Below are positions 1-45,423 of a stretch of DNA of 45,423 nt, piece by piece. The notes beneath the pieces are model-generated. The model did no database searches, was not told where the DNA came from, and saw nothing but the letters and a program-made list of their open reading frames with translations. Position numbers and translations under genes: made by a program. This stretch comes from a virus (taxonomy: Duplodnaviria > Heunggongvirae > Uroviricota > Caudoviricetes): the IMG/VR virus record IMGVR_UViG_2563366980_000004; one strand, 5' to 3'. Numbering within the stretch: position 1 is the stretch's first letter; every line of letters begins with the position of its first letter.

Positions 1-90
1 TTGCCTCCCCCCCGTTGATGGGTAAAATAGCCGCAATTTTTCGTTTTCAACAAGCGCGGCGCGATGCCGCTTACTCAAGAAGAAAGAATT

Positions 91-165
91 ATGACGTTGT
101 CTCCTTATTTGCAAGAGGTGGCGAAGCGCCGCACTTTTGCCATTATTTCTCACCCCAATAATTAA
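91..165 (+). pseudogene. prfC: 5' remnant of peptide chain release factor 3 gene (prfC'), truncated at the prophage junction
   Basis: ATG at 91 preceded by AAGAAGAAAG; translation [22 protein letters not shown] matches the RF3 N-terminus as I recall it up to the start of the GTPase P-loop, then diverges (NN-stop) where phage DNA begins. Confidence 0.55.
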
Positions 166-319
166 GTCCAAATTAAAGCTCTTTCACTCTTTCAAAATCC
201 TTTCAGTTAATTGAGGTCGAGCTATATAACTCATTTAAATACATTTGGTTATGTGACTTCTTTAATTGAAAATTCTTTCATGTAACTTTAAATCGATCAG
301 GTTGCTTTCATCAAAAATC

Positions 320-376
320 TGTACATATGCTTGTACATAATGTACAAAGCAGCAGAGGTGTTTTGCGATTTGTACA
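320..376. promoter_or_regulatory. Cluster of four TGTACA motifs overlapping the integrase promoter/leader
   Basis: TGTACA at about 320, 332, 341 and 371; TTGTACAtaaTGTACAA forms a near-palindrome about 40 bp upstream of the int ATG. Confidence 0.35.
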
Positions 377-385
377 AGGTGAGTA

Positions 386-1600
386 ATGGCGCTGTCTGAT
401 GCGTGGTTGCGTTCAGTCGTTGGAAAGGAACGTGATAAGGTTTTGGTTAAATCCGATCGTGATGGTCTGTCTGTCAGAGTATCACCGAAAGGTCGCGTAG
501 TGTTCCAATATCGTTATCAATGGGCAGGGAAAGGTGAGCGTCTTGATATCGGAACTTACCCGGCAACTGGATTAAAAGAGGCCAGAGAAGAAGTTATTCG
601 TCTCCGTGGTGAACTCGAGTCAAACCGTAATCCACGATTGGTCAAGCAGGCTGAAAAACGAAAAGCTACTGAAGCCATGACGGTAGAGTCTGTGATCCGT
701 GCCTGGTATGAAGCATATTGTGTAAAAAATAAAAAAGGTTCTGAACAGATACTCCGCTCGTTTGAGCTGCACCTGTTCTCTAAAATCGGGAATATCCCTC
801 ACGATGCAGCTACATTGCATGATTGGTTAGAAGTCCTGGAGCCTCTTAGCACTAAGACTCCAGCAATAGCAGACCGATTGCTAATTAACGCAAAGCAGGC
901 CCATGTCTGGGCGTATAAGAGAAAGCTCATTGAAACTCGCCCGCTGTCGGATATCACGGGTAAAGATATGGATATCCGTAAAGGTCAGAAGAAACGGTTT
1001 CTGACACATGATGAAATTAAAATCCTTTATGCTGCGATCGATGGTTCTCGAATGGTTCCTAAATACCGGGCCTTCATTAAACTATTGCTTCATTTTGGTT
1101 GCCGTAGTTCAGAGCTAATTACCGCCAGGGTGGACGATTTTGATTTCATTAATAAAGTATGGACTGTACCACCAGAACGACATAAGACTGGGGAGATAAC
1201 AGGCGAACCGCTAAAGCGGCCCATTATTGAACCGGTTGAAGAGCTTATAAAGTACGCTATTTCTATGAACAATGGTTCCGATATGCTTTTTACTAAGGAA
1301 GGAAGCAGGGAACCCGTTGGTCGGACATCATTGCAGTCGCTGCCTTACAATTTAATGCAGTATGCATGGCGGCGTTTGGGTTATCAATTCCCTCATTGGT
1401 CTCTTCATGATTTGAGGCGAACAGCACGAACAAACTTTTCTGATCTTACTGCGCCTCATATTGCAGAAATTATGCTAGGTCATAAACTGCCAGGGGTATG
1501 GCAAGTTTATGACAAGAGCGATTATCTAGAAGAACAGCGTAAAGCCTACCAAGCGTGGTGGGAGAGGGTTGAATCGATCGTTACTTGTACTGGTTCATAA
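386..1600 (+). CDS. int: Tyrosine-type site-specific integrase
   Basis: 404-aa ORF with AAGGTGAG RBS; N-terminal arm-binding-like region and C-terminal catalytic region with the conserved HxLRRT-like signature (HDLRRTART) and a tyrosine near the C-terminus (VYDKSDY); first phage gene next to the junction. Confidence 0.9.
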   Translation: MALSDAWLRSVVGKERDKVLVKSDRDGLSVRVSPKGRVVFQYRYQWAGKGERLDIGTYPATGLKEAREEVIRLRGELESNRNPRLVKQAEKRKATEAMTVESVIRAWYEAYCVKNKKGSEQILRSFELHLFSKIGNIPHDAATLHDWLEVLEPLSTKTPAIADRLLINAKQAHVWAYKRKLIETRPLSDITGKDMDIRKGQKKRFLTHDEIKILYAAIDGSRMVPKYRAFIKLLLHFGCRSSELITARVDDFDFINKVWTVPPERHKTGEITGEPLKRPIIEPVEELIKYAISMNNGSDMLFTKEGSREPVGRTSLQSLPYNLMQYAWRRLGYQFPHWSLHDLRRTARTNFSDLTAPHIAEIMLGHKLPGVWQVYDKSDYLEEQRKAYQAWWERVESIVTCTGS

Positions 1601-1808
1601 TCGAAATGATATTTTGCATATCTAGTACGCAATAAAATATGACAGTCCGCTTTGAGCTGCGGGCATTGCTAGCAGCATTTTCTGTGAAGTAACGGGAGGT
1701 TGTTCAATATTGCCTCTGAAAAGGATAACCATTCAATTCTTCATTGAAAAAACTCATCGAAGATTTTATGGAGGGATGCAATTTATTTTGAGCGAATTTA
1801 ATTCATCA

Positions 1809-1893
1809 CTAATGATCCTACATAGTTATTGCCTTGCTCACTAAAAGGTGAGATTTCATTAGCTCACCAACAATAATTAAATAGGATCATTAG
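1809..1893. repeat. Perfect 12-bp inverted repeat (CTAATGATCCTA / TAGGATCATTAG) flanking about 60 bp that holds a nested CTCAC/GTGAG hairpin
   Basis: Read directly in the AT-rich spacer between the int stop and the 3' end of the minus-strand moron. Confidence 0.35.
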
Positions 1894-1975
1894 CACTTTA
1901 TATCAGGCTATAATTTTAATAAATTACGTTATTTAAAGCCATTTTCTCCATCAAGTAATATCTTCATGCTAATGT

Positions 1976-2971
1976 TCACTTTTGTTTTAGCTTTATAATT
2001 TCTGATATCATAGTTGTTAGCTTTGAATCGGAAAGATTCTGCAGTCTATCTTTCTCAATAGAAACTGTAGTTTGTCCCTTTTCTAATATGAAATTTCTTT
2101 CTGTTTTCATTAAAAGCATTGCCAACTCTTTTATCATGTCTTCGTTCTTGAATTCTTGAGCATATTTTAGAGACATGACTTTCATCTCAATATTTGTGAT
2201 TTCATTCTGAAAATATTTGATTTCGTCAAACCCATTTTTATAGAGGCGTAGAAAAAAATAAGCAAACAATTCAACGACTATTACAAATGATAATTTAGGA
2301 AGGTGATGAATAAAAAATCCCACCCCATCCACAATGTCTGGCGCGCTGTAAAGAAAGTAAGCAAGAGATAATATCCCTGTCAACGCAATTATTGTTCCGA
2401 TTGCAAGGTTAAGCCCACCTCGTCGATTGAGTCTGTCTATTTCAGACTCTAATCTTAGAACCATATCAGTATGGAGTTTATGTAAGCTGTAGCTCTTCTT
2501 AAAATCAGATATATCGCTTTTTAGGCTGTTATCTGCCAGAAGTATTGTGTTTCCAATTATTCTCTTTTTTGCATCGGATATTAACTTCTCCCTTTCACTC
2601 TCTGTTATTTCAATGGAAACTCCGGAAGATGTTCTATTTTCAATTTCGCTCAATTTTTTATTTAGCTTAACTATTTCTTTGTGAAAAATATATCTCGTGT
2701 TTTCAATATCTCTACCACCAATTCCTTTGTTTAAATAAGAAGTCATTATTGCGACAAAAGAACCAACAAAAACTAGGGCAGTTGCTGTAAATAAAATAAA
2801 CTCTTTCTTCTCGTTTATTAAATTTACTATTGATGATGATTCCAGTTGAATGTCTGAAAGCGAAGTTTTAAGCACAAAATTCATCACAGGTGAAACCATG
2901 ATTATGGCAACAACTATAATAAATCCATATTTTTTTATAATGTAAATAAGAAGGCCAAATAAATCTTTCAT
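1976..2971 (-). CDS. Hypothetical integral membrane protein with four predicted TM helices and coiled-coil segments (AT-rich moron)
   Basis: 338-aa ORF (TTG at 2992; first ATG at 2971); hydrophobic segments at roughly residues 15-37, 66-87, 195-217 and 232-250 separated by K/E-rich heptad-like regions; markedly AT-rich relative to flanking phage genes; no family recognised. Confidence 0.7.
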   Translation of the reverse strand: MKDLFGLLIYIIKKYGFIIVVAIIMVSPVMNFVLKTSLSDIQLESSSIVNLINEKKEFILFTATALVFVGSFVAIMTSYLNKGIGGRDIENTRYIFHKEIVKLNKKLSEIENRTSSGVSIEITESEREKLISDAKKRIIGNTILLADNSLKSDISDFKKSYSLHKLHTDMVLRLESEIDRLNRRGGLNLAIGTIIALTGILSLAYFLYSAPDIVDGVGFFIHHLPKLSFVIVVELFAYFFLRLYKNGFDEIKYFQNEITNIEMKVMSLKYAQEFKNEDMIKELAMLLMKTERNFILEKGQTTVSIEKDRLQNLSDSKLTTMISEIIKLKQK

Positions 2972-3344
2972 TTTATCTTTTACCTGAAACAAATTTTTAT
3001 TAAAGTAACTTAAAAAATGATTGATTGCAAGATTTACTATTGCTGTTCATTTTAAATTACTATACCCCCCTATGCATACATATAATCCCATAGGGGAGAA
3101 GTTTATTAGTTAGTTAAGTTGAAGGCTATACCTACAATCTAATTCCCCTCCAACCTAACATGCACAAGCGTCAACCTATCGGTAGTGATAATTTTATGAG
3201 GATACGTATAAACAAGATTCTGAGTTGCTCCTATTCATTAAGACAATACATTTTGTAACTTCTGCTTTTGGCTCAGGGTGGGGTGTGAGATTAGGTTTGG
3301 CTCTGTGCCATAGATGTGTCAGTTCACATCTGAGCTAATACACA

Positions 3345-3539
3345 TTACTCAATCACTCCAGCAAACCTATATATCTTGTGTGACGCCCATTTATTTGGGC
3401 ATGATTTAATATCAGGATCTGGAAAATCAGGCCTGTATTTCTGGCCAGTTCTCCGGTTTACGCTGTTCCAGCGAAGAACTGTCGATACTGAAACGCCACA
3501 GAAGTCGGCGACTTGTTTAGTTGTCATTAAGTTGTTCAT
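3345..3539 (-). CDS. AlpA/excisionase-like small DNA-binding protein
   Basis: 64 aa; TKQVADFCGVSVSTVLRW helix-turn-helix followed by an FPxP motif, as in AlpA/Xis-family proteins; sits at the head of the leftward operon facing int. Confidence 0.7.
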   Translation of the reverse strand: MNNLMTTKQVADFCGVSVSTVLRWNSVNRRTGQKYRPDFPDPDIKSCPNKWASHKIYRFAGVIE

Positions 3540-4333
3540 TACTTCACCTCCTGCGGCGGTTCCGGTAGCGGCATCCAGTGGGTTACTTTCGATGCCGGTT
3601 CTTCCACATCGTCAGTAACTGCCCACCATTTGTTTCTCGACCAATCGTAATACCCTTCGAAGGTATCGCACTCAGTCCAGCCGTAAGACTTCCCCCAACA
3701 CCAAACATACTGTTTATCGTTCGGCATTCGCTCACTACAGCTTATCCAACCATCCGGAGTTACCGGAGAGTTGCCCGATAGCGCATTACGCAATCGCTCC
3801 AGCTTCACGTATTCCTGAACCCTGTTTCCGTCGCATGCCTGAAGCCATTGCGCAGCCTTTTGCGCATCAGTGTGAAAGGCACAAGTGCGACCGTCATCAA
3901 ATTGCATTTCGTAGAGGTCAGCAACTTGTTCAAACTGCGTGTGTTGTGACTTGTAAGTTTGGCTTACAGGTTCGGCACCATGAAGCATGGCGGCGCGGCA
4001 GGCGTTCCAGCCATCAACATAATCAAACGTATTGCTATCGTCTGGCTCGATTTCATCTGGCACTATCAGCACCGGCTGGACGGTGACATTGGCAAAGGCA
4101 GCACGCAACCCGGTTTTAATTTCTTCGATTTCATCAGAGCCAAGCGATGAGTCAGAAAGCGCATGGTGGAATGCGTAAGCCATGTCGTCGTTTACTGCCA
4201 CCGGCTCTGCTTCCAGTGATGCCAGCGCGATAAGCGCCAGCTCACGAATTTCACCGCCGTCTATATCGTCAATGTCATCGCGGCCAGAAATGTTAGCCAG
4301 CCATTGCAGTCGCTCTTTGGAAATAGTGATCAT
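3539..4333 (-). CDS. Phage protein with C-terminal DUF551 domain
   Basis: 264 aa; C-terminal W-rich region ending VTHWMPLPEPP is characteristic of DUF551; N-terminal domain is paralogous to ORF 4697..5053. Confidence 0.8.
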   Translation of the reverse strand: MITISKERLQWLANISGRDDIDDIDGGEIRELALIALASLEAEPVAVNDDMAYAFHHALSDSSLGSDEIEEIKTGLRAAFANVTVQPVLIVPDEIEPDDSNTFDYVDGWNACRAAMLHGAEPVSQTYKSQHTQFEQVADLYEMQFDDGRTCAFHTDAQKAAQWLQACDGNRVQEYVKLERLRNALSGNSPVTPDGWISCSERMPNDKQYVWCWGKSYGWTECDTFEGYYDWSRNKWWAVTDDVEEPASKVTHWMPLPEPPQEVK

Positions 4334-4695
4334 GCCGTAGCCCCTTCTTGATATTTTTCAAACCAGAACACAACCGGGTCAGATTTCATTTCAACCAATC
4401 CCATACGAACCAGCGCCTTGCCTTTCCCGGACGCAAGGAATTCACGACGACCATCACTGATAATTCGCCGATAGTCTTCCAGGCTACTGCAATGCTTGTG
4501 CAGATTGCATGGGTGGCATGCCGGAACCATGTTGGATATATCGTCACGCTCCTGGTGAAGCATATTTCCATCAAAACGAATGACCGGTTTTACATGATCT
4601 GCATGCCACTTTTCGCCAAGTTCGCAGCCGCAATAAGCGCAGCGACCACCGAACTTCATGCGCAGTTCTGCACGTTGTTTTTTCGTCAGTGCCAT
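4330..4695 (-). CDS. HNH endonuclease
   Basis: Start taken at MALTKKQ; motifs GGRCAYCGCEL...WHADHVKP...CHPCN are a classic HNH zinc-finger nuclease signature; overlaps flanking genes by a few nt. Confidence 0.8.
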   Translation of the reverse strand: MALTKKQRAELRMKFGGRCAYCGCELGEKWHADHVKPVIRFDGNMLHQERDDISNMVPACHPCNLHKHCSSLEDYRRIISDGRREFLASGKGKALVRMGLVEMKSDPVVFWFEKYQEGATA

Positions 4696-4696
4696 A

Positions 4697-5053
4697 TCAC
4701 TCTCCTTTCCCCTGAAGCATGGCTTCGCGGCAATCGTTCCATCCTTCAGCATAATCACTATACGCAAGAGGCCAACCTCTTATGTATTCACGCGGCAACT
4801 TATCAGGCACTACCAGCGCTGGCGGCGCGGTGTAAAGCTGGTGCGTTCCATCTGGCAGCGAGTGACCTACATACTCACCGACCCCGTCAACACACATGCA
4901 CCCATCCTCAATAATGCATTCCGCTACAGGCTCTGCCTCCAGCGATGCCAGCGCAATTTCATAAGCACGGCGCTCAATATTGTCTCTAACGTCCAGGCTA
5001 CCGATTCGCTCTTTGATTTCTTTAATCAGTTCCTTATCGGTGAAAGTGGTCAT
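4697..5053 (-). CDS. Hypothetical phage protein (YfdT-like; paralog of the N-terminal domain of 3539..4333)
   Basis: 118 aa; shares IALASLEAEPVA and GWNxCRxAML motifs with the 264-aa DUF551 protein. Confidence 0.7.
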   Translation of the reverse strand: MTTFTDKELIKEIKERIGSLDVRDNIERRAYEIALASLEAEPVAECIIEDGCMCVDGVGEYVGHSLPDGTHQLYTAPPALVVPDKLPREYIRGWPLAYSDYAEGWNDCREAMLQGKGE

Positions 5054-5415
5054 TATGCCCCAGCCTCCGGTGCTTTTGGCATTACTGCCCAGTGAGTGAT
5101 ATTGACGTTTTCAAGGTCCCCGACCTGAAATGTCCACTGCCATTCTCCGGTTTCTTTTTGTCCCCAGGTGTACCAGAGAGAACGCCAGCCAATCAGCCAG
5201 CCTTCTCCGTTAATATCAAATAACAGAACACTTTCATTTGCTGGTGGAAGTTCAACTGACACTGGTATTACTTTGTTTTCCAGTGCCGCACATTTAGCTT
5301 CAAGCGCATCGAATTTACGTACCAGATACTCAGCATTTGTTTCATTCACTTTCAGATCTCGCGGTACACATTTCCCGCGAAGAAACCCTTCCATTTCGAA
5401 AACATTCATGCGCAT
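5053..5415 (-). CDS. Hypothetical phage protein with DUF551-like C-terminus (YfdS-like)
   Basis: 120 aa; W-rich C-terminus ending ITHWAVMPKAPE resembles DUF551. Confidence 0.7.
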   Translation of the reverse strand: MRMNVFEMEGFLRGKCVPRDLKVNETNAEYLVRKFDALEAKCAALENKVIPVSVELPPANESVLLFDINGEGWLIGWRSLWYTWGQKETGEWQWTFQVGDLENVNITHWAVMPKAPEAGA

Positions 5416-5942
5416 TTGCGTAACTCCGATAACTCGTTAAAACGTTCCATAAACATCCCATAGGCATGGCCTGGCGACAGTGGAATAACTTTGAACATCT
5501 CTGTTGCCGGGATACCTTCCAGTACAGGCCAGAAAGAGCCATCATCAAGCCCGAGATCGCGGCGTTCGGTTGCCAGCATGATGAGATCGGCATATTTCAC
5601 AGGCGTGCTCATAACCGGGGGTAACCCGTATTTCTCACGGATTACGGCGTCTATTTTTTCTTCCATCCGTTTATAGTCAGGAAGAAGGCGTTTCAGTGGC
5701 GCGGGGATGTCCTGGCAATACGCTTCTGTTGCATCATGCATTAACGCTTCAAAAGCAAATTCCTGCGGCACCAGCTGGCTGCAAAGCACCGCATGCTGGG
5801 CGACGCTGTAGAAGTGTGAAAGATGTCCTGCAAAGCGACAGATATTTGAAAGGGAAACCGCGATATCGTTAATCACGATGTCGTCTTTATTTATCCTGTC
5901 ATAATAAAAATGCTTCCCGGAAAAAGTTTTAATAAATGACAT
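5406..5942 (-). CDS. HD-domain phosphohydrolase (YfdR-like)
   Basis: Start taken at MSFIKT (ORF-track frame arithmetic); HD-type metal-binding residues (H...HD...D) in NICRFAGH...EALMHDATEAY. Confidence 0.8.
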   Translation of the reverse strand: MSFIKTFSGKHFYYDRINKDDIVINDIAVSLSNICRFAGHLSHFYSVAQHAVLCSQLVPQEFAFEALMHDATEAYCQDIPAPLKRLLPDYKRMEEKIDAVIREKYGLPPVMSTPVKYADLIMLATERRDLGLDDGSFWPVLEGIPATEMFKVIPLSPGHAYGMFMERFNELSELRKCA

Positions 5943-6069
5943 TTTGTTCTCCACGTATATGTGCTGCACCACGCTGAATTCTGGTAAAAGGAAGCCCTCA
6001 CCATCCGGTGATTATTGAGTTAATTACGTTTCCATAAATGCCCCCGCAGGGGCATTTGCAGTAATGAAA

Positions 6070-6894
6070 TCAGGCGGTGAAAGTACCAATAAAGGTTTCT
6101 ACTTTGCTGTCCTTGAATTTCTCAACAAGCAGATCACGAAATTCGTTAGCCATTTCCTCCTGCACTGCTTCCAGCTGAATAATGCGCAGAACCAGTACAG
6201 GACGATCGCCAGTGAGAATGCTGAGGCGTAATTTAAACGGACGTTCTTTCAGGCCTTCAAACGGAACGCATTTAAATTCAAATGCCACTGGCATAATGTC
6301 TTTGGTTTTCGCTTCGACAGACTCCATCAGGGAGCGTTTGCCGCTGAAGTCATTGTCTTCAAAATCAGCGGTCTGGTTTGCTTCAATCGTGATTTTACGG
6401 ACTGCCGCAGCTGCTTTTGTTGCCTGAATAGCGTCACCATTAGCATCAAAGCCCACAAGGTAGTCGGCCCAGTCTTCAATCCATTCTGCCAGTGACTTCT
6501 GGGAGTTACGCTCGCCATTAACAGACAACAGAGCAGAGAACGGTGCTGTCTTTTTCAGTTTGAGAGTGGCGGTGTTATCTGCGTGACCTGGTTCATCAAT
6601 AGTACCCAGATTAAGCACACTGACAGCACGCATATTATCAGCATCGATAAAGCAGCGGGTGCCTTCATCTGCAAGATCTTTAGAATAACGGGTAAAGTCA
6701 TCGATGCTGGCAGTGGAAAGCGCACCACGGAAACGGAAGCGATTTAAATTAAATTTTTCCAGATCATGAATGCGGAAATTCTCAGGCAATGCCACAGCAT
6801 CGGCACCAATCTTACTGATAATTTCATTAACACCCTGAGCAGAAATAAGGGCATGGATTTGATTAATTGCGGTTGCGTCTAAGTTCTGAGACAT
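6070..6894 (-). CDS. DUF2303 family phage protein (YfdQ-like)
   Basis: 274 aa, same length and general sequence character as E. coli prophage YfdQ; conserved early-left position. Confidence 0.75.
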
Positions 6895-6959
6895 AATAAG
6901 TCCTCACTATATAAAGATATTCAGTGATGAGATAAATAATCAGTTTATTAAAAACGATA

Positions 6960-7322
6960 TTAACGACCAGCTGCGCGGAGTTTTCCGTCAGGTTCACCGG
7001 CAAGAGTCAGTAATTGTCCCTGGTCTTCCTGCAGAATAGTCAGGCGACCACCGCGATTGACATACATCGGCGTTTCGGTGGTGTCTTCTTCGGAAATTTT
7101 CCCGCGGTTAGTTGGGCGAACATATGAGAGTTTGTGTTTGATTTTCACACGGTTCTCATCAAACGGTTCGATTTCCAGATTGAGTGAGACCTTCCCTTTG
7201 GTTTTCGTGTTCATCACACCGGAAGCGACTTCACTTAGAACTGCGCCGATTTTTGTTTCAAATACGCCGCCGTCCAGCTCCCCGATAAATGCCTGCACAT
7301 CAGTACTGCGTTCACTAGCCAT
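6960..7322 (-). CDS. Hypothetical early-left phage protein (YfdP-like)
   Basis: Start taken at internal MASERSTD (ATG 7322); the upstream in-frame extension to 7508 looks non-coding (C/H/R-rich and overlaps a 10-bp inverted repeat). Confidence 0.6.
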   Translation of the reverse strand: MASERSTDVQAFIGELDGGVFETKIGAVLSEVASGVMNTKTKGKVSLNLEIEPFDENRVKIKHKLSYVRPTNRGKISEEDTTETPMYVNRGGRLTILQEDQGQLLTLAGEPDGKLRAAGR

Positions 7323-7950
7323 TTTGCTGCTCCTCATCATATCGACCCTGCAATGTCGGTTAGTTTCTCCACAAAACAGAGAAGAACACCTGCGGTGGTA
7401 GCCGCCCGGATGGATTGGGTTATGAGCCCGTCGTCCGATGATGTTCTTCTCTGTTTTGTAAAAAGAGCGGTACCAGCCGGAAGCAAGTGTACAAACTGGT
7501 ACCGCCAAAGCAGTGGCTGTTGTGGTGACCGGTGCTGATCTCCGGCTTGCGGTTATTTCAGACTCTCACGGGCATTTAATTGCCCCGCCGAACAGCTCTT
7601 TTCCGCAATAGCTGCAATGTCTTTCGCGCATCAGCCTGCGCATTCACCACAACGCTGAGAGCACTTAGCCAGTTACGGCACCACACTTTGTCGCGGTTCC
7701 ATAAATGCCCTCATCGTTGCACCCTGGTCTCTTCCCAGGCGTCAAACCGAATCGCCACGCTGGTTAGGCGTCTTATCAGCATCATCATTGACTTGCACAT
7801 TCCGGCTACCTGGTTTGTTTGCCCGAGCAAGGAGTGGATTGTCCCCTTTAACGTCCCCAGACCGCTAACGACGCATGTGCCATACGCCGTGTTACAACCA
7901 AATTTTGTTAGTACCTTGTTTGTTTGTCTGGAAAGAAAGATAAAATGAAG

Positions 7951-7989
7951 TTGCGCATTATGCAAGTGTTTTTGTTGCGAGATATGCAA
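7951..7989. promoter_or_regulatory. Candidate OL: two 15-bp TTGC-N7-GCAA palindromic operator sites
   Basis: TTGCGCATTATGCAA (7951-7965) and TTGCGAGATATGCAA (7975-7989) have the same half-site pattern as the site in the cI-cro intergenic region; positioned just beyond the cI terminator, where lambda-like pL/OL would be. Confidence 0.45.
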
Positions 7990-8000
7990 TTTAATGGGTA

Positions 8001-8025
8001 ATGAAAAGCCACCTTCGGGTGGCTA
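8001..8025 (-). terminator. Intrinsic terminator downstream of cI
   Basis: GCCACC-UUCG-GGUGGC tetraloop hairpin followed on the minus strand by TTTTCATT, about 20 nt after the cI stop. Confidence 0.5.
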
Positions 8026-8044
8026 ATTGATGAGGAGGTAAGGG

Positions 8045-8737
8045 TTAATTGTGTCGCTTAAGGGTTTGTGACTGGCTGATTAAGACCTTTCCAAAGACCA
8101 TAAACCGGTGTTCATTTTCGCTGGTAATTCCCCATTCACGGTAAATCTGGTTATCAGAAATCACCAGTAGTTTGTCAGGTATCATTTGCAGTCGTTTGAC
8201 ATAAATTTTATCATCAAAACCAAATACATAGATACCATCTCCATCAAACTGATTGATACTGACATCAACGAAGATGAGATCTCCTGGCTCAATGGTTGGA
8301 CACATACTGTCCCCACGAACGTTGATAACTTTAATGTGATTGGCTGGCCGTCCGCCAAACATCGATACAGCATTATCAGTTCTGTATTCAATGGCATGAA
8401 TCACATCAATGACATCACCGCCCTGGATAAGGCCATTTCCCGCACTGGCACTGACATCCAGCATTTCAATACGGAATACATCCTTCACCTGCGCAACATC
8501 CTCACTAATACTGTTTTTACATACAGTATTACTTTTGAAGTCTGAGGTAAAGAGATCAGCAATATCAACACCTAAGCTCCTGGCAATATTACTCAGGGCT
8601 TGTTCAGTGAATTGTTTCTGCTTACCTGTTTCCAGGCGTGAGATATTCGCCGCATCCACTCCTATTGCTTCAGCGAGATCGGCGATTTTCATGTTCTTCG
8701 CCTGGCGAAGTTGTCTGACTCGGTTTCCTATGTTCAT
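8045..8737 (-). CDS. cI: CI-type prophage repressor (HTH_XRE + S24 LexA-like peptidase domain)
   Basis: 230 aa; N-terminal HTH (LRQAKNMKIADLAEAIGVDAANISRLETGK) and C-terminal S24 signature (RGDSMCPTIEPGDLIFVD...YVKRL); divergent from the cro-like gene. Confidence 0.9.
   Translation of the reverse strand: MNIGNRVRQLRQAKNMKIADLAEAIGVDAANISRLETGKQKQFTEQALSNIARSLGVDIADLFTSDFKSNTVCKNSISEDVAQVKDVFRIEMLDVSASAGNGLIQGGDVIDVIHAIEYRTDNAVSMFGGRPANHIKVINVRGDSMCPTIEPGDLIFVDVSINQFDGDGIYVFGFDDKIYVKRLQMIPDKLLVISDNQIYREWGITSENEHRFMVFGKVLISQSQTLKRHN
8509..8528. promoter_or_regulatory. Consensus-like SOS (LexA) box inside the cI coding sequence
   Basis: TACTGTTTTTACATACAGTA matches CTGT-N8-ACAG with TA flanks; in the HTH-peptidase linker region of cI. 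Confidence 0.35.
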
Positions 8738-8834
8738 GCGTTTATTACATTTCTTTATTGCGCGTTAAGCAAATCAACTTGCGCAAAATATTTGCGTGAA
8801 ATAATATGCTCATCACGCAATATGTGGAGGTCAT
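8738..8834. promoter_or_regulatory. OR/pRM-pR divergent promoter-operator region between cI and cro
   Basis: 97-bp AT-rich spacer containing TTGCGCGTTAAGCAA (TTGC-N7-GCAA) and the palindrome CGCAAAATATTTGCG; GGAGG RBS before the cro ATG. Confidence 0.6.
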
Positions 8835-9095
8835 ATGCAATCACCATTACGGAATGTGCGTAAGGCGCACGGATTTACTTTGCAGCATGTTGCTGCTGGC
8901 GTTCAGGTCAATCCAGCGACGCTGAGTCGTATTGAAAGACTGGAACAAATTCCATCTATCGATCTTGCAGAACGTCTGGCCAATTTTTTTAAGGGTGAAA
9001 TCAGCGAAATGCAGATTCTTTATCCGGCACGTTTTCAATCTAGCCAAAACCAGAATGGGTTTAAACCACAGGAACAGGAGGTAAGCCGTGGGTAA
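8835..9095 (+). CDS. cro: Cro-like HTH_XRE transcriptional regulator
   Basis: 86 aa; HTH (GFTLQHVAAGVQVNPATLSRIER); first gene of the rightward operon. Confidence 0.8.
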   Translation: MQSPLRNVRKAHGFTLQHVAAGVQVNPATLSRIERLEQIPSIDLAERLANFFKGEISEMQILYPARFQSSQNQNGFKPQEQEVSRG

Positions 9096-9639
9096 TCATC
9101 ACTGGAAAGTGGAAAAACAGCCTGAGTGGTACGTGAAAGCTGTCAGAAAAACTATCGCGGCGTTGCCGGGGGGTTACGCTGAAGCTGCTGAGTGGCTGGA
9201 TGTAACAGAGAACGCTTTATTCAACCGCCTTCGTGCAGATGGCGATCAGATTTTCCCGCTGGGATGGGCAATGATTTTACAGCGTGCTGCTGGCACTCAC
9301 TACATTGCGGATGCTGTCGCACAGTCTGCTGGTGGGGTGTTTGTATCGCTTCCTGAAATTGAGGAAGTAGAGAACGCAGATATAAACCAGCGCCTGCTGG
9401 AAGTCATCGAACAGATCGGGAGTTACTCAAAGCAGATTCGTTCGGCAATCGAAGATGGGGTAGTGGAGCCACACGAGCAGACAGCAATTAATGATGAATT
9501 GTATCTGTCAATTTCGAAGCTCCAGGAGCATGCGGCACTGGTCTACAAAATTTTCTGCGCTCCAGAAAAGAGTGACGCCCGCGAGTGTGCAGCTCCGGGC
9601 GTCGTGGCGTTTTGTGTCTGTGGAGAAACTAACGCATGA
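9088..9639 (+). CDS. CII-like / YdaT-like early regulatory protein
   Basis: 183 aa; GTG start with AGGAGG RBS; position after cro; weak resemblance to CII/YdaT-family proteins (functional call tentative). Confidence 0.6.
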   Translation: MGNHHWKVEKQPEWYVKAVRKTIAALPGGYAEAAEWLDVTENALFNRLRADGDQIFPLGWAMILQRAAGTHYIADAVAQSAGGVFVSLPEIEEVENADINQRLLEVIEQIGSYSKQIRSAIEDGVVEPHEQTAINDELYLSISKLQEHAALVYKIFCAPEKSDARECAAPGVVAFCVCGETNA

Positions 9640-10787
9640 ACAGTTTAACGGCAAATAACCGTTTGTCGCAACAGCTGGTGGTCAGTGTCGCTGCACACCT
9701 GTTGTTACGGCATGAATGCAGATTACCAAATCACCTGGCTGTAAGTAACCACAGAGAACTTTACCTGACTGTGGGGGGCGAGTTGTGCAGGAACTTAACC
9801 GCTGGTTTCGTGACGGAAGAGGACTTTATGTTCATGTTATTCGTTGGGAGCCAGAAACACAGCGCGTTATCTATCTTCGCAAAGACTACCCGCATGAGTG
9901 CTTTAGTCCTTTGTGGAAATTCAGGCGTGATTTTGTTGAGTGTGAAGGACCACCAGCACATTGATTCTGCCATTCCGGGACGTTACACTGTTCAGGCACC
10001 TTATAAAGCGGGTGCCGGGCGTGGAAACCCGGAATTCACCAAAGCGCACAACCGCGCTCTTGCGGTTTTTTTGTGTCATGAGCAGCATTACGCCCAAATT
10101 ATGGTGGGGCGTGCAGGGCCAACTTCGGTTGGGCCGGGTTCTTTGGTGACCGGTATTTCCACCCCTGTACGTCTCACCACCAATAAGGTCGTGGAAAGCC
10201 TTGGTGGTGAGTTATTAAAAATCACCAAAGAGGCTGCCATCATGGCTACGATCCCAACCCTCACTCAACCTGAAATTGCCATCGTTGATGGTCAGGCTGT
10301 TACTTCATCCCTGGCTGTTGCCAACTTCTTCTCCAAACGTCATGACGATGTACTGAAAAAGATCCGCACGCTTGAATGTTCCGCATCATTCACTGCCCGC
10401 AATTTTTCGGTGAGTGATTACACCGATTGCACAGGCCGCAAACTACCTTGCTATCAAATAACCCGCGACGGCTTTGCGTTTCTTGCTATGGGTTTCACGG
10501 GTAAACGTGCTGCCCAGTTCAAAGAGGCATACATCAATGCCTTTAACCAGATGGAGAAACAGCTTTCAAAGCCCGCTGTACCGAGCGACGTTGCACATAA
10601 CGCCAGCGTTCTCTGTTCCTACATTTCATCAATTCATCAGGTCTGGCTGCAGCAGCTTTATCCTATGTTGGCAAAAGCCGAATCTCCGCTGGCTGTTAGC
10701 TTATATGACTATATTAATGATGCTTCGGCGCTGGCCTGCCTCATAAATTTGTCGCTGAACCCTTCAGAGGTAAGGGGGCGCAAATGA
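9636..10787 (+). CDS. Rha-family phage regulatory protein (Rha domain from ATG 10242; status of the upstream 200 codons uncertain)
   Basis: C-terminal 182 aa (MATIPTLTQPEIAIVDGQAVTSSLAVANFFSKRHDDVLKKIR...) matches the Rha domain, with an AAGAGG RBS before 10242; the same frame is stop-free back to an ATGA overlap with the upstream gene but has odd composition and an internal terminator-like hairpin. Confidence 0.5.
   Translation: MNSLTANNRLSQQLVVSVAAHLLLRHECRLPNHLAVSNHRELYLTVGGELCRNLTAGFVTEEDFMFMLFVGSQKHSALSIFAKTTRMSALVLCGNSGVILLSVKDHQHIDSAIPGRYTVQAPYKAGAGRGNPEFTKAHNRALAVFLCHEQHYAQIMVGRAGPTSVGPGSLVTGISTPVRLTTNKVVESLGGELLKITKEAAIMATIPTLTQPEIAIVDGQAVTSSLAVANFFSKRHDDVLKKIRTLECSASFTARNFSVSDYTDCTGRKLPCYQITRDGFAFLAMGFTGKRAAQFKEAYINAFNQMEKQLSKPAVPSDVAHNASVLCSYISSIHQVWLQQLYPMLAKAESPLAVSLYDYINDASALACLINLSLNPSEVRGRK
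10050..10072 (+). terminator. Intrinsic terminator-like hairpin plus T-run (tR1-like)
   Basis: ACCGC-GCTCTT-GCGGT followed by TTTTTTT. Confidence 0.45.
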
Positions 10788-11008
10788 TCCGGAATATTTT
10801 CAAACGTTTTACCAATCAGACTTTCCGTTGTCCTCGTCCGGGTCAGTGGTACACCACGCCTGCAGGGCATGTTCTACGTGTTAGCCTGGTTGACCGTGAA
10901 TGTCAGAAGGTGATTTGTGAACCGCTGGGCCGTAATTACCGCGTCAGTATGCCGCTTATAGCCTTTCGCTCCGGAAAAAACATGAAGCATCTCGGAGGTG
11001 CAGCATGA
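10784..11008 (+). CDS. Hypothetical small phage protein
   Basis: 74 aa; ATGA start/stop overlaps with both neighbours suggest translational coupling. Confidence 0.5.
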   Translation: MIRNIFKRFTNQTFRCPRPGQWYTTPAGHVLRVSLVDRECQKVICEPLGRNYRVSMPLIAFRSGKNMKHLGGAA

Positions 11009-11823
11009 GTATGGAGCTGATGGTTAAAGCGATGAAAATTCGAGTGGGTAATCCATTGCGAAAACTGGTTCTGATCAAGCTGGCTGATAATGCCAGCGAT
11101 CAGGGTGAGTGCTGGCCCAGCTACCAGCATATTGCTGACCAGTGCGAGATTAGCAAACGTTCTGTGATGAATCATATTGCGGCCCTTTGTGAGTCCGGGC
11201 TGGTAAAAAAAGTCACCCGGAAAGGTGAAAAAGGTAACTCAAGTAATATCTATCTCCTTCATCTTGATGGTGCAGGAGATTCACTAGGGGGTAGTGCAAA
11301 TAATTCACTATCTGGTGCAGCAAATTCACCAGGTAGTGCAGGAGTTGCACCAGGGGGTAGTGCAGGAGATTCACCCAGAACCAGTCACTCTTTTGAACCA
11401 GTCAAAGAACCAGTCAATGAACCAATAGCTGTTGGTGCATCTGCTGATGAGTCTGTGCGAGTTCGTTCAAACCGACCGGAATACTCTCCGGAGTTTGAGC
11501 AGGCATGGCTGGCCTATCCCAAACGTGCTGGTGGCAATTCAAAATCTGCAGCCTTCAAAGCCTGGAAAGCCCGTTTGAATGAGGGGGTAAACCCCGAAAC
11601 CATGCTGGAAGGTGTGAAACGCTACGCGGGCTGGGTATCTGCGATGGGTAACAGCGGCACACAATTTGTGAAACAGGCTGTCACGTTCTTTGGTCCGGAT
11701 CGTCATTTCGAAGAATCCTGGGAAGTTCCTGCAGTATCTGCAGCCAGACGCGAGGACCCGTACTTCAAAGCCAGTTACGACAACGTGGACTACAGCCAGA
11801 TCCCGGCAGGATTCAGGGGGTGA
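11005..11823 (+). CDS. Replication initiation protein (O-like, N-terminal HTH; YfdO-like)
   Basis: 272 aa; N-terminal winged-helix-like region, central Gly/Ser/Ala-rich linker encoded by direct DNA repeats, C-terminal domain (EFEQAWLAYPKRAGGNSKSAAFKAWKARL). Confidence 0.7.
   Translation: MSMELMVKAMKIRVGNPLRKLVLIKLADNASDQGECWPSYQHIADQCEISKRSVMNHIAALCESGLVKKVTRKGEKGNSSNIYLLHLDGAGDSLGGSANNSLSGAANSPGSAGVAPGGSAGDSPRTSHSFEPVKEPVNEPIAVGASADESVRVRSNRPEYSPEFEQAWLAYPKRAGGNSKSAAFKAWKARLNEGVNPETMLEGVKRYAGWVSAMGNSGTQFVKQAVTFFGPDRHFEESWEVPAVSAARREDPYFKASYDNVDYSQIPAGFRG
11269..11388. repeat. Iteron-like direct repeats inside the O-like gene (putative ori)
   Basis: GTGCAGGAG(A/T)T, GGTAGTGCA and ATTCAC motifs each recur 3-4 times within about 120 bp. 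Confidence 0.4.
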
Positions 11824-11825
11824 TT

Positions 11826-12314
11826 ATGAGTCTTTTGAATGAAGTTCAGAAATTCATTGAAGCCCATCCGGGGTGTACTTCTGGAGACATTGCGGATGCT
11901 TTTGCTGGTTACTCACGGCAGCGCGTTCTGCAGTCAGCAAGCAAGTTACGTCAGAGTGGGCGTGTGGCTCACCGTTGTGAAGGAGATACACGCAGACATT
12001 TCCCGCGCCTGACTGAGAGAGCGCAGGAGCCGGAACCACAATCTGTTCGTGAAACCAGACCTGTGCGCAATTTCTATGTCGGCACTAACGACCCCCGGGT
12101 GATTTTGTGCCTGACCCGCCTGGCTGAAGAACTGGAGTCCAGGGGCTTATTCCGTCGAGCTGCAACGGTGTGGATGGAGGCATTCCGTGAAAGCCACTCC
12201 CAGCCAGAACGAAACAATTTTCTGGCGCATCGTGAGCGGTGCTTACGGAAAAGCAGCAAGCGCGCTGCATCGGGTGAAGAGTGGTATCTGTCAGGGAATT
12301 ACGTGGGGGCTTAA
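11826..12314 (+). CDS. PerC-family transcriptional regulator-like protein (YfdN-like)
   Basis: Motif LESRGLFRRAATVWMEAF resembles the PerC/Pch signature; ATG 11826 with GGGGGTG RBS; length matches E. coli YfdN (164 aa). Confidence 0.55.
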   Translation: MSLLNEVQKFIEAHPGCTSGDIADAFAGYSRQRVLQSASKLRQSGRVAHRCEGDTRRHFPRLTERAQEPEPQSVRETRPVRNFYVGTNDPRVILCLTRLAEELESRGLFRRAATVWMEAFRESHSQPERNNFLAHRERCLRKSSKRAASGEEWYLSGNYVGA

Positions 12315-12967
12315 TGAGTAATAAATATTGCCAGGCGCTGGTGGAGCTGCGGAACAAACCAGCCCATGAACTGAAGGAAGTGGGCGATCAGTGGCGCACG
12401 CCGGACAACATTTTCTGGGGAATTAACACCCTGTTTGGCCCGTTTGTTCTGGATCTGTTTACTGATGGTGATAACGCCAAATGTGCCGCTTATTACACTG
12501 CGGAAGACAACGCGCTGGCGCATGACTGGTCAGAACGTCTTGCGGAGCTTAAAGGTGCTGCCTTTGGTAATCCCCCGTACAGCCGCGCGAGTCAGCATGA
12601 GGGGCAATACATCACCGGCATGCGTTACATCATGAAACATGCCAGTGCTATGCGTGATAAAGGCGGGCGCTATGTTTTCCTGATCAAAGCTGCCACCAGC
12701 GAAGTTTGGTGGCCGGAAGATGCAGACCATATTGCTTTTATTCGCGGGCGTATTGGTTTTGAACTGCCAGCCTGGTTTATCCCGAAGGACGAGAAGCAGG
12801 TGCCGACAGGCGCTTTCTTCGCTGGTGCTATTGCTGTTTTCGACAAGACCTGGAAGGGACCGGCAATCAGCTACATCGGGCGCGATGAACTTGAGGCATG
12901 TGGTGAGGCCTTTCTGGCGCAGGTTCGCCAGCAGGCGGAAAAACTGGTCAGGGAGATGGCGGCATGA
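12314..12967 (+). CDS. Phage N6-adenine DNA methyltransferase (Dam-like)
   Basis: NPPY catalytic motif (FGNPPYS); start at MSNKYC with TAATG overlap. Confidence 0.85.
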   Translation: MSNKYCQALVELRNKPAHELKEVGDQWRTPDNIFWGINTLFGPFVLDLFTDGDNAKCAAYYTAEDNALAHDWSERLAELKGAAFGNPPYSRASQHEGQYITGMRYIMKHASAMRDKGGRYVFLIKAATSEVWWPEDADHIAFIRGRIGFELPAWFIPKDEKQVPTGAFFAGAIAVFDKTWKGPAISYIGRDELEACGEAFLAQVRQQAEKLVREMAA

Positions 12968-13290
12968 CGACATTAACTCAATGCCAGCAGCAGGTGCTGG
13001 ATATGCTGATTTCTTACCAGAAAGAACGTGGCTTCCCGCCAACCAATCAGGAGGTGGCAACCATGCTGGGATACCGTTCAGTGAATGCAGCGGTGGAGCA
13101 TCTTCGCGCACTGGAGAAAAAAGGCGTCATCACGATAAAGCGTGGCGTGGCCCGGGGGATAACGCTTCATACCGCGGTGAAGGACGACGACAGCGAGGCG
13201 GTCGGGATTATCCGCTCACTGCTTGCCGGTGAGGAAAACGCAAGGCTGCGTGCAACCCACTGGTTACATGAGAGAGGCCTGAAAGTATGA
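12964..13290 (+). CDS. LexA N-terminal DNA-binding domain protein (no S24 peptidase domain)
   Basis: 108 aa; TQCQQQVLDMLISYQKERGFPPTNQEVATMLGYRSVNAAVEHLRALEKKGVI parallels the LexA winged-helix domain; no catalytic Ser/Lys domain follows. Confidence 0.7.
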   Translation: MTTLTQCQQQVLDMLISYQKERGFPPTNQEVATMLGYRSVNAAVEHLRALEKKGVITIKRGVARGITLHTAVKDDDSEAVGIIRSLLAGEENARLRATHWLHERGLKV

Positions 13291-13676
13291 AGCTGATCCT
13301 GCCTTTTCCGCCCAGCGTGAACACGTACTGGCGACACCCCAACAAAGGGGCGTTTGCAGGTAAGAGCCTGATAAGCGCGGCGGGGCGAAAATTCCAGAGC
13401 GCGGCGTGTGCAGCAATAGTTGAGCAGTTACGTCGTCTGCCAAAACCAACGTCGGCACCTGCTTCAGTGGAGATCGTGTTGTTTCCTCCGGATAACCGGA
13501 TCCGCGATCTGGACAACTATAACAAGGCGCTGTTTGACGCCCTGACCCACGCGGGTGTGTGGGAGGACGACAGTCAGGTGAAAAGAATGCTGGTTGAGTG
13601 GGGACCGGTTATCCCGAAAGGGAAGGTCGAGATCACTATCAGTAAGTATGAGAAACCGGCGGGTGCAGCCGCCTGA
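13287..13676 (+). CDS. rusA: RusA Holliday-junction resolvase
   Basis: LPFPPSVNTYWR...DLDNYNKALFDALTHAGVWEDDSQV is the RusA signature. Confidence 0.9.
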   Translation: MKLILPFPPSVNTYWRHPNKGAFAGKSLISAAGRKFQSAACAAIVEQLRRLPKPTSAPASVEIVLFPPDNRIRDLDNYNKALFDALTHAGVWEDDSQVKRMLVEWGPVIPKGKVEITISKYEKPAGAAA

Positions 13677-13695
13677 TTAAGAGGAGAAACGAAGT

Positions 13696-14493
13696 ATGAA
13701 TAATCTGATGGTCATTGATGGTATTGAAGTTCGTCGTGATGCTTATGGTCGTTACAGCCTGAACGATCTTCACAGGGCTGCCGGTTCTCTGGATAAGCAT
13801 AAGCCTGCATTCTGGCTCCGCAATGAGCAAACTGAACATTTAATAAGCGAGTTGCAGATTTGCAACTCGGTCAATATAGAGCCAGTTAACGTTATTCGTG
13901 GCGGAAATAACCAGGGGACGTATGTCTGCAAAGAACTGGTGTATGCCTATGCAATGTGGATAAGCCCGTCATTCCATCTTAAGGTGATCCGTACTTTCGA
14001 TATGGTAACCAGCGTACCGGAAAAATTATCCGGGCAGGCTGCTGACAAGATGCAGGCTGGTGTGATTCTGCTGGACTTTATGCGCCGGGAATTAAATCTG
14101 TCTAACTCTTCAGTGCTTGGTGCCTGTCAGAAACTCCAGGAGGCTGTTGGCTTACCGAATCTGGCACCGCGCTATGCCATTGATGCTCCTGCTGACGCGC
14201 CTGATGGCTCAAGCCGCCCCACGCTGTCACTGAGTGCACTGCTGAAGCAGTATGGTATCCGCCTGACAGCTAATCAGGCATATCACCAGATGGCGAAGCT
14301 GGGGATCGTTGAACAACGTGAACGATACAGCCGTACCGAGATTAATAACATCAAAAAATTCTGGTCGCTGACGGCGAAAGGCTGCATGTTCGGCAAGAAC
14401 ATCACCAGTCCGGCAAATCCGCGCGAGACGCAGCCACACTTCTTCGAATCCCGATTCCCTGAGCTGTTAAAGCTGCTCGATACCGTTCATTGA
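13696..14493 (+). CDS. KilA-N domain protein (antirepressor-like)
   Basis: N-terminal KilA-N-like domain (IDGIEVRRDAYGRYSLNDLHRAAG...KPAFWLRNEQT...AMWISPSFHLKVI). Confidence 0.75.
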   Translation: MNNLMVIDGIEVRRDAYGRYSLNDLHRAAGSLDKHKPAFWLRNEQTEHLISELQICNSVNIEPVNVIRGGNNQGTYVCKELVYAYAMWISPSFHLKVIRTFDMVTSVPEKLSGQAADKMQAGVILLDFMRRELNLSNSSVLGACQKLQEAVGLPNLAPRYAIDAPADAPDGSSRPTLSLSALLKQYGIRLTANQAYHQMAKLGIVEQRERYSRTEINNIKKFWSLTAKGCMFGKNITSPANPRETQPHFFESRFPELLKLLDTVH

Positions 14494-14494
14494 G

Positions 14495-15490
14495 GTGACC
14501 GTGAGAGCACTACTGACCCCTGAAATTGCCCCGCGTATGGGGATCGTATTGTTCAGACCCGGTTCAGAGCTGATGCCCCTGTTTATGCAGGGGCGTGTCC
14601 TGCTGGAGCCTGAGCCGGAACGTTATTCATCTTTCGCCAGTGGTGCCGTTCCGGCGGCATCACAACCGCTGGCGGATGATCCTGCCGTTCGGGCCGTGTT
14701 CCGCAATGAGGCAGTTATTCGTCGTGCGGGTGGCGTGGAATGTCTTGAAAGCTGGTTACTTCGTGAAAAGGGCTGTCAGTGGCCTCATTCCGACTGGCAC
14801 AGCGAGAACATGACCACAATGCGACACGCTCCGGGCGCAATCCGTCTGTGCTGGCACTGCGATAACCTGCTTCGCGATCAGTTCACGGAACGGCTGGAAT
14901 CAATGGCAACGGATAACTGTGCCCGCTGGGTGTTGTCTGTTGTGCGTCGGGATCTCGGTTTTGATGACAGTCACGTTGTGACAATGCCGGAACTGTGCTG
15001 GTGGCTGATTCGTAATGACCTGGCGGATGCCTTACCGGAAAGTGCAGCCCGTAAGGCACTGAGATTACCAAAGCCTGTTGTGCCGTCTGTCACCCGGGAA
15101 AGTGACCTTGTGCCTTCGGTTCCTGCCACCAGCATCATCCAGGATAAAGCGAAAAAGGTGCTGGCGCTGAAAGTGGATCCGGAGTCGCCGGAGTCTTATA
15201 TGTTACGCCCAAAACGTCGCCGCTGGGTTAATGAAAAGTACACGCGCTGGGTTAAGACACAGCCGTGTGCATGTTGTGGAAAGCCCGCTGATGATCCCCA
15301 CCACCTGATAGGTCACGGTCAGGGTGGAATGGGAACAAAAGCGCATGACCTTTTTGTGTTGCCTTTGTGCAGAAAGCATCACGACGAGCTGCATGCGGAT
15401 ACCGTGGCATTTGAAGAGATGTATGGCTCCCAGCTGGAGCTGATATTTCGTTTTATCGATCGTGCGCTGGCAATTGGCGTGCTGGCCTGA
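14495..15490 (+). CDS. DUF968 domain phage protein
   Basis: GTG start; C-terminal Cys/His-rich motif [43 protein letters not shown] typical of DUF968. Confidence 0.7.
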
Positions 15491-15507
15491 TTTTGTGGAG
15501 AAAGTTG

Positions 15508-15873
15508 ATGCGTGATATTCAAATGGTTCTTGAACATTGGGGGGCATGGGTGGCAAATAATCACGAGGATGTCACCTGGTCGTCTATTGCTGCAGGATTT
15601 AAAGGACTAATCCCTTCAAAAGTAAAATCCCGCCCGCAATGTTGTGACGATGATGCGATGATCATTTGTGGGTGCATGGCTCGCTTGAAAAAGAACAACA
15701 GCGATTTGCACGATTTATTAGTGGGTTATTATGTAGGTGGTATGACGTTTATGGCGCTTGCCCGTAAACATGGGCGTTCTGATTGCTGGGTTGGGCGTTT
15801 ATTGCAAAAGGCTGAAGGTGTAGTTGATGGCATGTTAATGATGTTAGAAATTGAGCTAGAGATGGATCGTTAG
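15508..15873 (+). CDS. Q: Antitermination protein Q
   Basis: [34 protein letters not shown]...[20 protein letters not shown] matches enterobacterial prophage Q antiterminators; ATG 15508 with GGAGAAAG RBS. Confidence 0.8.
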
Positions 15874-15957
15874 AAGACCTCTTATTGAGGGGGTAATTGA
15901 ATCAGTTTAATGTGTGGGGAGTCGATTTATTCTCCCCATTTTATTTAATTAATTTAC

Positions 15958-16404
15958 TTAAGGTTTTAATTCATCAAGACGTTGTTGGATAGTGTTTTTG
16001 CTTGCGTTGTCTGTTATAGCCATTTGTTGTACTTGCCCCATTGCCATTTGAGTTTCCATCCACATATCGGCCCACACTTTTGTATCGTTATTAACTTGAG
16101 CGATAGTAAATCTGACTTTTGATACCGGGGTTGTTGAATAGGCATTGCCGATTAACATTTGTCCAAAAACGGCAGAGCCGCCTTCCAGTTCTTTACCACA
16201 TATAACACTGCTGTTATCCGCGTTGTAAATTATCAACCCTCTACTATTGCAGTAATTCACAAGGGCATCTTTGACTTTATCTTTTGTCGTATTTTGATAA
16301 ACCCCCTCAGGTTTTCCTGATTGAGTTTTCTTTATCAATGGTACGGAAGAAGTACAACCTGAAATGATAGTTGCGCTAAGTAATAGTACAGTTATTTTAT
16401 TCAT
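15958..16404 (-). CDS. Hypothetical lipoprotein (AT-rich moron between Q and the late promoter)
   Basis: 148 aa; signal peptide with lipobox (LLLSATIISGC); AT-rich and antisense to the surrounding operon. Confidence 0.75.
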   Translation of the reverse strand: MNKITVLLLSATIISGCTSSVPLIKKTQSGKPEGVYQNTTKDKVKDALVNYCNSRGLIIYNADNSSVICGKELEGGSAVFGQMLIGNAYSTTPVSKVRFTIAQVNNDTKVWADMWMETQMAMGQVQQMAITDNASKNTIQQRLDELKP

Positions 16405-16469
16405 GTTTCTTATCCATTGTTAAGGGCATACCCACACAATTATTTTTATTGGAGATGAATAATCAACCG

Positions 16470-16497
16470 TTTACAATCGTAAAAAATCAAATATGCT
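16470..16497 (+). promoter_or_regulatory. Candidate late promoter pR'
   Basis: TTTACA - 16 nt - TATGCT, about 35-60 nt upstream of a terminator, resembling the lambda pR'/tR' short-RNA arrangement. Confidence 0.35.
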
Positions 16498-16530
16498 GTT
16501 AAGAGTGGTTACTTCGCCACACAACTTAAA

Positions 16531-16557
16531 CCCGCCGCTGAGCGGTTTTTTTGTACC
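16531..16557 (+). terminator. tR'-like intrinsic terminator
   Basis: GC hairpin CCGC-TGA-GCGG followed by TTTTTTT. Confidence 0.45.
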
Positions 16558-16650
16558 TGTAAACTTGGTGCAGTACAGTAAACACGCTGGTGGTCGTGAA
16601 TACTGACTTTTTATCTTGCTGGCTTTTTAGACAAGAGTTATTGGTATGTC

Positions 16651-16878
16651 ATGTTAATCAGAAGGGAAAAAGACATGCTAAAACAGCAAGATATGACAGA
16701 AACCGCCGCCGCAGTCCTTCATTTCTTACCTGCTGACAAGTGGGTAACGCCACGCATGATGACGAGAACTACCGGAGTAAGCGAAGCCCAGTGCCAGTTA
16801 ATACTGACTCAGTTAGTTCTGGCGGGTCTGGCGAAGGATAACGGCGGGTACGGGAATAAATTCAGACGCTGCCAGTAA
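16651..16878 (+). CDS. Hypothetical small protein (possibly winged-helix)
   Basis: 75-aa ORF; alternative ATG at 16675 has a better RBS; no family recognised. Confidence 0.4.
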   Translation: MLIRREKDMLKQQDMTETAAAVLHFLPADKWVTPRMMTRTTGVSEAQCQLILTQLVLAGLAKDNGGYGNKFRRCQ

Positions 16879-17028
16879 TGGCGGTTTCCTGCTGTGAAAA
16901 TGGGCGGCTGGTGGGTGTTGGTAGCACCTGCCAGCCATTCGCTCATGCTTACTGGTCACAAGCGAACCACGGCCCACTGCTTTAGCGCAAAAGCAGAGTG
17001 AGCCTACCAGAGTTACGCTTACTGATCC

Positions 17029-18081
17029 ATGAAAAATACTGTAAGAATAAACAGTGTTGATTTAATCAACGCTGATTGCCTGCATTTTATTCAGTCCCTG
17101 CCTGATGATTCCATTGACCTGATTGTTACCGATCCGCCGTACTTCAAGGTGAAACCCAACGGCTGGGACAATCAGTGGAAAGGGGACGAAGATTACCTTA
17201 AGTGGCTGGACCACTGTCTGGCCCAGTTCTGGCGGGTGTTAAAACCTGCCGGAAGCCTTTACCTGTTCTGTGGGCATCGTCTGGCATCTGATATTGAGGT
17301 CATGATGCGTGAACGTTTCAACGTGCTTAACCATATCATCTGGGCGAAGCCGTCCGGACGTTGGAATGGGTGTAATAAAGAAAGTCTGCGCGCATATTTT
17401 CCTGCCACAGAGCGCGTTCTGTTTGCTGAACATTACCAGGGGCCATATCGCGGCAAAAGTGACGGCTATGCGGCAAAAGAAAGGGAACTCAAACAGCACA
17501 TAATGGCACCGCTGATATCGTATTTCAGGGATGCTCGTGCCGAACTGGGTATAACGGCAAAACAAATTGCCGAAGCCACAGGTAAGAAAAATATGGTTTC
17601 CCACTGGTTTGGTGCCAGTCAGTGGCAGTTGCCGAATGAGGCTGACTATCGGAAGTTACAGGCACTGTTTTCCCGTATAGCGGCAGAGAAGTTTCAGGAA
17701 CAACAACTGGAACAACCACACCACCAGCTGGTGGCATCTTATGATTCACTGAATCGCAAATATTCTGAATTGCTGGATGAGTTTAAATCTCTCCGGCGCT
17801 ATTTCTCCGTATCAGTCTCCGTGCCTTATACCGATGTCTGGATGCATAAACCCGTTCAGTTCTACCCGGGTAAACATCCGTGTGAGAAACCGGCGGATAT
17901 GCTCAGGCAAATAATCAATGCCAGTAGTCGACCTGGTGATCTGGTTGCTGATTTTTTTATGGGATCCGGTTCCACAATAAAAGCAGCAATGGCGCTGGGG
18001 CGTCGGGCCTTAGGTGTTGAGCTTGAGTCAGAGCGGTTTAACCAGACAGTGAAAGAGATAAACGAGCTGGTGGGGAAATAA
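17029..18081 (+). CDS. DNA methyltransferase (N6-adenine/N4-cytosine class, DPPY motif)
   Basis: 350 aa; IVTDPPYF catalytic motif near the N-terminus and an AdoMet-binding-like FFMGSGST motif near the C-terminus; no adjacent restriction endonuclease. Confidence 0.85.
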
Positions 18082-18148
18082 TTTGGTGGCCACGTCAGGT
18101 GGCCTTTTTATTTCCATTACACAGCACCCGCATCTGCGAGGTGGGGTT

Positions 18149-18364
18149 ATGAAATCCATGGATAAGTTAACAACGGGTGTCGCCTATGGCACCTCAGCAG
18201 GTAGTGCCGGTTACTGGTTTTTACAGCTGCTCGATAAAGTCACGCCCTCACAGTGGGCAGCAATAGGTGTGCTGGGTAGCCTGGTATTTGGCCTGCTGAC
18301 GTACCTGACAAACCTTTATTTCAAGATTAAAGAAGATAAGCGCAAGGCTGCGAGAGGTGAATAA
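18149..18364 (+). CDS. S: Pinholin (phage-21 S21-type class II holin)
   Basis: 71 aa from [26 protein letters not shown]; two TM segments; GAGGTGGGG RBS; matches my recollection of S21. Confidence 0.85.
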
Positions 18365-18861
18365 TGCCTCCATCATTACGAAAAGCAGTTGCTGCTGCTA
18401 TTGGTGGCGGAGCAATTGCTATAGCATCAGTGTTAATCACTGGCCCAAGTGGTGACGATGGCCTGGAAGGTGTCAGCTACATACCATACAAAGATATCGT
18501 TGGCGTATGGACTGTATGTCACGGACACACCGGAAAAGACATCATGCTCGGTAAAACGTATACCGAAGCAGAATGCAAAGCCCTCCTGAATAAAGACCTT
18601 GCCACGGTTGCCAGACAAATTAACCCGTACATCAAAGTCGATATACCGGAAACAACGCGCGGCGCTCTTTACTCGTTCGTCTACAACGTGGGTGCTGGCA
18701 ATTTCAGAACATCGACGCTTCTTCGCAAAATAAACCAGGGCGATATCAAAGGCGCATGTGACCAGCTACGTCGCTGGATATACGCTGGCGGTAAGCAATG
18801 GAAAGGCCTGATGACTCGTCGTGAGATTGAGCGTGAAGTCTGTTTGTGGGGGCAACAATGA
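18364..18861 (+). CDS. R: SAR endolysin (phage-21 R-type lysozyme)
   Basis: N-terminal signal-anchor-release segment ([18 protein letters not shown]) followed by a lysozyme domain; ATGA overlap with the holin stop. Confidence 0.9.
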
Positions 18862-19325
18862 GCAGAGTAACCGCGATTATCTCCGCTCTGGTTATCTGCA
18901 TCATCGTCTGCCTGTCGTGGGCGGTCAATCATTACCGTGATAACGCCATCGCCTACAAAGAACAGCGAGATAAAAAAGTCAGTGAGCTGAAGCAGGCGAC
19001 CGCCACCATTACTGACATGCAGCAGCGCCAGCGTTCTGCTGATGCACTCGATGCTAAATACACGAAGGAGTTAGCTGATGCGAAAGCTGAAAATGATGCT
19101 CTTCGGCGCAAGCTTGATAATGGTGGTCGGGTGTTCGTCAAAGGAAAATGCCCTGTGCCATCCTCAGCCGAAACCTCCAGCGCCTCCGGCATGGGCAATG
19201 ATGCCACCGTCGAACTCTCTCCAGTTGCTGGACGAAACGTTCTCGGTATCCGGGACGGAATTATCCGCGACCAAACAGCACTGAGAACGCTTCAGGAATA
19301 CATCAGGACGCAATGCCTTCGATGA
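18858..19325 (+). CDS. Rz: Rz i-spanin
   Basis: N-terminal TM ([18 protein letters not shown]) and coiled-coil periplasmic domain; ATGA overlap with R. Confidence 0.8.
19078..19284 (+). CDS. Rz1: Rz1 o-spanin (embedded in Rz, +1 frame)
   Basis: Lipoprotein signal (LIMVVGCSS) and Pro-rich mature region entirely within Rz. Confidence 0.7.
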
Positions 19326-19489
19326 TAGCGATAATTTTACTCATCATCCTCCACATCTGGCTCTGTAGACAGGATGGTGATCACTTCTGGAGTGAATCCA
19401 GATTAAACATCTCATTGCTGATGCTTGATATTGAGCATCTTGCGCGCGGTAAGGGGCTGCGTTGAGATAAGAGCCAGTCATTACAAATA

Positions 19490-19514
19490 CCAGGATTTAG
19501 CCTCGCATTCGCGG
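19490..19514 (+). terminator. Terminator-like hairpin after the lysis genes
   Basis: GCCTCGC-ATTC-GCGGGGC (one mismatch) followed by TTTTTA. Confidence 0.4.
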
Positions 19515-19516
19515 GG

Positions 19517-19560
19517 CTTTTTATTGCCATTATCAAAGCCACTCCCTACAGAGTGGCTTT
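19517..19560. repeat. Perfect 19-bp inverted repeat with 6-nt loop
   Basis: GCCATTATCAAAGCCACTC - CCTACA - GAGTGGCTTTGATAATGGC. Confidence 0.5.
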
Positions 19561-19954
19561 GATAATGGCTTATACCCTACACGGGATAGCTTAACTGATA
19601 TCCCTTTTAACGGATAAAGGTATTCAAGCCTGACACATCATGCGCTGTATCGTCGCCGTATTCCCGTATTAACAGAGACCGTAGCCCGACGGGGAACTCC
19701 TTCTGCGCGAGTGTGCGGGAATAATCAAAAACGATGCACACCGGGTTTTTACCGCGTTTATGGTTCGCGGGTTTGTCCCTCATGCTCGCCAGTCCTGTGC
19801 GGGGGTGGAAGAAACAGGACACTTACACAGATTCTTGTGGGCACGATGCTATGCCTTTCTGGATTATCCCGATGCCATTCATGCAAGGCGTTGTATCAGA
19901 CGTTCGTCAGAGCTGTCAGGCTGACGGGTCCTCCCGGTGGGGTGGCCTGCCACG

Positions 19955-19966
19955 GGGCGGGAGCGT
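19955..19966. other. cosN-like site (putative 12-nt cohesive end GGGCGGGAGCGT), with cosB-like repeats downstream
   Basis: ACGGGGCGGGAGCGTCGCGG closely resembles lambda cos (ACGGGGCGGCGACCTCGCGGG as recalled); about 180 bp upstream of the small terminase; GTCGAA/TTCGAC repeats between. Confidence 0.5.
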
Positions 19967-20140
19967 CGCGGAAAAAGGCTAGTTTTTGCATTTTTATCGG
20001 CCACCATCATCTTTGCATCTTATTGATTATTAATGGTTGTTTGTTTTTTGTATGTCGAATTGAGTGTTTTTTGTTCGACATCGAACGCGTTTTCTTAAAG
20101 TTGTTCGCACGATGCATGTTTAAAGCTCTCCGGAGGAAAT

Positions 20141-20632
20141 ATGGATCATGAGTTGAAAAAACTGGTGCTGAATATTAATCAACTGGCGGCTTTATCTGGT
20201 CTGCACCGCCAGACTGTCGTGGCAAGACTGAAAAACATTCGTCCCGCTGGTGGACATGACAAACTCAAGCTATACCGGTTGACCGATATTCTGACTGAAT
20301 TTATGGGGTTACCACCGCCGGTTGCTGAGGGCGAAATGGATCCACATGAACGCAAAGCCTGGTATCAGTCTGAACGTGAGCGTCTTAAGTTCGAACAGGA
20401 AACGGCACAACTCATTCCGGCCAGTGATGTCAGACGGGAGTTTGCCATCTGGGCAAAAGCGGTCGTGCAGGTGCTGGAGACATTACCGGATATTCTGGAA
20501 CGTGACTGTGGTCTGCAGCCTGCCGCTGTGAGCCGTGTTCAGTCCATTATTGATGATCTGCGCGATCAGATAGCCCTGCGGGTGACCGAAGCAGGTGCGG
20601 ATGATGAGGAGGAATTACAGCAGGAGGAGTAA
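20141..20632 (+). CDS. Terminase small subunit (Nu1-like, N-terminal HTH)
   Basis: 163 aa; N-terminal HTH (LNINQLAALSGLHRQTVVARL); acidic C-terminus; first gene after cos. Confidence 0.75.
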   Translation: MDHELKKLVLNINQLAALSGLHRQTVVARLKNIRPAGGHDKLKLYRLTDILTEFMGLPPPVAEGEMDPHERKAWYQSERERLKFEQETAQLIPASDVRREFAIWAKAVVQVLETLPDILERDCGLQPAAVSRVQSIIDDLRDQIALRVTEAGADDEEELQQEE

Positions 20633-22734
20633 TGCTGAATCAGGAAACCGCAAAGGCAGCACGAACCGATTCAGGTTATATCCTTCGCGCACCGAGACGA
20701 ATGCGGGTTGCTGATGCCGTTGCTCAGTATATGCGGGTGCCCATGGGGGCAGGGAACTCAGTCCCGTGGGATCCGCTGGTGGCACCGTATGTTATTGAGC
20801 CGATGAACTGCCTGGCCTCGCGTGAATACGACGCAGTGATATTTGTTGGCCCGGCACGAACCGGCAAGACTATCGGCCTGATTGACGGCTGGGTGATTTA
20901 CAACGTGATTTGCGATCCTGCGGATATGCTGATCATTCAGATGACGGAGGAAAAAGCCCGCGAACACTCCAAAAAACGACTCGCCAGAACGTTTCGCGTC
21001 AGCCCGGAAGTGGTCAGTCGCCTGAGTCCGAACAAAAATGACAACAACGTTTATGACAGAACATTCCTTGCTGGCAACTACCTGAAAATCGGCTGGCCGT
21101 CAGTCAATATCATGTCCTCATCAGATTATAAATGCGTGGCGCTGACGGATTATGACCGTTTTCCGGAAGATATTGATGGCGAGGGGGATGCCTTCTCTCT
21201 TGCCTCAAAACGTACCACCACATTTATGTCCAGTGGTATGACGCTGGTGGAGAGTTCCCCCGGCAGGGATGTGAAGGATGTGAAATGGCGACGGACTTCA
21301 CCGCATGAGGCTCCACCAACCACGGGGATACTGTCGCTCTATAACCGTGGCGATCGCCGTCGCTGGTACTGGCCCTGTCCACACTGTGGTGAGTATTTTC
21401 AGCCCTGCGGCGATGTGGTTGCTGGTTTCCGTGATATTGCCGATCCCGTGCTGGCAAGTGAGGCGGCTTATATTCAGTGTCCTTCCTGTTCAGGACGGAT
21501 TATGCCTGAACAAAAACGCGAGCTGAACGGACGTGGGGTCTGGTTGCGGGATGGTGAATCCATCAATGCGGATGGCAGTCGTTATGGTGATCCCCGACGC
21601 TCACGTATTGCGTCATTCTGGATGGAGGGTCCGGCAGCTGCTTACCAGACACTCTCGCAACTCGTTTACAAACTGCTTACTGCAGAACAGGAATACGAGA
21701 CAACCGGAAGTGAAGAAACACTCAAGACGGTTATCAATACCGACTGGGGATTACCTTATCTTCCCCGTGCCAGCATGGAGCAACGAAAAAGTGAACTGCT
21801 TGAGCAGCGGGCAGAGCCAGTTCCTTCCCGCAGTGTGCCGGATGGCGTTAATTTCCTTGTGGCGACAGTGGATGTGCAGGCGGGACGTCATCGCCGTTTT
21901 GTGGTTCAGGTAACGGGCTATGGCAGCCGTGGCGAACGCTGGATTATTGATCGTTACAACATCACGCAGTCATTGCGCGGTGACAGCGACGGGGAGAGCC
22001 AGCGAATTGATCCGGCCAGCTATCCGGAAGACTGGGATGTCCTGCTGACGGATGTTTTTCATAAAAGCTGGCCGCTGGCCTCCGATCCTTCTCAACAAAT
22101 GCGACTGATGGCAATGGCGGTGGACTCCGGCGGTGAAGACGGGGTCACTGATAATGCCTATAAATTCTGGCGTCGTTGCCGTCGTGATGGCCTTGGTAAA
22201 CGTATTTACCTGTTTAAGGGCGACAGCATCCGGCGCGCAAAACTGATCACCCGTACATTCCCTGATAACACCGGACGAACAGGCCGACGGGCGCAGGCCG
22301 CAGGTGATGTGCCGCTCTGGCTTCTTCAGACGGATGCCCTGAAAGACCGGGTGAATAACGCGTTATGGCGTGACTCTCCAGGTCCCGGCTATGTGCATTT
22401 CCCTGACTGGCTGGGGAGCTGGTTTTACGACGAACTGACGTATGAAGAGCGGAGTAGTGACGGGAAATGGAGTAAGCCGGGTCGCGGTGCCAACGAAGCT
22501 TTTGACCTGATGGTGTATGCCGAGGCTCTGGTCATTCTGCATGGATACGAAAAGATCCGCTGGCCGGATGCACCGGGGTGGGCGAGCCGGGAAACCTGGC
22601 TGGAGTGTGTCCCGGACAGTACCGAACCGTCACCCTCACCGGAACCGGTATCCACGCCTGTTAAAAAACAAAAACGGAAGAAAACAGTAACTGACGATGT
22701 TAACCCCTGGCTGACTTCCGGAGGATGGTTATGA
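20632..22734 (+). CDS. Terminase large subunit (GpA-like)
   Basis: 700 aa; Walker A (VGPARTGKT), large N-terminal ATPase and C-terminal nuclease regions. Confidence 0.9.
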   Translation: MLNQETAKAARTDSGYILRAPRRMRVADAVAQYMRVPMGAGNSVPWDPLVAPYVIEPMNCLASREYDAVIFVGPARTGKTIGLIDGWVIYNVICDPADMLIIQMTEEKAREHSKKRLARTFRVSPEVVSRLSPNKNDNNVYDRTFLAGNYLKIGWPSVNIMSSSDYKCVALTDYDRFPEDIDGEGDAFSLASKRTTTFMSSGMTLVESSPGRDVKDVKWRRTSPHEAPPTTGILSLYNRGDRRRWYWPCPHCGEYFQPCGDVVAGFRDIADPVLASEAAYIQCPSCSGRIMPEQKRELNGRGVWLRDGESINADGSRYGDPRRSRIASFWMEGPAAAYQTLSQLVYKLLTAEQEYETTGSEETLKTVINTDWGLPYLPRASMEQRKSELLEQRAEPVPSRSVPDGVNFLVATVDVQAGRHRRFVVQVTGYGSRGERWIIDRYNITQSLRGDSDGESQRIDPASYPEDWDVLLTDVFHKSWPLASDPSQQMRLMAMAVDSGGEDGVTDNAYKFWRRCRRDGLGKRIYLFKGDSIRRAKLITRTFPDNTGRTGRRAQAAGDVPLWLLQTDALKDRVNNALWRDSPGPGYVHFPDWLGSWFYDELTYEERSSDGKWSKPGRGANEAFDLMVYAEALVILHGYEKIRWPDAPGWASRETWLECVPDSTEPSPSPEPVSTPVKKQKRKKTVTDDVNPWLTSGGWL

Positions 22735-22943
22735 ACCAGAATGATATCGAAGCCATGATTCAGCGTTATACGGAAGCTGAAATGGCGGTGCTGGACGGAA
22801 AATCCGTCACCTTTAATGGTCAGCAGATGACCATGGAAAACTTATCTGAGATCCGGCAGGGACGGCAGGAGTGGGAGCGCCGCCTTGCGGCTCTGATTAC
22901 ACGACGACGGGGGCATCCCGGGTACCGGCTGGCGAGGTTCTGA
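22731..22943 (+). CDS. W: Head-tail joining protein (gpW-like)
   Basis: About 70 aa; ATGA overlap with terminase stop; RRRGHPGY C-terminal motif resembles lambda W. Confidence 0.7.
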   Translation: MNQNDIEAMIQRYTEAEMAVLDGKSVTFNGQQMTMENLSEIRQGRQEWERRLAALITRRRGHPGYRLARF

Positions 22944-24451
22944 TGGCAATTCTTGATGATGTGATTGGCGTTTTTTCACCAGGATGGAAAGCGGCAAGGC
23001 TGCGTTCCCGTGCGGTGATCCAGGCTTATGAGGCCGTAAAAACGACGCGGACACACAAAGCCCGGCGGGAAAACCGAACTGCCGACCAGTTAAGCCAGTA
23101 CGGGGCCGTGTCGTTACGTGAGCAGGCCCGTTACCTTGATAACAACCACGATCTGGTTATTGGTGTATTTGACAAGCTGGAAGAACGGGTGGTGGGGAAA
23201 AACGGGATTATTGTCGAGCCACATCCGGTATTACGCAATGGGGCCATTGCCCGTGATCTGGCAGCAGAGATACGCACCCGATGGAGTGAATGGTCTGTCA
23301 GTCCGGAAGTCACCGGGCAGTTTACCCGTCCGATGCTGGAACGTCTGATGCTGCGTACCTGGCTGCGCGATGGTGAGGTGTTTGCCCAGATGGTTTCCGG
23401 GCGCATAAACAGCCTGACGCCTTCTGCCGGTGTTCATTTCTGGCTGGAGGCGCTCGAGCCGGACTTTATTCCCATGACCAGTGATGAGAGCAACAGGCTG
23501 AATCAGGGCGTGTTTGTTGATGACTGGGGGCGTCCCGAAAAATATCTGGTGTATAAAAGCCGTCCCGTATCCGGGCGGCAGATGGAAACCAAAGAAGTGG
23601 ATGCAGAGCGAATGCTGCATCTTAAATTTGTTCGCCGTCTGCACCAGATGCGCGGGACGTCTTTGTTGTCCGGTGTGCTGATCCGCCTCAGTGCCCTGAA
23701 AGAGTATGAAGATTCTGAGCTGACTGCAGCAAGGATCGCCGCTGCTCTGGGGATGTACATCCGGAAAGGCGACGGGCAGAGCTATGAACCGGATGGTAAT
23801 GGCAGCAAGGAGAATGAACGCGAGCTTACCATTCAGCCAGGCATTATTTACGACGATCTGAAACCCGGCGAAGAAATCGGAATGGTGAAGTCGGATCGTC
23901 CCAATCCTAACCTTGAAACTTTTCGTAATGGTCAGTTGCGTGCCGTGGCGGCGGGCAGTCGTCTGAGTTTTTCCAGTACGGCACGCAACTATAACGGCAC
24001 TTACAGCGCCCAGCGTCAGGAGCTGGTTGAATCCACTGATGGCTACCTGATCCTGCAGGACTGGTTTATTGGTGCCGTCACCCGCCCGATGTATCGTGCC
24101 TGGCTGAAACAGGCTGTGGCATCCGGTGTTATCAGGCTACCCCGCGATCTTGACCGTTCTTCACTGTATACCGCGGTGTATTCCGGACCGGTGATGCCGT
24201 GGATTGACCCTGTTAAGGAGGCTGAGGCCTGGAAAATTCAGATTCGTGGCGGAGCGGCGACAGAATCAGACTGGGTACGTGCAGGTGGTCGTAATCCGGA
24301 TGATGTCAAACGTCGGCGCAAGGCAGAAATTGATGAAAACCGCAAGCTGGATCTGGTATTTGATACCGATCCGGCCAGTGATAAAGGAGGCAGCAGTGCC
24401 GCAACGAAACGACAGGAGCCGCAGCACACCGACGACCAGTCCGAAGAATAA
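22943..24451 (+). CDS. B: Portal protein (lambda gpB family)
   Basis: 503 aa from MAILDD (TGATG overlap with W); size and position typical of lambda-family portal. Confidence 0.9.
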   Translation: MAILDDVIGVFSPGWKAARLRSRAVIQAYEAVKTTRTHKARRENRTADQLSQYGAVSLREQARYLDNNHDLVIGVFDKLEERVVGKNGIIVEPHPVLRNGAIARDLAAEIRTRWSEWSVSPEVTGQFTRPMLERLMLRTWLRDGEVFAQMVSGRINSLTPSAGVHFWLEALEPDFIPMTSDESNRLNQGVFVDDWGRPEKYLVYKSRPVSGRQMETKEVDAERMLHLKFVRRLHQMRGTSLLSGVLIRLSALKEYEDSELTAARIAAALGMYIRKGDGQSYEPDGNGSKENERELTIQPGIIYDDLKPGEEIGMVKSDRPNPNLETFRNGQLRAVAAGSRLSFSSTARNYNGTYSAQRQELVESTDGYLILQDWFIGAVTRPMYRAWLKQAVASGVIRLPRDLDRSSLYTAVYSGPVMPWIDPVKEAEAWKIQIRGGAATESDWVRAGGRNPDDVKRRRKAEIDENRKLDLVFDTDPASDKGGSSAATKRQEPQHTDDQSEE

Positions 24452-26423
24452 TTCCTGGTTCAGGATGCAGGCTGGTCACCAGAGTGACGCGGATATTTAT
24501 ATTTATGACGAGATTGGTTTCTGGGGTGTTACAGCGAAGCAGTTTATCAGTGATCTGAATGCACTGGGCGATATCACCCACATTAATCTCCATATCAATT
24601 CACCGGGTGGCGATGTCTTTGAAGGCATCGCCATTTTTAATGCGCTGAAAACACATGGTGCGTCCATTACCGTTTATGTCGACGGTGTGGCGGCGTCAAT
24701 GGCGTCGGTCATTGCGATGGTGGGAAACCCGGTCATTATGCCGGAAAACACCTTCATGATGATTCATAAACCATTTGGCTTTACGGGCGGTGATGCGGAG
24801 GACATGCGCACCTATGCCGACCTGCTCGATAAGGTTGAGGCGGTTCTGTTACCCGCTTATGCACAGAAAACCGGGAAAACCACCGATGAAATTGCTGCCA
24901 TGCTGGCGGATGAGACCTGGATGTCCGGTGCCGAATGTCTGGCACATGGATTTGCTGATCAGGTGACGCCAGCCGTTAAGGCAATGGCATGTATTCAGTC
25001 AAAACGTACAGAGGAATTTAAAAAGATGCCGGAATCCATTCGAAACATGATTACTCCGCCACGCAACAGTGCTCCACGCGTACAGGATGATGAACCTGCA
25101 GCCTCCCGGACGCCAGTGCAGGCAGCAGCACCCGTGGTGGATGAAAACAGTATCCGTGCGCAGGTACTGGCAGAGCAAAAAGCGCGTGTAAACGGTATTA
25201 ATGATCTGTTTGCCATGTTTGGCGGGCGTTATCAGACGCTACAGGCTCAGTGTCTTGCCGATCCTGAATGTTCGCTGGAGCAGGCCCGCGAAAAGCTGTT
25301 GAACGAGATGGGGCGCGAGTCCACGCCATCCAATAAAAATACCCCGGCTCATATTTATGCCGGTAACGGTAATTTTGTGGGGGACGGGATCCGCCAGGCG
25401 CTGATGGCGCGTGCCGGATTTGAAAAAACCGAACGTGATAATGTCTACAACGGGATGACCCTGCGTGAATATGCCCGTATGTCACTGACTGAACGGGGTA
25501 TTGGGGTTTCCAGTTATAACCCGATGCAGATGGTCGGTGCGGCGTTCACACACAGTACGTCTGACTTCGGTAATATTCTGCTGGATGTTGCGAACAAAGC
25601 CATTCTGCAGGGCTGGGAAGATGCTCCTGAAACCTATGAACAGTGGACGCGGAAAGGTCAGTTGTCTGATTTTAAAATTGCCCATCGTGTGGGTATGGGG
25701 GGCTTCAGTGCTCTGCGTCAGGTGCGTGAAGGGGCGGAATATAAATACGTCACCACCGGAGATAAACAGGCCACTATTGCACTGGCGACCTATGGCGAGC
25801 TGTTCAGTATCACCCGTCAGGCCATTATCAATGATGATCTGAATATGCTGACCGATGTCCCGATGAAACTGGGCCGTGCGGCGAAATCCACTATTGCCGA
25901 TCTGGTTTATGCCATTCTGACGTCTAACCCGAAAATCTCCACAGATAATGTAAGTCTGTTCGATAAAGCGAAACATGCAAACGTACTGGAGAGCGCTGCA
26001 ATGGACGTGGCATCGCTGGATAAAGCCCGCCAGTTGATGCGCGTTCAGAAAGAGGGGGAGCGTCATCTGAATATTCGTCCTGCGTTCGTACTGGTACCGA
26101 CGGCGATGGAGTCTGTTGCTAACCAGGTCATTCGCTCCTCAAGTGTCAAGGGGGCTGACATTAACGCCGGTATTATTAACCCGGTGAAAGATTTTGCGAC
26201 CGTTATTGCAGAGCCTCGTCTTGATGATAACAGCCAGACCACCTTCTACCTGGCTGCGTCAAAAGGCTCCGATACAATTGAAGTGGCTTATCTCAACGGT
26301 GTGGATACGCCATATATTGATCAGATGGAGGGCTTCAGTGTGGATGGCGTGACAACGAAAGTGCGTATTGACGCCGGTGTCGCGCCAGTTGATCACCGCG
26401 GTCTGGTGAAATGTACGGCGTAA
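24396..26423 (+). CDS. Prohead protease (ClpP/S49-like) fused to major capsid protein
   Basis: GTG 24396 with AAGGAGG RBS (alternative ATG 24465); N-terminal ClpP-like protease region (DEIGFWG...HINSPGGDVFEGIAIFNAL...MASVIAM), central Ala/Pro-rich linker, C-terminal capsid-like region. Confidence 0.8.
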   Translation: MPQRNDRSRSTPTTSPKNNSWFRMQAGHQSDADIYIYDEIGFWGVTAKQFISDLNALGDITHINLHINSPGGDVFEGIAIFNALKTHGASITVYVDGVAASMASVIAMVGNPVIMPENTFMMIHKPFGFTGGDAEDMRTYADLLDKVEAVLLPAYAQKTGKTTDEIAAMLADETWMSGAECLAHGFADQVTPAVKAMACIQSKRTEEFKKMPESIRNMITPPRNSAPRVQDDEPAASRTPVQAAAPVVDENSIRAQVLAEQKARVNGINDLFAMFGGRYQTLQAQCLADPECSLEQAREKLLNEMGRESTPSNKNTPAHIYAGNGNFVGDGIRQALMARAGFEKTERDNVYNGMTLREYARMSLTERGIGVSSYNPMQMVGAAFTHSTSDFGNILLDVANKAILQGWEDAPETYEQWTRKGQLSDFKIAHRVGMGGFSALRQVREGAEYKYVTTGDKQATIALATYGELFSITRQAIINDDLNMLTDVPMKLGRAAKSTIADLVYAILTSNPKISTDNVSLFDKAKHANVLESAAMDVASLDKARQLMRVQKEGERHLNIRPAFVLVPTAMESVANQVIRSSSVKGADINAGIINPVKDFATVIAEPRLDDNSQTTFYLAASKGSDTIEVAYLNGVDTPYIDQMEGFSVDGVTTKVRIDAGVAPVDHRGLVKCTA

Positions 26424-26447
26424 ACGTCGCAGACAACAACTCTGATG

Positions 26448-26466
26448 GCCCGTAAGGGCTTTTTTT
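26448..26466 (+). terminator. Intrinsic terminator after the capsid gene
   Basis: GCCC-GTAA-GGGC followed by seven T. Confidence 0.55.
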
Positions 26467-26509
26467 GTACCTGAAATCAGCCCCTGAACGGGGCTGTGCG
26501 GAGACAGTT

Positions 26510-26833
26510 ATGGCAAAGAATTTTGTAGAAGAAGGAAAAACGGTGGCGATTGTTGCCAGTGCAGCCATCAGCAGCGGAGATCTGGTGCAGGTGGGTGATG
26601 TTTTTGCGGTGGCGCTGACCGATATTCCACAGGGTGAAACAGGCGACGGCATGACCGAAGGTGTGTTTATGCTGCCTAAGCTGAAAACGGATGACATGAA
26701 AACGGGTAAGAAGGTTTATCTGAAGTCCGGAAAAGTTCAGCTGACTAACAGCGGCTCTGATCCGCTGGTCGGGGTTGTCTGGGCAGATGCCGGAACCAGT
26801 GCAGAAGAAGTGCCGGTAAAACTCAATGTCTGA
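26510..26833 (+). CDS. Small head protein (decoration or packaging protein; tentative)
   Basis: 107 aa from MAKNFVEEGK; position directly after the capsid gene. Confidence 0.55.
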   Translation: MAKNFVEEGKTVAIVASAAISSGDLVQVGDVFAVALTDIPQGETGDGMTEGVFMLPKLKTDDMKTGKKVYLKSGKVQLTNSGSDPLVGVVWADAGTSAEEVPVKLNV

Positions 26834-27101
26834 TCCCTTTTCCCGGCTGGCAGCGCGTATGGATGCGATCACGGTCAGAAAGATGGGAAAGACAGCCTCG
26901 ATTAATGATGTCGATATGACTGTGATCCCGGGAGAAACACTGGCAGAGCTGAATGCTCTGTCCGGACCTGCGGTCTCTCTGGTGGTGTTTTCTTCGGGAT
27001 ACCGCCCACGGCGCGGGGATCGCGTTGTTTATGACGGACAACAATGGACGGTCACACGGCATGAACGCTTTAACGGTAAGCCAATGATCTTTATTGAGTA
27101 A
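26826..27101 (+). CDS. Head-tail connector/adaptor protein (tentative)
   Basis: 91 aa; position between head genes and gpZ; overlapping start. Confidence 0.5.
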   Translation: MSDPFSRLAARMDAITVRKMGKTASINDVDMTVIPGETLAELNALSGPAVSLVVFSSGYRPRRGDRVVYDGQQWTVTRHERFNGKPMIFIE

Positions 27102-27112
27102 AGAGGTGTGGG

Positions 27113-27703
27113 ATGAAGGGGCTTGAGAATGCCATCCGCAATCTGAACAGCCTTGATACCCGTATGGTGCCACAGGCCAGCGCATGGGCGATAAACCGTG
27201 TGGCACAGAAAGCGGTCTCGGTTGCCACCCGGCAGGTTGCCGGGAATACCGTTGCGGGAGATAACCAGGTGAAAGGGATCCCCCTGAAACTGGTACGTCA
27301 GCGTGTCCGGGTGTTTAAAGCCAGTCCGTCAGGAAAAATGACGGCCAGGATCCGCGTTAACCGGGGCAATCTGCCCGCCATCAAACTGAACACAACACGG
27401 CGGCGTGCTGGTGAAGGACTGAGAGTGGGAAAATACTTTTTCCGGAGGGCATTTGTTCAGCAACTGGCGAATGGCCGCTGGCATGTTCTGAGGCGTCTTC
27501 CTGAAGCGCGTTTTGCAACAGGGCATGACCATCAGGGCAGGCCAAGAAAAAATCGTCTTCCTGTGGAGGTAGTGAAAATCCCGCTGTCCGGACCGCTGAC
27601 ACAGGCATTTGAAGATGCCCGCGACCGCATCATTGCTGCGGAAATGCCGAAACAGCTGGGGTATGCACTGAAACAACAACTGAGGTTATGGCTGACTCGA
27701 TGA
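27113..27703 (+). CDS. Z: Minor tail protein Z (tail completion)
   Basis: Motifs NGRWHV, VVKIPLSGPL and LGYALKQQLR parallel lambda gpZ; similar length. Confidence 0.8.
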   Translation: MKGLENAIRNLNSLDTRMVPQASAWAINRVAQKAVSVATRQVAGNTVAGDNQVKGIPLKLVRQRVRVFKASPSGKMTARIRVNRGNLPAIKLNTTRRRAGEGLRVGKYFFRRAFVQQLANGRWHVLRRLPEARFATGHDHQGRPRKNRLPVEVVKIPLSGPLTQAFEDARDRIIAAEMPKQLGYALKQQLRLWLTR

Positions 27704-28101
27704 ACCGACATACACAAATCCGCCAGGCCGTACTGGCACGCCTTCGGGAACAGTGTGGAGACAGCGCCACGTTTTTTGACGGGCTTCCGGCATTTATTGA
27801 TGCGCAGGAACTGCCTGCCGTGGCGGTGTGGCTGAGTGATGCTCAGTACACCGGAAAAATGACGGATGAAGATGACTGGCAGGCTGTTCTGCATATTGCC
27901 GTCTTCATCCGGGCACAGGCACCGGATTCAGAGCTGGATATGTGGATGGAGAGCACCATTTTCCCTGCCCTGAATGATATACCGGCACTTTCCGGACTCA
28001 TCGACACCCTGATCCCACTCGGTTTTAACTATCAACGTGATAATGAGATGGCCACCTGGGCGATGGCGGAAATCACGTACCAGATCACGTACACGAATTA
28101 A
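27688..28101 (+). CDS. U: Tail terminator protein U
   Basis: ATFFDGLPAFIDAQELPAVAVWLSDAQYTG...PDSELDMWMES...IPALSGLI parallels lambda gpU. Confidence 0.8.
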   Translation: MADSMNRHTQIRQAVLARLREQCGDSATFFDGLPAFIDAQELPAVAVWLSDAQYTGKMTDEDDWQAVLHIAVFIRAQAPDSELDMWMESTIFPALNDIPALSGLIDTLIPLGFNYQRDNEMATWAMAEITYQITYTN

Positions 28102-28111
28102 GGAGGTGGTA

Positions 28112-28855
28112 ATGACCACACCAAATCCACTGGCAAAGACGAAAGGTGCGGGGACGACGTTCTGGATGTATACCGGCAACGGCGACGCATTTGCGAACCC
28201 TTTGTCGGACACTGACTGGCTGCGTCTTGCGATGGTGAAGGATCTGCAACCTGGCGAAATGACCGCTGATGCAGAAGATGATACTTATCTCGATGATGAA
28301 GATGCAGACTGGAAAACGACAACCCAGGGGCAGAAATCCGTTGGTGATACTTCGGCGACGCTGGCCTGGCGTCCGGGTGACAGCGGGCAGAAAAAACTGG
28401 TTCAGTTGTTCGACTCCGGTGAAGTCTGCGCGTTTCGTATCAAATATCCCAACGGTACTGTTGATGTTTTCCGTGGCTGGCTGAGTTCACTGGGTAAAAC
28501 CATTGCCTCAAAAGACGTGATGACCCGCACTGTGAAAATCAGCGGTGTGGGGCGTCCGTATCTGGCAGAGGAAGGCACTGAAATAGTGAGCGTTACCGGG
28601 CTGACGGTGGCACCGGCATCTGCCAGTGTAAAAGTGGGAGCAACCACCACGCTGACCTTTACAGTAAAACCTGACGGAGCCAGTGACAAAGCGATCAGTG
28701 TGCATTCGTCAGATCCACAGACTGCCACGGTGACCCTGAACGGGCTTGTAGCCACGGTGAAAGGCGTGAAGCAGGGCAGTGTCAGCATTGTGGGCATGAC
28801 CGCTGACGGGAATTTTGTGGCTGTGGTTGCGGTGACTGTCAGCGCCGCAGGTTAA
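28112..28855 (+). CDS. V: Major tail protein V with C-terminal Ig-like (Big_2) domain
   Basis: AGGAGG RBS; N-terminal tail tube domain and C-terminal Ig-like domain (VTGLTVAPASASVKVGATTTLTFTV). Confidence 0.85.
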   Translation: MTTPNPLAKTKGAGTTFWMYTGNGDAFANPLSDTDWLRLAMVKDLQPGEMTADAEDDTYLDDEDADWKTTTQGQKSVGDTSATLAWRPGDSGQKKLVQLFDSGEVCAFRIKYPNGTVDVFRGWLSSLGKTIASKDVMTRTVKISGVGRPYLAEEGTEIVSVTGLTVAPASASVKVGATTTLTFTVKPDGASDKAISVHSSDPQTATVTLNGLVATVKGVKQGSVSIVGMTADGNFVAVVAVTVSAAG

Positions 28856-28875
28856 CAGGACGATACTCATCATTT

Positions 28876-28899
28876 GCCCCGGTTATCCGGGGCTTTTTT
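28876..28899 (+). terminator. Intrinsic terminator after V
   Basis: GCCCCGG-TTAT-CCGGGGC followed by TTTTTT. Confidence 0.6.
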
Positions 28900-28912
28900 G
28901 CAGGTGGAGAAC

Positions 28913-29302
28913 ATGATGTTTCTGAAACAGGGCACGTTTAATTATGAAAAACAGTCCGTGGTGCTCAGTGAGCTGTCCGGGCTGCAGAGAATTGAATATC
29001 TGGCGTTTGTTCAGCAGCGAACGGCAAAGTTTGATGCCGGTGAGGGAGAACTGCCGGAGGCTGAACGACAGATTGCTTTTCTGCGGATGGGGATGGATAT
29101 CAATGCCTGGCTGGTTTCCCGCTCACTGTGGAATGCGGATCAGTCTAAGGATGTAGAGACGCTTTGCGCATCCGTTATTACAACATGGTCGTATGATGCC
29201 CTGGGTGCGGGGGCGGAGATGGTTCTGTCGCTGAGCGGTATGGGGGCCATTGATAATGCCGGGGATGATGAGCATGAGGCGCTGACGCCGGAAAAGTCCT
29301 GA
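28913..29302 (+). CDS. G: Tail assembly chaperone G
   Basis: Start MMFLKQ; LSELSGLQRIEYLA parallels lambda gpG. Confidence 0.8.
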   Translation: MMFLKQGTFNYEKQSVVLSELSGLQRIEYLAFVQQRTAKFDAGEGELPEAERQIAFLRMGMDINAWLVSRSLWNADQSKDVETLCASVITTWSYDALGAGAEMVLSLSGMGAIDNAGDDEHEALTPEKS

Positions 29303-29310
29303 CGCGGGAA

Positions 29311-29640
29311 ATGCAGTTTGTCATGCGGCTTGCCCGGGAGTTCCGGCGGGCAGACTGGCGGCGGATGCTGTCGGAAATGTCGGCCACTGAGCTTGGTGAG
29401 TGGGGTGATTATTTCCGGATGCAGAGCTTCAGTGATGTGTGGATGGATGCGCAGTTTGCCTCGCTGAAGGCATTGATCGTGAGAATGGTGTCCGGCAGCA
29501 GTGATGCTGCGGTGGCTGATTTCAGCCTTTTACCGGAAGAGAACGGGATACCGGAGCGAACGGACGAAGAACTGATGCATCTTGGGGAAGGTATTTCCGG
29601 AGGTGTGCGTTATGGACCAGATAGCCAACCTGGTCATTGA
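29311..29640 (+). CDS. T: Tail assembly protein T (probably made as a G-T fusion by -1 frameshift)
   Basis: ORF in the -1 frame relative to G, open across the G stop; arrangement conserved with lambda G/GT. Confidence 0.7.
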   Translation: MQFVMRLAREFRRADWRRMLSEMSATELGEWGDYFRMQSFSDVWMDAQFASLKALIVRMVSGSSDAAVADFSLLPEENGIPERTDEELMHLGEGISGGVRYGPDSQPGH

Positions 29641-32600
29641 TTTGGGGATTGATGCGGCAGAGTTTAAAAATGAAATCCCCCGTATCAAAAACCTTCTGAA
29701 TGGTGCAGCCAGCGATGCAGAACGGTCTTCTGCCCGTATGCAGCGTTTTATGGAGCGTCAGACTCAGGCCGCCCGGCAGACAACGCAGGCGGCGTCTTCG
29801 GCTGCAACAGCCGCATCCGTCCATGCGCAGACGGTGGAGAAGAACGCACAGGCTCATGAACGCATGGCCCGCGAGGTGGAGAAAACCCGCCAGCGCATGG
29901 AGGCGCTGAGCCAGAAAATGCGCGAGGAACAGGCGCAGGCCATGGCTCTGGCGGAGGCTCAGGATAAAGCGGCTGCTGCGTTTTATCGTCAGATTGACAG
30001 TGTGAAACAGGCCAGTGCGGGTCTGCAGGAATTACAGCGTATTCAGCAGCAGATCCGACAGGCCAGAAACAGTGGCGGGATTGGTCAGCAGGATTATCTG
30101 GCGCTGATTTCTGAGGTTACGGCGAAAACCCGTGTTCTTACACAGGCTGAGGAAGAGGCTACCCGACAGAAAGTGGCGTTTATCCGTCAGCTTAAAGAGC
30201 AGGCAACCCGCCAGAATCTTTCATCTTCTGAGTTGCTTCGTGCTAAGGCTGCCCAGCTGGGGGTAAGCAGTGCTGCAGAAGTGTATATCCGCAAAATGGA
30301 GCAGGCAGGAAAAGCCACGCATTCGCTGGGTCTGAAAAGTGCAGCGGCCCGCCAGGAGATAGGCGTTCTGATAGGTGAACTGGCCCGCGGCAATTTAGGG
30401 GCGCTGAGGGGATCCGGGATAACGCTGGCTAACCGTGCCGGATGGATAGACACACTGATGTCACCGAAAGGCATGATGCTGGGCGGGGTTATTGGCGGTA
30501 TTGCCGCAGCTGTCTATGGTCTGGGTAAAGCCTGGTATGACGGTCAGAAGGAGGGGGAAGAATTTAACCGCCAGCTGTCGCTGACGGGGCATTATGCCGG
30601 AGTCACTGCCGGGCAGCTGTGGACGCTCAGTCGTGCTATTTCCGGGAATGGTATCACGCAACATGCTGCAGCCGGTGCGCTGGCTCAGGTGGTGGGGAGT
30701 GGTGCATTTCGTGGAAACGATATCGGTATGGTGGCGAGAGCTGCCGCACAGATGGAGCGATCGGTTGGCCAGTCGGTCAGCGATACCATAAGTCAGTTTA
30801 AGCGGCTGAAGGATGATCCTGTAAATGCCGCGAAGGCTCTGGACAATGAGCTGCATTTTCTTGCTGCCACTCAGCTTGAGCAGATACGCGTCCTTGGGGA
30901 ACAGGGGCGGTCCAGTGATGCGGCACGGATAGCCATGTCTGCACTGGCAGAGGAAACCGGTCGGCGTACTGCGGATATTGATAATAACCTCAATGCGCTG
31001 GGCAGTACGCTGAAGTATCTGTCTGATTTATGGAGTCGTTTCTGGGATGCGGCCATGAATATTGGTCGTGAAGACTCGCTGGATGAACAGATTTCCGCTT
31101 TACAGGAGAAAGTGTCGCGGGCGAAAAGACTCCCCTGGACGGCATCATCTTCTCAGGTTGAGTACGATCAGCAGCGTCTTAACGAGCTTCAGGAAAAAAA
31201 ACGCCAGAAGGATTTGCAGGATGCAAAAGAGCAGGCAGAGCGGAATTATCAGGAGCAACAGAAACGCCGTAATGCTGAAAATGCTGCACTGAACCGGATG
31301 AATGAAACGGAAGCAGCACGACATCAGCGTGAAATTGCGCGTATTAATGCCATGCAGTACGCCGATCAGACTGTCAGGGATGCGGCGATACAACGTGAAA
31401 ATGAACGTTACGAGAAAGCCCTGGCATCCGGTAAGAAAAAAACACGCGAAACCCGTAATGATGAGGCCACCCGGTTATTGCTGCAGTACAGTCAGCAACA
31501 GGCACAGGTGGAAGGACAGATTGCTGCTGCCAGACAGTCAGCAGGCATTGCCACGGAAAGGATGACAGAAGCGCATAAACAGCTTCTGGCTCTGCAGCAG
31601 CGCATCAGCGACCTGGACGGGAAAAAACTGACGGAAGATGAAAAGAGTGTGCTGGCCCGTAAAGATGAACTGATTCAGGCACTGACGCTGCTGGATGTAA
31701 AACAGCAGGAGCTTCAGAAACAGACGGCACTCAACGAGCTGAAGAAAAAAACAATTCAGCTGACCAGTCAACTGGCTGAAGAAGAGCGTGCTCAGCGTCA
31801 ACAACATAATCTGGATATCGCCACGGTGGGTATGGGTGATCAGCAGCGGCAGCGATATCAGGTACAACTGAGTCTTCGTCAGAAATACCAGCAACAGCTG
31901 GAGCAGTTGAGGCGGGATAGTGAGCAGAAAGGGACATATAACACGGATGACTACAGAAAGGCCGAGCAGGCGCTGACGGAGAGCCTGAACCGACAACTGA
32001 ATGAGAATCGCCGTTACTGGCAACAGCTTGAAATTGCTCAGGGTAACTGGAAAAACGGAGTCCTGCGTGCACTCCAGAATGTCACTGAGAATGCGGATAA
32101 CACAGCCTGGACAGTGGAACAGTTGTTCACGTCTGCGTTCAGTAGCATGAGTGACTGGCTGGCGACATTCTGTACTACAGGCAAACTCAATTTCAAATCT
32201 TTTACTTCTTCTGTGCTGTCAGATATGTCCAGAATCATGGCTCAGATAGCTTTAATGAAAGCGGTAAAAGGCATTGCTTCCGCGCTGCCTTTTGATTTTG
32301 TAGCCAATGCTGATGGCGGTGTTTATCAGTCGGCTGATTTGAGTCGCTACAGTGGCACGGTGGTTAACCGTCCGACGTTTTTTGCTTTTGCAAAAGGCGC
32401 GGGTGTGATGGGGGAAGCGGGACCTGAAGCCATTCTGCCACTGCGTCGTGGTGCTGACGGTAAGCTGGGGGTTGTGGCGGATATTGGTGGTTCAGGTATG
32501 GCGATGTTTGCCCCGCAGTACAACATTGAGATCAATAACGATGGCACGAACGGGCAGATAGGTCCGGCTGCCCTGAAGGTGGTTTATGACCTTGGGAAAA

Positions 32601-32668
32601 AAGCGGCAGCGGACTTTATGCAACAGCAGGCCCGTGATGGTGGTCGGTTAAGTGGAGCATATCGGTAA
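29612..32668 (+). CDS. H: Tail tape measure protein
   Basis: 1018 aa; long coiled-coil-rich protein; GGAGGTG RBS before ATG 29612. Confidence 0.9.
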   Translation: MDQIANLVIDLGIDAAEFKNEIPRIKNLLNGAASDAERSSARMQRFMERQTQAARQTTQAASSAATAASVHAQTVEKNAQAHERMAREVEKTRQRMEALSQKMREEQAQAMALAEAQDKAAAAFYRQIDSVKQASAGLQELQRIQQQIRQARNSGGIGQQDYLALISEVTAKTRVLTQAEEEATRQKVAFIRQLKEQATRQNLSSSELLRAKAAQLGVSSAAEVYIRKMEQAGKATHSLGLKSAAARQEIGVLIGELARGNLGALRGSGITLANRAGWIDTLMSPKGMMLGGVIGGIAAAVYGLGKAWYDGQKEGEEFNRQLSLTGHYAGVTAGQLWTLSRAISGNGITQHAAAGALAQVVGSGAFRGNDIGMVARAAAQMERSVGQSVSDTISQFKRLKDDPVNAAKALDNELHFLAATQLEQIRVLGEQGRSSDAARIAMSALAEETGRRTADIDNNLNALGSTLKYLSDLWSRFWDAAMNIGREDSLDEQISALQEKVSRAKRLPWTASSSQVEYDQQRLNELQEKKRQKDLQDAKEQAERNYQEQQKRRNAENAALNRMNETEAARHQREIARINAMQYADQTVRDAAIQRENERYEKALASGKKKTRETRNDEATRLLLQYSQQQAQVEGQIAAARQSAGIATERMTEAHKQLLALQQRISDLDGKKLTEDEKSVLARKDELIQALTLLDVKQQELQKQTALNELKKKTIQLTSQLAEEERAQRQQHNLDIATVGMGDQQRQRYQVQLSLRQKYQQQLEQLRRDSEQKGTYNTDDYRKAEQALTESLNRQLNENRRYWQQLEIAQGNWKNGVLRALQNVTENADNTAWTVEQLFTSAFSSMSDWLATFCTTGKLNFKSFTSSVLSDMSRIMAQIALMKAVKGIASALPFDFVANADGGVYQSADLSRYSGTVVNRPTFFAFAKGAGVMGEAGPEAILPLRRGADGKLGVVADIGGSGMAMFAPQYNIEINNDGTNGQIGPAALKVVYDLGKKAAADFMQQQARDGGRLSGAYR

Positions 32669-32997
32669 TGGAGACGTTTCACTGGAAAGTGCGCCCGGAT
32701 ATGAATGTGGTATCAGAGCCGAAAGTGGTGACAGTGAAGCTGGGCGATGGTTATGAACAGCGTCGTGCGGCGGGACTGAATAACCAGTTGTCGACTTACA
32801 GCGTGACGATACGTGTTCGTAAATGTGAACACCCATCTTTAAAAGCCTTTCTGGAACGGCACGGTGGCGTCCGCGCATTTCAGTGGACGCCACCTTATGA
32901 CTGGAAACCGATTAGGGTGGTTTGTCGTAAATGGTCGGCAAGCGTGGGGGCGCTGTGGGTAACCATAACGGCAGATTTTGAACAGGTCGTGGCATAG
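32668..32997 (+). CDS. M: Minor tail protein M
   Basis: 109 aa, same length and position as lambda gpM. Confidence 0.85.
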   Translation: METFHWKVRPDMNVVSEPKVVTVKLGDGYEQRRAAGLNNQLSTYSVTIRVRKCEHPSLKAFLERHGGVRAFQWTPPYDWKPIRVVCRKWSASVGALWVTITADFEQVVA

Positions 32998-33006
32998 GAG
33001 GCTCTG

Positions 33007-33705
33007 ATGCAGGATATTCCACAGGAAACACATCATGAGACGACACGCCTCACTCAGTCAGCCCAGGTGGTGCTCTGGGAAATCGATCTGACAGAGGTCG
33101 GTGGTGAACGTTATTTTTTCTGTAATGAGCAGAACGAAAAAGGTGAGCCGGTTACCTGGCAGGGGCGGCAGTATCAGGCATACCCCATTCAGGGGACAGG
33201 ATTTGAACTGAACGGCAAGGGCAGTGCTGCCCGTCCGACACTGACGGTTTCTAACCTGCACGGCATGGTCACGGGGATGGCGGAAGACCTGCAGAGTCTG
33301 GTCGGCGGAACGGTGGTCAGGCGTAAGGTTTACGCCCGTTTTCTGGATGCGGTGAACTTCGTCAACGGAAACAGCGACGCCGATCCGGAGCAGGAGGTGA
33401 TCAGCCGCTGGCGCATCGAGCAGTGCAGCGAACTGAGTGCGGTCAGTGCCTCCTTTGTGTTGTCCACACCGACGGAAACGGATGGTGCTGTTTTTCCGGG
33501 GCGTATCATGCTGGCCAACACCTGCACCTGGACCTATCGCGGTGATGAGTGTGGTTATCACGGTCCGGCTGTCGCGGATGAATATGACCAGCCGACAACC
33601 GATATCACGAAGGATAAATGCAGCAAATGCCTGAGCGGTTGTAAGTTTCGCAATAACGTCGGCAACTTTGGCGGCTTCCTTTCCATTAACAAACTTTCGC
33701 AGTAA
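33007..33705 (+). CDS. L: Minor tail protein L
   Basis: 232 aa; C-terminal Cys cluster (CSKCLSGCKF) as in lambda gpL. Confidence 0.85.
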   Translation: MQDIPQETHHETTRLTQSAQVVLWEIDLTEVGGERYFFCNEQNEKGEPVTWQGRQYQAYPIQGTGFELNGKGSAARPTLTVSNLHGMVTGMAEDLQSLVGGTVVRRKVYARFLDAVNFVNGNSDADPEQEVISRWRIEQCSELSAVSASFVLSTPTETDGAVFPGRIMLANTCTWTYRGDECGYHGPAVADEYDQPTTDITKDKCSKCLSGCKFRNNVGNFGGFLSINKLSQ

Positions 33706-33709
33706 ACCC

Positions 33710-34453
33710 ATGACAGAGACAGAATCAGCGATTCTGGCGCACGCCCGGCGATGTGCGCCAGCGGAGTCGTGCGGCTTCGTGGTGAGAACGCCGGAGGGGG
33801 AAAGATATTTTCCCTGCGTGAATATTTCCGGTGAGCCGGAGGGGTATTTCCGGATGGCTCCGGAGGACTGGCTGCAGGCAGAGATGCAGGGTGAGATTGT
33901 GGCGCTGGTTCACAGCCACCCCGGTGGTCTGCCCTGGCTGAGTGAGGCCGACCGGCGGTTGCAGGTGCAGAGTGATTTGCCGTGGTGGCTGGTCTGCCGC
34001 GGGGCGATTCATAAGTTCCGCTGTGTGCCGCATCTCACCGGGCGGCGCTTTGAGCACGGGGTGACGGACTGTTACACGCTGTTCCGGGACGCTTACCATC
34101 TGGCGGGGATTGAGATGCCGGATTTTCATCGCGAGGATGACTGGTGGCGTAACGGTCAGAATCTCTATCTGGATAATCTGGAGGCCACAGGGCTGTATCA
34201 GGTGCCGTTGTCAGCGGCGCAGCCGGGCGATGTGCTGCTGTGCTGCTTTGGTTCATCGGTGCCGAATCATGCCGCCATTTACTGCGGCGACGGCGAGCTG
34301 TTGCACCATATTCCTGAACAACTGAGCAAACGAGAGAGGTATACCGACAAATGGCAGCGACGCACACACTCCCTCTGGCGTCACCGGGCATGGCACGCAT
34401 CTGCCTTTACGGGGATTTACAACGATTTGGCCGCCGCATCGACCTTCGTGTGA
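33710..34453 (+). CDS. K: Tail assembly protein K (JAB/MPN + NlpC/P60-like)
   Basis: Start MTETESAIL; ESCGFVV and HSHP motifs (JAB/MPN) followed by a Cys/His region. Confidence 0.85.
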   Translation: MTETESAILAHARRCAPAESCGFVVRTPEGERYFPCVNISGEPEGYFRMAPEDWLQAEMQGEIVALVHSHPGGLPWLSEADRRLQVQSDLPWWLVCRGAIHKFRCVPHLTGRRFEHGVTDCYTLFRDAYHLAGIEMPDFHREDDWWRNGQNLYLDNLEATGLYQVPLSAAQPGDVLLCCFGSSVPNHAAIYCGDGELLHHIPEQLSKRERYTDKWQRRTHSLWRHRAWHASAFTGIYNDLAAASTFV

Positions 34454-34998
34454 AAACGGGGGCCGAAGCCATCCGGGCGCTGGCCACGCAGCTTCCGTCG
34501 TTTCGCCAGAAACTGAATGAGGGCTGGTATCAGGTGCGCATTGCCGGGCGTGATGCAGGCGAAAATGAATTATCTGCCCGTCTTAATGAGCCGCTGGCAA
34601 ATGGTGCCGTGATCCACATTGTGCCGCGTCTGGCGGGAGCTAAAAGTGGCGGTGTTTTTCAGGCAGTGCTGGGTGCGGCGCTGATTGCGGTGGCATGGTG
34701 GAACCCTGTGGGCTGGCTGGGTGCCGCGGCTGTATCGGGCATGTATGCGGCAGGGGCCAGTATGATCCTGGGCGGTGTGGCTCAGATGCTGGCACCGAAA
34801 GCCAGAACTCCCCGCACACAGACAACGGATAACGGTAAGCAGAACACCTATTTCTCCTCACTGGATAACATGGTTGCCCAGGGCAATGTTATGCCTGTTC
34901 TGTATGGTGAAATGCGCGTGGGGTCACGTGTGGTATCTCAGGAGATCAGCACGGCAGATGAAGGGGACGGTGGTCAGGTTGTGGTGATTGGTCGATGA
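34351..34998 (+). CDS. I: Tail assembly protein I
   Basis: N-terminus MAATHTLPLASPGMARICLYGDLQRF resembles lambda gpI; hydrophobic C-terminal region. Confidence 0.8.
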   Translation: MAATHTLPLASPGMARICLYGDLQRFGRRIDLRVKTGAEAIRALATQLPSFRQKLNEGWYQVRIAGRDAGENELSARLNEPLANGAVIHIVPRLAGAKSGGVFQAVLGAALIAVAWWNPVGWLGAAAVSGMYAAGASMILGGVAQMLAPKARTPRTQTTDNGKQNTYFSSLDNMVAQGNVMPVLYGEMRVGSRVVSQEISTADEGDGGQVVVIGR

Positions 34999-35058
34999 TG
35001 CAAAATGTTTTATGTGAAACCGCCTGCGGGCGGTTTTGTCGTTTATGGAGCATGACGA

Positions 35059-38000
35059 ATGGGTAAAGGCAGCAGTAAGGGACATACCCCGCGCGAAGCA
35101 AAGGACAATCTGAAGTCCACGCAGTTGCTGAGTGTGATCGATGCCATCAGCGAAGGGCCGATTGAAGGTCCGGTGGATGGATTAAAAAGCGTGCTGCTGA
35201 ACAGTACGCCGGTGCTGGACAGTGAGGGGAATACCAACATCTCCGGTGTCACGGTGGTGTTCCGGGCAGGTGAGCAGGAACAGACACCGCCGGAGGGATT
35301 TGAATCCTCCGGATCCGAGACGGTGCTGGGTACGGAAGTGAAATACGACACGCCGATCACCCGGACCATCACGTCTGCAAACATCGACCGTCTGCGCTTT
35401 ACCTTCGGTGTGCAGGCACTGGTGGAAACCACCTCAAAGGGGGACCGGAATCCGTCGGAAGTCCGCCTGCTGGTTCAGATACAGCGTAATGGTGGCTGGG
35501 TGACGGAAAAAGACATCACCATTAAGGGCAAAACCACCTCGCAGTATCTGGCCTCGGTGGTGGTGGATAACCTGCCGCCGCGCCCGTTTAATATCCGGAT
35601 GCGCAGAATGACGCCGGACAGCACCACAGACCAGCTGCAGAACAAAACGCTCTGGTCGTCATACACCGAAATCATCGATGTGAAACAGTGCTACCCGAAC
35701 ACGGCACTGGTCGGCGTGCAGGTGGATTCGGAGCAGTTCGGCAGCCAGCAGGTGAGTCGTAATTATCATCTTCGCGGGCGCATTCTGCAGGTGCCGTCGA
35801 ACTATAACCCGCAGACGCGACAATACAGCGGTATCTGGGACGGAACGTTTAAGCCAGCATACAGCAACAACATGGCCTGGTGTCTGTGGGATATGCTGAC
35901 CCATCCGCGCTACGGCATGGGGAAGCGTCTCGGTGCGGCGGATGTGGACAAATGGGCGCTGTATGTCATCGGCCAGAATTGCGACCAGTCGGTGCCGGAT
36001 GGCTTTGGTGGCACGGAGCCGCGCATCACCTGTAATGCCTGGCTGACCACACAGCGCAAGGCGTGGGATGTGCTCAGTGATTTCTGCTCGGCGATGCGCT
36101 GTATGCCGGTATGGAACGGGCAGACGCTGACGTTCGTGCAGGACCGACCATCAGATAAGGTGTGGACCTATAACCGCAGTAATGTGGTGATGCCGGATGA
36201 TGGCGCGCCGTTCCGCTACAGCTTCAGCGCCCTGAAGGACCGCCATAATGCCGTTGAGGTGAACTGGATTGACCCGAACAACGGCTGGGAGACGGCGACA
36301 GAGCTTGTTGAAGATACGCAGGCCATTGCCCGTTACGGTCGTAACGTCACGAAGATGGATGCCTTTGGCTGTACCAGCCGGGGGCAGGCGCACCGCGCCG
36401 GGCTGTGGCTGATTAAAACGGAACTGCTGGAAACGCAGACCGTGGACTTCAGCGTGGGTGCGGAAGGGCTTCGCCATGTACCGGGGGATGTCATTGAAAT
36501 CTGTGATGATGACTATGCGGGTATCAGCATCGGCGGGCGCGTGCTGGCGGTGAACAGCCAGACCCGGACGCTGACGCTCGACCGTGAAATCACGCTGCCA
36601 TCCTCCGGTACCACGCTGATAAGTCTGGTTGACGGAAGTGGCAATCCGGTCAGCGTGGAGGTTCAGTCCGTCACCGACGGCGTGAAGGTAAAAGTGAGCC
36701 GTGTTCCTGACGGTGTTGCTGAATACAGCGTATGGGGGCTGAAGCTGCCGACGCTGCGCCAGCGCCTGTTCCGCTGCGTGAGTATCCGTGAGAACGACGA
36801 CGGCACGTATGCCATCACCGCCGTGCAGCATGTGCCGGAAAAAGAGGCCATCGTGGATAACGGGGCGCACTTTGACGGCGACCAGAGCGGCACGGTGAAT
36901 GGTGTCACGCCGCCTGCGGTGCAGCACCTGACTGCCGAAGTCACCTCAGACAGCGGGGAGTATCAGGTGCTGGCGCGCTGGGATACGCCGAAGGTGGTGA
37001 AGGGGGTGAGCTTTATGCTTCGCCTGACCGTGGCAGCGGATGACGGCAGTGAGCGGCTGGTCAGCACGGCCAGGACGACGGAAACCACATACCGCTTCAG
37101 GCAACTGGCGCTGGGGCGTTACACGCTGACGGTCAGGGCGGTAAATGCGTGGGGACAGCAGGGCGATCCGGCATCGGTATCGTTCCGGATTGCCGCACCG
37201 GCAGCGCCGTCGCGGATTGAGCTGACGCCGGGCTATTTTCAGATAACTGCCACGCCGCATCTTGCGGTTTATGATCCGACGGTACAGTTTGAGTTCTGGT
37301 TCTCGGAAAAGCGGATTACCGATATCAGGCAGGTTGAGACCACAGCCCGCTATCTTGGTACGGCGCTGTACTGGATAGCTGCCAGTATCAATATCAAACC
37401 GGGCCATGATTATTACTTTTATATCCGCAGTGTGAACACCGTTGGCAAATCGGCATTCGTGGAGGCTGTTGGTCAGCCGAGCGATGATGCGGAAGGTTAC
37501 CTGGATTTTTTCAAAGGCCAGATAACCGAATCCCATCTCGGCAAGGAGCTGCTGGAAAAAGTCGAGCTGACGGAGGATAACGCCAGCAAACTGGAGGAGT
37601 TTTCGAAAGAGTGGAAGGACGCCAACGATAAATGGAATGCCATGTGGGGCGTCAAAATTGAGCAGACCGAAGACGGCAGGCATTATGTCGCGGGGCTTGG
37701 CCTTAGTATGGAGGATACGGAGGAAGGCAAACTGAGCCAGTTCCTGGTTGCCGCTAACCGTATCGCGTTTATTGACCCGGCAAACGGGAATGAAACGCCG
37801 ATGTTTGTGGCGCAGGGCAACCAGATATTCATGAACGAAGTGTTCCTGAAGTATCTGACGGCTCCCACCATTACCAGTGGCGGCAATCCTCCGGTATTTT
37901 CCCTGACACCGGACGGGCGGCTGACGGCGAAAAATGCCGATATCAGCGGTAACGTGAATGCGAACTCCGGGACGCTCAATAATGTCACGATTAACGAGAA

Positions 38001-38454
38001 CTGTCGGGTTCTGGGAAAACTGTCCGCGAACCAGATTGAAGGCGATCTCGTTAAAACAGTGGGCAAAGCTTTCCCCCGGGACTCCCGTGCACCGGAGCGG
38101 TGGCCATCAGGGACTATTACCGTCAGGGTTTATGACGATCAGTCGTTTGACCGGCAAATTGTTATTCCAGCGGTGGCTTTCTGCGGTGCCAGACATGAGC
38201 GGGAGAATAGCGATACTTATTCGTCATGCCGCCTGATAGTGAAGAAAAACGGGGCTGAAATTTATAACCGAACGGCTCTGGATAATACTCTGATTTACAC
38301 GGGTGTTATTGATATGCCTGCAGGCAGTGGTGTAATGACACTGGAGTTTTCTGTATCAGCATGGTGGGTAAATGGTTGGTATCCCACAGCAAGTATCAGC
38401 GATTTGCTGGTTGTTGTGATGAAGAAAGCCACTGCAGGCATCAGTATCAGCTGA
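35059..38454 (+). CDS. J: Host specificity / central tail fibre protein J
   Basis: 1131 aa, collinear with lambda gpJ throughout; GGAG RBS. Confidence 0.9.
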
Positions 38455-38473
38455 ATTTTATAACCCCAATACG

Positions 38474-38497
38474 GGCGTCAGAAATGACGCCTTTTTT
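38474..38497 (+). terminator. Intrinsic terminator after J
   Basis: GGCGTCA-GAAA-TGACGCC followed by TTTTTT. Confidence 0.55.
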
Positions 38498-38521
38498 ATT
38501 GCAGAAAAGCGAGAGGTAATT

Positions 38522-39121
38522 ATGCGTAAATTATGTGCTGTTATTCTGTCCGCAGTAGTCTGGCTGGTTGCCGCTGGTACGCCAGCGAGCGCAGCAGAGC
38601 ATCAGTCCACACTAAGCGCCGGGTATCTTCAGACCCATACTTATATGCCAGGCAGTGATGACCTGAAGGGCATTAACGTGAAATACCGTTATGAATTTAC
38701 GGACACGCTGGGGCTGGTGACGTCATTCAGTTATGCAGGATACAAGAATCGTCAGCTGACCCGTTACAGCGATACCCGCTGGCATAAAGATTCCGTGCGT
38801 AACCGCTGGTTCAGCGTGATGGCGGGGCCGTCTGTGCGCGTGAATGAATGGTTCAGCGCGTATGCGATGGCGGGTATGGCTTACAGCCGTGTTTCGACTT
38901 TTTCCGGGGATTACCTCCGCGTAACTGACAACAAGGGGAAAACGCACGATGTGCTGACCGGAAGTGATGACGGTCGCCACAGCAACACGTCTCTGGCGTG
39001 GGGAGCTGGCGTGCAGTTTAACCCGACCGAATCCGTGGCCATTGATATTGCTTATGAAGGCTCCGGCAGTGGTGACTGGCGCACTGACGGTTTCATCGTG
39101 GGTGTCGGTTATAAGTTCTGA
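38522..39121 (+). CDS. lom: Lom outer-membrane protein (Ail/Lom/PagC/OmpX family)
   Basis: Signal peptide, beta-barrel-like alternating pattern, C-terminal GYKF; lambda lom position after J. Confidence 0.85.
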   Translation: MRKLCAVILSAVVWLVAAGTPASAAEHQSTLSAGYLQTHTYMPGSDDLKGINVKYRYEFTDTLGLVTSFSYAGYKNRQLTRYSDTRWHKDSVRNRWFSVMAGPSVRVNEWFSAYAMAGMAYSRVSTFSGDYLRVTDNKGKTHDVLTGSDDGRHSNTSLAWGAGVQFNPTESVAIDIAYEGSGSGDWRTDGFIVGVGYKF

Positions 39122-39148
39122 TTAGCCAGGTAACACAGTGTTATGACA

Positions 39149-39175
39149 GCCCGCCGGTTCAGGCGGGCTTTTTTG
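39149..39175 (+). terminator. Intrinsic terminator after lom
   Basis: GCCCGCC-GGTTCA-GGCGGGC followed by TTTTTT. Confidence 0.6.
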
Positions 39176-39185
39176 TGGAGTGGAT

Positions 39186-41561
39186 ATGGCAGCAGTAAAA
39201 ATCTCAGGTGTGCTGAAAGATGGTGCGGGAAAACCAATACAGAACTGCACTATTCAACTGAAGGCAAAGCGTAACAGCACCACGGTACTGGTGAACACGG
39301 TGGCCTCTGAAAATCCGGATGAAGCCGGGCGTTACAGCATGGATGTTGAGTATGGCCAGTACAGCGTCATCCTGCTGGTTGAAGGTTTTCCGCCTTCACA
39401 TGCCGGGACCATTACCGTCTATGAAGGCTCCAGACCAGGTACGCTGAATGATTTTCTCGGTGCCATGACGGAAGATGATGTCATGCCGGAGGCATTGCGT
39501 CGTTTTGAGGAAATGGTGGAAGAAGCGGCACGCAACGCTGAAGCCGCCTCTCAGAGCGCAGCGGCGGCAAAGAAATCCGAAACTGCAGCGGCATCATCGA
39601 AGAACGCGGCGAAAACCTCAGAAACGAATGCAGCTAATAGTGCACAGGCGGCAGCGACCTCACAGACTGCATCAGCAAACTCCGCGACAGCAGCCAAAAA
39701 ATCAGAAACCAACGCGAAAAATAGCGAGACAGCCGCAAAGACGAGCGAAACCAACGCAAAGTCCAGCCAGACGGCAGCGAAGACCAGCGAAACGAATGCT
39801 AAAGCCAGTGAAACTGCGGCAAAAAACAGCCAGGTTGCAGCAGCCCAAAGCGAGAGCGCGGCAGCCGGTTCTGCGACTTCAGCAGCTGGATCAGCAACTG
39901 CTGCGGCTAACAGCCAGAAAGCTGCGAAGACGAGTGAAACTAACGCAAAGTCCAGCCAGACGGCAGCGAAGACCAGCGAAACGAATGCCAAAGCCAGTGA
40001 AACTGCGGCGAAAAGCAGTCAGGATGCAGCGGCCCAAAGCGAGAGTGCCGCAGCCAGTTCTGCAAGTGAGGCGGCGGCTTCTGCTACTGCATCAGCCAAC
40101 AGTCAAAAAGCTGCAAAAACCAGTGAAACCAACGCAAAGGCGAGCGAGACTACGGCGGCCAACTCGGCGAAAGCATCCGCTGCAAGCCAGACCGCTGCAA
40201 AAGCAAGTGAAGACGCAGCCAGAGAGTATGCAAGCCAGGCAGCAGATCCGTATAAATATGTCTTACAGCCGCTGCCTGATGTGTGGATACCGTTTAACGA
40301 TTCACTGGATATGATTACGGGCTTTTCGCCATCATATAAAAAGATTGTTATTGGTGACGACGAAATAACGATGCCTGGCGACAAGATTGTTAAGTTTAAA
40401 CGTGCATCGAAAGCAACCTATATTAACAAATCTGGTGTGCTGACAGAGGCTGCCATTGATGAGCCTCGATTTGAACGTGATGGCCTGCTTATTGAGGGGA
40501 AAAGAACGAACTACATGCTCAATTCGGAAAACCCTGCCAGTTGGGGGCGATCGTCAAATATGGATGTTCCCGAAACCGGGACGGATAGTTTTGGTTTTAC
40601 CTATGGAAAGTTTGTCTGTAACGATTCTCTGATTGGGCAAACCTCAGCCATTAATATGGCATCAATTGCTGCAACAAAGTCAGTTGATGTCTCAGGCGAT
40701 AATAAATACGTGACAACCTCATGTCGTTTTAAAACAGAACTGCAGGTAAGGTTGCGTATCCGATTTGATAAATATGACGGTAGCGCAACAACTTTTCTTG
40801 GTGATGCGTATATTGATACACAAACGCTTGAAATTAATATGACAGGCGGCGCTGCCTCAAGGATTACAGCGAGAGTCAGAAAGGACGAAGCTACCGGATG
40901 GATTTTTGCAGAGGCAACAATTCAGGCAATTGATGGGGAGTTAAAAATAGGTTCTCAGATACAGTATTCTCCTAAGCAGGGCGGGGCAACCGTATCTGGT
41001 GACTATATTTATCTGGCCACCCCACAAGTAGAAAATGGGCCTTGTGTATCATCTTTTATTATATCAGGAACGACGGCGGCGACCCGCGCAAGCGATATAG
41101 TTACAGTTCCCATTAAGAATAATCTTTATAATCTTCCTTTTACGGTTCTTTGTGAGGTACATAAGAACTGGTATAAAACGCCAAATGCAGCGCCGCGTGT
41201 TTTTGACACCGGCGGTCATCAAACCGGAGCGGCTATTATTCTTGGCTTCGGTTCTTCAGCAGATTACGACGGATTTCCTTATTGCGATATTGGAGGAGCT
41301 AACAGACGGGTAAACGAAAACGCATTGCTTGAAAAAATGGTTATGGGGATGCGTGTAAAGTCAGATCAGTCTACGTGCTCAGTAAGTAACGGGCGTATAT
41401 CCAGCGAAACAAAAACCACATGGTCCTGTATTCAGAACACCGCAATTATCCGTATTGGAGGCCAGACTACAGCCGGGTTACGTCATTTATTTGGTCATGT
41501 CAGGAATTTCAGAATATGGCACAAGGCATTGACTGATGCTCAGGTGGGGGAGTCAATCTAA
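39186..41561 (+). CDS. stf: Side tail fibre protein (Stf-like N-terminus, Ala/Ser/Thr-rich repeat shaft, distinct C-terminal domain)
   Basis: N-terminus MAAVKISGVLKDGAGKPIQNCTIQLKAKRNSTTVLVNTVASENPDEAGRYSMDVEYGQYSVIL matches lambda Stf; central KTSETNAKxSxTAAK repeats. Confidence 0.85.
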   Translation: MAAVKISGVLKDGAGKPIQNCTIQLKAKRNSTTVLVNTVASENPDEAGRYSMDVEYGQYSVILLVEGFPPSHAGTITVYEGSRPGTLNDFLGAMTEDDVMPEALRRFEEMVEEAARNAEAASQSAAAAKKSETAAASSKNAAKTSETNAANSAQAAATSQTASANSATAAKKSETNAKNSETAAKTSETNAKSSQTAAKTSETNAKASETAAKNSQVAAAQSESAAAGSATSAAGSATAAANSQKAAKTSETNAKSSQTAAKTSETNAKASETAAKSSQDAAAQSESAAASSASEAAASATASANSQKAAKTSETNAKASETTAANSAKASAASQTAAKASEDAAREYASQAADPYKYVLQPLPDVWIPFNDSLDMITGFSPSYKKIVIGDDEITMPGDKIVKFKRASKATYINKSGVLTEAAIDEPRFERDGLLIEGKRTNYMLNSENPASWGRSSNMDVPETGTDSFGFTYGKFVCNDSLIGQTSAINMASIAATKSVDVSGDNKYVTTSCRFKTELQVRLRIRFDKYDGSATTFLGDAYIDTQTLEINMTGGAASRITARVRKDEATGWIFAEATIQAIDGELKIGSQIQYSPKQGGATVSGDYIYLATPQVENGPCVSSFIISGTTAATRASDIVTVPIKNNLYNLPFTVLCEVHKNWYKTPNAAPRVFDTGGHQTGAAIILGFGSSADYDGFPYCDIGGANRRVNENALLEKMVMGMRVKSDQSTCSVSNGRISSETKTTWSCIQNTAIIRIGGQTTAGLRHLFGHVRNFRIWHKALTDAQVGESI
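39745..40010. repeat. Intragenic direct repeats in stf (a near-identical ~68-bp unit occurring twice about 190 bp apart, plus degenerate copies)
   Basis: ACGCAAAGTCCAGCCAGACGGCAGCGAAGACCAGCGAAACGAATGC(T/C)AAAGCCAGTGAAACTGCGGC occurs at about 39753 and 39942. Confidence 0.5.
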
Positions 41562-41842
41562 TGAAAGATTTAACACTCAAATTTGCCGACAGGGCCGACT
41601 TTTCGGCCTTTATGGAGAGTATTGGCTATTATGATGACGAGTCGATGCAGGATGATATTCTTATTGACGTGATAGGTAACGTGTACAAAGAAAACGGAGA
41701 ACTGAATGAAGATGGCGAACCGGTATGTGTTAAGGACGACGGATATTTTGTAAACGTGCGCATCATTAATGATGTGAAAACACCATCAATATTCGATGAA
41801 TACGTGGTTGCTGTTGAGCATCAACTTCGTGGCTGGATGTGA
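41561..41842 (+). CDS. Hypothetical small acidic protein (possible fibre-associated chaperone)
   Basis: 93 aa; TAATG overlap with stf stop; no family recognised. Confidence 0.55.
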   Translation: MKDLTLKFADRADFSAFMESIGYYDDESMQDDILIDVIGNVYKENGELNEDGEPVCVKDDGYFVNVRIINDVKTPSIFDEYVVAVEHQLRGWM

Positions 41843-41851
41843 GGAAGAAAA

Positions 41852-42892
41852 ATGGCTACATCGACAGTAATTCCTGATGACATCAAAACGCTAAAATCCG
41901 ACGTTAGCAAATTAAAAAACGATCAAGGAAGCTACGCAACAAAATCATATGTAGACAGCAAAGATGAAACCGTTGGTGACTGGTCTGCTTCATGGTATCA
42001 GCAGGTATTGCCAACTAGCGGAGCTATATTTGGGAGAAAACTCCGCTCAACTCACAGGACGGCAGGTGTTGAGGATGCGTATTGCGAACTATACCTCAAA
42101 AAATGGATAGACAGTCCAGGTAACGCAATGGCGCGCCTTAACCTGAACGATAACGGGACAAACATTTGCTGGGACTTTACCAACCTTTATGGCGGTACGA
42201 TGATTTTTCCCGGTGACAGCGGATACCTCAAAATGGGTAACTGCCTTATGTCATACAGCAAGCGTGGAAGTAACGCGCTTATTAAATTTGATTACACCGA
42301 CACATTACAGATCAAATATGCCAATCATGGGTCAACCATGACATTAAACACACAGGGAACCGCTCATTCTGGCGCTACTACTAGTTTGTGGGGTAACTCT
42401 ACCCGTCCGGTTGTATATGAAGTTGGTGCTGATGGTGGCGCGTATATGTTCTATGCGCAGAAAAATACCGATAACACCTATATGTTAAGCGTTAATGGTG
42501 CATGTCATGCCACCGCATTTAACCAGCATTCCGACCGGGATCTGAAAGACAACATTCAGGTGATCGATAATGCAACCGACCGCATCCGTAAAATGAACGG
42601 CTATACATACACGCTTAAAGAAAACGGTATGCCCTATGCTGGTGTCATTGCACAGGAAGCACTGGAAGCAATCCCAGAAGTTGTAGGTTCCGCAATGAAA
42701 TATCAGGACGGTGCAGGCGGATCGGAAGGTGAAGAAGGTGAACGTTATTACACAGTAGATTATTCTGGTGTTACTGGCTTGCTTGTTCAGGTAGCCAGAG
42801 AGTCAGACGACAGAATAACAGCACTGGAAGAAGAAAACGCAGAATTAAGACAAAGATTATCTGCAATTGAGGCGGCGCTTGCGTCTAAATAA
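41852..42892 (+). CDS. Second tail fibre/spike protein with C-terminal intramolecular chaperone (peptidase S74-like) domain
   Basis: C-terminal region (HSDRDLKDNIQ...MNGYTYTLKENG...GVIAQEALEAIPEVV...VDYSGVTGLLVQVARE...LEEENAELRQRL) resembles the self-cleaving chaperone domain of endosialidase-type fibres. Confidence 0.75.
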   Translation: MATSTVIPDDIKTLKSDVSKLKNDQGSYATKSYVDSKDETVGDWSASWYQQVLPTSGAIFGRKLRSTHRTAGVEDAYCELYLKKWIDSPGNAMARLNLNDNGTNICWDFTNLYGGTMIFPGDSGYLKMGNCLMSYSKRGSNALIKFDYTDTLQIKYANHGSTMTLNTQGTAHSGATTSLWGNSTRPVVYEVGADGGAYMFYAQKNTDNTYMLSVNGACHATAFNQHSDRDLKDNIQVIDNATDRIRKMNGYTYTLKENGMPYAGVIAQEALEAIPEVVGSAMKYQDGAGGSEGEEGERYYTVDYSGVTGLLVQVARESDDRITALEEENAELRQRLSAIEAALASK

Positions 42893-42919
42893 TATTAAGG
42901 GGCCGAGCGCCCCGTTTTA

Positions 42920-43228
42920 TTGGGTAGGATGAAAATGGATATAACACCTTTCCTTCATGCGCTTTGTGCTGCGGCTGCGCAGCTATTGATTGGTCTTTTT
43001 ACCGGGAACTGGGCTTACGGGGCGATAGCCGGTTGTACGTTCTTCATTGCGCGCGAACATACCCAGGCAGAATATCGCTGGATTGAAATGTTCGGGCATG
43101 GCAAGCGTATGAATATGCCGTGGTGGGGCGGTTTTGATCCTCGTGCATGGGATGTGGCAAGCCTGATGGATTTTTCTGTGCCGGTGGTGGCGTGTCTGCT
43201 GGTCTGGCTGTTGGTTAATCGTGGGTGA
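42920..43228 (+). CDS. Hypothetical small membrane protein
   Basis: 102 aa with two to three hydrophobic segments; possible alternative start at MKMDITPF; preceded by a hairpin terminator-like element. Confidence 0.5.
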   Translation: MGRMKMDITPFLHALCAAAAQLLIGLFTGNWAYGAIAGCTFFIAREHTQAEYRWIEMFGHGKRMNMPWWGGFDPRAWDVASLMDFSVPVVACLLVWLLVNRG

Positions 43229-43238
43229 AAAAAGGTGA

Positions 43239-43367
43239 GCTGTATATGCAACGGAGGAAGAAACCTCGTTGCTGGAAGCCTGGAAGAAGTATCGGGTGTT
43301 GCTGAATCGCGTTGATACATCAGTAGCACCGGATACTGAGTGGCCGGAAGAACCAGACACAATGTAA
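43239..43367 (+). pseudogene. tfa: 3' remnant of a tail fibre assembly (tfa) gene
   Basis: Start-less frame encoding ...[38 protein letters not shown]-stop, resembling the conserved Tfa C-terminus; an in-frame stop lies immediately upstream and there is no start codon. Confidence 0.5.
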
Positions 43368-43531
43368 GTGAAAAAGAAAAAACGCAGACACGACGTATGC
43401 AGGACGTGCTGCGGTTGGCTGGTGAACTTTCGATAGTGCGAGTATTGAATGATTTCCAGCCGTTACTGATTTTACGCATTTCACGCGCAAGAGAAATTGA
43501 ACTTTATCCCTCTGTCACCCCATGACGGGGA

Positions 43532-44290
43532 TTAACATTCTGGATTTTTTATTTCTAAATCAGATAAAGCATTAATTCTTATTTTTTCTAAGGCTTTATC
43601 CATGGCCCCCTTGATTCTGTATCCATAATCATCCGGTTCTTCATATTCCTGTGGGGACGGATTTGTACCAATATTCTCAATCAATTCATTTAAAATAACT
43701 GTTACTTCTTTATTAAGAAGAACTGCTTTAGTTAACATCATCTCTGTTAATGCTGTGAAGGCTAGGCTAAGTTTCTGTTGTAGCTCTTTATTTTTTAATT
43801 TTAGATCTTCATCGTTTAGTGCTTTATCACGGTCTTCGTGAGCCTGTTGTACTTCATCCCAAAACTGCTTTTCTTGTTCTTGATTAAAATATCCTTGATA
43901 ACTATTGGCTACATATGTTGGCATCATGTGAATCTCAATAATTTCAAATTCATTATCAGCCCATTTTTTTATACTAAGTAACTGTGTGTAAATGTACTCA
44001 TACATATCGTACTTTTTTTGCCAGATTTGTTGAGAAATCCACAACTCAGAAGTAATCTTTTTTTCTATATCTTTGATAGTTGTTGTATTTAATGCTAACT
44101 GCTTTCTGAGTATTTCATAGTTAGCGTTGGTAGCAGAAATTTTTGCTTTTTCAGTTATAAAAGAAACAATAAAGTTCACTATGAGAGCTACAATAATAAT
44201 AGCGAAGCTCAACCCCAAAATCTCTGTGGTTGAGAAATTGGATGACTGTAATGCTTTGATAAGTTCAAAAAACTGTTTTTCTGTGAGCAT
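43532..44290 (-). CDS. Hypothetical membrane-anchored coiled-coil protein (AT-rich cargo gene)
   Basis: 252 aa; ATG with AAGG RBS; single N-terminal TM (ILGLSFAIIIVALIVNFIVSFI) followed by an acidic coiled-coil region; AT-rich, antisense to the tail genes. Confidence 0.65.
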   Translation of the reverse strand: MLTEKQFFELIKALQSSNFSTTEILGLSFAIIIVALIVNFIVSFITEKAKISATNANYEILRKQLALNTTTIKDIEKKITSELWISQQIWQKKYDMYEYIYTQLLSIKKWADNEFEIIEIHMMPTYVANSYQGYFNQEQEKQFWDEVQQAHEDRDKALNDEDLKLKNKELQQKLSLAFTALTEMMLTKAVLLNKEVTVILNELIENIGTNPSPQEYEEPDDYGYRIKGAMDKALEKIRINALSDLEIKNPEC

Positions 44291-44388
44291 GGTGCCTTAC
44301 CAAAAATTAAGACTGTTATCTATATAAAAATGTTACCCAAGAGGGATTGTAATGAAATAACAAACCGGCACATTGGCCGGTTTGAAGT

Positions 44389-45423
44389 TCAAGGAGGTGA
44401 GATTGTAGAGGCGTTACCTTGTTCTATCACACCAGACCTAATCTTGTAACTACCAAGGATGTTGACCGTTTTATTATTTTTCATCGCGTCAAAAATTAAG
44501 CCTATTTCATCAGGGTCATTGATAAAACTGGTATCAACATAGATCGGGAATGAATCATCACCTGTTGGCTCATGGCAGCTTAACGTTAGCTTATCGGCTG
44601 AGCGTTTTATACTATCAATGACAACTTCCAATGTTTGCTGCTCTGACTTAGCCTTTTCAATTGGGTTCTTGATGATTTCTTGAACCTGACCTTGCGAAAG
44701 TTCAATATTGCTGGCCCCGCGGATCGTCACTTTGTCTGCATCAGATGCACCTTTAAGAACTCCAGTGTATGCCTTAGCGGTGTGCTCTTGGATACCTTCG
44801 GCGCGCTCTATCGTATCAATACCTTCATGTGCTTTTATTGCAGACAGCATACCATCGCGTAGAATTGTCATCCGCTCGGATTCTGCTCGCTGTTTTGCTT
44901 CTTCCTGTTGTAACTCAATAGTTTTGGTTTCGACTTGTGTCTGATGATCTAAGTAGGACGTACCGACCCATGCGCCGCCTAAAACTAAGACAGCAAACAG
45001 GAAACACATTGTTTTCTGTCTTGGGCTCATACCTTGTGTTACCTTCTCAAATGCGTTACCAAAGGAATCAATAAGTTCTTTAACTGAGGTGATAATTTCT
45101 GTACAGCCAGGTTTGATAGTAAAAACCAACTCTGCAGCTTCTCTATCCTCAGCAGTGAGCTTCTGTAAGTTAGAGGTTTTGTACTTGATTAGAGTAAAAA
45201 CCTTGTACATCTCAGTTTGAAATTCACAAATACCCTGTGCCAAACCTGCAGGCAGAGTACCATTATACTTATCTTCATCACCAAAAAATTTGAAATCAAT
45301 ACTTTCTAAGAAGTTTAACTTCAAATTTTCAATGTGGATTTCTTCGCCTGAAATAACTCGGTCGAAAATATTTCCTATATCATCAATATCATTGATTTCA
45401 TAGGTCTGAATTGCATCTTCCAT
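44389..45423 (-). CDS. Hypothetical protein with central TM segment and coiled-coil (AT-rich cargo gene; N-terminus may lie beyond the window)
   Basis: ORF runs to the window edge (344 aa seen); acidic N-terminal region, TM segment (TMCFLFAVLVLGGAWVGTSYL), Q/E-rich coiled-coil, C-terminal globular region; same strand and composition as 43532..44290. Confidence 0.65.
   Translation of the reverse strand: MEDAIQTYEINDIDDIGNIFDRVISGEEIHIENLKLNFLESIDFKFFGDEDKYNGTLPAGLAQGICEFQTEMYKVFTLIKYKTSNLQKLTAEDREAAELVFTIKPGCTEIITSVKELIDSFGNAFEKVTQGMSPRQKTMCFLFAVLVLGGAWVGTSYLDHQTQVETKTIELQQEEAKQRAESERMTILRDGMLSAIKAHEGIDTIERAEGIQEHTAKAYTGVLKGASDADKVTIRGASNIELSQGQVQEIIKNPIEKAKSEQQTLEVVIDSIKRSADKLTLSCHEPTGDDSFPIYVDTSFINDPDEIGLIFDAMKNNKTVNILGSYKIRSGVIEQGNASTISPP

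Follow-up and report, generated by a model that had tools for sequence, protein, structure and literature searches.

Why does a phage late region carry a perfect 19-bp stem directly after a terminator-like hairpin, and what might such a stem do? The question arises in the window, by which we mean the whole 45,423-nt stretch of DNA analyzed here. An earlier note, made from the sequence alone, had placed a terminator-like hairpin at 19490-19514 and a perfect 19-bp stem with a 6-nt loop at 19517-19560. For the stem it had suggested a recombination site, a protein-binding palindrome, or a stable RNA element protecting late mRNA 3' ends. Both structures exist. The positions were about 9 nt too low: the terminator stem is at 19499-19518, followed by its T-run, and the perfect hairpin, here hairpin 1, is at 19526-19569. 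The features around the site are as follows.

19313-19465, + strand: 50-aa ORF, the last of the lysis module, overlapping the end of Rz (phrog_11822, E = 9e-38).
19499-19525, + strand: predicted Rho-independent terminator, the 3' boundary of the lysis cassette (terminator scan, fold energy, epsilon34 homologue).
19526-19569, + strand: hairpin 1, a perfect 19-bp stem with a 6-nt loop, the class A copy of a late-transcript stem-loop family (inverted repeat, fold, covariation).
19533-19534, + strand: derived dinucleotide TC (CA in relatives), which pairs with G19561-A19562 and closes a 2x2 internal loop.
19570-19618, + strand: 49-nt near-invariant segment, the usual 3' neighbor of hairpin 1, ending at a mosaic junction (alignment).
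19619-19820, no strand assigned: conserved pre-cos block, context outside the hairpin element, common to mEp460-like, Stx, and lambda-like 2B8 phages.
19955-19966, + strand: probable cosN GGGCGGGAGCGT, with a cosQ-like motif GACGGGTCCT before it (analogy with lambda cos).
20141-22734, + strand: terminase small subunit (20141-20632) and large subunit (20632-22734), the next late-operon genes downstream (phrog_141).

The window is a lambdoid prophage, similar in its late region to mEp460, Ayreon, and PhiR47_1. Prophage Sp3 of E. coli O157:H7 Sakai is 97.5% identical to it over 4.8 kb. The late genes run in the order DNA methylase, holin, lysozyme, Rz/Rz1, the small phrog_11822 ORF, about 675 bp without a RefSeq-annotated gene, and the small and large terminase subunits. 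The methylase, a 350-aa DNA methyltransferase encoded at 17029-18081 (+) directly upstream of the holin gene, is in a late-operon moron position, as in mEp460 and Ayreon. The small ORF is of the Sf6 gene 65 or Sakai ECs_0822 type. Rz ends at 19325, and three hairpins follow it in succession in the sequence read from 19200 to 19900. We take 19955-19966 to be a lambda-like cos (GACGGGTCCT...CCACG/GGGCGGGAGCGT) by analogy with lambda. Phage 2B8 has a lambda-like cos at the equivalent position, and the homology of Ayreon to the window ends at 19957, which would suit an exchange of modules at cos. With the probable cos at about 19955-19966, hairpin 1 would therefore lie about 390 bp upstream of cos. 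By analogy, it would be inside the stretch crossed by Q-antiterminated late transcription on its way from the lysis to the packaging genes.

By its sequence, the first hairpin (19499-19525) is an ordinary intrinsic terminator of the lysis module. Its stem (A-GCCTCGC, loop ATTC, GCGGGGC-T; 19499-19518) has eight pairs, six of them G-C, and a 4-nt loop, within the range set for intrinsic terminators (5-14 bp, G+C-rich, loop of 3-8 nt). The predicted fold energy is -13.7 kcal/mol. TTTTATT (19519-19525) is directly 3' of the stem and passes the U-tract rule of the scan, at least 5 T in 8 nt. This is the sole terminator-like site that the scan called in the Rz-terminase intergenic region, and what had been noticed as terminator-like after the lysis cassette is canonical in its 8-bp stem, T-run, and energy. 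A homologous hairpin in Salmonella phage epsilon34 (EU570103, 41071-41094) is annotated as a 'Rho-independent terminator'. The two belong to the same sequence family of lambdoid and P22-like lysis-cassette terminators, with a G+C-rich stem of 7-8 bp, a tetraloop, and a T-run after Rz and a gene-65-like ORF, and the copy in the window shows no material difference from that family. It would stop RNA polymerase that is not antiterminated, and Q-modified late transcription is expected to read through. In lambda, Q-modified polymerase is expected to ignore terminators.

Hairpin 1 begins directly past the T-run, which bears out the description 'immediately', and its stem and loop are as the earlier note had drawn them (arms 19526-19544 and 19551-19569, loop CCTACA at 19545-19550). 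Folded as RNA it reaches -32.7 kcal/mol (z = -9.5 against shuffles). The stem is non-random as well: no other perfect hairpin in the 45 kb comes close to its length. The second-longest, at 32863-32894 (GGTGGCGTCC / GGACGCCACC), has 10 bp and a 12-nt loop, and in 100 Markov-shuffled versions of the window the longest stems were of 8-12 bp. A covariance model found hairpin 1 once in the window. The tract after the stem, UUAUACCC / TTATACCC, has 3 T in 8 nt, which falls short of the U-tract rule, and the terminator scan did not call the site.

The 49-nt segment that follows contains a weak hairpin 2 (GGGATA 19583-19588, TATCCC 19599-19604) and then TTTT (19605-19608). The segment shows no sequence variation and so gives no covariation evidence, and its fold is not significant (z = -1.6). 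P22 and phage L keep the hairpin with this segment missing or replaced; the hairpin is therefore the separable core. In P22-like phages the segment runs into the Shine-Dalgarno of a DUF2560 gene. No gene follows the hairpin for about 500 bp in phages of the mEp460/Sp3 type.

No known RNA family matched hairpin 1. Over the site, with E up to 1, the best Rfam 15 match, STnc560, scored 21.3 bits (E = 0.07) where its threshold is 55, and a search of the whole window at gathering thresholds placed no family there. A full-text literature search for the hairpin sequence gave a chance match only. GATAAT in the right arm was considered as a promoter; it has no -35 element and the promoter scan called nothing. 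On inspection, a 9-codon mini-ORF from the right-arm ATG was also rejected, having no Shine-Dalgarno, an ATG inside the stem, and a variant in which it is lost. An integron attC-like cassette site was considered because variable ORFs abut an imperfect hairpin, and was rejected on inspection for want of an integrase and of R'/R'' core motifs and for the single copy per phage. By eye, likeness to IHF sites, DnaA boxes, and boxA in the hairpin flanks amounted to partial matches.

We surveyed related phages for the same palindrome, the check proposed for it beforehand, and the homologous hairpin is present in relatives. A search anchored on the invariant downstream TTATACCCTRCACGGGATA gave 192 instances, in which the hairpin has 47 different sequences that group into three classes.

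Class A: for example Sf6, mEp460, and the window.
Class B: for example 2B8, phage 2851, and Stx phages.
Class C: for example HK97, HK022, HK620, epsilon34, P22, and phage L.

The hairpin is carried by 2486 of 5426 complete E. coli genomes (46%), with a median of one copy per carrier and a maximum of five, always in a prophage context. It is found in 107-157 phage records from Escherichia, Shigella, Salmonella, and Klebsiella. Among species-representative genomes it occurs only in Escherichia, Shimwellia, and a few evidently mis-binned MAG contigs. The latter (L206, L207, L208, L213, and L214, binned as Cellvibrionaceae, Nanosynbacter, Bacillota, and Collinsella) contain nearly identical copies of the E. 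coli-phage element, most likely through binning contamination by enterobacterial phage DNA. A search of the K-12 cryptic prophages DLP12 and Qin found the hairpin in neither. The family is a common yet uncurated late-operon RNA stem-loop, and one GenBank record, that of Ayreon, already labels the hairpin 1 homologue 'terminator', by prediction.

Two annotated ORFs overlap the hairpin. P22 orf25 (L217 1384-1461) starts at an ATG in the right arm. Phage L orf118 (L216 1317-1673) runs through the hairpin, a 28-codon leader having apparently been fused to the DUF2560 ORF via loss of the 49-nt segment. Annotation artefacts are the probable explanation both for P22 orf25 and for the 5' part of orf118 that spans the hairpin.

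The three classes differ at about 30% of stem positions and fold identically, into a 7-bp lower stem, a 2x2 internal loop, and a 9-10-bp upper stem. The apical loop has 3-6 nt of variable sequence. The internal loop is 5'-CA-3'/5'-GA-3' in all three classes and in 186 of the 192 copies, with both stems and the apical loop varying around it. In an alignment of 25 sequences, 99.0% of stem cells are standardly paired, compared with 32-55% when the partners are slid. Compensatory double changes occur at five pairs of this alignment and none of 500 column shuffles reached its covariation score, statistics that are inflated by shared ancestry, as the three classes may represent few independent evolutionary events.

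The pairing has a strand. In the same 25 sequences, the non-Watson-Crick stem positions read on the + strand are 62 G·U, spread over 10 of the 17 pairs, and one A·C, and the paired fraction of 99.0% for the + strand falls to 84.5% for the - strand. The wider sequence set has 90 G·U and 10 A·C. The upper stem of phage L is held by four G·U pairs, and P22 adds a further compensatory pair. Because pairing is kept on the + strand only, through G·U, the comparison indicates that the hairpin is an RNA element of the late transcript, in the sense of the late operon, rather than a duplex-DNA palindrome or cruciform. Of the three roles first suggested for the stem, a stable RNA element at late-mRNA 3' ends is the best fit.

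The perfection of the stem, which had first drawn attention to it, is not what marks the family. The closed loop, TC/GA, is found in three of the 192 copies, two of them in the window and its close relative L138 and the third in an unrelated contig, L155. The close relatives mEp460, Ayreon, PhiR47_1, and Sakai Sp3 all have CA; on this comparison the perfect stem is therefore a derived minority allele. Among complete E. coli genomes the perfect allele is at 34 places in 33 genomes, UTI89 and NU14 among them, against about 3300 places for the hairpin overall (about 1% of copies). L155 is 97.2% identical to its sibling L028 over 5.8 kb and is locally identical to it except for CA to TC. The genomic context of this pair is unrelated to that of the window, so the change would have arisen at least twice.

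The new TC is the exact complement of the GA in the opposite arm, so that an imperfect ancestor has gained what looks like a templated change, and the same change recurs in the window/L138 lineage and in L155. Quasipalindromes are hotspots of template-switch mutation (PMC7202029; PMC8794818). The substitution at 19533-19534 may thus have been templated by the opposite arm through quasipalindrome template switching during replication. It resembles such mutations in E. coli in that an imperfect repeat becomes perfect by a recurrent multi-nucleotide copy of the other arm, and differs from the mutation assays in being read from natural variation. The site is then a clean natural example of recurrent quasipalindrome correction, and the 'unusually perfect' stem should not be taken for a special recombination or binding site. 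The loop-closing mutation recurs yet stays rare, and the loop is kept across diverged classes, which suggests that the open internal loop is under selection. The natural closed-loop alleles offer a ready-made genetic test.

The terminator and the hairpin are not one unit. They are separable: in most phages accessory genes lie between the two. They are adjacent in 22 of about 100 non-redundant contexts in IMG/VR, and in most of the others they are 0.6-1.8 kb apart, with rha, kilA, Sf6 g66, or a GIY-YIG gene in between. The interval holds rha in 2B8, kilA and another ORF in phage 2851, and gene 66 in Sf6. In epsilon34 about 800 bp, including a GIY-YIG nuclease gene, separate the terminator from the second hairpin, where homology resumes. 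The window would accordingly be an empty accessory-gene slot with its two module boundaries touching, and the terminator would adjoin hairpin 1 because the slot is empty. In about 33 contexts the hairpin opens almost directly at the end of an upstream ORF, -1 to +4 nt from its stop codon, and these ORFs are diverse. We looked for a gene consistently linked to the family on either flank and found none, which favors a host factor.

A conserved leader of about 150 nt opens the slot after the Rz terminator in epsilon34 (L002 1725-1870) and 2B8 (L005 1830-1972), and is absent from the window. Since this leader is common to unrelated cargo, the GIY-YIG nuclease gene in epsilon34 and rha in 2B8, cargo genes seem to be swapped between conserved flanks of the slot.

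What the stem-loop does can be proposed from its position and form. We give roughly even chances to hairpin 1 being a cis-acting stem-loop that forms or stabilizes a late-mRNA 3' end, perfected in the window by a templated mutation. It would be transcribed in late mRNA, in the + sense, at the junction of the lysis/accessory and packaging/head genes of many lambdoid phages. The normal form would present about two helical turns of double-stranded RNA, made of the lower stem, the CA/GA internal loop, the upper stem, and the variable apical loop. There it may both make and protect the 3' end of the upstream lysis/accessory mRNA where antiterminated polymerase does not stop. The end could arise from a single-strand nick at the internal loop by a host double-strand-specific endonuclease of the RNase III type. 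Alternatively, the stem-loop could block 3' exonucleases after a cleavage downstream. For unmodified polymerase it may be a weak back-up terminator, its 3' tract being poor.

Within that role, RNase III specifically is a possibility that we hold tentatively. E. coli RNase III typically cuts hairpins of about two helical turns, or about 22 bp, in which an internal loop limits the cut to one strand, so that a protective 3' hairpin remains (PMC1540722; PMC6212723). The hairpin has 7 + 2 + 10 = 19 stacked positions in all classes, in keeping with the reported length of about 20-22 bp (PMC1540722, PMC6212723). The internal loop, at a distance of 9-10 bp or about one turn from the apical loop, is found in 186 of 192 copies and is absent from that of the window. 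If the RNase III model is right, the TC allele would be cut on both strands, not one. RNase III sites have been mapped in E. coli K-12 (PMC6212723), in whose cryptic prophages DLP12 and Qin the hairpin is absent. A look by eye found no match to the reported WSSW preference (PMC6212723) in the hairpin stem. The hairpin is also present in one copy per phage, unlike the repeated RNase III sites of T7, which counts against the model. The conserved CA/GA could instead reflect recognition by another factor or a constraint at the DNA level.

The closest known parallels are in part structural and in part functional. In the R1.1-type signals of the T7 early region, cleavage of a single strand in the loop leaves a protective 3' hairpin. 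Like these RNase III signals, the hairpin has about two turns of double-stranded RNA, a lower and an upper stem around an internal loop, an intercistronic position, and an apical sequence that appears unimportant. Its loop is a symmetric 2x2 CA/GA, whereas that of T7 is larger and asymmetric; the likeness is one of geometry, with cleavage of the hairpin putative. There is one copy per genome here and several in T7, the two have no sequence homology, and the copy in the window is without the loop. Lambda sib/tI and REP/BIME elements are cis hairpins located 3' of a gene, whose mRNA they make more or less stable depending on polymerase read-through, and lambda sib acts on int from the pL transcript, not on the late operon. 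Their role is probably alike, without sequence similarity to hairpin 1. REP/BIME are multi-copy chromosomal repeats; hairpin 1 is single-copy per phage and is not a repeat of that kind.

A broader claim is that the hairpin represents an RNA motif, hitherto undescribed and very common, through which enterobacterial lambdoid phages regulate in cis, with CA/GA as its specific recognition or cleavage site. We find that possible but unlikely. If it is true, a cut there, for example a single-strand RNase III nick, would allow the lysis/accessory and the packaging/head mRNA of one antiterminated late transcript to differ in stability. The closed-loop copies, about 1% and including the window and UTI89, would then be natural processing mutants kept rare by selection. 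Processing of Q-antiterminated late transcripts is poorly mapped in lambdoid phages, including Stx phages. Control of these transcripts could be sought concretely at the lysis/packaging junction, where nearly half of E. coli genomes carry this conserved structured element.

The alternative that survives best is plain tandem termination, in which hairpin 1 and the weak hairpin 2 are back-up or moron terminators that shield the packaging/head genes of the lysogen from untimely transcription out of the lysis or accessory genes, without processing or specific recognition. It fits the position of the hairpin directly after the stop codons of upstream accessory ORFs, the TTTT after hairpin 2, and the accessory genes such as rha and kilA that have no other terminator before the head genes. 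The annotation of the Ayreon homologue points the same way. However, with UUAUACCC giving 3 U in 8 nt, the scan calls neither hairpin 1 nor hairpin 2, a stem of 19 positions is atypically long, and in the window a strong terminator is already present 1 nt upstream. Conservation of CA/GA across three diverged classes is left unexplained, and a mutation that closes the loop should strengthen a terminator, yet it is recurrent and stays at about 1%. We therefore regard a plain terminator role for hairpin 1, as in the Ayreon annotation, as unlikely, whether taken for hairpin 1 by itself or for the tandem pair.

The invariance of the internal loop and its neighboring pairs, while the remaining stem covaries, would also be expected of an operator. 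In that case a specific RNA-binding protein, of phage or host origin, would recognize the CA/GA loop together with the A-U pairs next to it, and through it the downstream genes would be controlled in translation or stability. The near-invariant 49-nt segment on the 3' side, which reaches the DUF2560 Shine-Dalgarno in P22-like phages, would suit this. We nevertheless judge it improbable: neither flank has a consistently linked gene, the apical loop varies although proteins usually contact phage operators there, the 3' segment is lost in P22 and phage L while the hairpin stays, and in phages of the mEp460/Sp3 type there is no gene downstream for about 500 bp.

It is quite improbable that the hairpin is a 'boundary sequence' without RNA function, spread by homologous recombination among lambdoid phages at a mosaic junction. 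Boundary sequences as described in the HK620 and Sf6 papers ('bsq' in AF547987) are short stretches of more than 90% identity between unrelated modules, and the hairpin fits that description. Its position coincides exactly with module junctions, the DNA to either side being unrelated, other 'boundary sequences' are marked in this region of the Sf6 record, and a near-invariant 3' segment is what recent exchange predicts. Unlike them, it is not annotated as bsq in Sf6 or HK620 and shows covariation of the RNA type. Recombination by itself predicts neither the compensatory base changes, nor the strand-specific excess of G·U (62 to 1), nor a single architecture across three classes with about 30% stem difference.

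A processed trans-acting sRNA, freed from the late/accessory transcript, has a very small chance. It would comprise the 5' hairpin at 19526-19569, a single-stranded seed UUAUACCCUACAC, and hairpin 2 with a U-tail. The layout is like that of Hfq-type sRNAs, the putative seed and hairpin 2 are sequence-invariant, and prophage late regions are rich in sRNAs (PMC4104026). Against this, there is no conserved promoter, the U-tail has four U, hairpin 2 is weak and its fold not significant, Rfam has no match, and P22 and phage L are without the segment. Hfq-CRAC in EHEC Sakai reported nothing at the hairpin site in the Sp3 locus, in a data set where the late operon was uninduced (PMC4104026). The Sp3 sRNAs EcOnc13 and EcOnc32 in that table are upstream of the holin gene (PMC4104026), and the sRNAs of the Pas sRNA preprint are located elsewhere than the hairpin.

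A double-stranded DNA palindrome for protein binding, recombination, or packaging, which the earlier note had entertained and which the perfectly symmetric arms in the window and the probable cos nearby might recall, is extremely improbable, since 97% of the family is asymmetric, relatives preserve the pairing of a single strand by means of G·U, which would be an A·C mismatch on the opposite strand, headful-packaging P22-like phages also carry the hairpin far from pac, and it is single-copy with no integrase or transposase association seen.

The site is thus largely ordinary, a canonical terminator beside a common late-operon RNA stem-loop whose perfection here is a rare secondary mutation. 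The part worth an experiment is the family motif with its invariant CA/GA loop and the natural closed-loop alleles.

Beyond the hairpin element, the pre-cos block of about 200 bp recurs in 240 phage records at 80-90% identity to a wider query. RefSeq annotates no gene in 19619-19820 of matching prophages, and the block has no significant fold on either strand. A larger structured RNA across 19570-19830 found no support (z = -1.0 and -0.2). A - strand ORF at 19607-19822 has no PHROG match, and its homologues show very little variation for a coding test. Elsewhere in the window, on the + strand, 9996-10072 matches isrK at 67 bits and 10097-10184 matches C4 antisense RNA at 83.6 bits, both at Rfam gathering level. 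This suggests that 9996-10184 is an immunity/antirepressor control region of the prophage, of the P1/P7-type c4-ant or isrK-anrP-like kind.

Follow-up and report, generated by a model that had tools for sequence, protein, structure and literature searches.

The tail-fibre locus analysed here appears to be a three-gene lateral-fibre cassette of a widely shared kind, in the form it takes in lambdoid prophages, with two unrelated items behind it; we assign this reading a probability of about 0.7. The cassette consists of a long inner fibre (Stf), a small helper protein (p93) and a short outer fibre (p346), predicted to be self-cleaving; behind it lie an unrelated membrane gene (p97) and a dead fragment of tfa. 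As such the locus is an ordinary one, known and catalogued in E. coli prophages.

Gene content and spread of the locus

The window is the whole stretch of 45,423 nucleotides that was analysed, and the gene content, domains, homology, synteny and mosaic boundaries of the locus within it were established directly. A first-pass annotation had placed four elements after stf, and all four were found, each with independent homology support, in the order 93-aa acidic protein, 346-aa S74 fibre protein, small membrane protein and start-less tfa 3' fragment. The features of the region are the following:

39180..41561, + strand: stf, proximal side tail fibre (793 aa with the GTG at 39180 as start, probably 791 aa with the ATG at 39186)
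40266..41558, + strand: conserved Stf C-terminal module, about 430 aa (NCBIfam, tblastn, eight-phage alignment)
41561..41842, + strand: p93, small acidic protein (phrog_1361 match)
41852..42892, + strand: p346, putative distal receptor-binding fibre protein (phrog_4563, homologues, domain pattern)
41852..41923, + strand: p346 N-terminal anchor, residues 1-24, MATSTVIPDDIKTLKSDVSKLKND (conservation in distant homologues)
41984..42361, + strand: p346 hypervariable centre, residues 45-170 (identity in homologues, AF2 model)
42530..42889, + strand: p346 S74 intramolecular chaperone domain with C-terminal coiled coil, residues 227-346 (Pfam PF13884)
42899..42920, + strand: terminator-like GC hairpin and T-run between p346 and the membrane gene (GGGGCCGAGCGCCCC, then GTTTTATT)
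42935..43228, + strand: p97, small inner-membrane protein of 97 aa from an ATG (phrog_1443); 42920-43228, 102 aa, from a TTG
about 43239..43367, + strand: tfa 3' remnant (pseudogene), conserved Tfa C-terminal domain (Caudo_TAP, lambda Tfa)
43383..43502, + strand: backbone right of the remnant, homologous to the lambda b-region (83% identity to lambda 24163-24283)

The arrangement had been presented as standing in the place of the usual stf-tfa pair, but the comparison with related prophages that had been proposed recovered it in many E. coli genomes (about 448 of 5426 complete ones) and in several cultured phages, and the four-part arrangement is a common standard type in its own right. The cassette is also present in the plaque-forming temperate phages 2G7b, Tritos, HannyBb and PhiR63_1.

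The proximal fibre and the small acidic protein

The probable start codon of stf is the ATG at 39186, not the GTG at 39180. The protein matches phrog_1419 across 793/793 positions; its residues 5-134 match Pfam phage_tail_N (224 bits) and residues 5-97 a solved lambda-type 'Tail fiber protein' chain (9e7m, E 1e-49). Tandem repeats of 189 bp and 42 bp (39705-40150) give the protein a shaft rich in Ala, Ser and Thr, and within the C-terminal module residues 437-637 match NCBIfam NF048003 ('head spike fiber' domain). The module ends in the tail ...RHLFGHVRNFRIWHKALTD, which we take to be typical of LamG/galectin-like lectin domains, and its extreme C-terminus is invariant in an alignment of eight phages. 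Searches by tblastn located the module in 217 phage records, its carriers being lambdoid, Queuovirinae, Drexlerviridae, Dhillonvirus, T5-like and rV5-like phages; identity to gp22 of phage IrisVonRoten is 52%, both for the module and for Stf residues 133-793.

The 93-aa acidic protein described after stf is indeed encoded at 41561-41842, with a pI of 4.1 (21 D+E vs 8 K+R) and a full-length match to phrog_1361 (E 2e-44). Its ATG overlaps the stf stop (ATGA), and p93 is translationally coupled to stf; the predicted domain is compact and confident (pLDDT 88). It occurs in 181 phage records, within the same phage groups as the Stf C-terminal module. Since p93 is also present where no distal gene follows it, as in phage 21, PhiR40_1 and rV5-like phages, it is not solely an adaptor for the distal protein. 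It is probably an assembly or joint factor of the fibre. Our literature search found no paper mentioning this small protein or showing it in virions.

The probable distal protein

The 346-aa protein matches phrog_4563 'tail fiber protein' over positions 1-346/346 and has 201 homologues, most of them named 'tail fiber domain-containing protein'. Both of its ends are conserved around a variable middle: in distant short homologues the anchor is about 70% identical, and mean identity falls to 17% over residues 45-170, compared with 69-70% in the flanking conserved parts. The anchor motif also opens the distal proteins of IdasGreatGrand, tunus, phC17, IrisVonRoten (gp24) and JenP1, and DNA homology at the start of the gene ends at 41923 with tunus and at 41895 with IdasGreatGrand. 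Wherever this N-terminus occurs, in phages of four unrelated tail types, the Stf C-terminal module and the 93-aa gene accompany it. The hypervariable centre, beta-rich in the AF2 model with block-mean pLDDT of about 56-85, is presumed to be the receptor-binding domain.

The S74-type chaperone domain proposed earlier is borne out at the level of sequence: residues 227-278 match positions 1-57/58 of Pfam Peptidase_S74 (PF13884) with 52.5 bits against a cutoff of 22 (E 6e-14), and residues 215-279 align with the tip region of S16 gp37 in 6f45 (E 0.002). Ser227 and Lys232 are conserved in at least 90% of 31 homologues, the stretch S227-D-R-D-L-K232 being nearly invariant. By analogy with what is established for the S74 family, the protein is predicted to cleave itself before Ser227, leaving a mature part of 226 aa. 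The structure prediction that had been suggested as a check yielded the beta-rich centre but not the chaperone fold: the AF2 monomer model is a weak one (pLDDT averages 65 and stays under 50 over most of residues 225-306), and a Foldseek search of the PDB with it returned nothing significant, the only phage-protein match being a non-significant one to T4 gp34. The S74 fold is therefore assigned from sequence.

No separate domain for attachment to the tail is recognisable in p346, and since its N-terminus is tied to the Stf C-terminal module and the 93-aa gene, the most likely reading from sequence is that it forms the outer segment of a side fibre made of two parts, rather than an independent second fibre. 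An altered or dual specificity is plausible. The hairpin behind p346 is missing where the membrane gene directly follows p93 or another distal gene (phage 21, IdasGreatGrand), and ESCO3 has a different terminator after its distal gene.

The same trio in other phages

The trio formed by the 430-aa Stf C-terminal module, a protein of about 92 aa and a distal protein that starts MxTxTxIPxDIxxLK and ends in an S74 domain is also found in T5-like, T1-like and 9g-like virulent phages. We found it in this order, with genes overlapping or tightly spaced, in five other phages: IrisVonRoten, tunus (Drexlerviridae), phC17 (T5-like), ESCO3 and IdasGreatGrand. In IrisVonRoten it comprises gp22 (796 aa), gp23 (92 aa) and gp24 (574 aa, starting MVTKTVIPTDITKLK); identity between p93 and gp23 is 39%, and a BLASTP comparison of p346 with gp24 detected no similarity at E <= 0.01. 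The virulent Nonagvirus ESCO3 shares 95.5% nucleotide identity over 40266-42828 of the window (2.56 kb), so that the exchanged piece spans the Stf C-terminal module and p93 and not p346 alone. IdasGreatGrand has a different distal protein of 234 aa with the same N-terminus, and the DNA block conserved with it (41454-41895), which runs from the last 36 codons of stf through p93 into the first 15 codons of the distal gene, stands between diverged flanks.

According to the AlphaFold-Multimer models in Fig 12 of the IrisVonRoten study (PMC11990801), gp24 is joined to the long proximal fibre, whose C-terminal domain is galectin-like. More generally, lateral fibres of siphoviruses can consist of one, two or more proteins and probably bind O-antigen (PMC8594841).

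The membrane gene and the tfa remnant

The membrane protein annotated with 102 aa is present, with two strong hydrophobic segments (about residues 5-24 and 74-97), a weaker one (about 25-39) and a match to phrog_1443 (E 4e-58), but its length is more likely 97 aa: RefSeq and phage annotations start it at the ATG at 42935, which has an AGGA 7 nt upstream. It is 87-98% identical among the lambdoid phages compared, its loop motif AREHTQAEYRWI...MPWWGGFD is invariant or nearly so, and Pfam, NCBIfam, PADLOC and the PDB gave no match. Among 5426 complete E. coli genomes 1904 carry it, and its carriers in the phage collection are nearly all E. coli phages of temperate type. Its inclusion in the fibre locus does not hold: p97 is absent from the examined virulent carriers of the fibre module (ESCO3, tunus, IrisVonRoten, phC17) and is separate from that module.

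The C-terminal tfa fragment is genuine. It has no start codon, is preceded by an in-frame TGA, matches positions 95-130/131 of Pfam Caudo_TAP (E 2e-16) and is annotated in RefSeq as a tfa pseudogene missing its N-terminus; alignment to full-length Tfa, as had been proposed, showed it to be 86% identical to residues 156-191 of the lambda protein, and at the DNA level 43247-43345 reaches 92% identity with lambda. The remnant therefore records an old event in which an ancestral stf-tfa cassette was displaced. The first-pass annotation was thus right that recombination left an old tfa tail behind, but not if this is taken as an event peculiar to this locus. Phage 21 and other prophages without the 346-aa gene carry the block of p97 and tfa remnant (42926-43304) at 94% identity, and strain 22726, likewise without p346, shares it, so the junction is old, inherited and predates this prophage, and the truncation was not caused by the arrival of p346. 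Other E. coli prophages have similar start-less tfa fragments at their ends, followed in some cases by the same sequence, and parts of the adjoining lambda-like stretch (43383..43502) recur in IdasGreatGrand, PhiR40_1 and O157 prophage ends.

Proposed model and alternatives

We propose that Stf would be the proximal fibre, its lambda-type N-terminus plugging into the tail tip and being followed by the repeat-rich shaft and the 430-aa module, on or at which p93, translated together with Stf, may act as a folding factor or joint component. The short distal receptor-binding protein p346 would be trimeric, docking through its 24-residue N-terminus on the Stf end or on p93, and its variable middle would bind to the host surface, with a glycan (O-antigen or LPS, for example) as the most likely target. 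The S74 domain would drive trimer folding and then cut itself off before Ser227, giving an assembled fibre of two segments and possibly two binding domains. We infer these steps of docking, cleavage and receptor type, as well as the roles of p93 and p97; the latter is a separate, strongly conserved inner-membrane gene, probably with a conversion or exclusion-type function, and the tfa fragment is a dead remnant of an older stf-tfa cassette long ago displaced by this cassette type.

The alternative built on the first-pass annotation sees p346 instead as a self-attaching second fibre, brought by a recent recombination that cut off tfa and giving a dual or switched host range. Having a chaperone domain of its own, p346 is complete as a protein of the receptor-binding type, the hairpin behind it is what a cassette from the end of an operon would bring along, the identity to a virulent Nonagvirus shows recent cassette exchange and the tfa remnant exists; but the lack of a recognisable tail-binding domain, the co-occurrence of the anchor with the Stf module and p93 in phages with unrelated tail tips, the extent of the piece shared with ESCO3 and the occurrence of the p97/tfa-remnant junction in phage 21 and others without p346 make this unlikely. 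We find it hardly credible that the region is decaying prophage junk whose ORFs no longer function: it does hold a pseudogene fragment and is interrupted by IS elements in some genomes, yet the four ORFs are intact, closely match genes of plaque-forming phages and keep compact stop-RBS-start junctions.

Two further alternatives concern the small proteins of the locus. A doubtful but possible one is that p93 is no chaperone but a stoichiometric structural joint, kept in the virion between the fibre segments like T4 gp35/gp36. The Stf end, p93 and the distal anchor do form one conserved unit between variable flanks, the predicted p93 domain is compact and IrisVonRoten gp23 is annotated 'tail fiber protein', whereas p93 is retained in phages with no distal gene after it, our search for proteomic evidence found none, and the published IrisVonRoten model, as far as it is described in the text, joins gp24 to the proximal fibre with the small protein unnamed (PMC11990801). 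We consider it very unlikely that p97 is part of the fibre system, such as a membrane-anchored factor for fibre assembly or export. It directly follows receptor-binding genes here and in Leclercia, Citrobacter, Salmonella and Comamonas prophages, and in phage 21 and IdasGreatGrand its coupling to the gene before it is tight, but these partner genes are structurally unrelated (S74 fibre, pectate-lyase spikes, J protein), the virulent carriers of the identical fibre module that were examined lack it, and one Aeromonas chromosome has a 57%-identical homologue in surroundings free of phage genes. Moreover, fibres assemble in the cytoplasm.

Comparison with known systems

The Stf N-terminal attachment domain is that of lambda, where the side tail fibre is served by a separate assembly protein, Tfa. 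Here an intact tfa is absent, only the lambda-like 3' remnant being left, and in place of the fibre's distal half stand the Stf C-terminal module, p93 and a distal protein that brings a chaperone of its own. With the endosialidase of K1F (endoNF), T5 pb1 and S16 gp37, p346 shares the above-cutoff Peptidase_S74 match, the Ser-x4-Lys motif and the C-terminal position of this domain behind a beta-rich tip, but with a predicted mature part of 226 aa it would be a very short carrier. The long tail fibre of T4 (gp34/35/36/37), in which several proteins join end to end through small joint proteins, offers an analogy without sequence relationship. In the T5-like phages DT57C and DT571/2, likened here by description, the second protein of the L-shaped LtfA/LtfB fibre is attached to the virion via the first, both carry recognition domains and the fibres bind O-antigen to pass the O-antigen shield; no small intervening gene is described there, unlike p93 here (PMC4728585, PMC10713586).

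The T5-like phage IrisVonRoten (Bas32) differs from our locus in the N-terminus of its proximal fibre, which is T5-type and not lambda-type, and p97 and the tfa remnant follow the cassette only here. Because p346 is shorter than gp24 (346 vs 574 aa) and lacks BLASTP similarity to it, the modelled T-shaped, dual-domain geometry of gp24, with its gp12-like first binding domain, need not apply to p346. The gp22/gp23/gp24 genes (PMC11990801) nevertheless have the same order and spacing as here: a proximal fibre of about 790 aa, a protein of 92-93 aa overlapping its stop, and then a distal fibre which in both phages begins with the same N-terminal motif and ends in an S74-type chaperone.

Organization of the tail-fibre locus

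The right end of the window comes from a lambdoid E. coli prophage and covers its late region, in which the side tail fibre gene stf is followed by three genes and a piece of the fibre assembly gene tfa:

35059-38454, + strand, J
38522-39121, + strand, lom
39180-41561, + strand, stf, the proximal side tail fibre (Stf)
41561-41842, + strand, p93, ORF of 93 aa
41852-42892, + strand, p346, ORF of 346 aa
42920/42935-43228, + strand, p97, ORF of a membrane protein
about 43239-43367, + strand, tfa-like stretch without a start codon
43532-45423, - strand, two low-GC genes

Over 41400-43600 the sequence of E. coli LS4 equals that of the window (100% identity), and RefSeq annotates p93 and p97 of LS4 as hypothetical proteins, p346 as a tail fiber domain-containing protein and the tfa stretch as a tail fiber assembly protein pseudogene with a missing N-terminus. 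There is no intact cognate tfa directly downstream of stf, where p93, p346 and p97 are found and tfa is present only as a remnant. The first-pass annotation had described this order, with an acidic 93-aa protein after stf, an S74-type chaperone domain at the C-terminus of the 346-aa protein, a small membrane protein and a start-less C-terminal fragment of tfa, and as an observation it is confirmed in all four parts. The window also carries lom between J and stf, which LS4 lacks at that place (LS4 locus 316-6162 versus window 35059-41561); either the window comes from another source strain, or the tail region is mosaic among near-identical prophages.

The proximal fibre and the 93-aa protein

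Stf begins with a tail-attachment domain (Pfam PF08400, 224 bits), and its residues 5-97 match the solved chain 9e7m, a 'Tail fiber protein', with an E-value of 1e-49. The DNA of its shaft (39705-40150) consists of imperfect tandem repeats of 189 bp and 42 bp with a very strong A-over-T skew, encoding Ala/Ser/Thr-rich units of KTSETNAK type; copy number varies among related phages and gives Stf proteins of different lengths. The last ~430 residues form a module, Stf-C, which is conserved across an eight-phage alignment and present in 217 phage genomes belonging to lambdoid, 9g-like (Queuovirinae), T1-like (Drexlerviridae), Dhillonvirus, T5-like and rV5-like phages.

The ATG of p93 overlaps the stf stop codon (ATGA), and the protein is indeed acidic, with a pI of 4.1. 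Its homologues, in 181 phage genomes from the groups named for Stf-C, always lie directly after that fibre gene, and those of six other phages are 41-97% identical to it. An exhaustive HMMER search for fusions of p93 with a fibre protein gave none, the two long matches being weak and repetitive. A plain role as adaptor for the distal fibre protein can be dismissed, since p93 is kept where no distal gene follows (phage 21 and PhiR40_1, see below). A role in the folding or assembly of Stf-C seems somewhat more likely than that of a structural joint.

The probable distal fibre protein

The S74-type domain of p346 scores 52.5 bits against Pfam PF13884 (Peptidase_S74; E 6e-14), well above the gathering score of 22 that we used for membership, and residues 227-278 cover profile positions 1-57 of 58. 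Within the segment S227-D-R-D-L-K232, the serine and the lysine are each kept in at least 90% of 31 homologues. In S74 proteins the cleavage-site serine and a lysine five residues downstream reportedly form a Ser-Lys dyad; self-cleavage of p346 at Ser227 is thus predicted. The sequence can also be aligned to gp37 of Salmonella phage S16 (6f45), in the part that forms tip and chaperone. In the region of the presumed intertwined trimeric chaperone fold, the AF2 monomer has a pLDDT below 50 at residues 225-283 and 287-306, and a Foldseek search of this low-confidence model against the PDB gave no significant match, the sole phage protein retrieved being T4 gp34 (E 0.45).

Compared with distant short homologues, p346 is about 70% identical over residues 1-24, 17% over residues 45-170 and 69% over the S74 domain. 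Judged by sequence, p346 is built as receptor-binding proteins usually are: the anchor and the folding domain are constant, and the binding domain between them varies; the receptor is presumably a glycan. In most of the loci inspected, the gene after p93 encodes a protein with a p346-like start. We assigned distal proteins to the cassette (Stf-C, p93 and distal protein) by a start of the form MxTxTxIPxDIxxLK together with a C-terminal S74 domain, and p346 has both.

N-terminal sequences of distal fibre proteins encoded after p93. All these proteins carry an S74-type domain at the C-terminus; their middle regions are unrelated.
Window (ESCO3 identical): MATSTVIPDDIKTLK
IdasGreatGrand: MATSTVIPGDITTLK
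tunus: MATVTVIPSDITKLK
phC17: MVTKTVIPADITKLK
IrisVonRoten gp24: MVTKTVIPTDITKLK

The phage groups carrying these proteins differ in their tail tips and have Stf-C and p93 in common, so the partner of the anchor would most simply be Stf-C, p93 or both, rather than the tail itself.

Exchange of the cassette between phages

A single stretch of 2.56 kb in the virulent 9g-like Nonagvirus vB_EcoS_ESCO3 (ESCO3; positions 5001-7563) corresponds to window 40266-42828 with 95.5% nucleotide identity. It runs from the start of Stf-C through p93 to close to the end of p346, and ESCO3 shares no other sequence with the window. Stf-C, p93 and p346 travel as one unit, and the shared stretch indicates that a virulent phage and a temperate one exchanged the cassette recently. 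The comparison with IdasGreatGrand gave a narrower picture: a conserved block (41454-41895) containing the last 36 codons of stf, p93 and the first 15 codons of the distal gene is flanked by diverged sequence on both sides, as would be expected of a constant joint that links exchangeable parts.

The distal gene can also be absent. Phage 21 and PhiR40_1 have stf, a p93 homologue and p97 without a distal gene, and a short ribosome-binding spacer separates p93 from p97; in the window, a terminator-like hairpin (42899-42920) accompanies the distal gene. We considered whether its absence is tied to a different C-terminal domain of Stf and rejected the idea, the loops of this domain in PhiR40_1 being those of the window.

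The tfa remnant and the right flank

The start-less fragment is clearly derived from tfa. It matches the last 36 positions of Pfam PF02413 (Caudo_TAP; 95-130 of 131, 60.5 bits), and its alignment to full-length Tfa showed 86% identity to lambda Tfa residues 156-191, with 92% identity to lambda at the DNA level. Lambda Tfa served as reference because the E. coli matches examined for a full-length tfa were themselves remnants. Only 42 codons are left, an in-frame TGA lies directly upstream and no ATG, GTG or TTG precedes the LLEAW codons; the fragment is a remnant and not a functional member of the Tfa family.

The first reading of the locus had taken this remnant as the tail left behind when the receptor-binding module was replaced. 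The remnant is real, and dating the truncation of tfa to the arrival of p346 does not hold. A block (42926-43304) made up of p97 and the initial two thirds of the tfa fragment recurs with 94% identity in phage 21 and E. coli 22726, neither of which has p346; the junction that truncates tfa is therefore old and inherited, and was not made when p346 arrived. Phage 2G7b has 39 codons of the fragment, and other E. coli prophages, too, have start-less tfa fragments at their right ends, such as those beside dinI-like genes in O157:H7. The C-terminal domain is said to be the conserved part of Tfa, which would make it a likely recurrent crossover point. In 2G7b (locus 6823-7846) and in strain S1-NGR-02-A (locus 2479-3632), a SAM-dependent methyltransferase gene lies on the minus strand between two separate tfa fragments, and the remnants at this position appear to have taken repeated insertions.

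Further right, window 43383-43502 matches lambda 24163-24283 with 83% identity, a part of the b region that lies between ea47 and ea31, so the backbone here is ordinary lambdoid sequence. The ea47 region, which in lambda separates tfa from this stretch, is missing from the window. The two adjacent minus-strand genes that follow (43532-44290 and 44389-45423, encoding 252 and 344 aa) have 31-40% GC, versus about 45-55% nearby, and in LS4 the pair has the tfa remnant on one side and the DinI-like/prfC end of the prophage on the other. The 344-aa product matches phrog_6191, a family of unknown function, and no significant Pfam, NCBIfam or PADLOC match was found for either protein; the pair could be foreign cargo, for example a moron or a defence pair.

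The small membrane protein

RefSeq and the phage annotations place the start of p97 at 42935 (ATG), for a product of 97 aa, with two strong hydrophobic segments and a weaker third, in agreement with its first description as a membrane protein. It is 87-98% identical among lambdoid phages with widely differing fibre genes and is missing from ESCO3, tunus, phC17 and IrisVonRoten; p97 is not a component of the fibre. Of the 5426 complete E. coli genomes, 1904 contain it, mostly in two copies each, and the family, of inner-membrane proteins of about 97 aa, comprises 561 clusters at 90% identity and is unannotated, searches of Pfam, NCBIfam, PADLOC and PDB profiles having returned no relatives. The loop between hydrophobic segments 2 and 3 is invariant across genera (AREHTQAEYRWI...MPWWGGFD, or more fully AREHTQAEYRWI..FG.G.R.NMPWWGGFD). 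In other prophages, homologues with 56-63% identity directly follow unrelated receptor-binding genes.

Genomic context of p97 homologues.
Leclercia, P2-like prophage: after an S74 fibre
Citrobacter: after a pectate-lyase spike
Salmonella: between two spikes
Comamonas: after a giant J protein and a 72-aa ORF

A copy in Aeromonas lies outside a phage context, with ordinary chromosomal genes around it. An independent moron promoter is unsupported, a scan upstream of p97 having found no sigma-70-like site. By analogy, the position of p97 recalls that of exclusion or conversion genes adjoining receptor-binding genes, and the family could represent a new general prophage factor, acting either in the exclusion of superinfecting phages or in modification of the cell envelope.

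Frequency and significance

The four-part arrangement (the fibre genes with the membrane gene and the tfa remnant) occurs in 448 of the 5426 complete E. coli genomes when counted where at least 80% of the query is covered, and p346 itself in 512 genomes. Plaque-forming temperate phages (2G7b, Tritos, HannyBb and PhiR63_1) carry it with 96.6-97.1% identity, and each of the four proteins matches a PHROG family along its whole length. Being frequent, present in cultured phages and already modelled for a T5-like relative, the arrangement has small value as a discovery. What could be new are the two small proteins: p97 as an exclusion or envelope factor, and p93 as a universal factor, hitherto unrecognised, that joins or assembles the two-part lateral fibres of four phage groups, a reading to which we give a probability of roughly 0.3. 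Our literature search found no paper on the 93-aa or the 97-aa protein or assigning either a function.

The side fibres of a phage help determine which of the E. coli strains shielded by O-antigen it can reach, and here temperate and virulent phages trade a 2.5-kb module nearly unchanged. The exchange points of the probable composite fibre (the start of Stf-C, the joint between p93 and the anchor, and the S74 domain) are where engineers could retarget lambda-based particles. The points of interest are the role of p93 and the reason why many prophages carry a small, strongly conserved membrane protein after their receptor-binding genes.

Comparison with known two-part fibres

We found no paper on this cassette in lambdoid phages; a preprint on Hf4s, which concerns a P22-like podovirus, proved irrelevant. 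The lateral fibres of siphoviruses can be built from one, two or more proteins, with the O-antigen as probable target (PMC8594841), and for LtfA and LtfB of DT57C there is experimental support that the second fibre protein hangs on the first (PMC4728585, PMC10713586). The direct counterpart of stf, p93 and p346 is the set gp22, gp23 and gp24 of the T5-like phage IrisVonRoten (796, 92 and 574 aa). Identity is 52% between Stf and gp22 (744 aligned columns) and 39% between p93 and gp23. The distal protein p346 has 228 aa fewer than gp24 and no similarity to it by BLASTP at E ≤ 0.01, so the T-shaped distal fibre with two binding domains, one gp12-like and one T5-like, that is modelled for gp24 may not extend to p346. 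The BASEL authors present multimer models of IrisVonRoten in which gp24 is attached to the long proximal fibre; at the C-terminus of that fibre lies a galectin-like domain, which might also serve in binding (PMC11990801). From these models and from the co-occurrence of the genes we infer that p346 would likewise dock on the proximal fibre, and the locus belongs to a known kind of composite lateral fibre.

What the first reader, a model, noticed from the sequence alone, without database searches (positions are those of the whole stretch)
43532..45423. AT-rich two-gene minus-strand cassette of unknown function in the tail-fibre-distal cargo hotspot
Downstream of the tail-fibre genes and a tfa remnant sit two co-oriented, AT-rich genes antisense to the late operon, each encoding a protein with a single TM segment plus long charged coiled-coil regions (252 aa and at least 344 aa). 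Neither resembles any phage structural, lysis or regulatory family I can recognise. Position, composition and orientation are typical of horizontally acquired morons, and membrane-anchored coiled-coil pairs in prophage hotspots are often superinfection-exclusion or abortive-infection modules. The upstream gene touches the window edge, so the cassette may be larger.
Basis: partly seen in the sequence, partly recalled or inferred. Interest (0 to 1): 0.8.

Follow-up and report, generated by a model that had tools for sequence, protein, structure and literature searches.

The report
Two independent prophage membrane-protein cargo genes
At the tail-fibre end of an E. coli UTI89 prophage sit two real, strongly conserved, AT-rich genes for inner-membrane proteins of unknown function; they are separately mobile cargo genes rather than a two-part system, and relatives of the larger one usually lie right behind the phage repressor gene, where lambda keeps its RexAB phage-exclusion genes, so it is a good untested candidate for a new anti-phage protein.

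Summary
Two minus-strand genes are present, geneB (43532-44290, 252 aa) and geneA (44389-45423, exactly 344 aa). GeneA is complete: its ATG is the last three bases of the window. The window is the UTI89 lambdoid prophage next to prfC. Both genes are AT-rich (31.8% and 40.2% GC against 49.8%) and under strong purifying selection (dN/dS about 0.05). Neither matches Pfam, NCBIfam, PADLOC or PDB sequences.

The "pair" reading is not supported. The two genes are adjacent in one lineage only, the UTI89-type prophages (28 of 5,426 E. coli genomes) and an Enterobacter prophage beside ssrA. Elsewhere each occurs alone, even among close relatives, and a terminator separates them.

GeneA belongs to a large unannotated family (PHROG 6191; 977 clusters at 50% identity). 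In 19 of 31 distinct viral loci its relative lies directly downstream of a cI-type repressor, on the same strand, in the lambda rexAB slot. The model shows an N-terminal α/β domain, one TM helix, a helical hairpin and a C-terminal OB-fold, probably periplasmic. GeneB is an N-terminally anchored helical bundle.

The cassette is bounded by attachment-site relics (ssrA 3′ end, tRNA-Pro 3′ half) and a 76-nt direct repeat.

Most likely these are two independent lysogen-expressed exclusion or abortive-infection proteins. That function is inferred, not shown.

The parts
44389..45423 (-). geneA (UTI89_RS24940, old tag UTI89_C5141), 344 aa, complete. Predicted bitopic inner-membrane protein: N-terminal α/β domain (1-128), TM helix (about 138-158), disordered linker, helical hairpin (169-224), small β unit, and a C-terminal OB-fold (about 255-342, β1-β2-β3-α-β4-β5).
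43532..44290 (-). geneB (UTI89_RS24935, old tag UTI89_C5140), 252 aa. Short N-terminal helix, strongly hydrophobic TM (24-45) that continues as one long helix to residue 128, then four more helices: a membrane-anchored helical bundle.
44361..44384 (-). Intrinsic-terminator-like hairpin (CAAACCGGCCAATGTGCCGGTTTG, then TTATTTCATT) 4 nt after the geneA stop codon, between geneA and geneB.
   Evidence: Terminator scan: 9 pairs, 6 G-C. Conserved downstream of geneA in Enterobacter, L043 and L044, including copies that lack geneB.
44291..44360 (-). 5′ region of geneB with a TAAGG ribosome-binding site. About 60 nt are partly conserved upstream of stand-alone geneB copies in other genera, so this may hold geneB's own promoter. 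No consensus sigma-70 site was found.
   Evidence: Alignment A4; promoter scan negative here.
43485..43527 (-). Degenerate relic of the 3′ half of a tRNA-Pro gene (attachment-site core), starting 4 nt after the geneB stop codon. About 70% identical to the intact fragment found at the same position in other genera.
   Evidence: Alignment A5. The Enterobacter copy is 98% identical over 51 nt to the tRNA-Pro gene of all 5,426 E. coli genomes. The fragment follows geneB in L006-9, L013-16, L029, L093 and L096, and follows geneA directly in L044.
43401..43476 (.). Copy 1 of a 76-nt direct repeat that brackets the cassette. Copy 2 (95% identical) lies 2,387 bp away, outside the window, just after the dinI stop codon. 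The same sequence is a conserved intergenic segment of many lambdoid phages.
   Evidence: the repeat finder family D1. It matches HK97, mEp460 and Stx phages, and accounts for most of the matches in 2,967 E. coli genomes.

Best explanation
Window 43532-45423 holds two separate single-gene cargo modules (morons), not a two-component system. Attachment-site recombination brought them together.

GeneA belongs to a large, unannotated proteobacterial prophage family. Its usual home is immediately downstream of, and co-oriented with, the cI-type repressor, the slot that holds rexAB in lambda and bstA in BTP1. The family is therefore expected to be made in lysogens. GeneA is predicted to span the inner membrane once, with a conserved α/β domain in the cytoplasm and a helical hairpin plus OB-fold in the periplasm. 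My best guess is that it protects the lysogen from superinfecting phages at the inner membrane. It would do so either by blocking genome entry (as HK97 gp15, P22 SieA and T4 Imm do) or by passing an entry signal across the membrane to abort infection (a Rex-like outcome).

GeneB is an unrelated, N-terminally anchored helical-bundle protein. It travels alone at the extreme end of prophages, abutting a tRNA-Pro attachment-site relic. It probably has an independent function of the same general kind.

In the UTI89 lineage a block of the form [ssrA 3′ relic – geneA – terminator – geneB – tRNA-Pro 3′ relic] was carried from an ssrA-adjacent prophage end into this lambdoid prophage, by recombination at a conserved 76-nt sequence.

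Shown: gene reality, purifying selection, family distribution, genomic contexts, predicted folds, attachment-site relics and repeats. Inferred: expression in lysogens, membrane topology, and any anti-phage function.
For: Real and constrained genes.

The genes are separable:
- Both genes occur together only in UTI89-type and Enterobacter loci (13 loci). GeneA alone is in 63 loci and geneB alone in 12.
- In complete E. coli genomes, 28 have both genes, 5 others have a distant geneA only, and 7 others have a distant geneB only.
- L043 (96% aa) and L044 (93% aa) geneA copies lack geneB.
- Klebsiella, Citrobacter and Aeromonas geneB copies lack geneA.
- A terminator lies between the genes.
- The two proteins are unrelated to each other.

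Rex slot:
- GeneA relatives lie directly downstream of cI in mEp332 (annotated pRM-cI-gene-Timm), PhiR12_1-5, phi458, Citrobacter and metagenome prophages, Rac-like prophages and E. coli MDK9L1.
- 19 of 31 distinct upstream ORFs in IMG/VR loci carry Peptidase_S24, and 18 carry HTH_3.
- Owen et al. 2021 (PMC8585504) describe the cI-N region as a mosaic hotspot that holds the abortive-infection genes rexAB and bstA, probably driven by the repressor promoter.

Architecture.

Family size and lack of annotation.

Attachment-site relics and repeat.
Against: - No experiment bears on function. The only published mention (DFI-seq, PMC5404293) lists both genes among promoter fragments enriched in bladder cells, which would fit a host-interaction role. 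That list is dominated by one contiguous chromosomal region, so the enrichment may be a regional artefact.
- The UTI89 copy of geneA is not in the rex slot, and no consensus promoter was found upstream of either gene. Expression in this lysogen is therefore unproven.
- Nothing matches in PADLOC.
- The OB-fold hits are to nucleic-acid-binding OB domains. That fits awkwardly with a periplasmic location unless the domain meets DNA in transit or binds something else.
- The topology rests only on charge bias (18 versus 6 of 34 sequences) and on the general rarity of exporting a 130-aa N-terminal domain without a signal peptide.
- The pair has stayed adjacent over dS of about 0.8, so a functional link in this lineage cannot be excluded.
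Confidence: 0.55

Rival explanations
1. One reading: the two genes form one obligate two-component defence module, for example a membrane sensor plus a membrane effector, expressed together.
For: Same strand with a 98-nt gap. The same arrangement, with a conserved spacer, occurs in E. coli and Enterobacter. The two genes have similar dS (0.72 and 0.91), which implies long co-inheritance. Both are membrane proteins.
Against: The adjacency traces to a single ancestral arrangement: the UTI89 copy still carries the ssrA relic of the Enterobacter-type context. There is no independent re-association. Each gene is alone in most loci, including close relatives. A strong terminator hairpin separates them. 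No PADLOC system matches.
Confidence: 0.12
2. Lysogenic-conversion factors that act on the host envelope or host-pathogen interaction (in the way of Bor or Lom) rather than on phages.
For: The strain is a uropathogen. DFI-seq listed promoter fragments of UTI89_C5140 and C5141 as enriched in J82 bladder cells, and deletion of the neighbouring 'C5139' raised adhesion and invasion by 25% (PMC5404293). The genes are cargo in a hotspot that also carries Lom.
Against: The DFI-seq list is dominated by one contiguous stretch (C5068 to yaaU), which suggests a regional artefact. C5139 is an antisense ORF dropped by RefSeq, and its deletion removes other features as well. The geneA family is spread through environmental and animal-associated Proteobacteria and sits in the repressor-adjacent slot of many phages, which points to a phage-centred role.
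Confidence: 0.15
3. GeneA serves the phage's own life cycle, for example a membrane sensor that feeds into the lysis-lysogeny switch or into prophage maintenance. GeneB would be unrelated cargo.
For: Tight, conserved linkage to diverse repressor alleles. A transmembrane architecture with domains on both sides suits signalling.
Against: The gene is dispensable to the backbone. Most lambdoid phages lack it, and the UTI89 prophage carries it far from its own cI, whose downstream slot holds other ORFs. Proteus copies sit in islands beside Abi_2 with no repressor. The characterised occupants of this slot reported in the paper read here, rexAB and bstA, are exclusion genes.
Confidence: 0.1

Closest known systems
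Lambda RexA/RexB abortive-infection system
   Same: Relatives of geneA occupy exactly the same position: directly downstream of cI, same strand, ending at a Timm-like terminator. They involve the inner membrane.
   Different: No sequence or profile similarity to RexA or RexB (Pfam; hhalign probability below 0.2%). One bitopic protein instead of a soluble sensor plus a 4-TM protein. The UTI89 copy is not in that slot.
BstA (Salmonella prophage BTP1; Owen et al. 2021, PMC8585504)
   Same: A single gene downstream of the prophage repressor. A widespread family that was unannotated before it was characterised.
   Different: GeneA has no match in PADLOC or Pfam. BstA is a cytoplasmic DNA-associated protein, whereas geneA is predicted to be membrane-spanning. 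No aba-like self-immunity element was examined.
Single-protein inner-membrane superinfection-exclusion factors (HK97 gp15, P22 SieA, T4 Imm, lactococcal Sie2009)
   Same: Prophage morons that encode small or medium inner-membrane proteins. HK97 gp15 is annotated as a 'moron product' followed by a putative terminator. The closest mechanistic analogy is a block of genome entry at the inner membrane.
   Different: No homology (Pfam found no SieB or Imm match at E ≤ 1). GeneA is much larger (344 aa against 62 aa for gp15) and has folded domains on both sides of the membrane, including an OB-fold.
SNIPE, a membrane-bound nuclease that cleaves phage DNA during injection (Saxton et al. 2026, PMC13190303)
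   Same: The concept: a constitutively membrane-localised defence protein that exploits the site of genome injection.
   Different: No nuclease or other catalytic domain was recognised in geneA or geneB, and PADLOC gave no match. The resemblance is conceptual only.

Membership tests
Lambda RexAB | RexA homologue (Pfam RexA family) | tested here: not met
   Pfam scan at E ≤ 1 returns nothing relevant for either protein. hhalign of the geneA profile against lambda RexA gives probability 0.1%.
Lambda RexAB | RexB homologue (4-TM membrane protein) | tested here: not met
   hhalign of geneA and geneB profiles against lambda RexB gives probability below 0.2%. Each protein has a single hydrophobic segment.
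Lambda RexAB | Position immediately downstream of cI, on the same strand | tested here: not met
   Not met by this copy, which lies at the tail-fibre-distal end. The prophage's own cI is at 8045-8737. Met by most relatives of geneA.
Lambda RexAB | Abortive infection with loss of membrane potential | not testable with these tools
   Needs infection assays.
Inner-membrane superinfection-exclusion proteins (SieA, SieB, Imm, gp15 type) | Prophage-encoded protein with a transmembrane anchor | tested here: met
   Prophage context. One hydrophobic segment in each protein, conserved across both families. Modelled as helices. This is a prediction only.
Inner-membrane superinfection-exclusion proteins (SieA, SieB, Imm, gp15 type) | Homology to a described Sie family | tested here: not met
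   No Pfam, NCBIfam, PHROG-annotated or PADLOC match.
Inner-membrane superinfection-exclusion proteins (SieA, SieB, Imm, gp15 type) | Blocks DNA entry of superinfecting phage without cell death | not testable with these tools
   Needs adsorption, injection and survival assays.
Multi-gene defence system (operon) | The genes co-occur across divergent genomes | tested here: not met
   Both genes occur together only in one lineage. GeneA alone is in 63 loci and geneB alone in 12. Searches agree.
Multi-gene defence system (operon) | Co-transcription | tested here: inconclusive
   Same strand and a 98-nt gap, but a 9-bp-stem terminator lies between the genes. No transcript data are available.
Moron (autonomous cargo unit in a phage backbone) | Foreign base composition and insertion between backbone elements | tested here: met
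   GC 31.8% and 40.2% against 49.8%. Bracketed by a 76-nt backbone repeat and by attachment-site relics.
Moron (autonomous cargo unit in a phage backbone) | Own promoter and terminator | tested here: inconclusive
   A terminator follows geneA. In other genera geneB is followed by the tRNA-Pro fragment and a hairpin terminator, but none was detected after the UTI89 copy. No consensus promoter was found for either gene. Upstream sequence is conserved.
OB-fold domain (C-terminus of geneA) | Five-stranded β-barrel with a helix between β3 and β4 | tested here: met
OB-fold domain (C-terminus of geneA) | Binds nucleic acid or oligosaccharide | not testable with these tools
   Needs binding assays.

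The most novel reading that the evidence does not exclude
GeneA stands for a new, widespread class of single-protein immunity in the Rex slot. In this reading it is a bitopic inner-membrane sentinel: its periplasmic OB-fold detects the incoming phage genome or ejection complex as it crosses the periplasm, and its conserved cytoplasmic domain then blocks entry or triggers abortive infection. The family, about 1,000 clusters at 50% identity, is absent from Pfam and from PADLOC v2.
Probability: 0.12. Interest if true: 0.75.

Novelty: new variant of a known kind. Interest (0 to 1): 0.45.

Why it matters
If geneA is an exclusion protein, it adds a large, previously unannotated family to the set of defences carried next to prophage repressors. 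It would also offer a tractable single-gene model for how a lysogen senses or blocks phage genome entry at the inner membrane. The model phages mEp332, PhiR12 and phi458 all plate on E. coli K-12 or C.

The finding also shows how cargo genes are shuffled between prophages. Here they move as small modules bounded by attachment-site relics (tRNA-Pro, ssrA) and short conserved backbone repeats. For genome annotation, it warns that adjacent, co-oriented cargo genes need not form a system.

Tried and rejected
Family and sequence searches that found nothing:
- Pfam, NCBIfam and PADLOC on both proteins gave only chance-level hits (GIT1_C, LeoBC, Specificity_I, PspC), all far below the curated cut-offs.
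- PHROGs placed geneA in phrog_6191, of unknown function, and gave nothing significant for geneB.
- PDB sequence searches with single sequences and with profiles found nothing.
- Pfam and PADLOC on 48 distant geneA relatives found no recurring family.

Structure searches:
- The AFDB50 fold library was unavailable.

Regulatory sequence:
- I considered a LexA box in the conserved 32-nt element upstream of geneA. The spacing is CTG-N9-CAG rather than N10, and L043 lacks the CAG, so I rejected it.
- The promoter scan gave no convincing sigma-70 site for either gene.

Other leads:
- ARAGORN and Rfam found no intact tRNA next to geneB, only fragments.
- The '91% variant' in strain SCU-306 is not a third allele. 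That assembly is frameshifted throughout.
- Literature searches for mEp332, PhiR12, phi458, the locus tags and the protein accessions found no functional study.
- The GenBank label 'T2SS GspM containing protein' on the PhiR12 homologues is not backed by any Pfam hit here.
Full report
**1. What is there.**
The window is the lambdoid prophage of E. coli UTI89 that lies next to prfC. Window 43400-45423 is 100% identical to NC_007946 5030425-5032448.

Two minus-strand ORFs occupy the finding. GeneB is at 43532-44290 (252 aa) and geneA at 44389-45423 (344 aa). RefSeq annotates both as hypothetical proteins with the same coordinates.

GeneA is complete. Its ATG is the last codon of the window. Several IMG/VR viral contigs end at exactly the same base, so the window edge looks like a prophage-caller boundary.

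Beyond the edge lie about 365 bp of non-coding DNA, a minus-strand DinI-like gene and then host prfC. The cassette therefore holds no further gene.

To the left of the two genes lie gpJ, lom, a tail-fibre gene, a Peptidase_S74 tail-fibre protein, a 102-aa hypothetical gene and a tfa remnant.

GC content is 31.8% for geneB and 40.2% for geneA, against 49.8% for the window.

**2. Are they genes?**
Yes. Each has dozens of full-length relatives across genera.

Between the UTI89 and Enterobacter copies, dN/dS is 0.045 for geneA (dS 0.72) and 0.053 for geneB (dS 0.91).

**3. Known families.**
Neither protein reaches significance in Pfam, NCBIfam or PADLOC v2. Neither matches PDB sequences, whether searched as a single sequence or as a profile.

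GeneA matches PHROG 6191, of unknown function, at E 7e-93.

Profile comparisons with lambda RexA and RexB, and between the two families, are at noise level.

**4. Structures (AlphaFold2 with family alignments).**

GeneA (pLDDT 82.4, pTM 0.71) has five parts:
- an α/β domain (1-128);
- a helix across the hydrophobic segment (about 134-158);
- a disordered linker;
- a helical hairpin (169-224);
- a C-terminal domain with canonical OB topology.

Flanking charges favour an N-in/C-out topology for geneA. The N-flank has K+R 2.4 and D+E 1.0, and the C-flank has K+R 1.9 and D+E 4.1; the bias runs 18 to 6 among 34 sequences. From general knowledge, a 130-aa N-terminal domain without a signal peptide is unlikely to be exported. 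So the hairpin and OB-fold are probably periplasmic.

For geneB the bias is small but consistent, in 35 of 38 sequences, and favours a cytoplasmic C-terminal bundle.

**5. Context of geneA relatives.**
- In phage mEp332 the homologue (43% identity) sits between cI and the annotated Timm terminator, where lambda has rexAB.
- The same position is seen in PhiR12_1-5 (67% identity) and phi458 Orf11.
- It is also seen in Citrobacter and metagenome prophages with three different cI alleles, in Rac-like prophages (74% identity) and in E. coli MDK9L1.
- In 52 IMG/VR loci, 19 of 31 distinct upstream ORFs carry Peptidase_S24 and 18 carry HTH_3. Most are co-oriented and end 23-130 nt before the gene.
- Proteus copies stand alone in islands next to an Abi_2 gene.

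Owen et al. 2021 describe the cI-N interval as a mosaic hotspot that holds the abortive-infection genes rexAB and bstA, probably driven by the repressor promoter (PMC8585504).

A full HMM scan finds 977 clusters (at 50% identity) with E ≤ 1e-3, and nearly all of the 150 best hits listed are 310-380 aa. They come from Enterobacterales, Pasteurellaceae, Oceanimonas, Pseudoalteromonas, Photobacterium and Massilia, and all are labelled hypothetical. Forty-eight diverse members share no Pfam or PADLOC family. Among distant members the N-terminal domain is the best conserved part, at 27% identity against 14-19% elsewhere.

**6. Context of geneB relatives.**
GeneB is rarer in viral contigs. Only 10 IMG/VR loci carry it, and six of those are the UTI89-type pair.

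Elsewhere it occurs alone:
- at a Klebsiella prophage end, next to SRAP and UmuDC genes;
- at a Citrobacter prophage end beside purB, near RnlAB, DinI and SRAP genes;
- as a single gene inserted between chromosomal genes in Aeromonas;

**7. Is it a pair?**
- Across all loci fetched, both genes occur together in 13, all UTI89-type or Enterobacter. GeneA is alone in 63 and geneB alone in 12.
- In complete E. coli genomes, 28 of 5,426 carry both. Five other genomes carry only a distant geneA, and seven others only a distant geneB.
- GeneA copies at 96% and 93% amino-acid identity (L043, L044) lack geneB.
- A 9-bp-stem hairpin followed by a T-rich tract lies 4 nt after the geneA stop codon. It is conserved whether or not geneB follows.

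The adjacency is old (dS about 0.8) but traces to a single arrangement. That is weak evidence of any functional link.

**8. How the block was assembled.**
Right after the geneB stop codon, the Enterobacter, Klebsiella and Citrobacter loci carry the 3′ 51 nt of a tRNA-Pro gene, 98% identical to the E. coli gene, followed by a hairpin terminator. UTI89 keeps a copy about 70% identical at 43527-43485.

In L044 the same fragment follows geneA directly. In Citrobacter a second copy follows another cargo gene, with DUF7380 and EMARD_N domains.

Upstream of geneA, the Enterobacter locus has the intact tmRNA gene. UTI89 keeps a relic of its 3′ end, outside the window.

The whole UTI89 block is bracketed by a 76-nt direct repeat (95% identity, 2,387 bp apart). 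That repeat is a conserved intergenic sequence of many lambdoid phages.

I infer that these are attachment-site-adjacent cargo modules. They were stacked by site-specific recombination and then moved between prophages by homologous recombination.

**9. Literature.**
The only mention I found is a DFI-seq study of UTI89 (PMC5404293). It lists C5140 (geneB) and C5141 (geneA) among fragments enriched in bladder cells. The list is dominated by one contiguous region of the chromosome.

The gene that study deleted, 'C5139', appears from the spacing the paper gives to be a 154-aa antisense ORF (43015-43479). RefSeq no longer annotates it.

I found no functional study of the mEp332, PhiR12 or phi458 homologues.

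**10. Verdict.**
The two-gene-module idea is not supported.

The best explanation is two independent morons that encode membrane proteins. GeneA is a member of a large, unannotated Rex-slot family and is the stronger candidate for phage exclusion at the inner membrane. Function and topology are inferred, not shown.

Noticed in passing
window 45421-45423; L037-L042 position 1: The window ends exactly on the ATG of geneA, and several IMG/VR viral contigs end at the same base. The window edge therefore looks like a gene-boundary cut made by a prophage caller. The prophage itself runs about 0.9 kb further, through regulatory DNA and dinI, to prfC.
   Followed up: yes
L001 10345-10375 (outside the window, upstream of geneA): A relic of the 3′ end of ssrA/tmRNA (GGTTTCAACTCCCGCCAGC-CCACCA). 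It aligns with the intact tmRNA gene that precedes the same gene pair in Enterobacter (L029 3192-3555). The UTI89 block therefore came from an ssrA-adjacent prophage end.
   Followed up: yes
L013, L015 and L016 at 6782-6805 and 10237-10260: Two copies of the tRNA-Pro 3′ fragment lie in one Citrobacter prophage end. One follows geneB and the other follows a DUF7380/EMARD_N gene. This suggests cargo modules stacked by repeated integration at a tRNA-Pro attachment site.
   Followed up: partly
L001 10060-10170 (outside the window); also L029, L043 and L044: About 170 nt upstream of geneA are conserved across different contexts. They include a 32-nt block (GCAATTATATACTGATAAAACACCAGGTTATG) and a short palindrome (GTGATttagATCAC). 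This may be a promoter or operator. It is not a canonical LexA box, because the spacing is N9.
   Followed up: partly
window 43015-43479 (-): The old locus tag UTI89_C5139 was deleted in a published DFI-seq study, which reported 25% more adhesion and invasion. From the spacing the paper gives, it appears to be a 154-aa ORF antisense to the 102-aa plus-strand gene, the tfa remnant and the 76-nt repeat. RefSeq no longer annotates it, so the phenotype cannot be assigned to a gene.
   Followed up: partly
window 42920-43228 (+): A 102-aa hypothetical protein (WP_001555785.1) with several hydrophobic stretches and no Pfam match lies between the tail-fibre protein and the tfa remnant. It may be another small cargo gene.
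   Followed up: no
window 6960-7508 (-) and 7711-7989 (-): Downstream of this prophage's own cI (8045-8737, HTH plus Peptidase_S24) lie two co-oriented ORFs of 92 and 182 aa with no Pfam match. They are the occupants of this phage's own 'rex slot' and are also uncharacterised.
   Followed up: no
L001 10740-10770 (outside the window): The DinI-like gene next to the cassette has a canonical SOS box (TACTGTATACAAACACAGTA) in its promoter region. The neighbours of geneB in other genera are often SOS-related (UmuDC, SRAP, S24 peptidase, DinI).
   Followed up: no
L034 (E. coli SCU-306): The apparent 91%-identity variant of the pair comes from an assembly in which nearly every gene in the region is frameshifted. 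The divergence is most likely sequencing error, not a third allele.
   Followed up: yes
P0185 cluster; L033 3357-4403 (phage phi458 Orf11): A distant 348-aa subfamily of geneA also lies directly downstream of CI in phage phi458. It is very common in E. coli and Salmonella, seen on at least 1,000 contigs, and is entirely unannotated.
   Followed up: partly
L010 6001-6759 (Aeromonas bestiarum): A 69%-identical geneB sits alone between chromosomal formate-dehydrogenase-type genes, flanked by about 450-490 bp of non-coding DNA that contains short TTCGAGT/TTCGAAT repeats. How a single gene was inserted there is unexplained.
   Followed up: no
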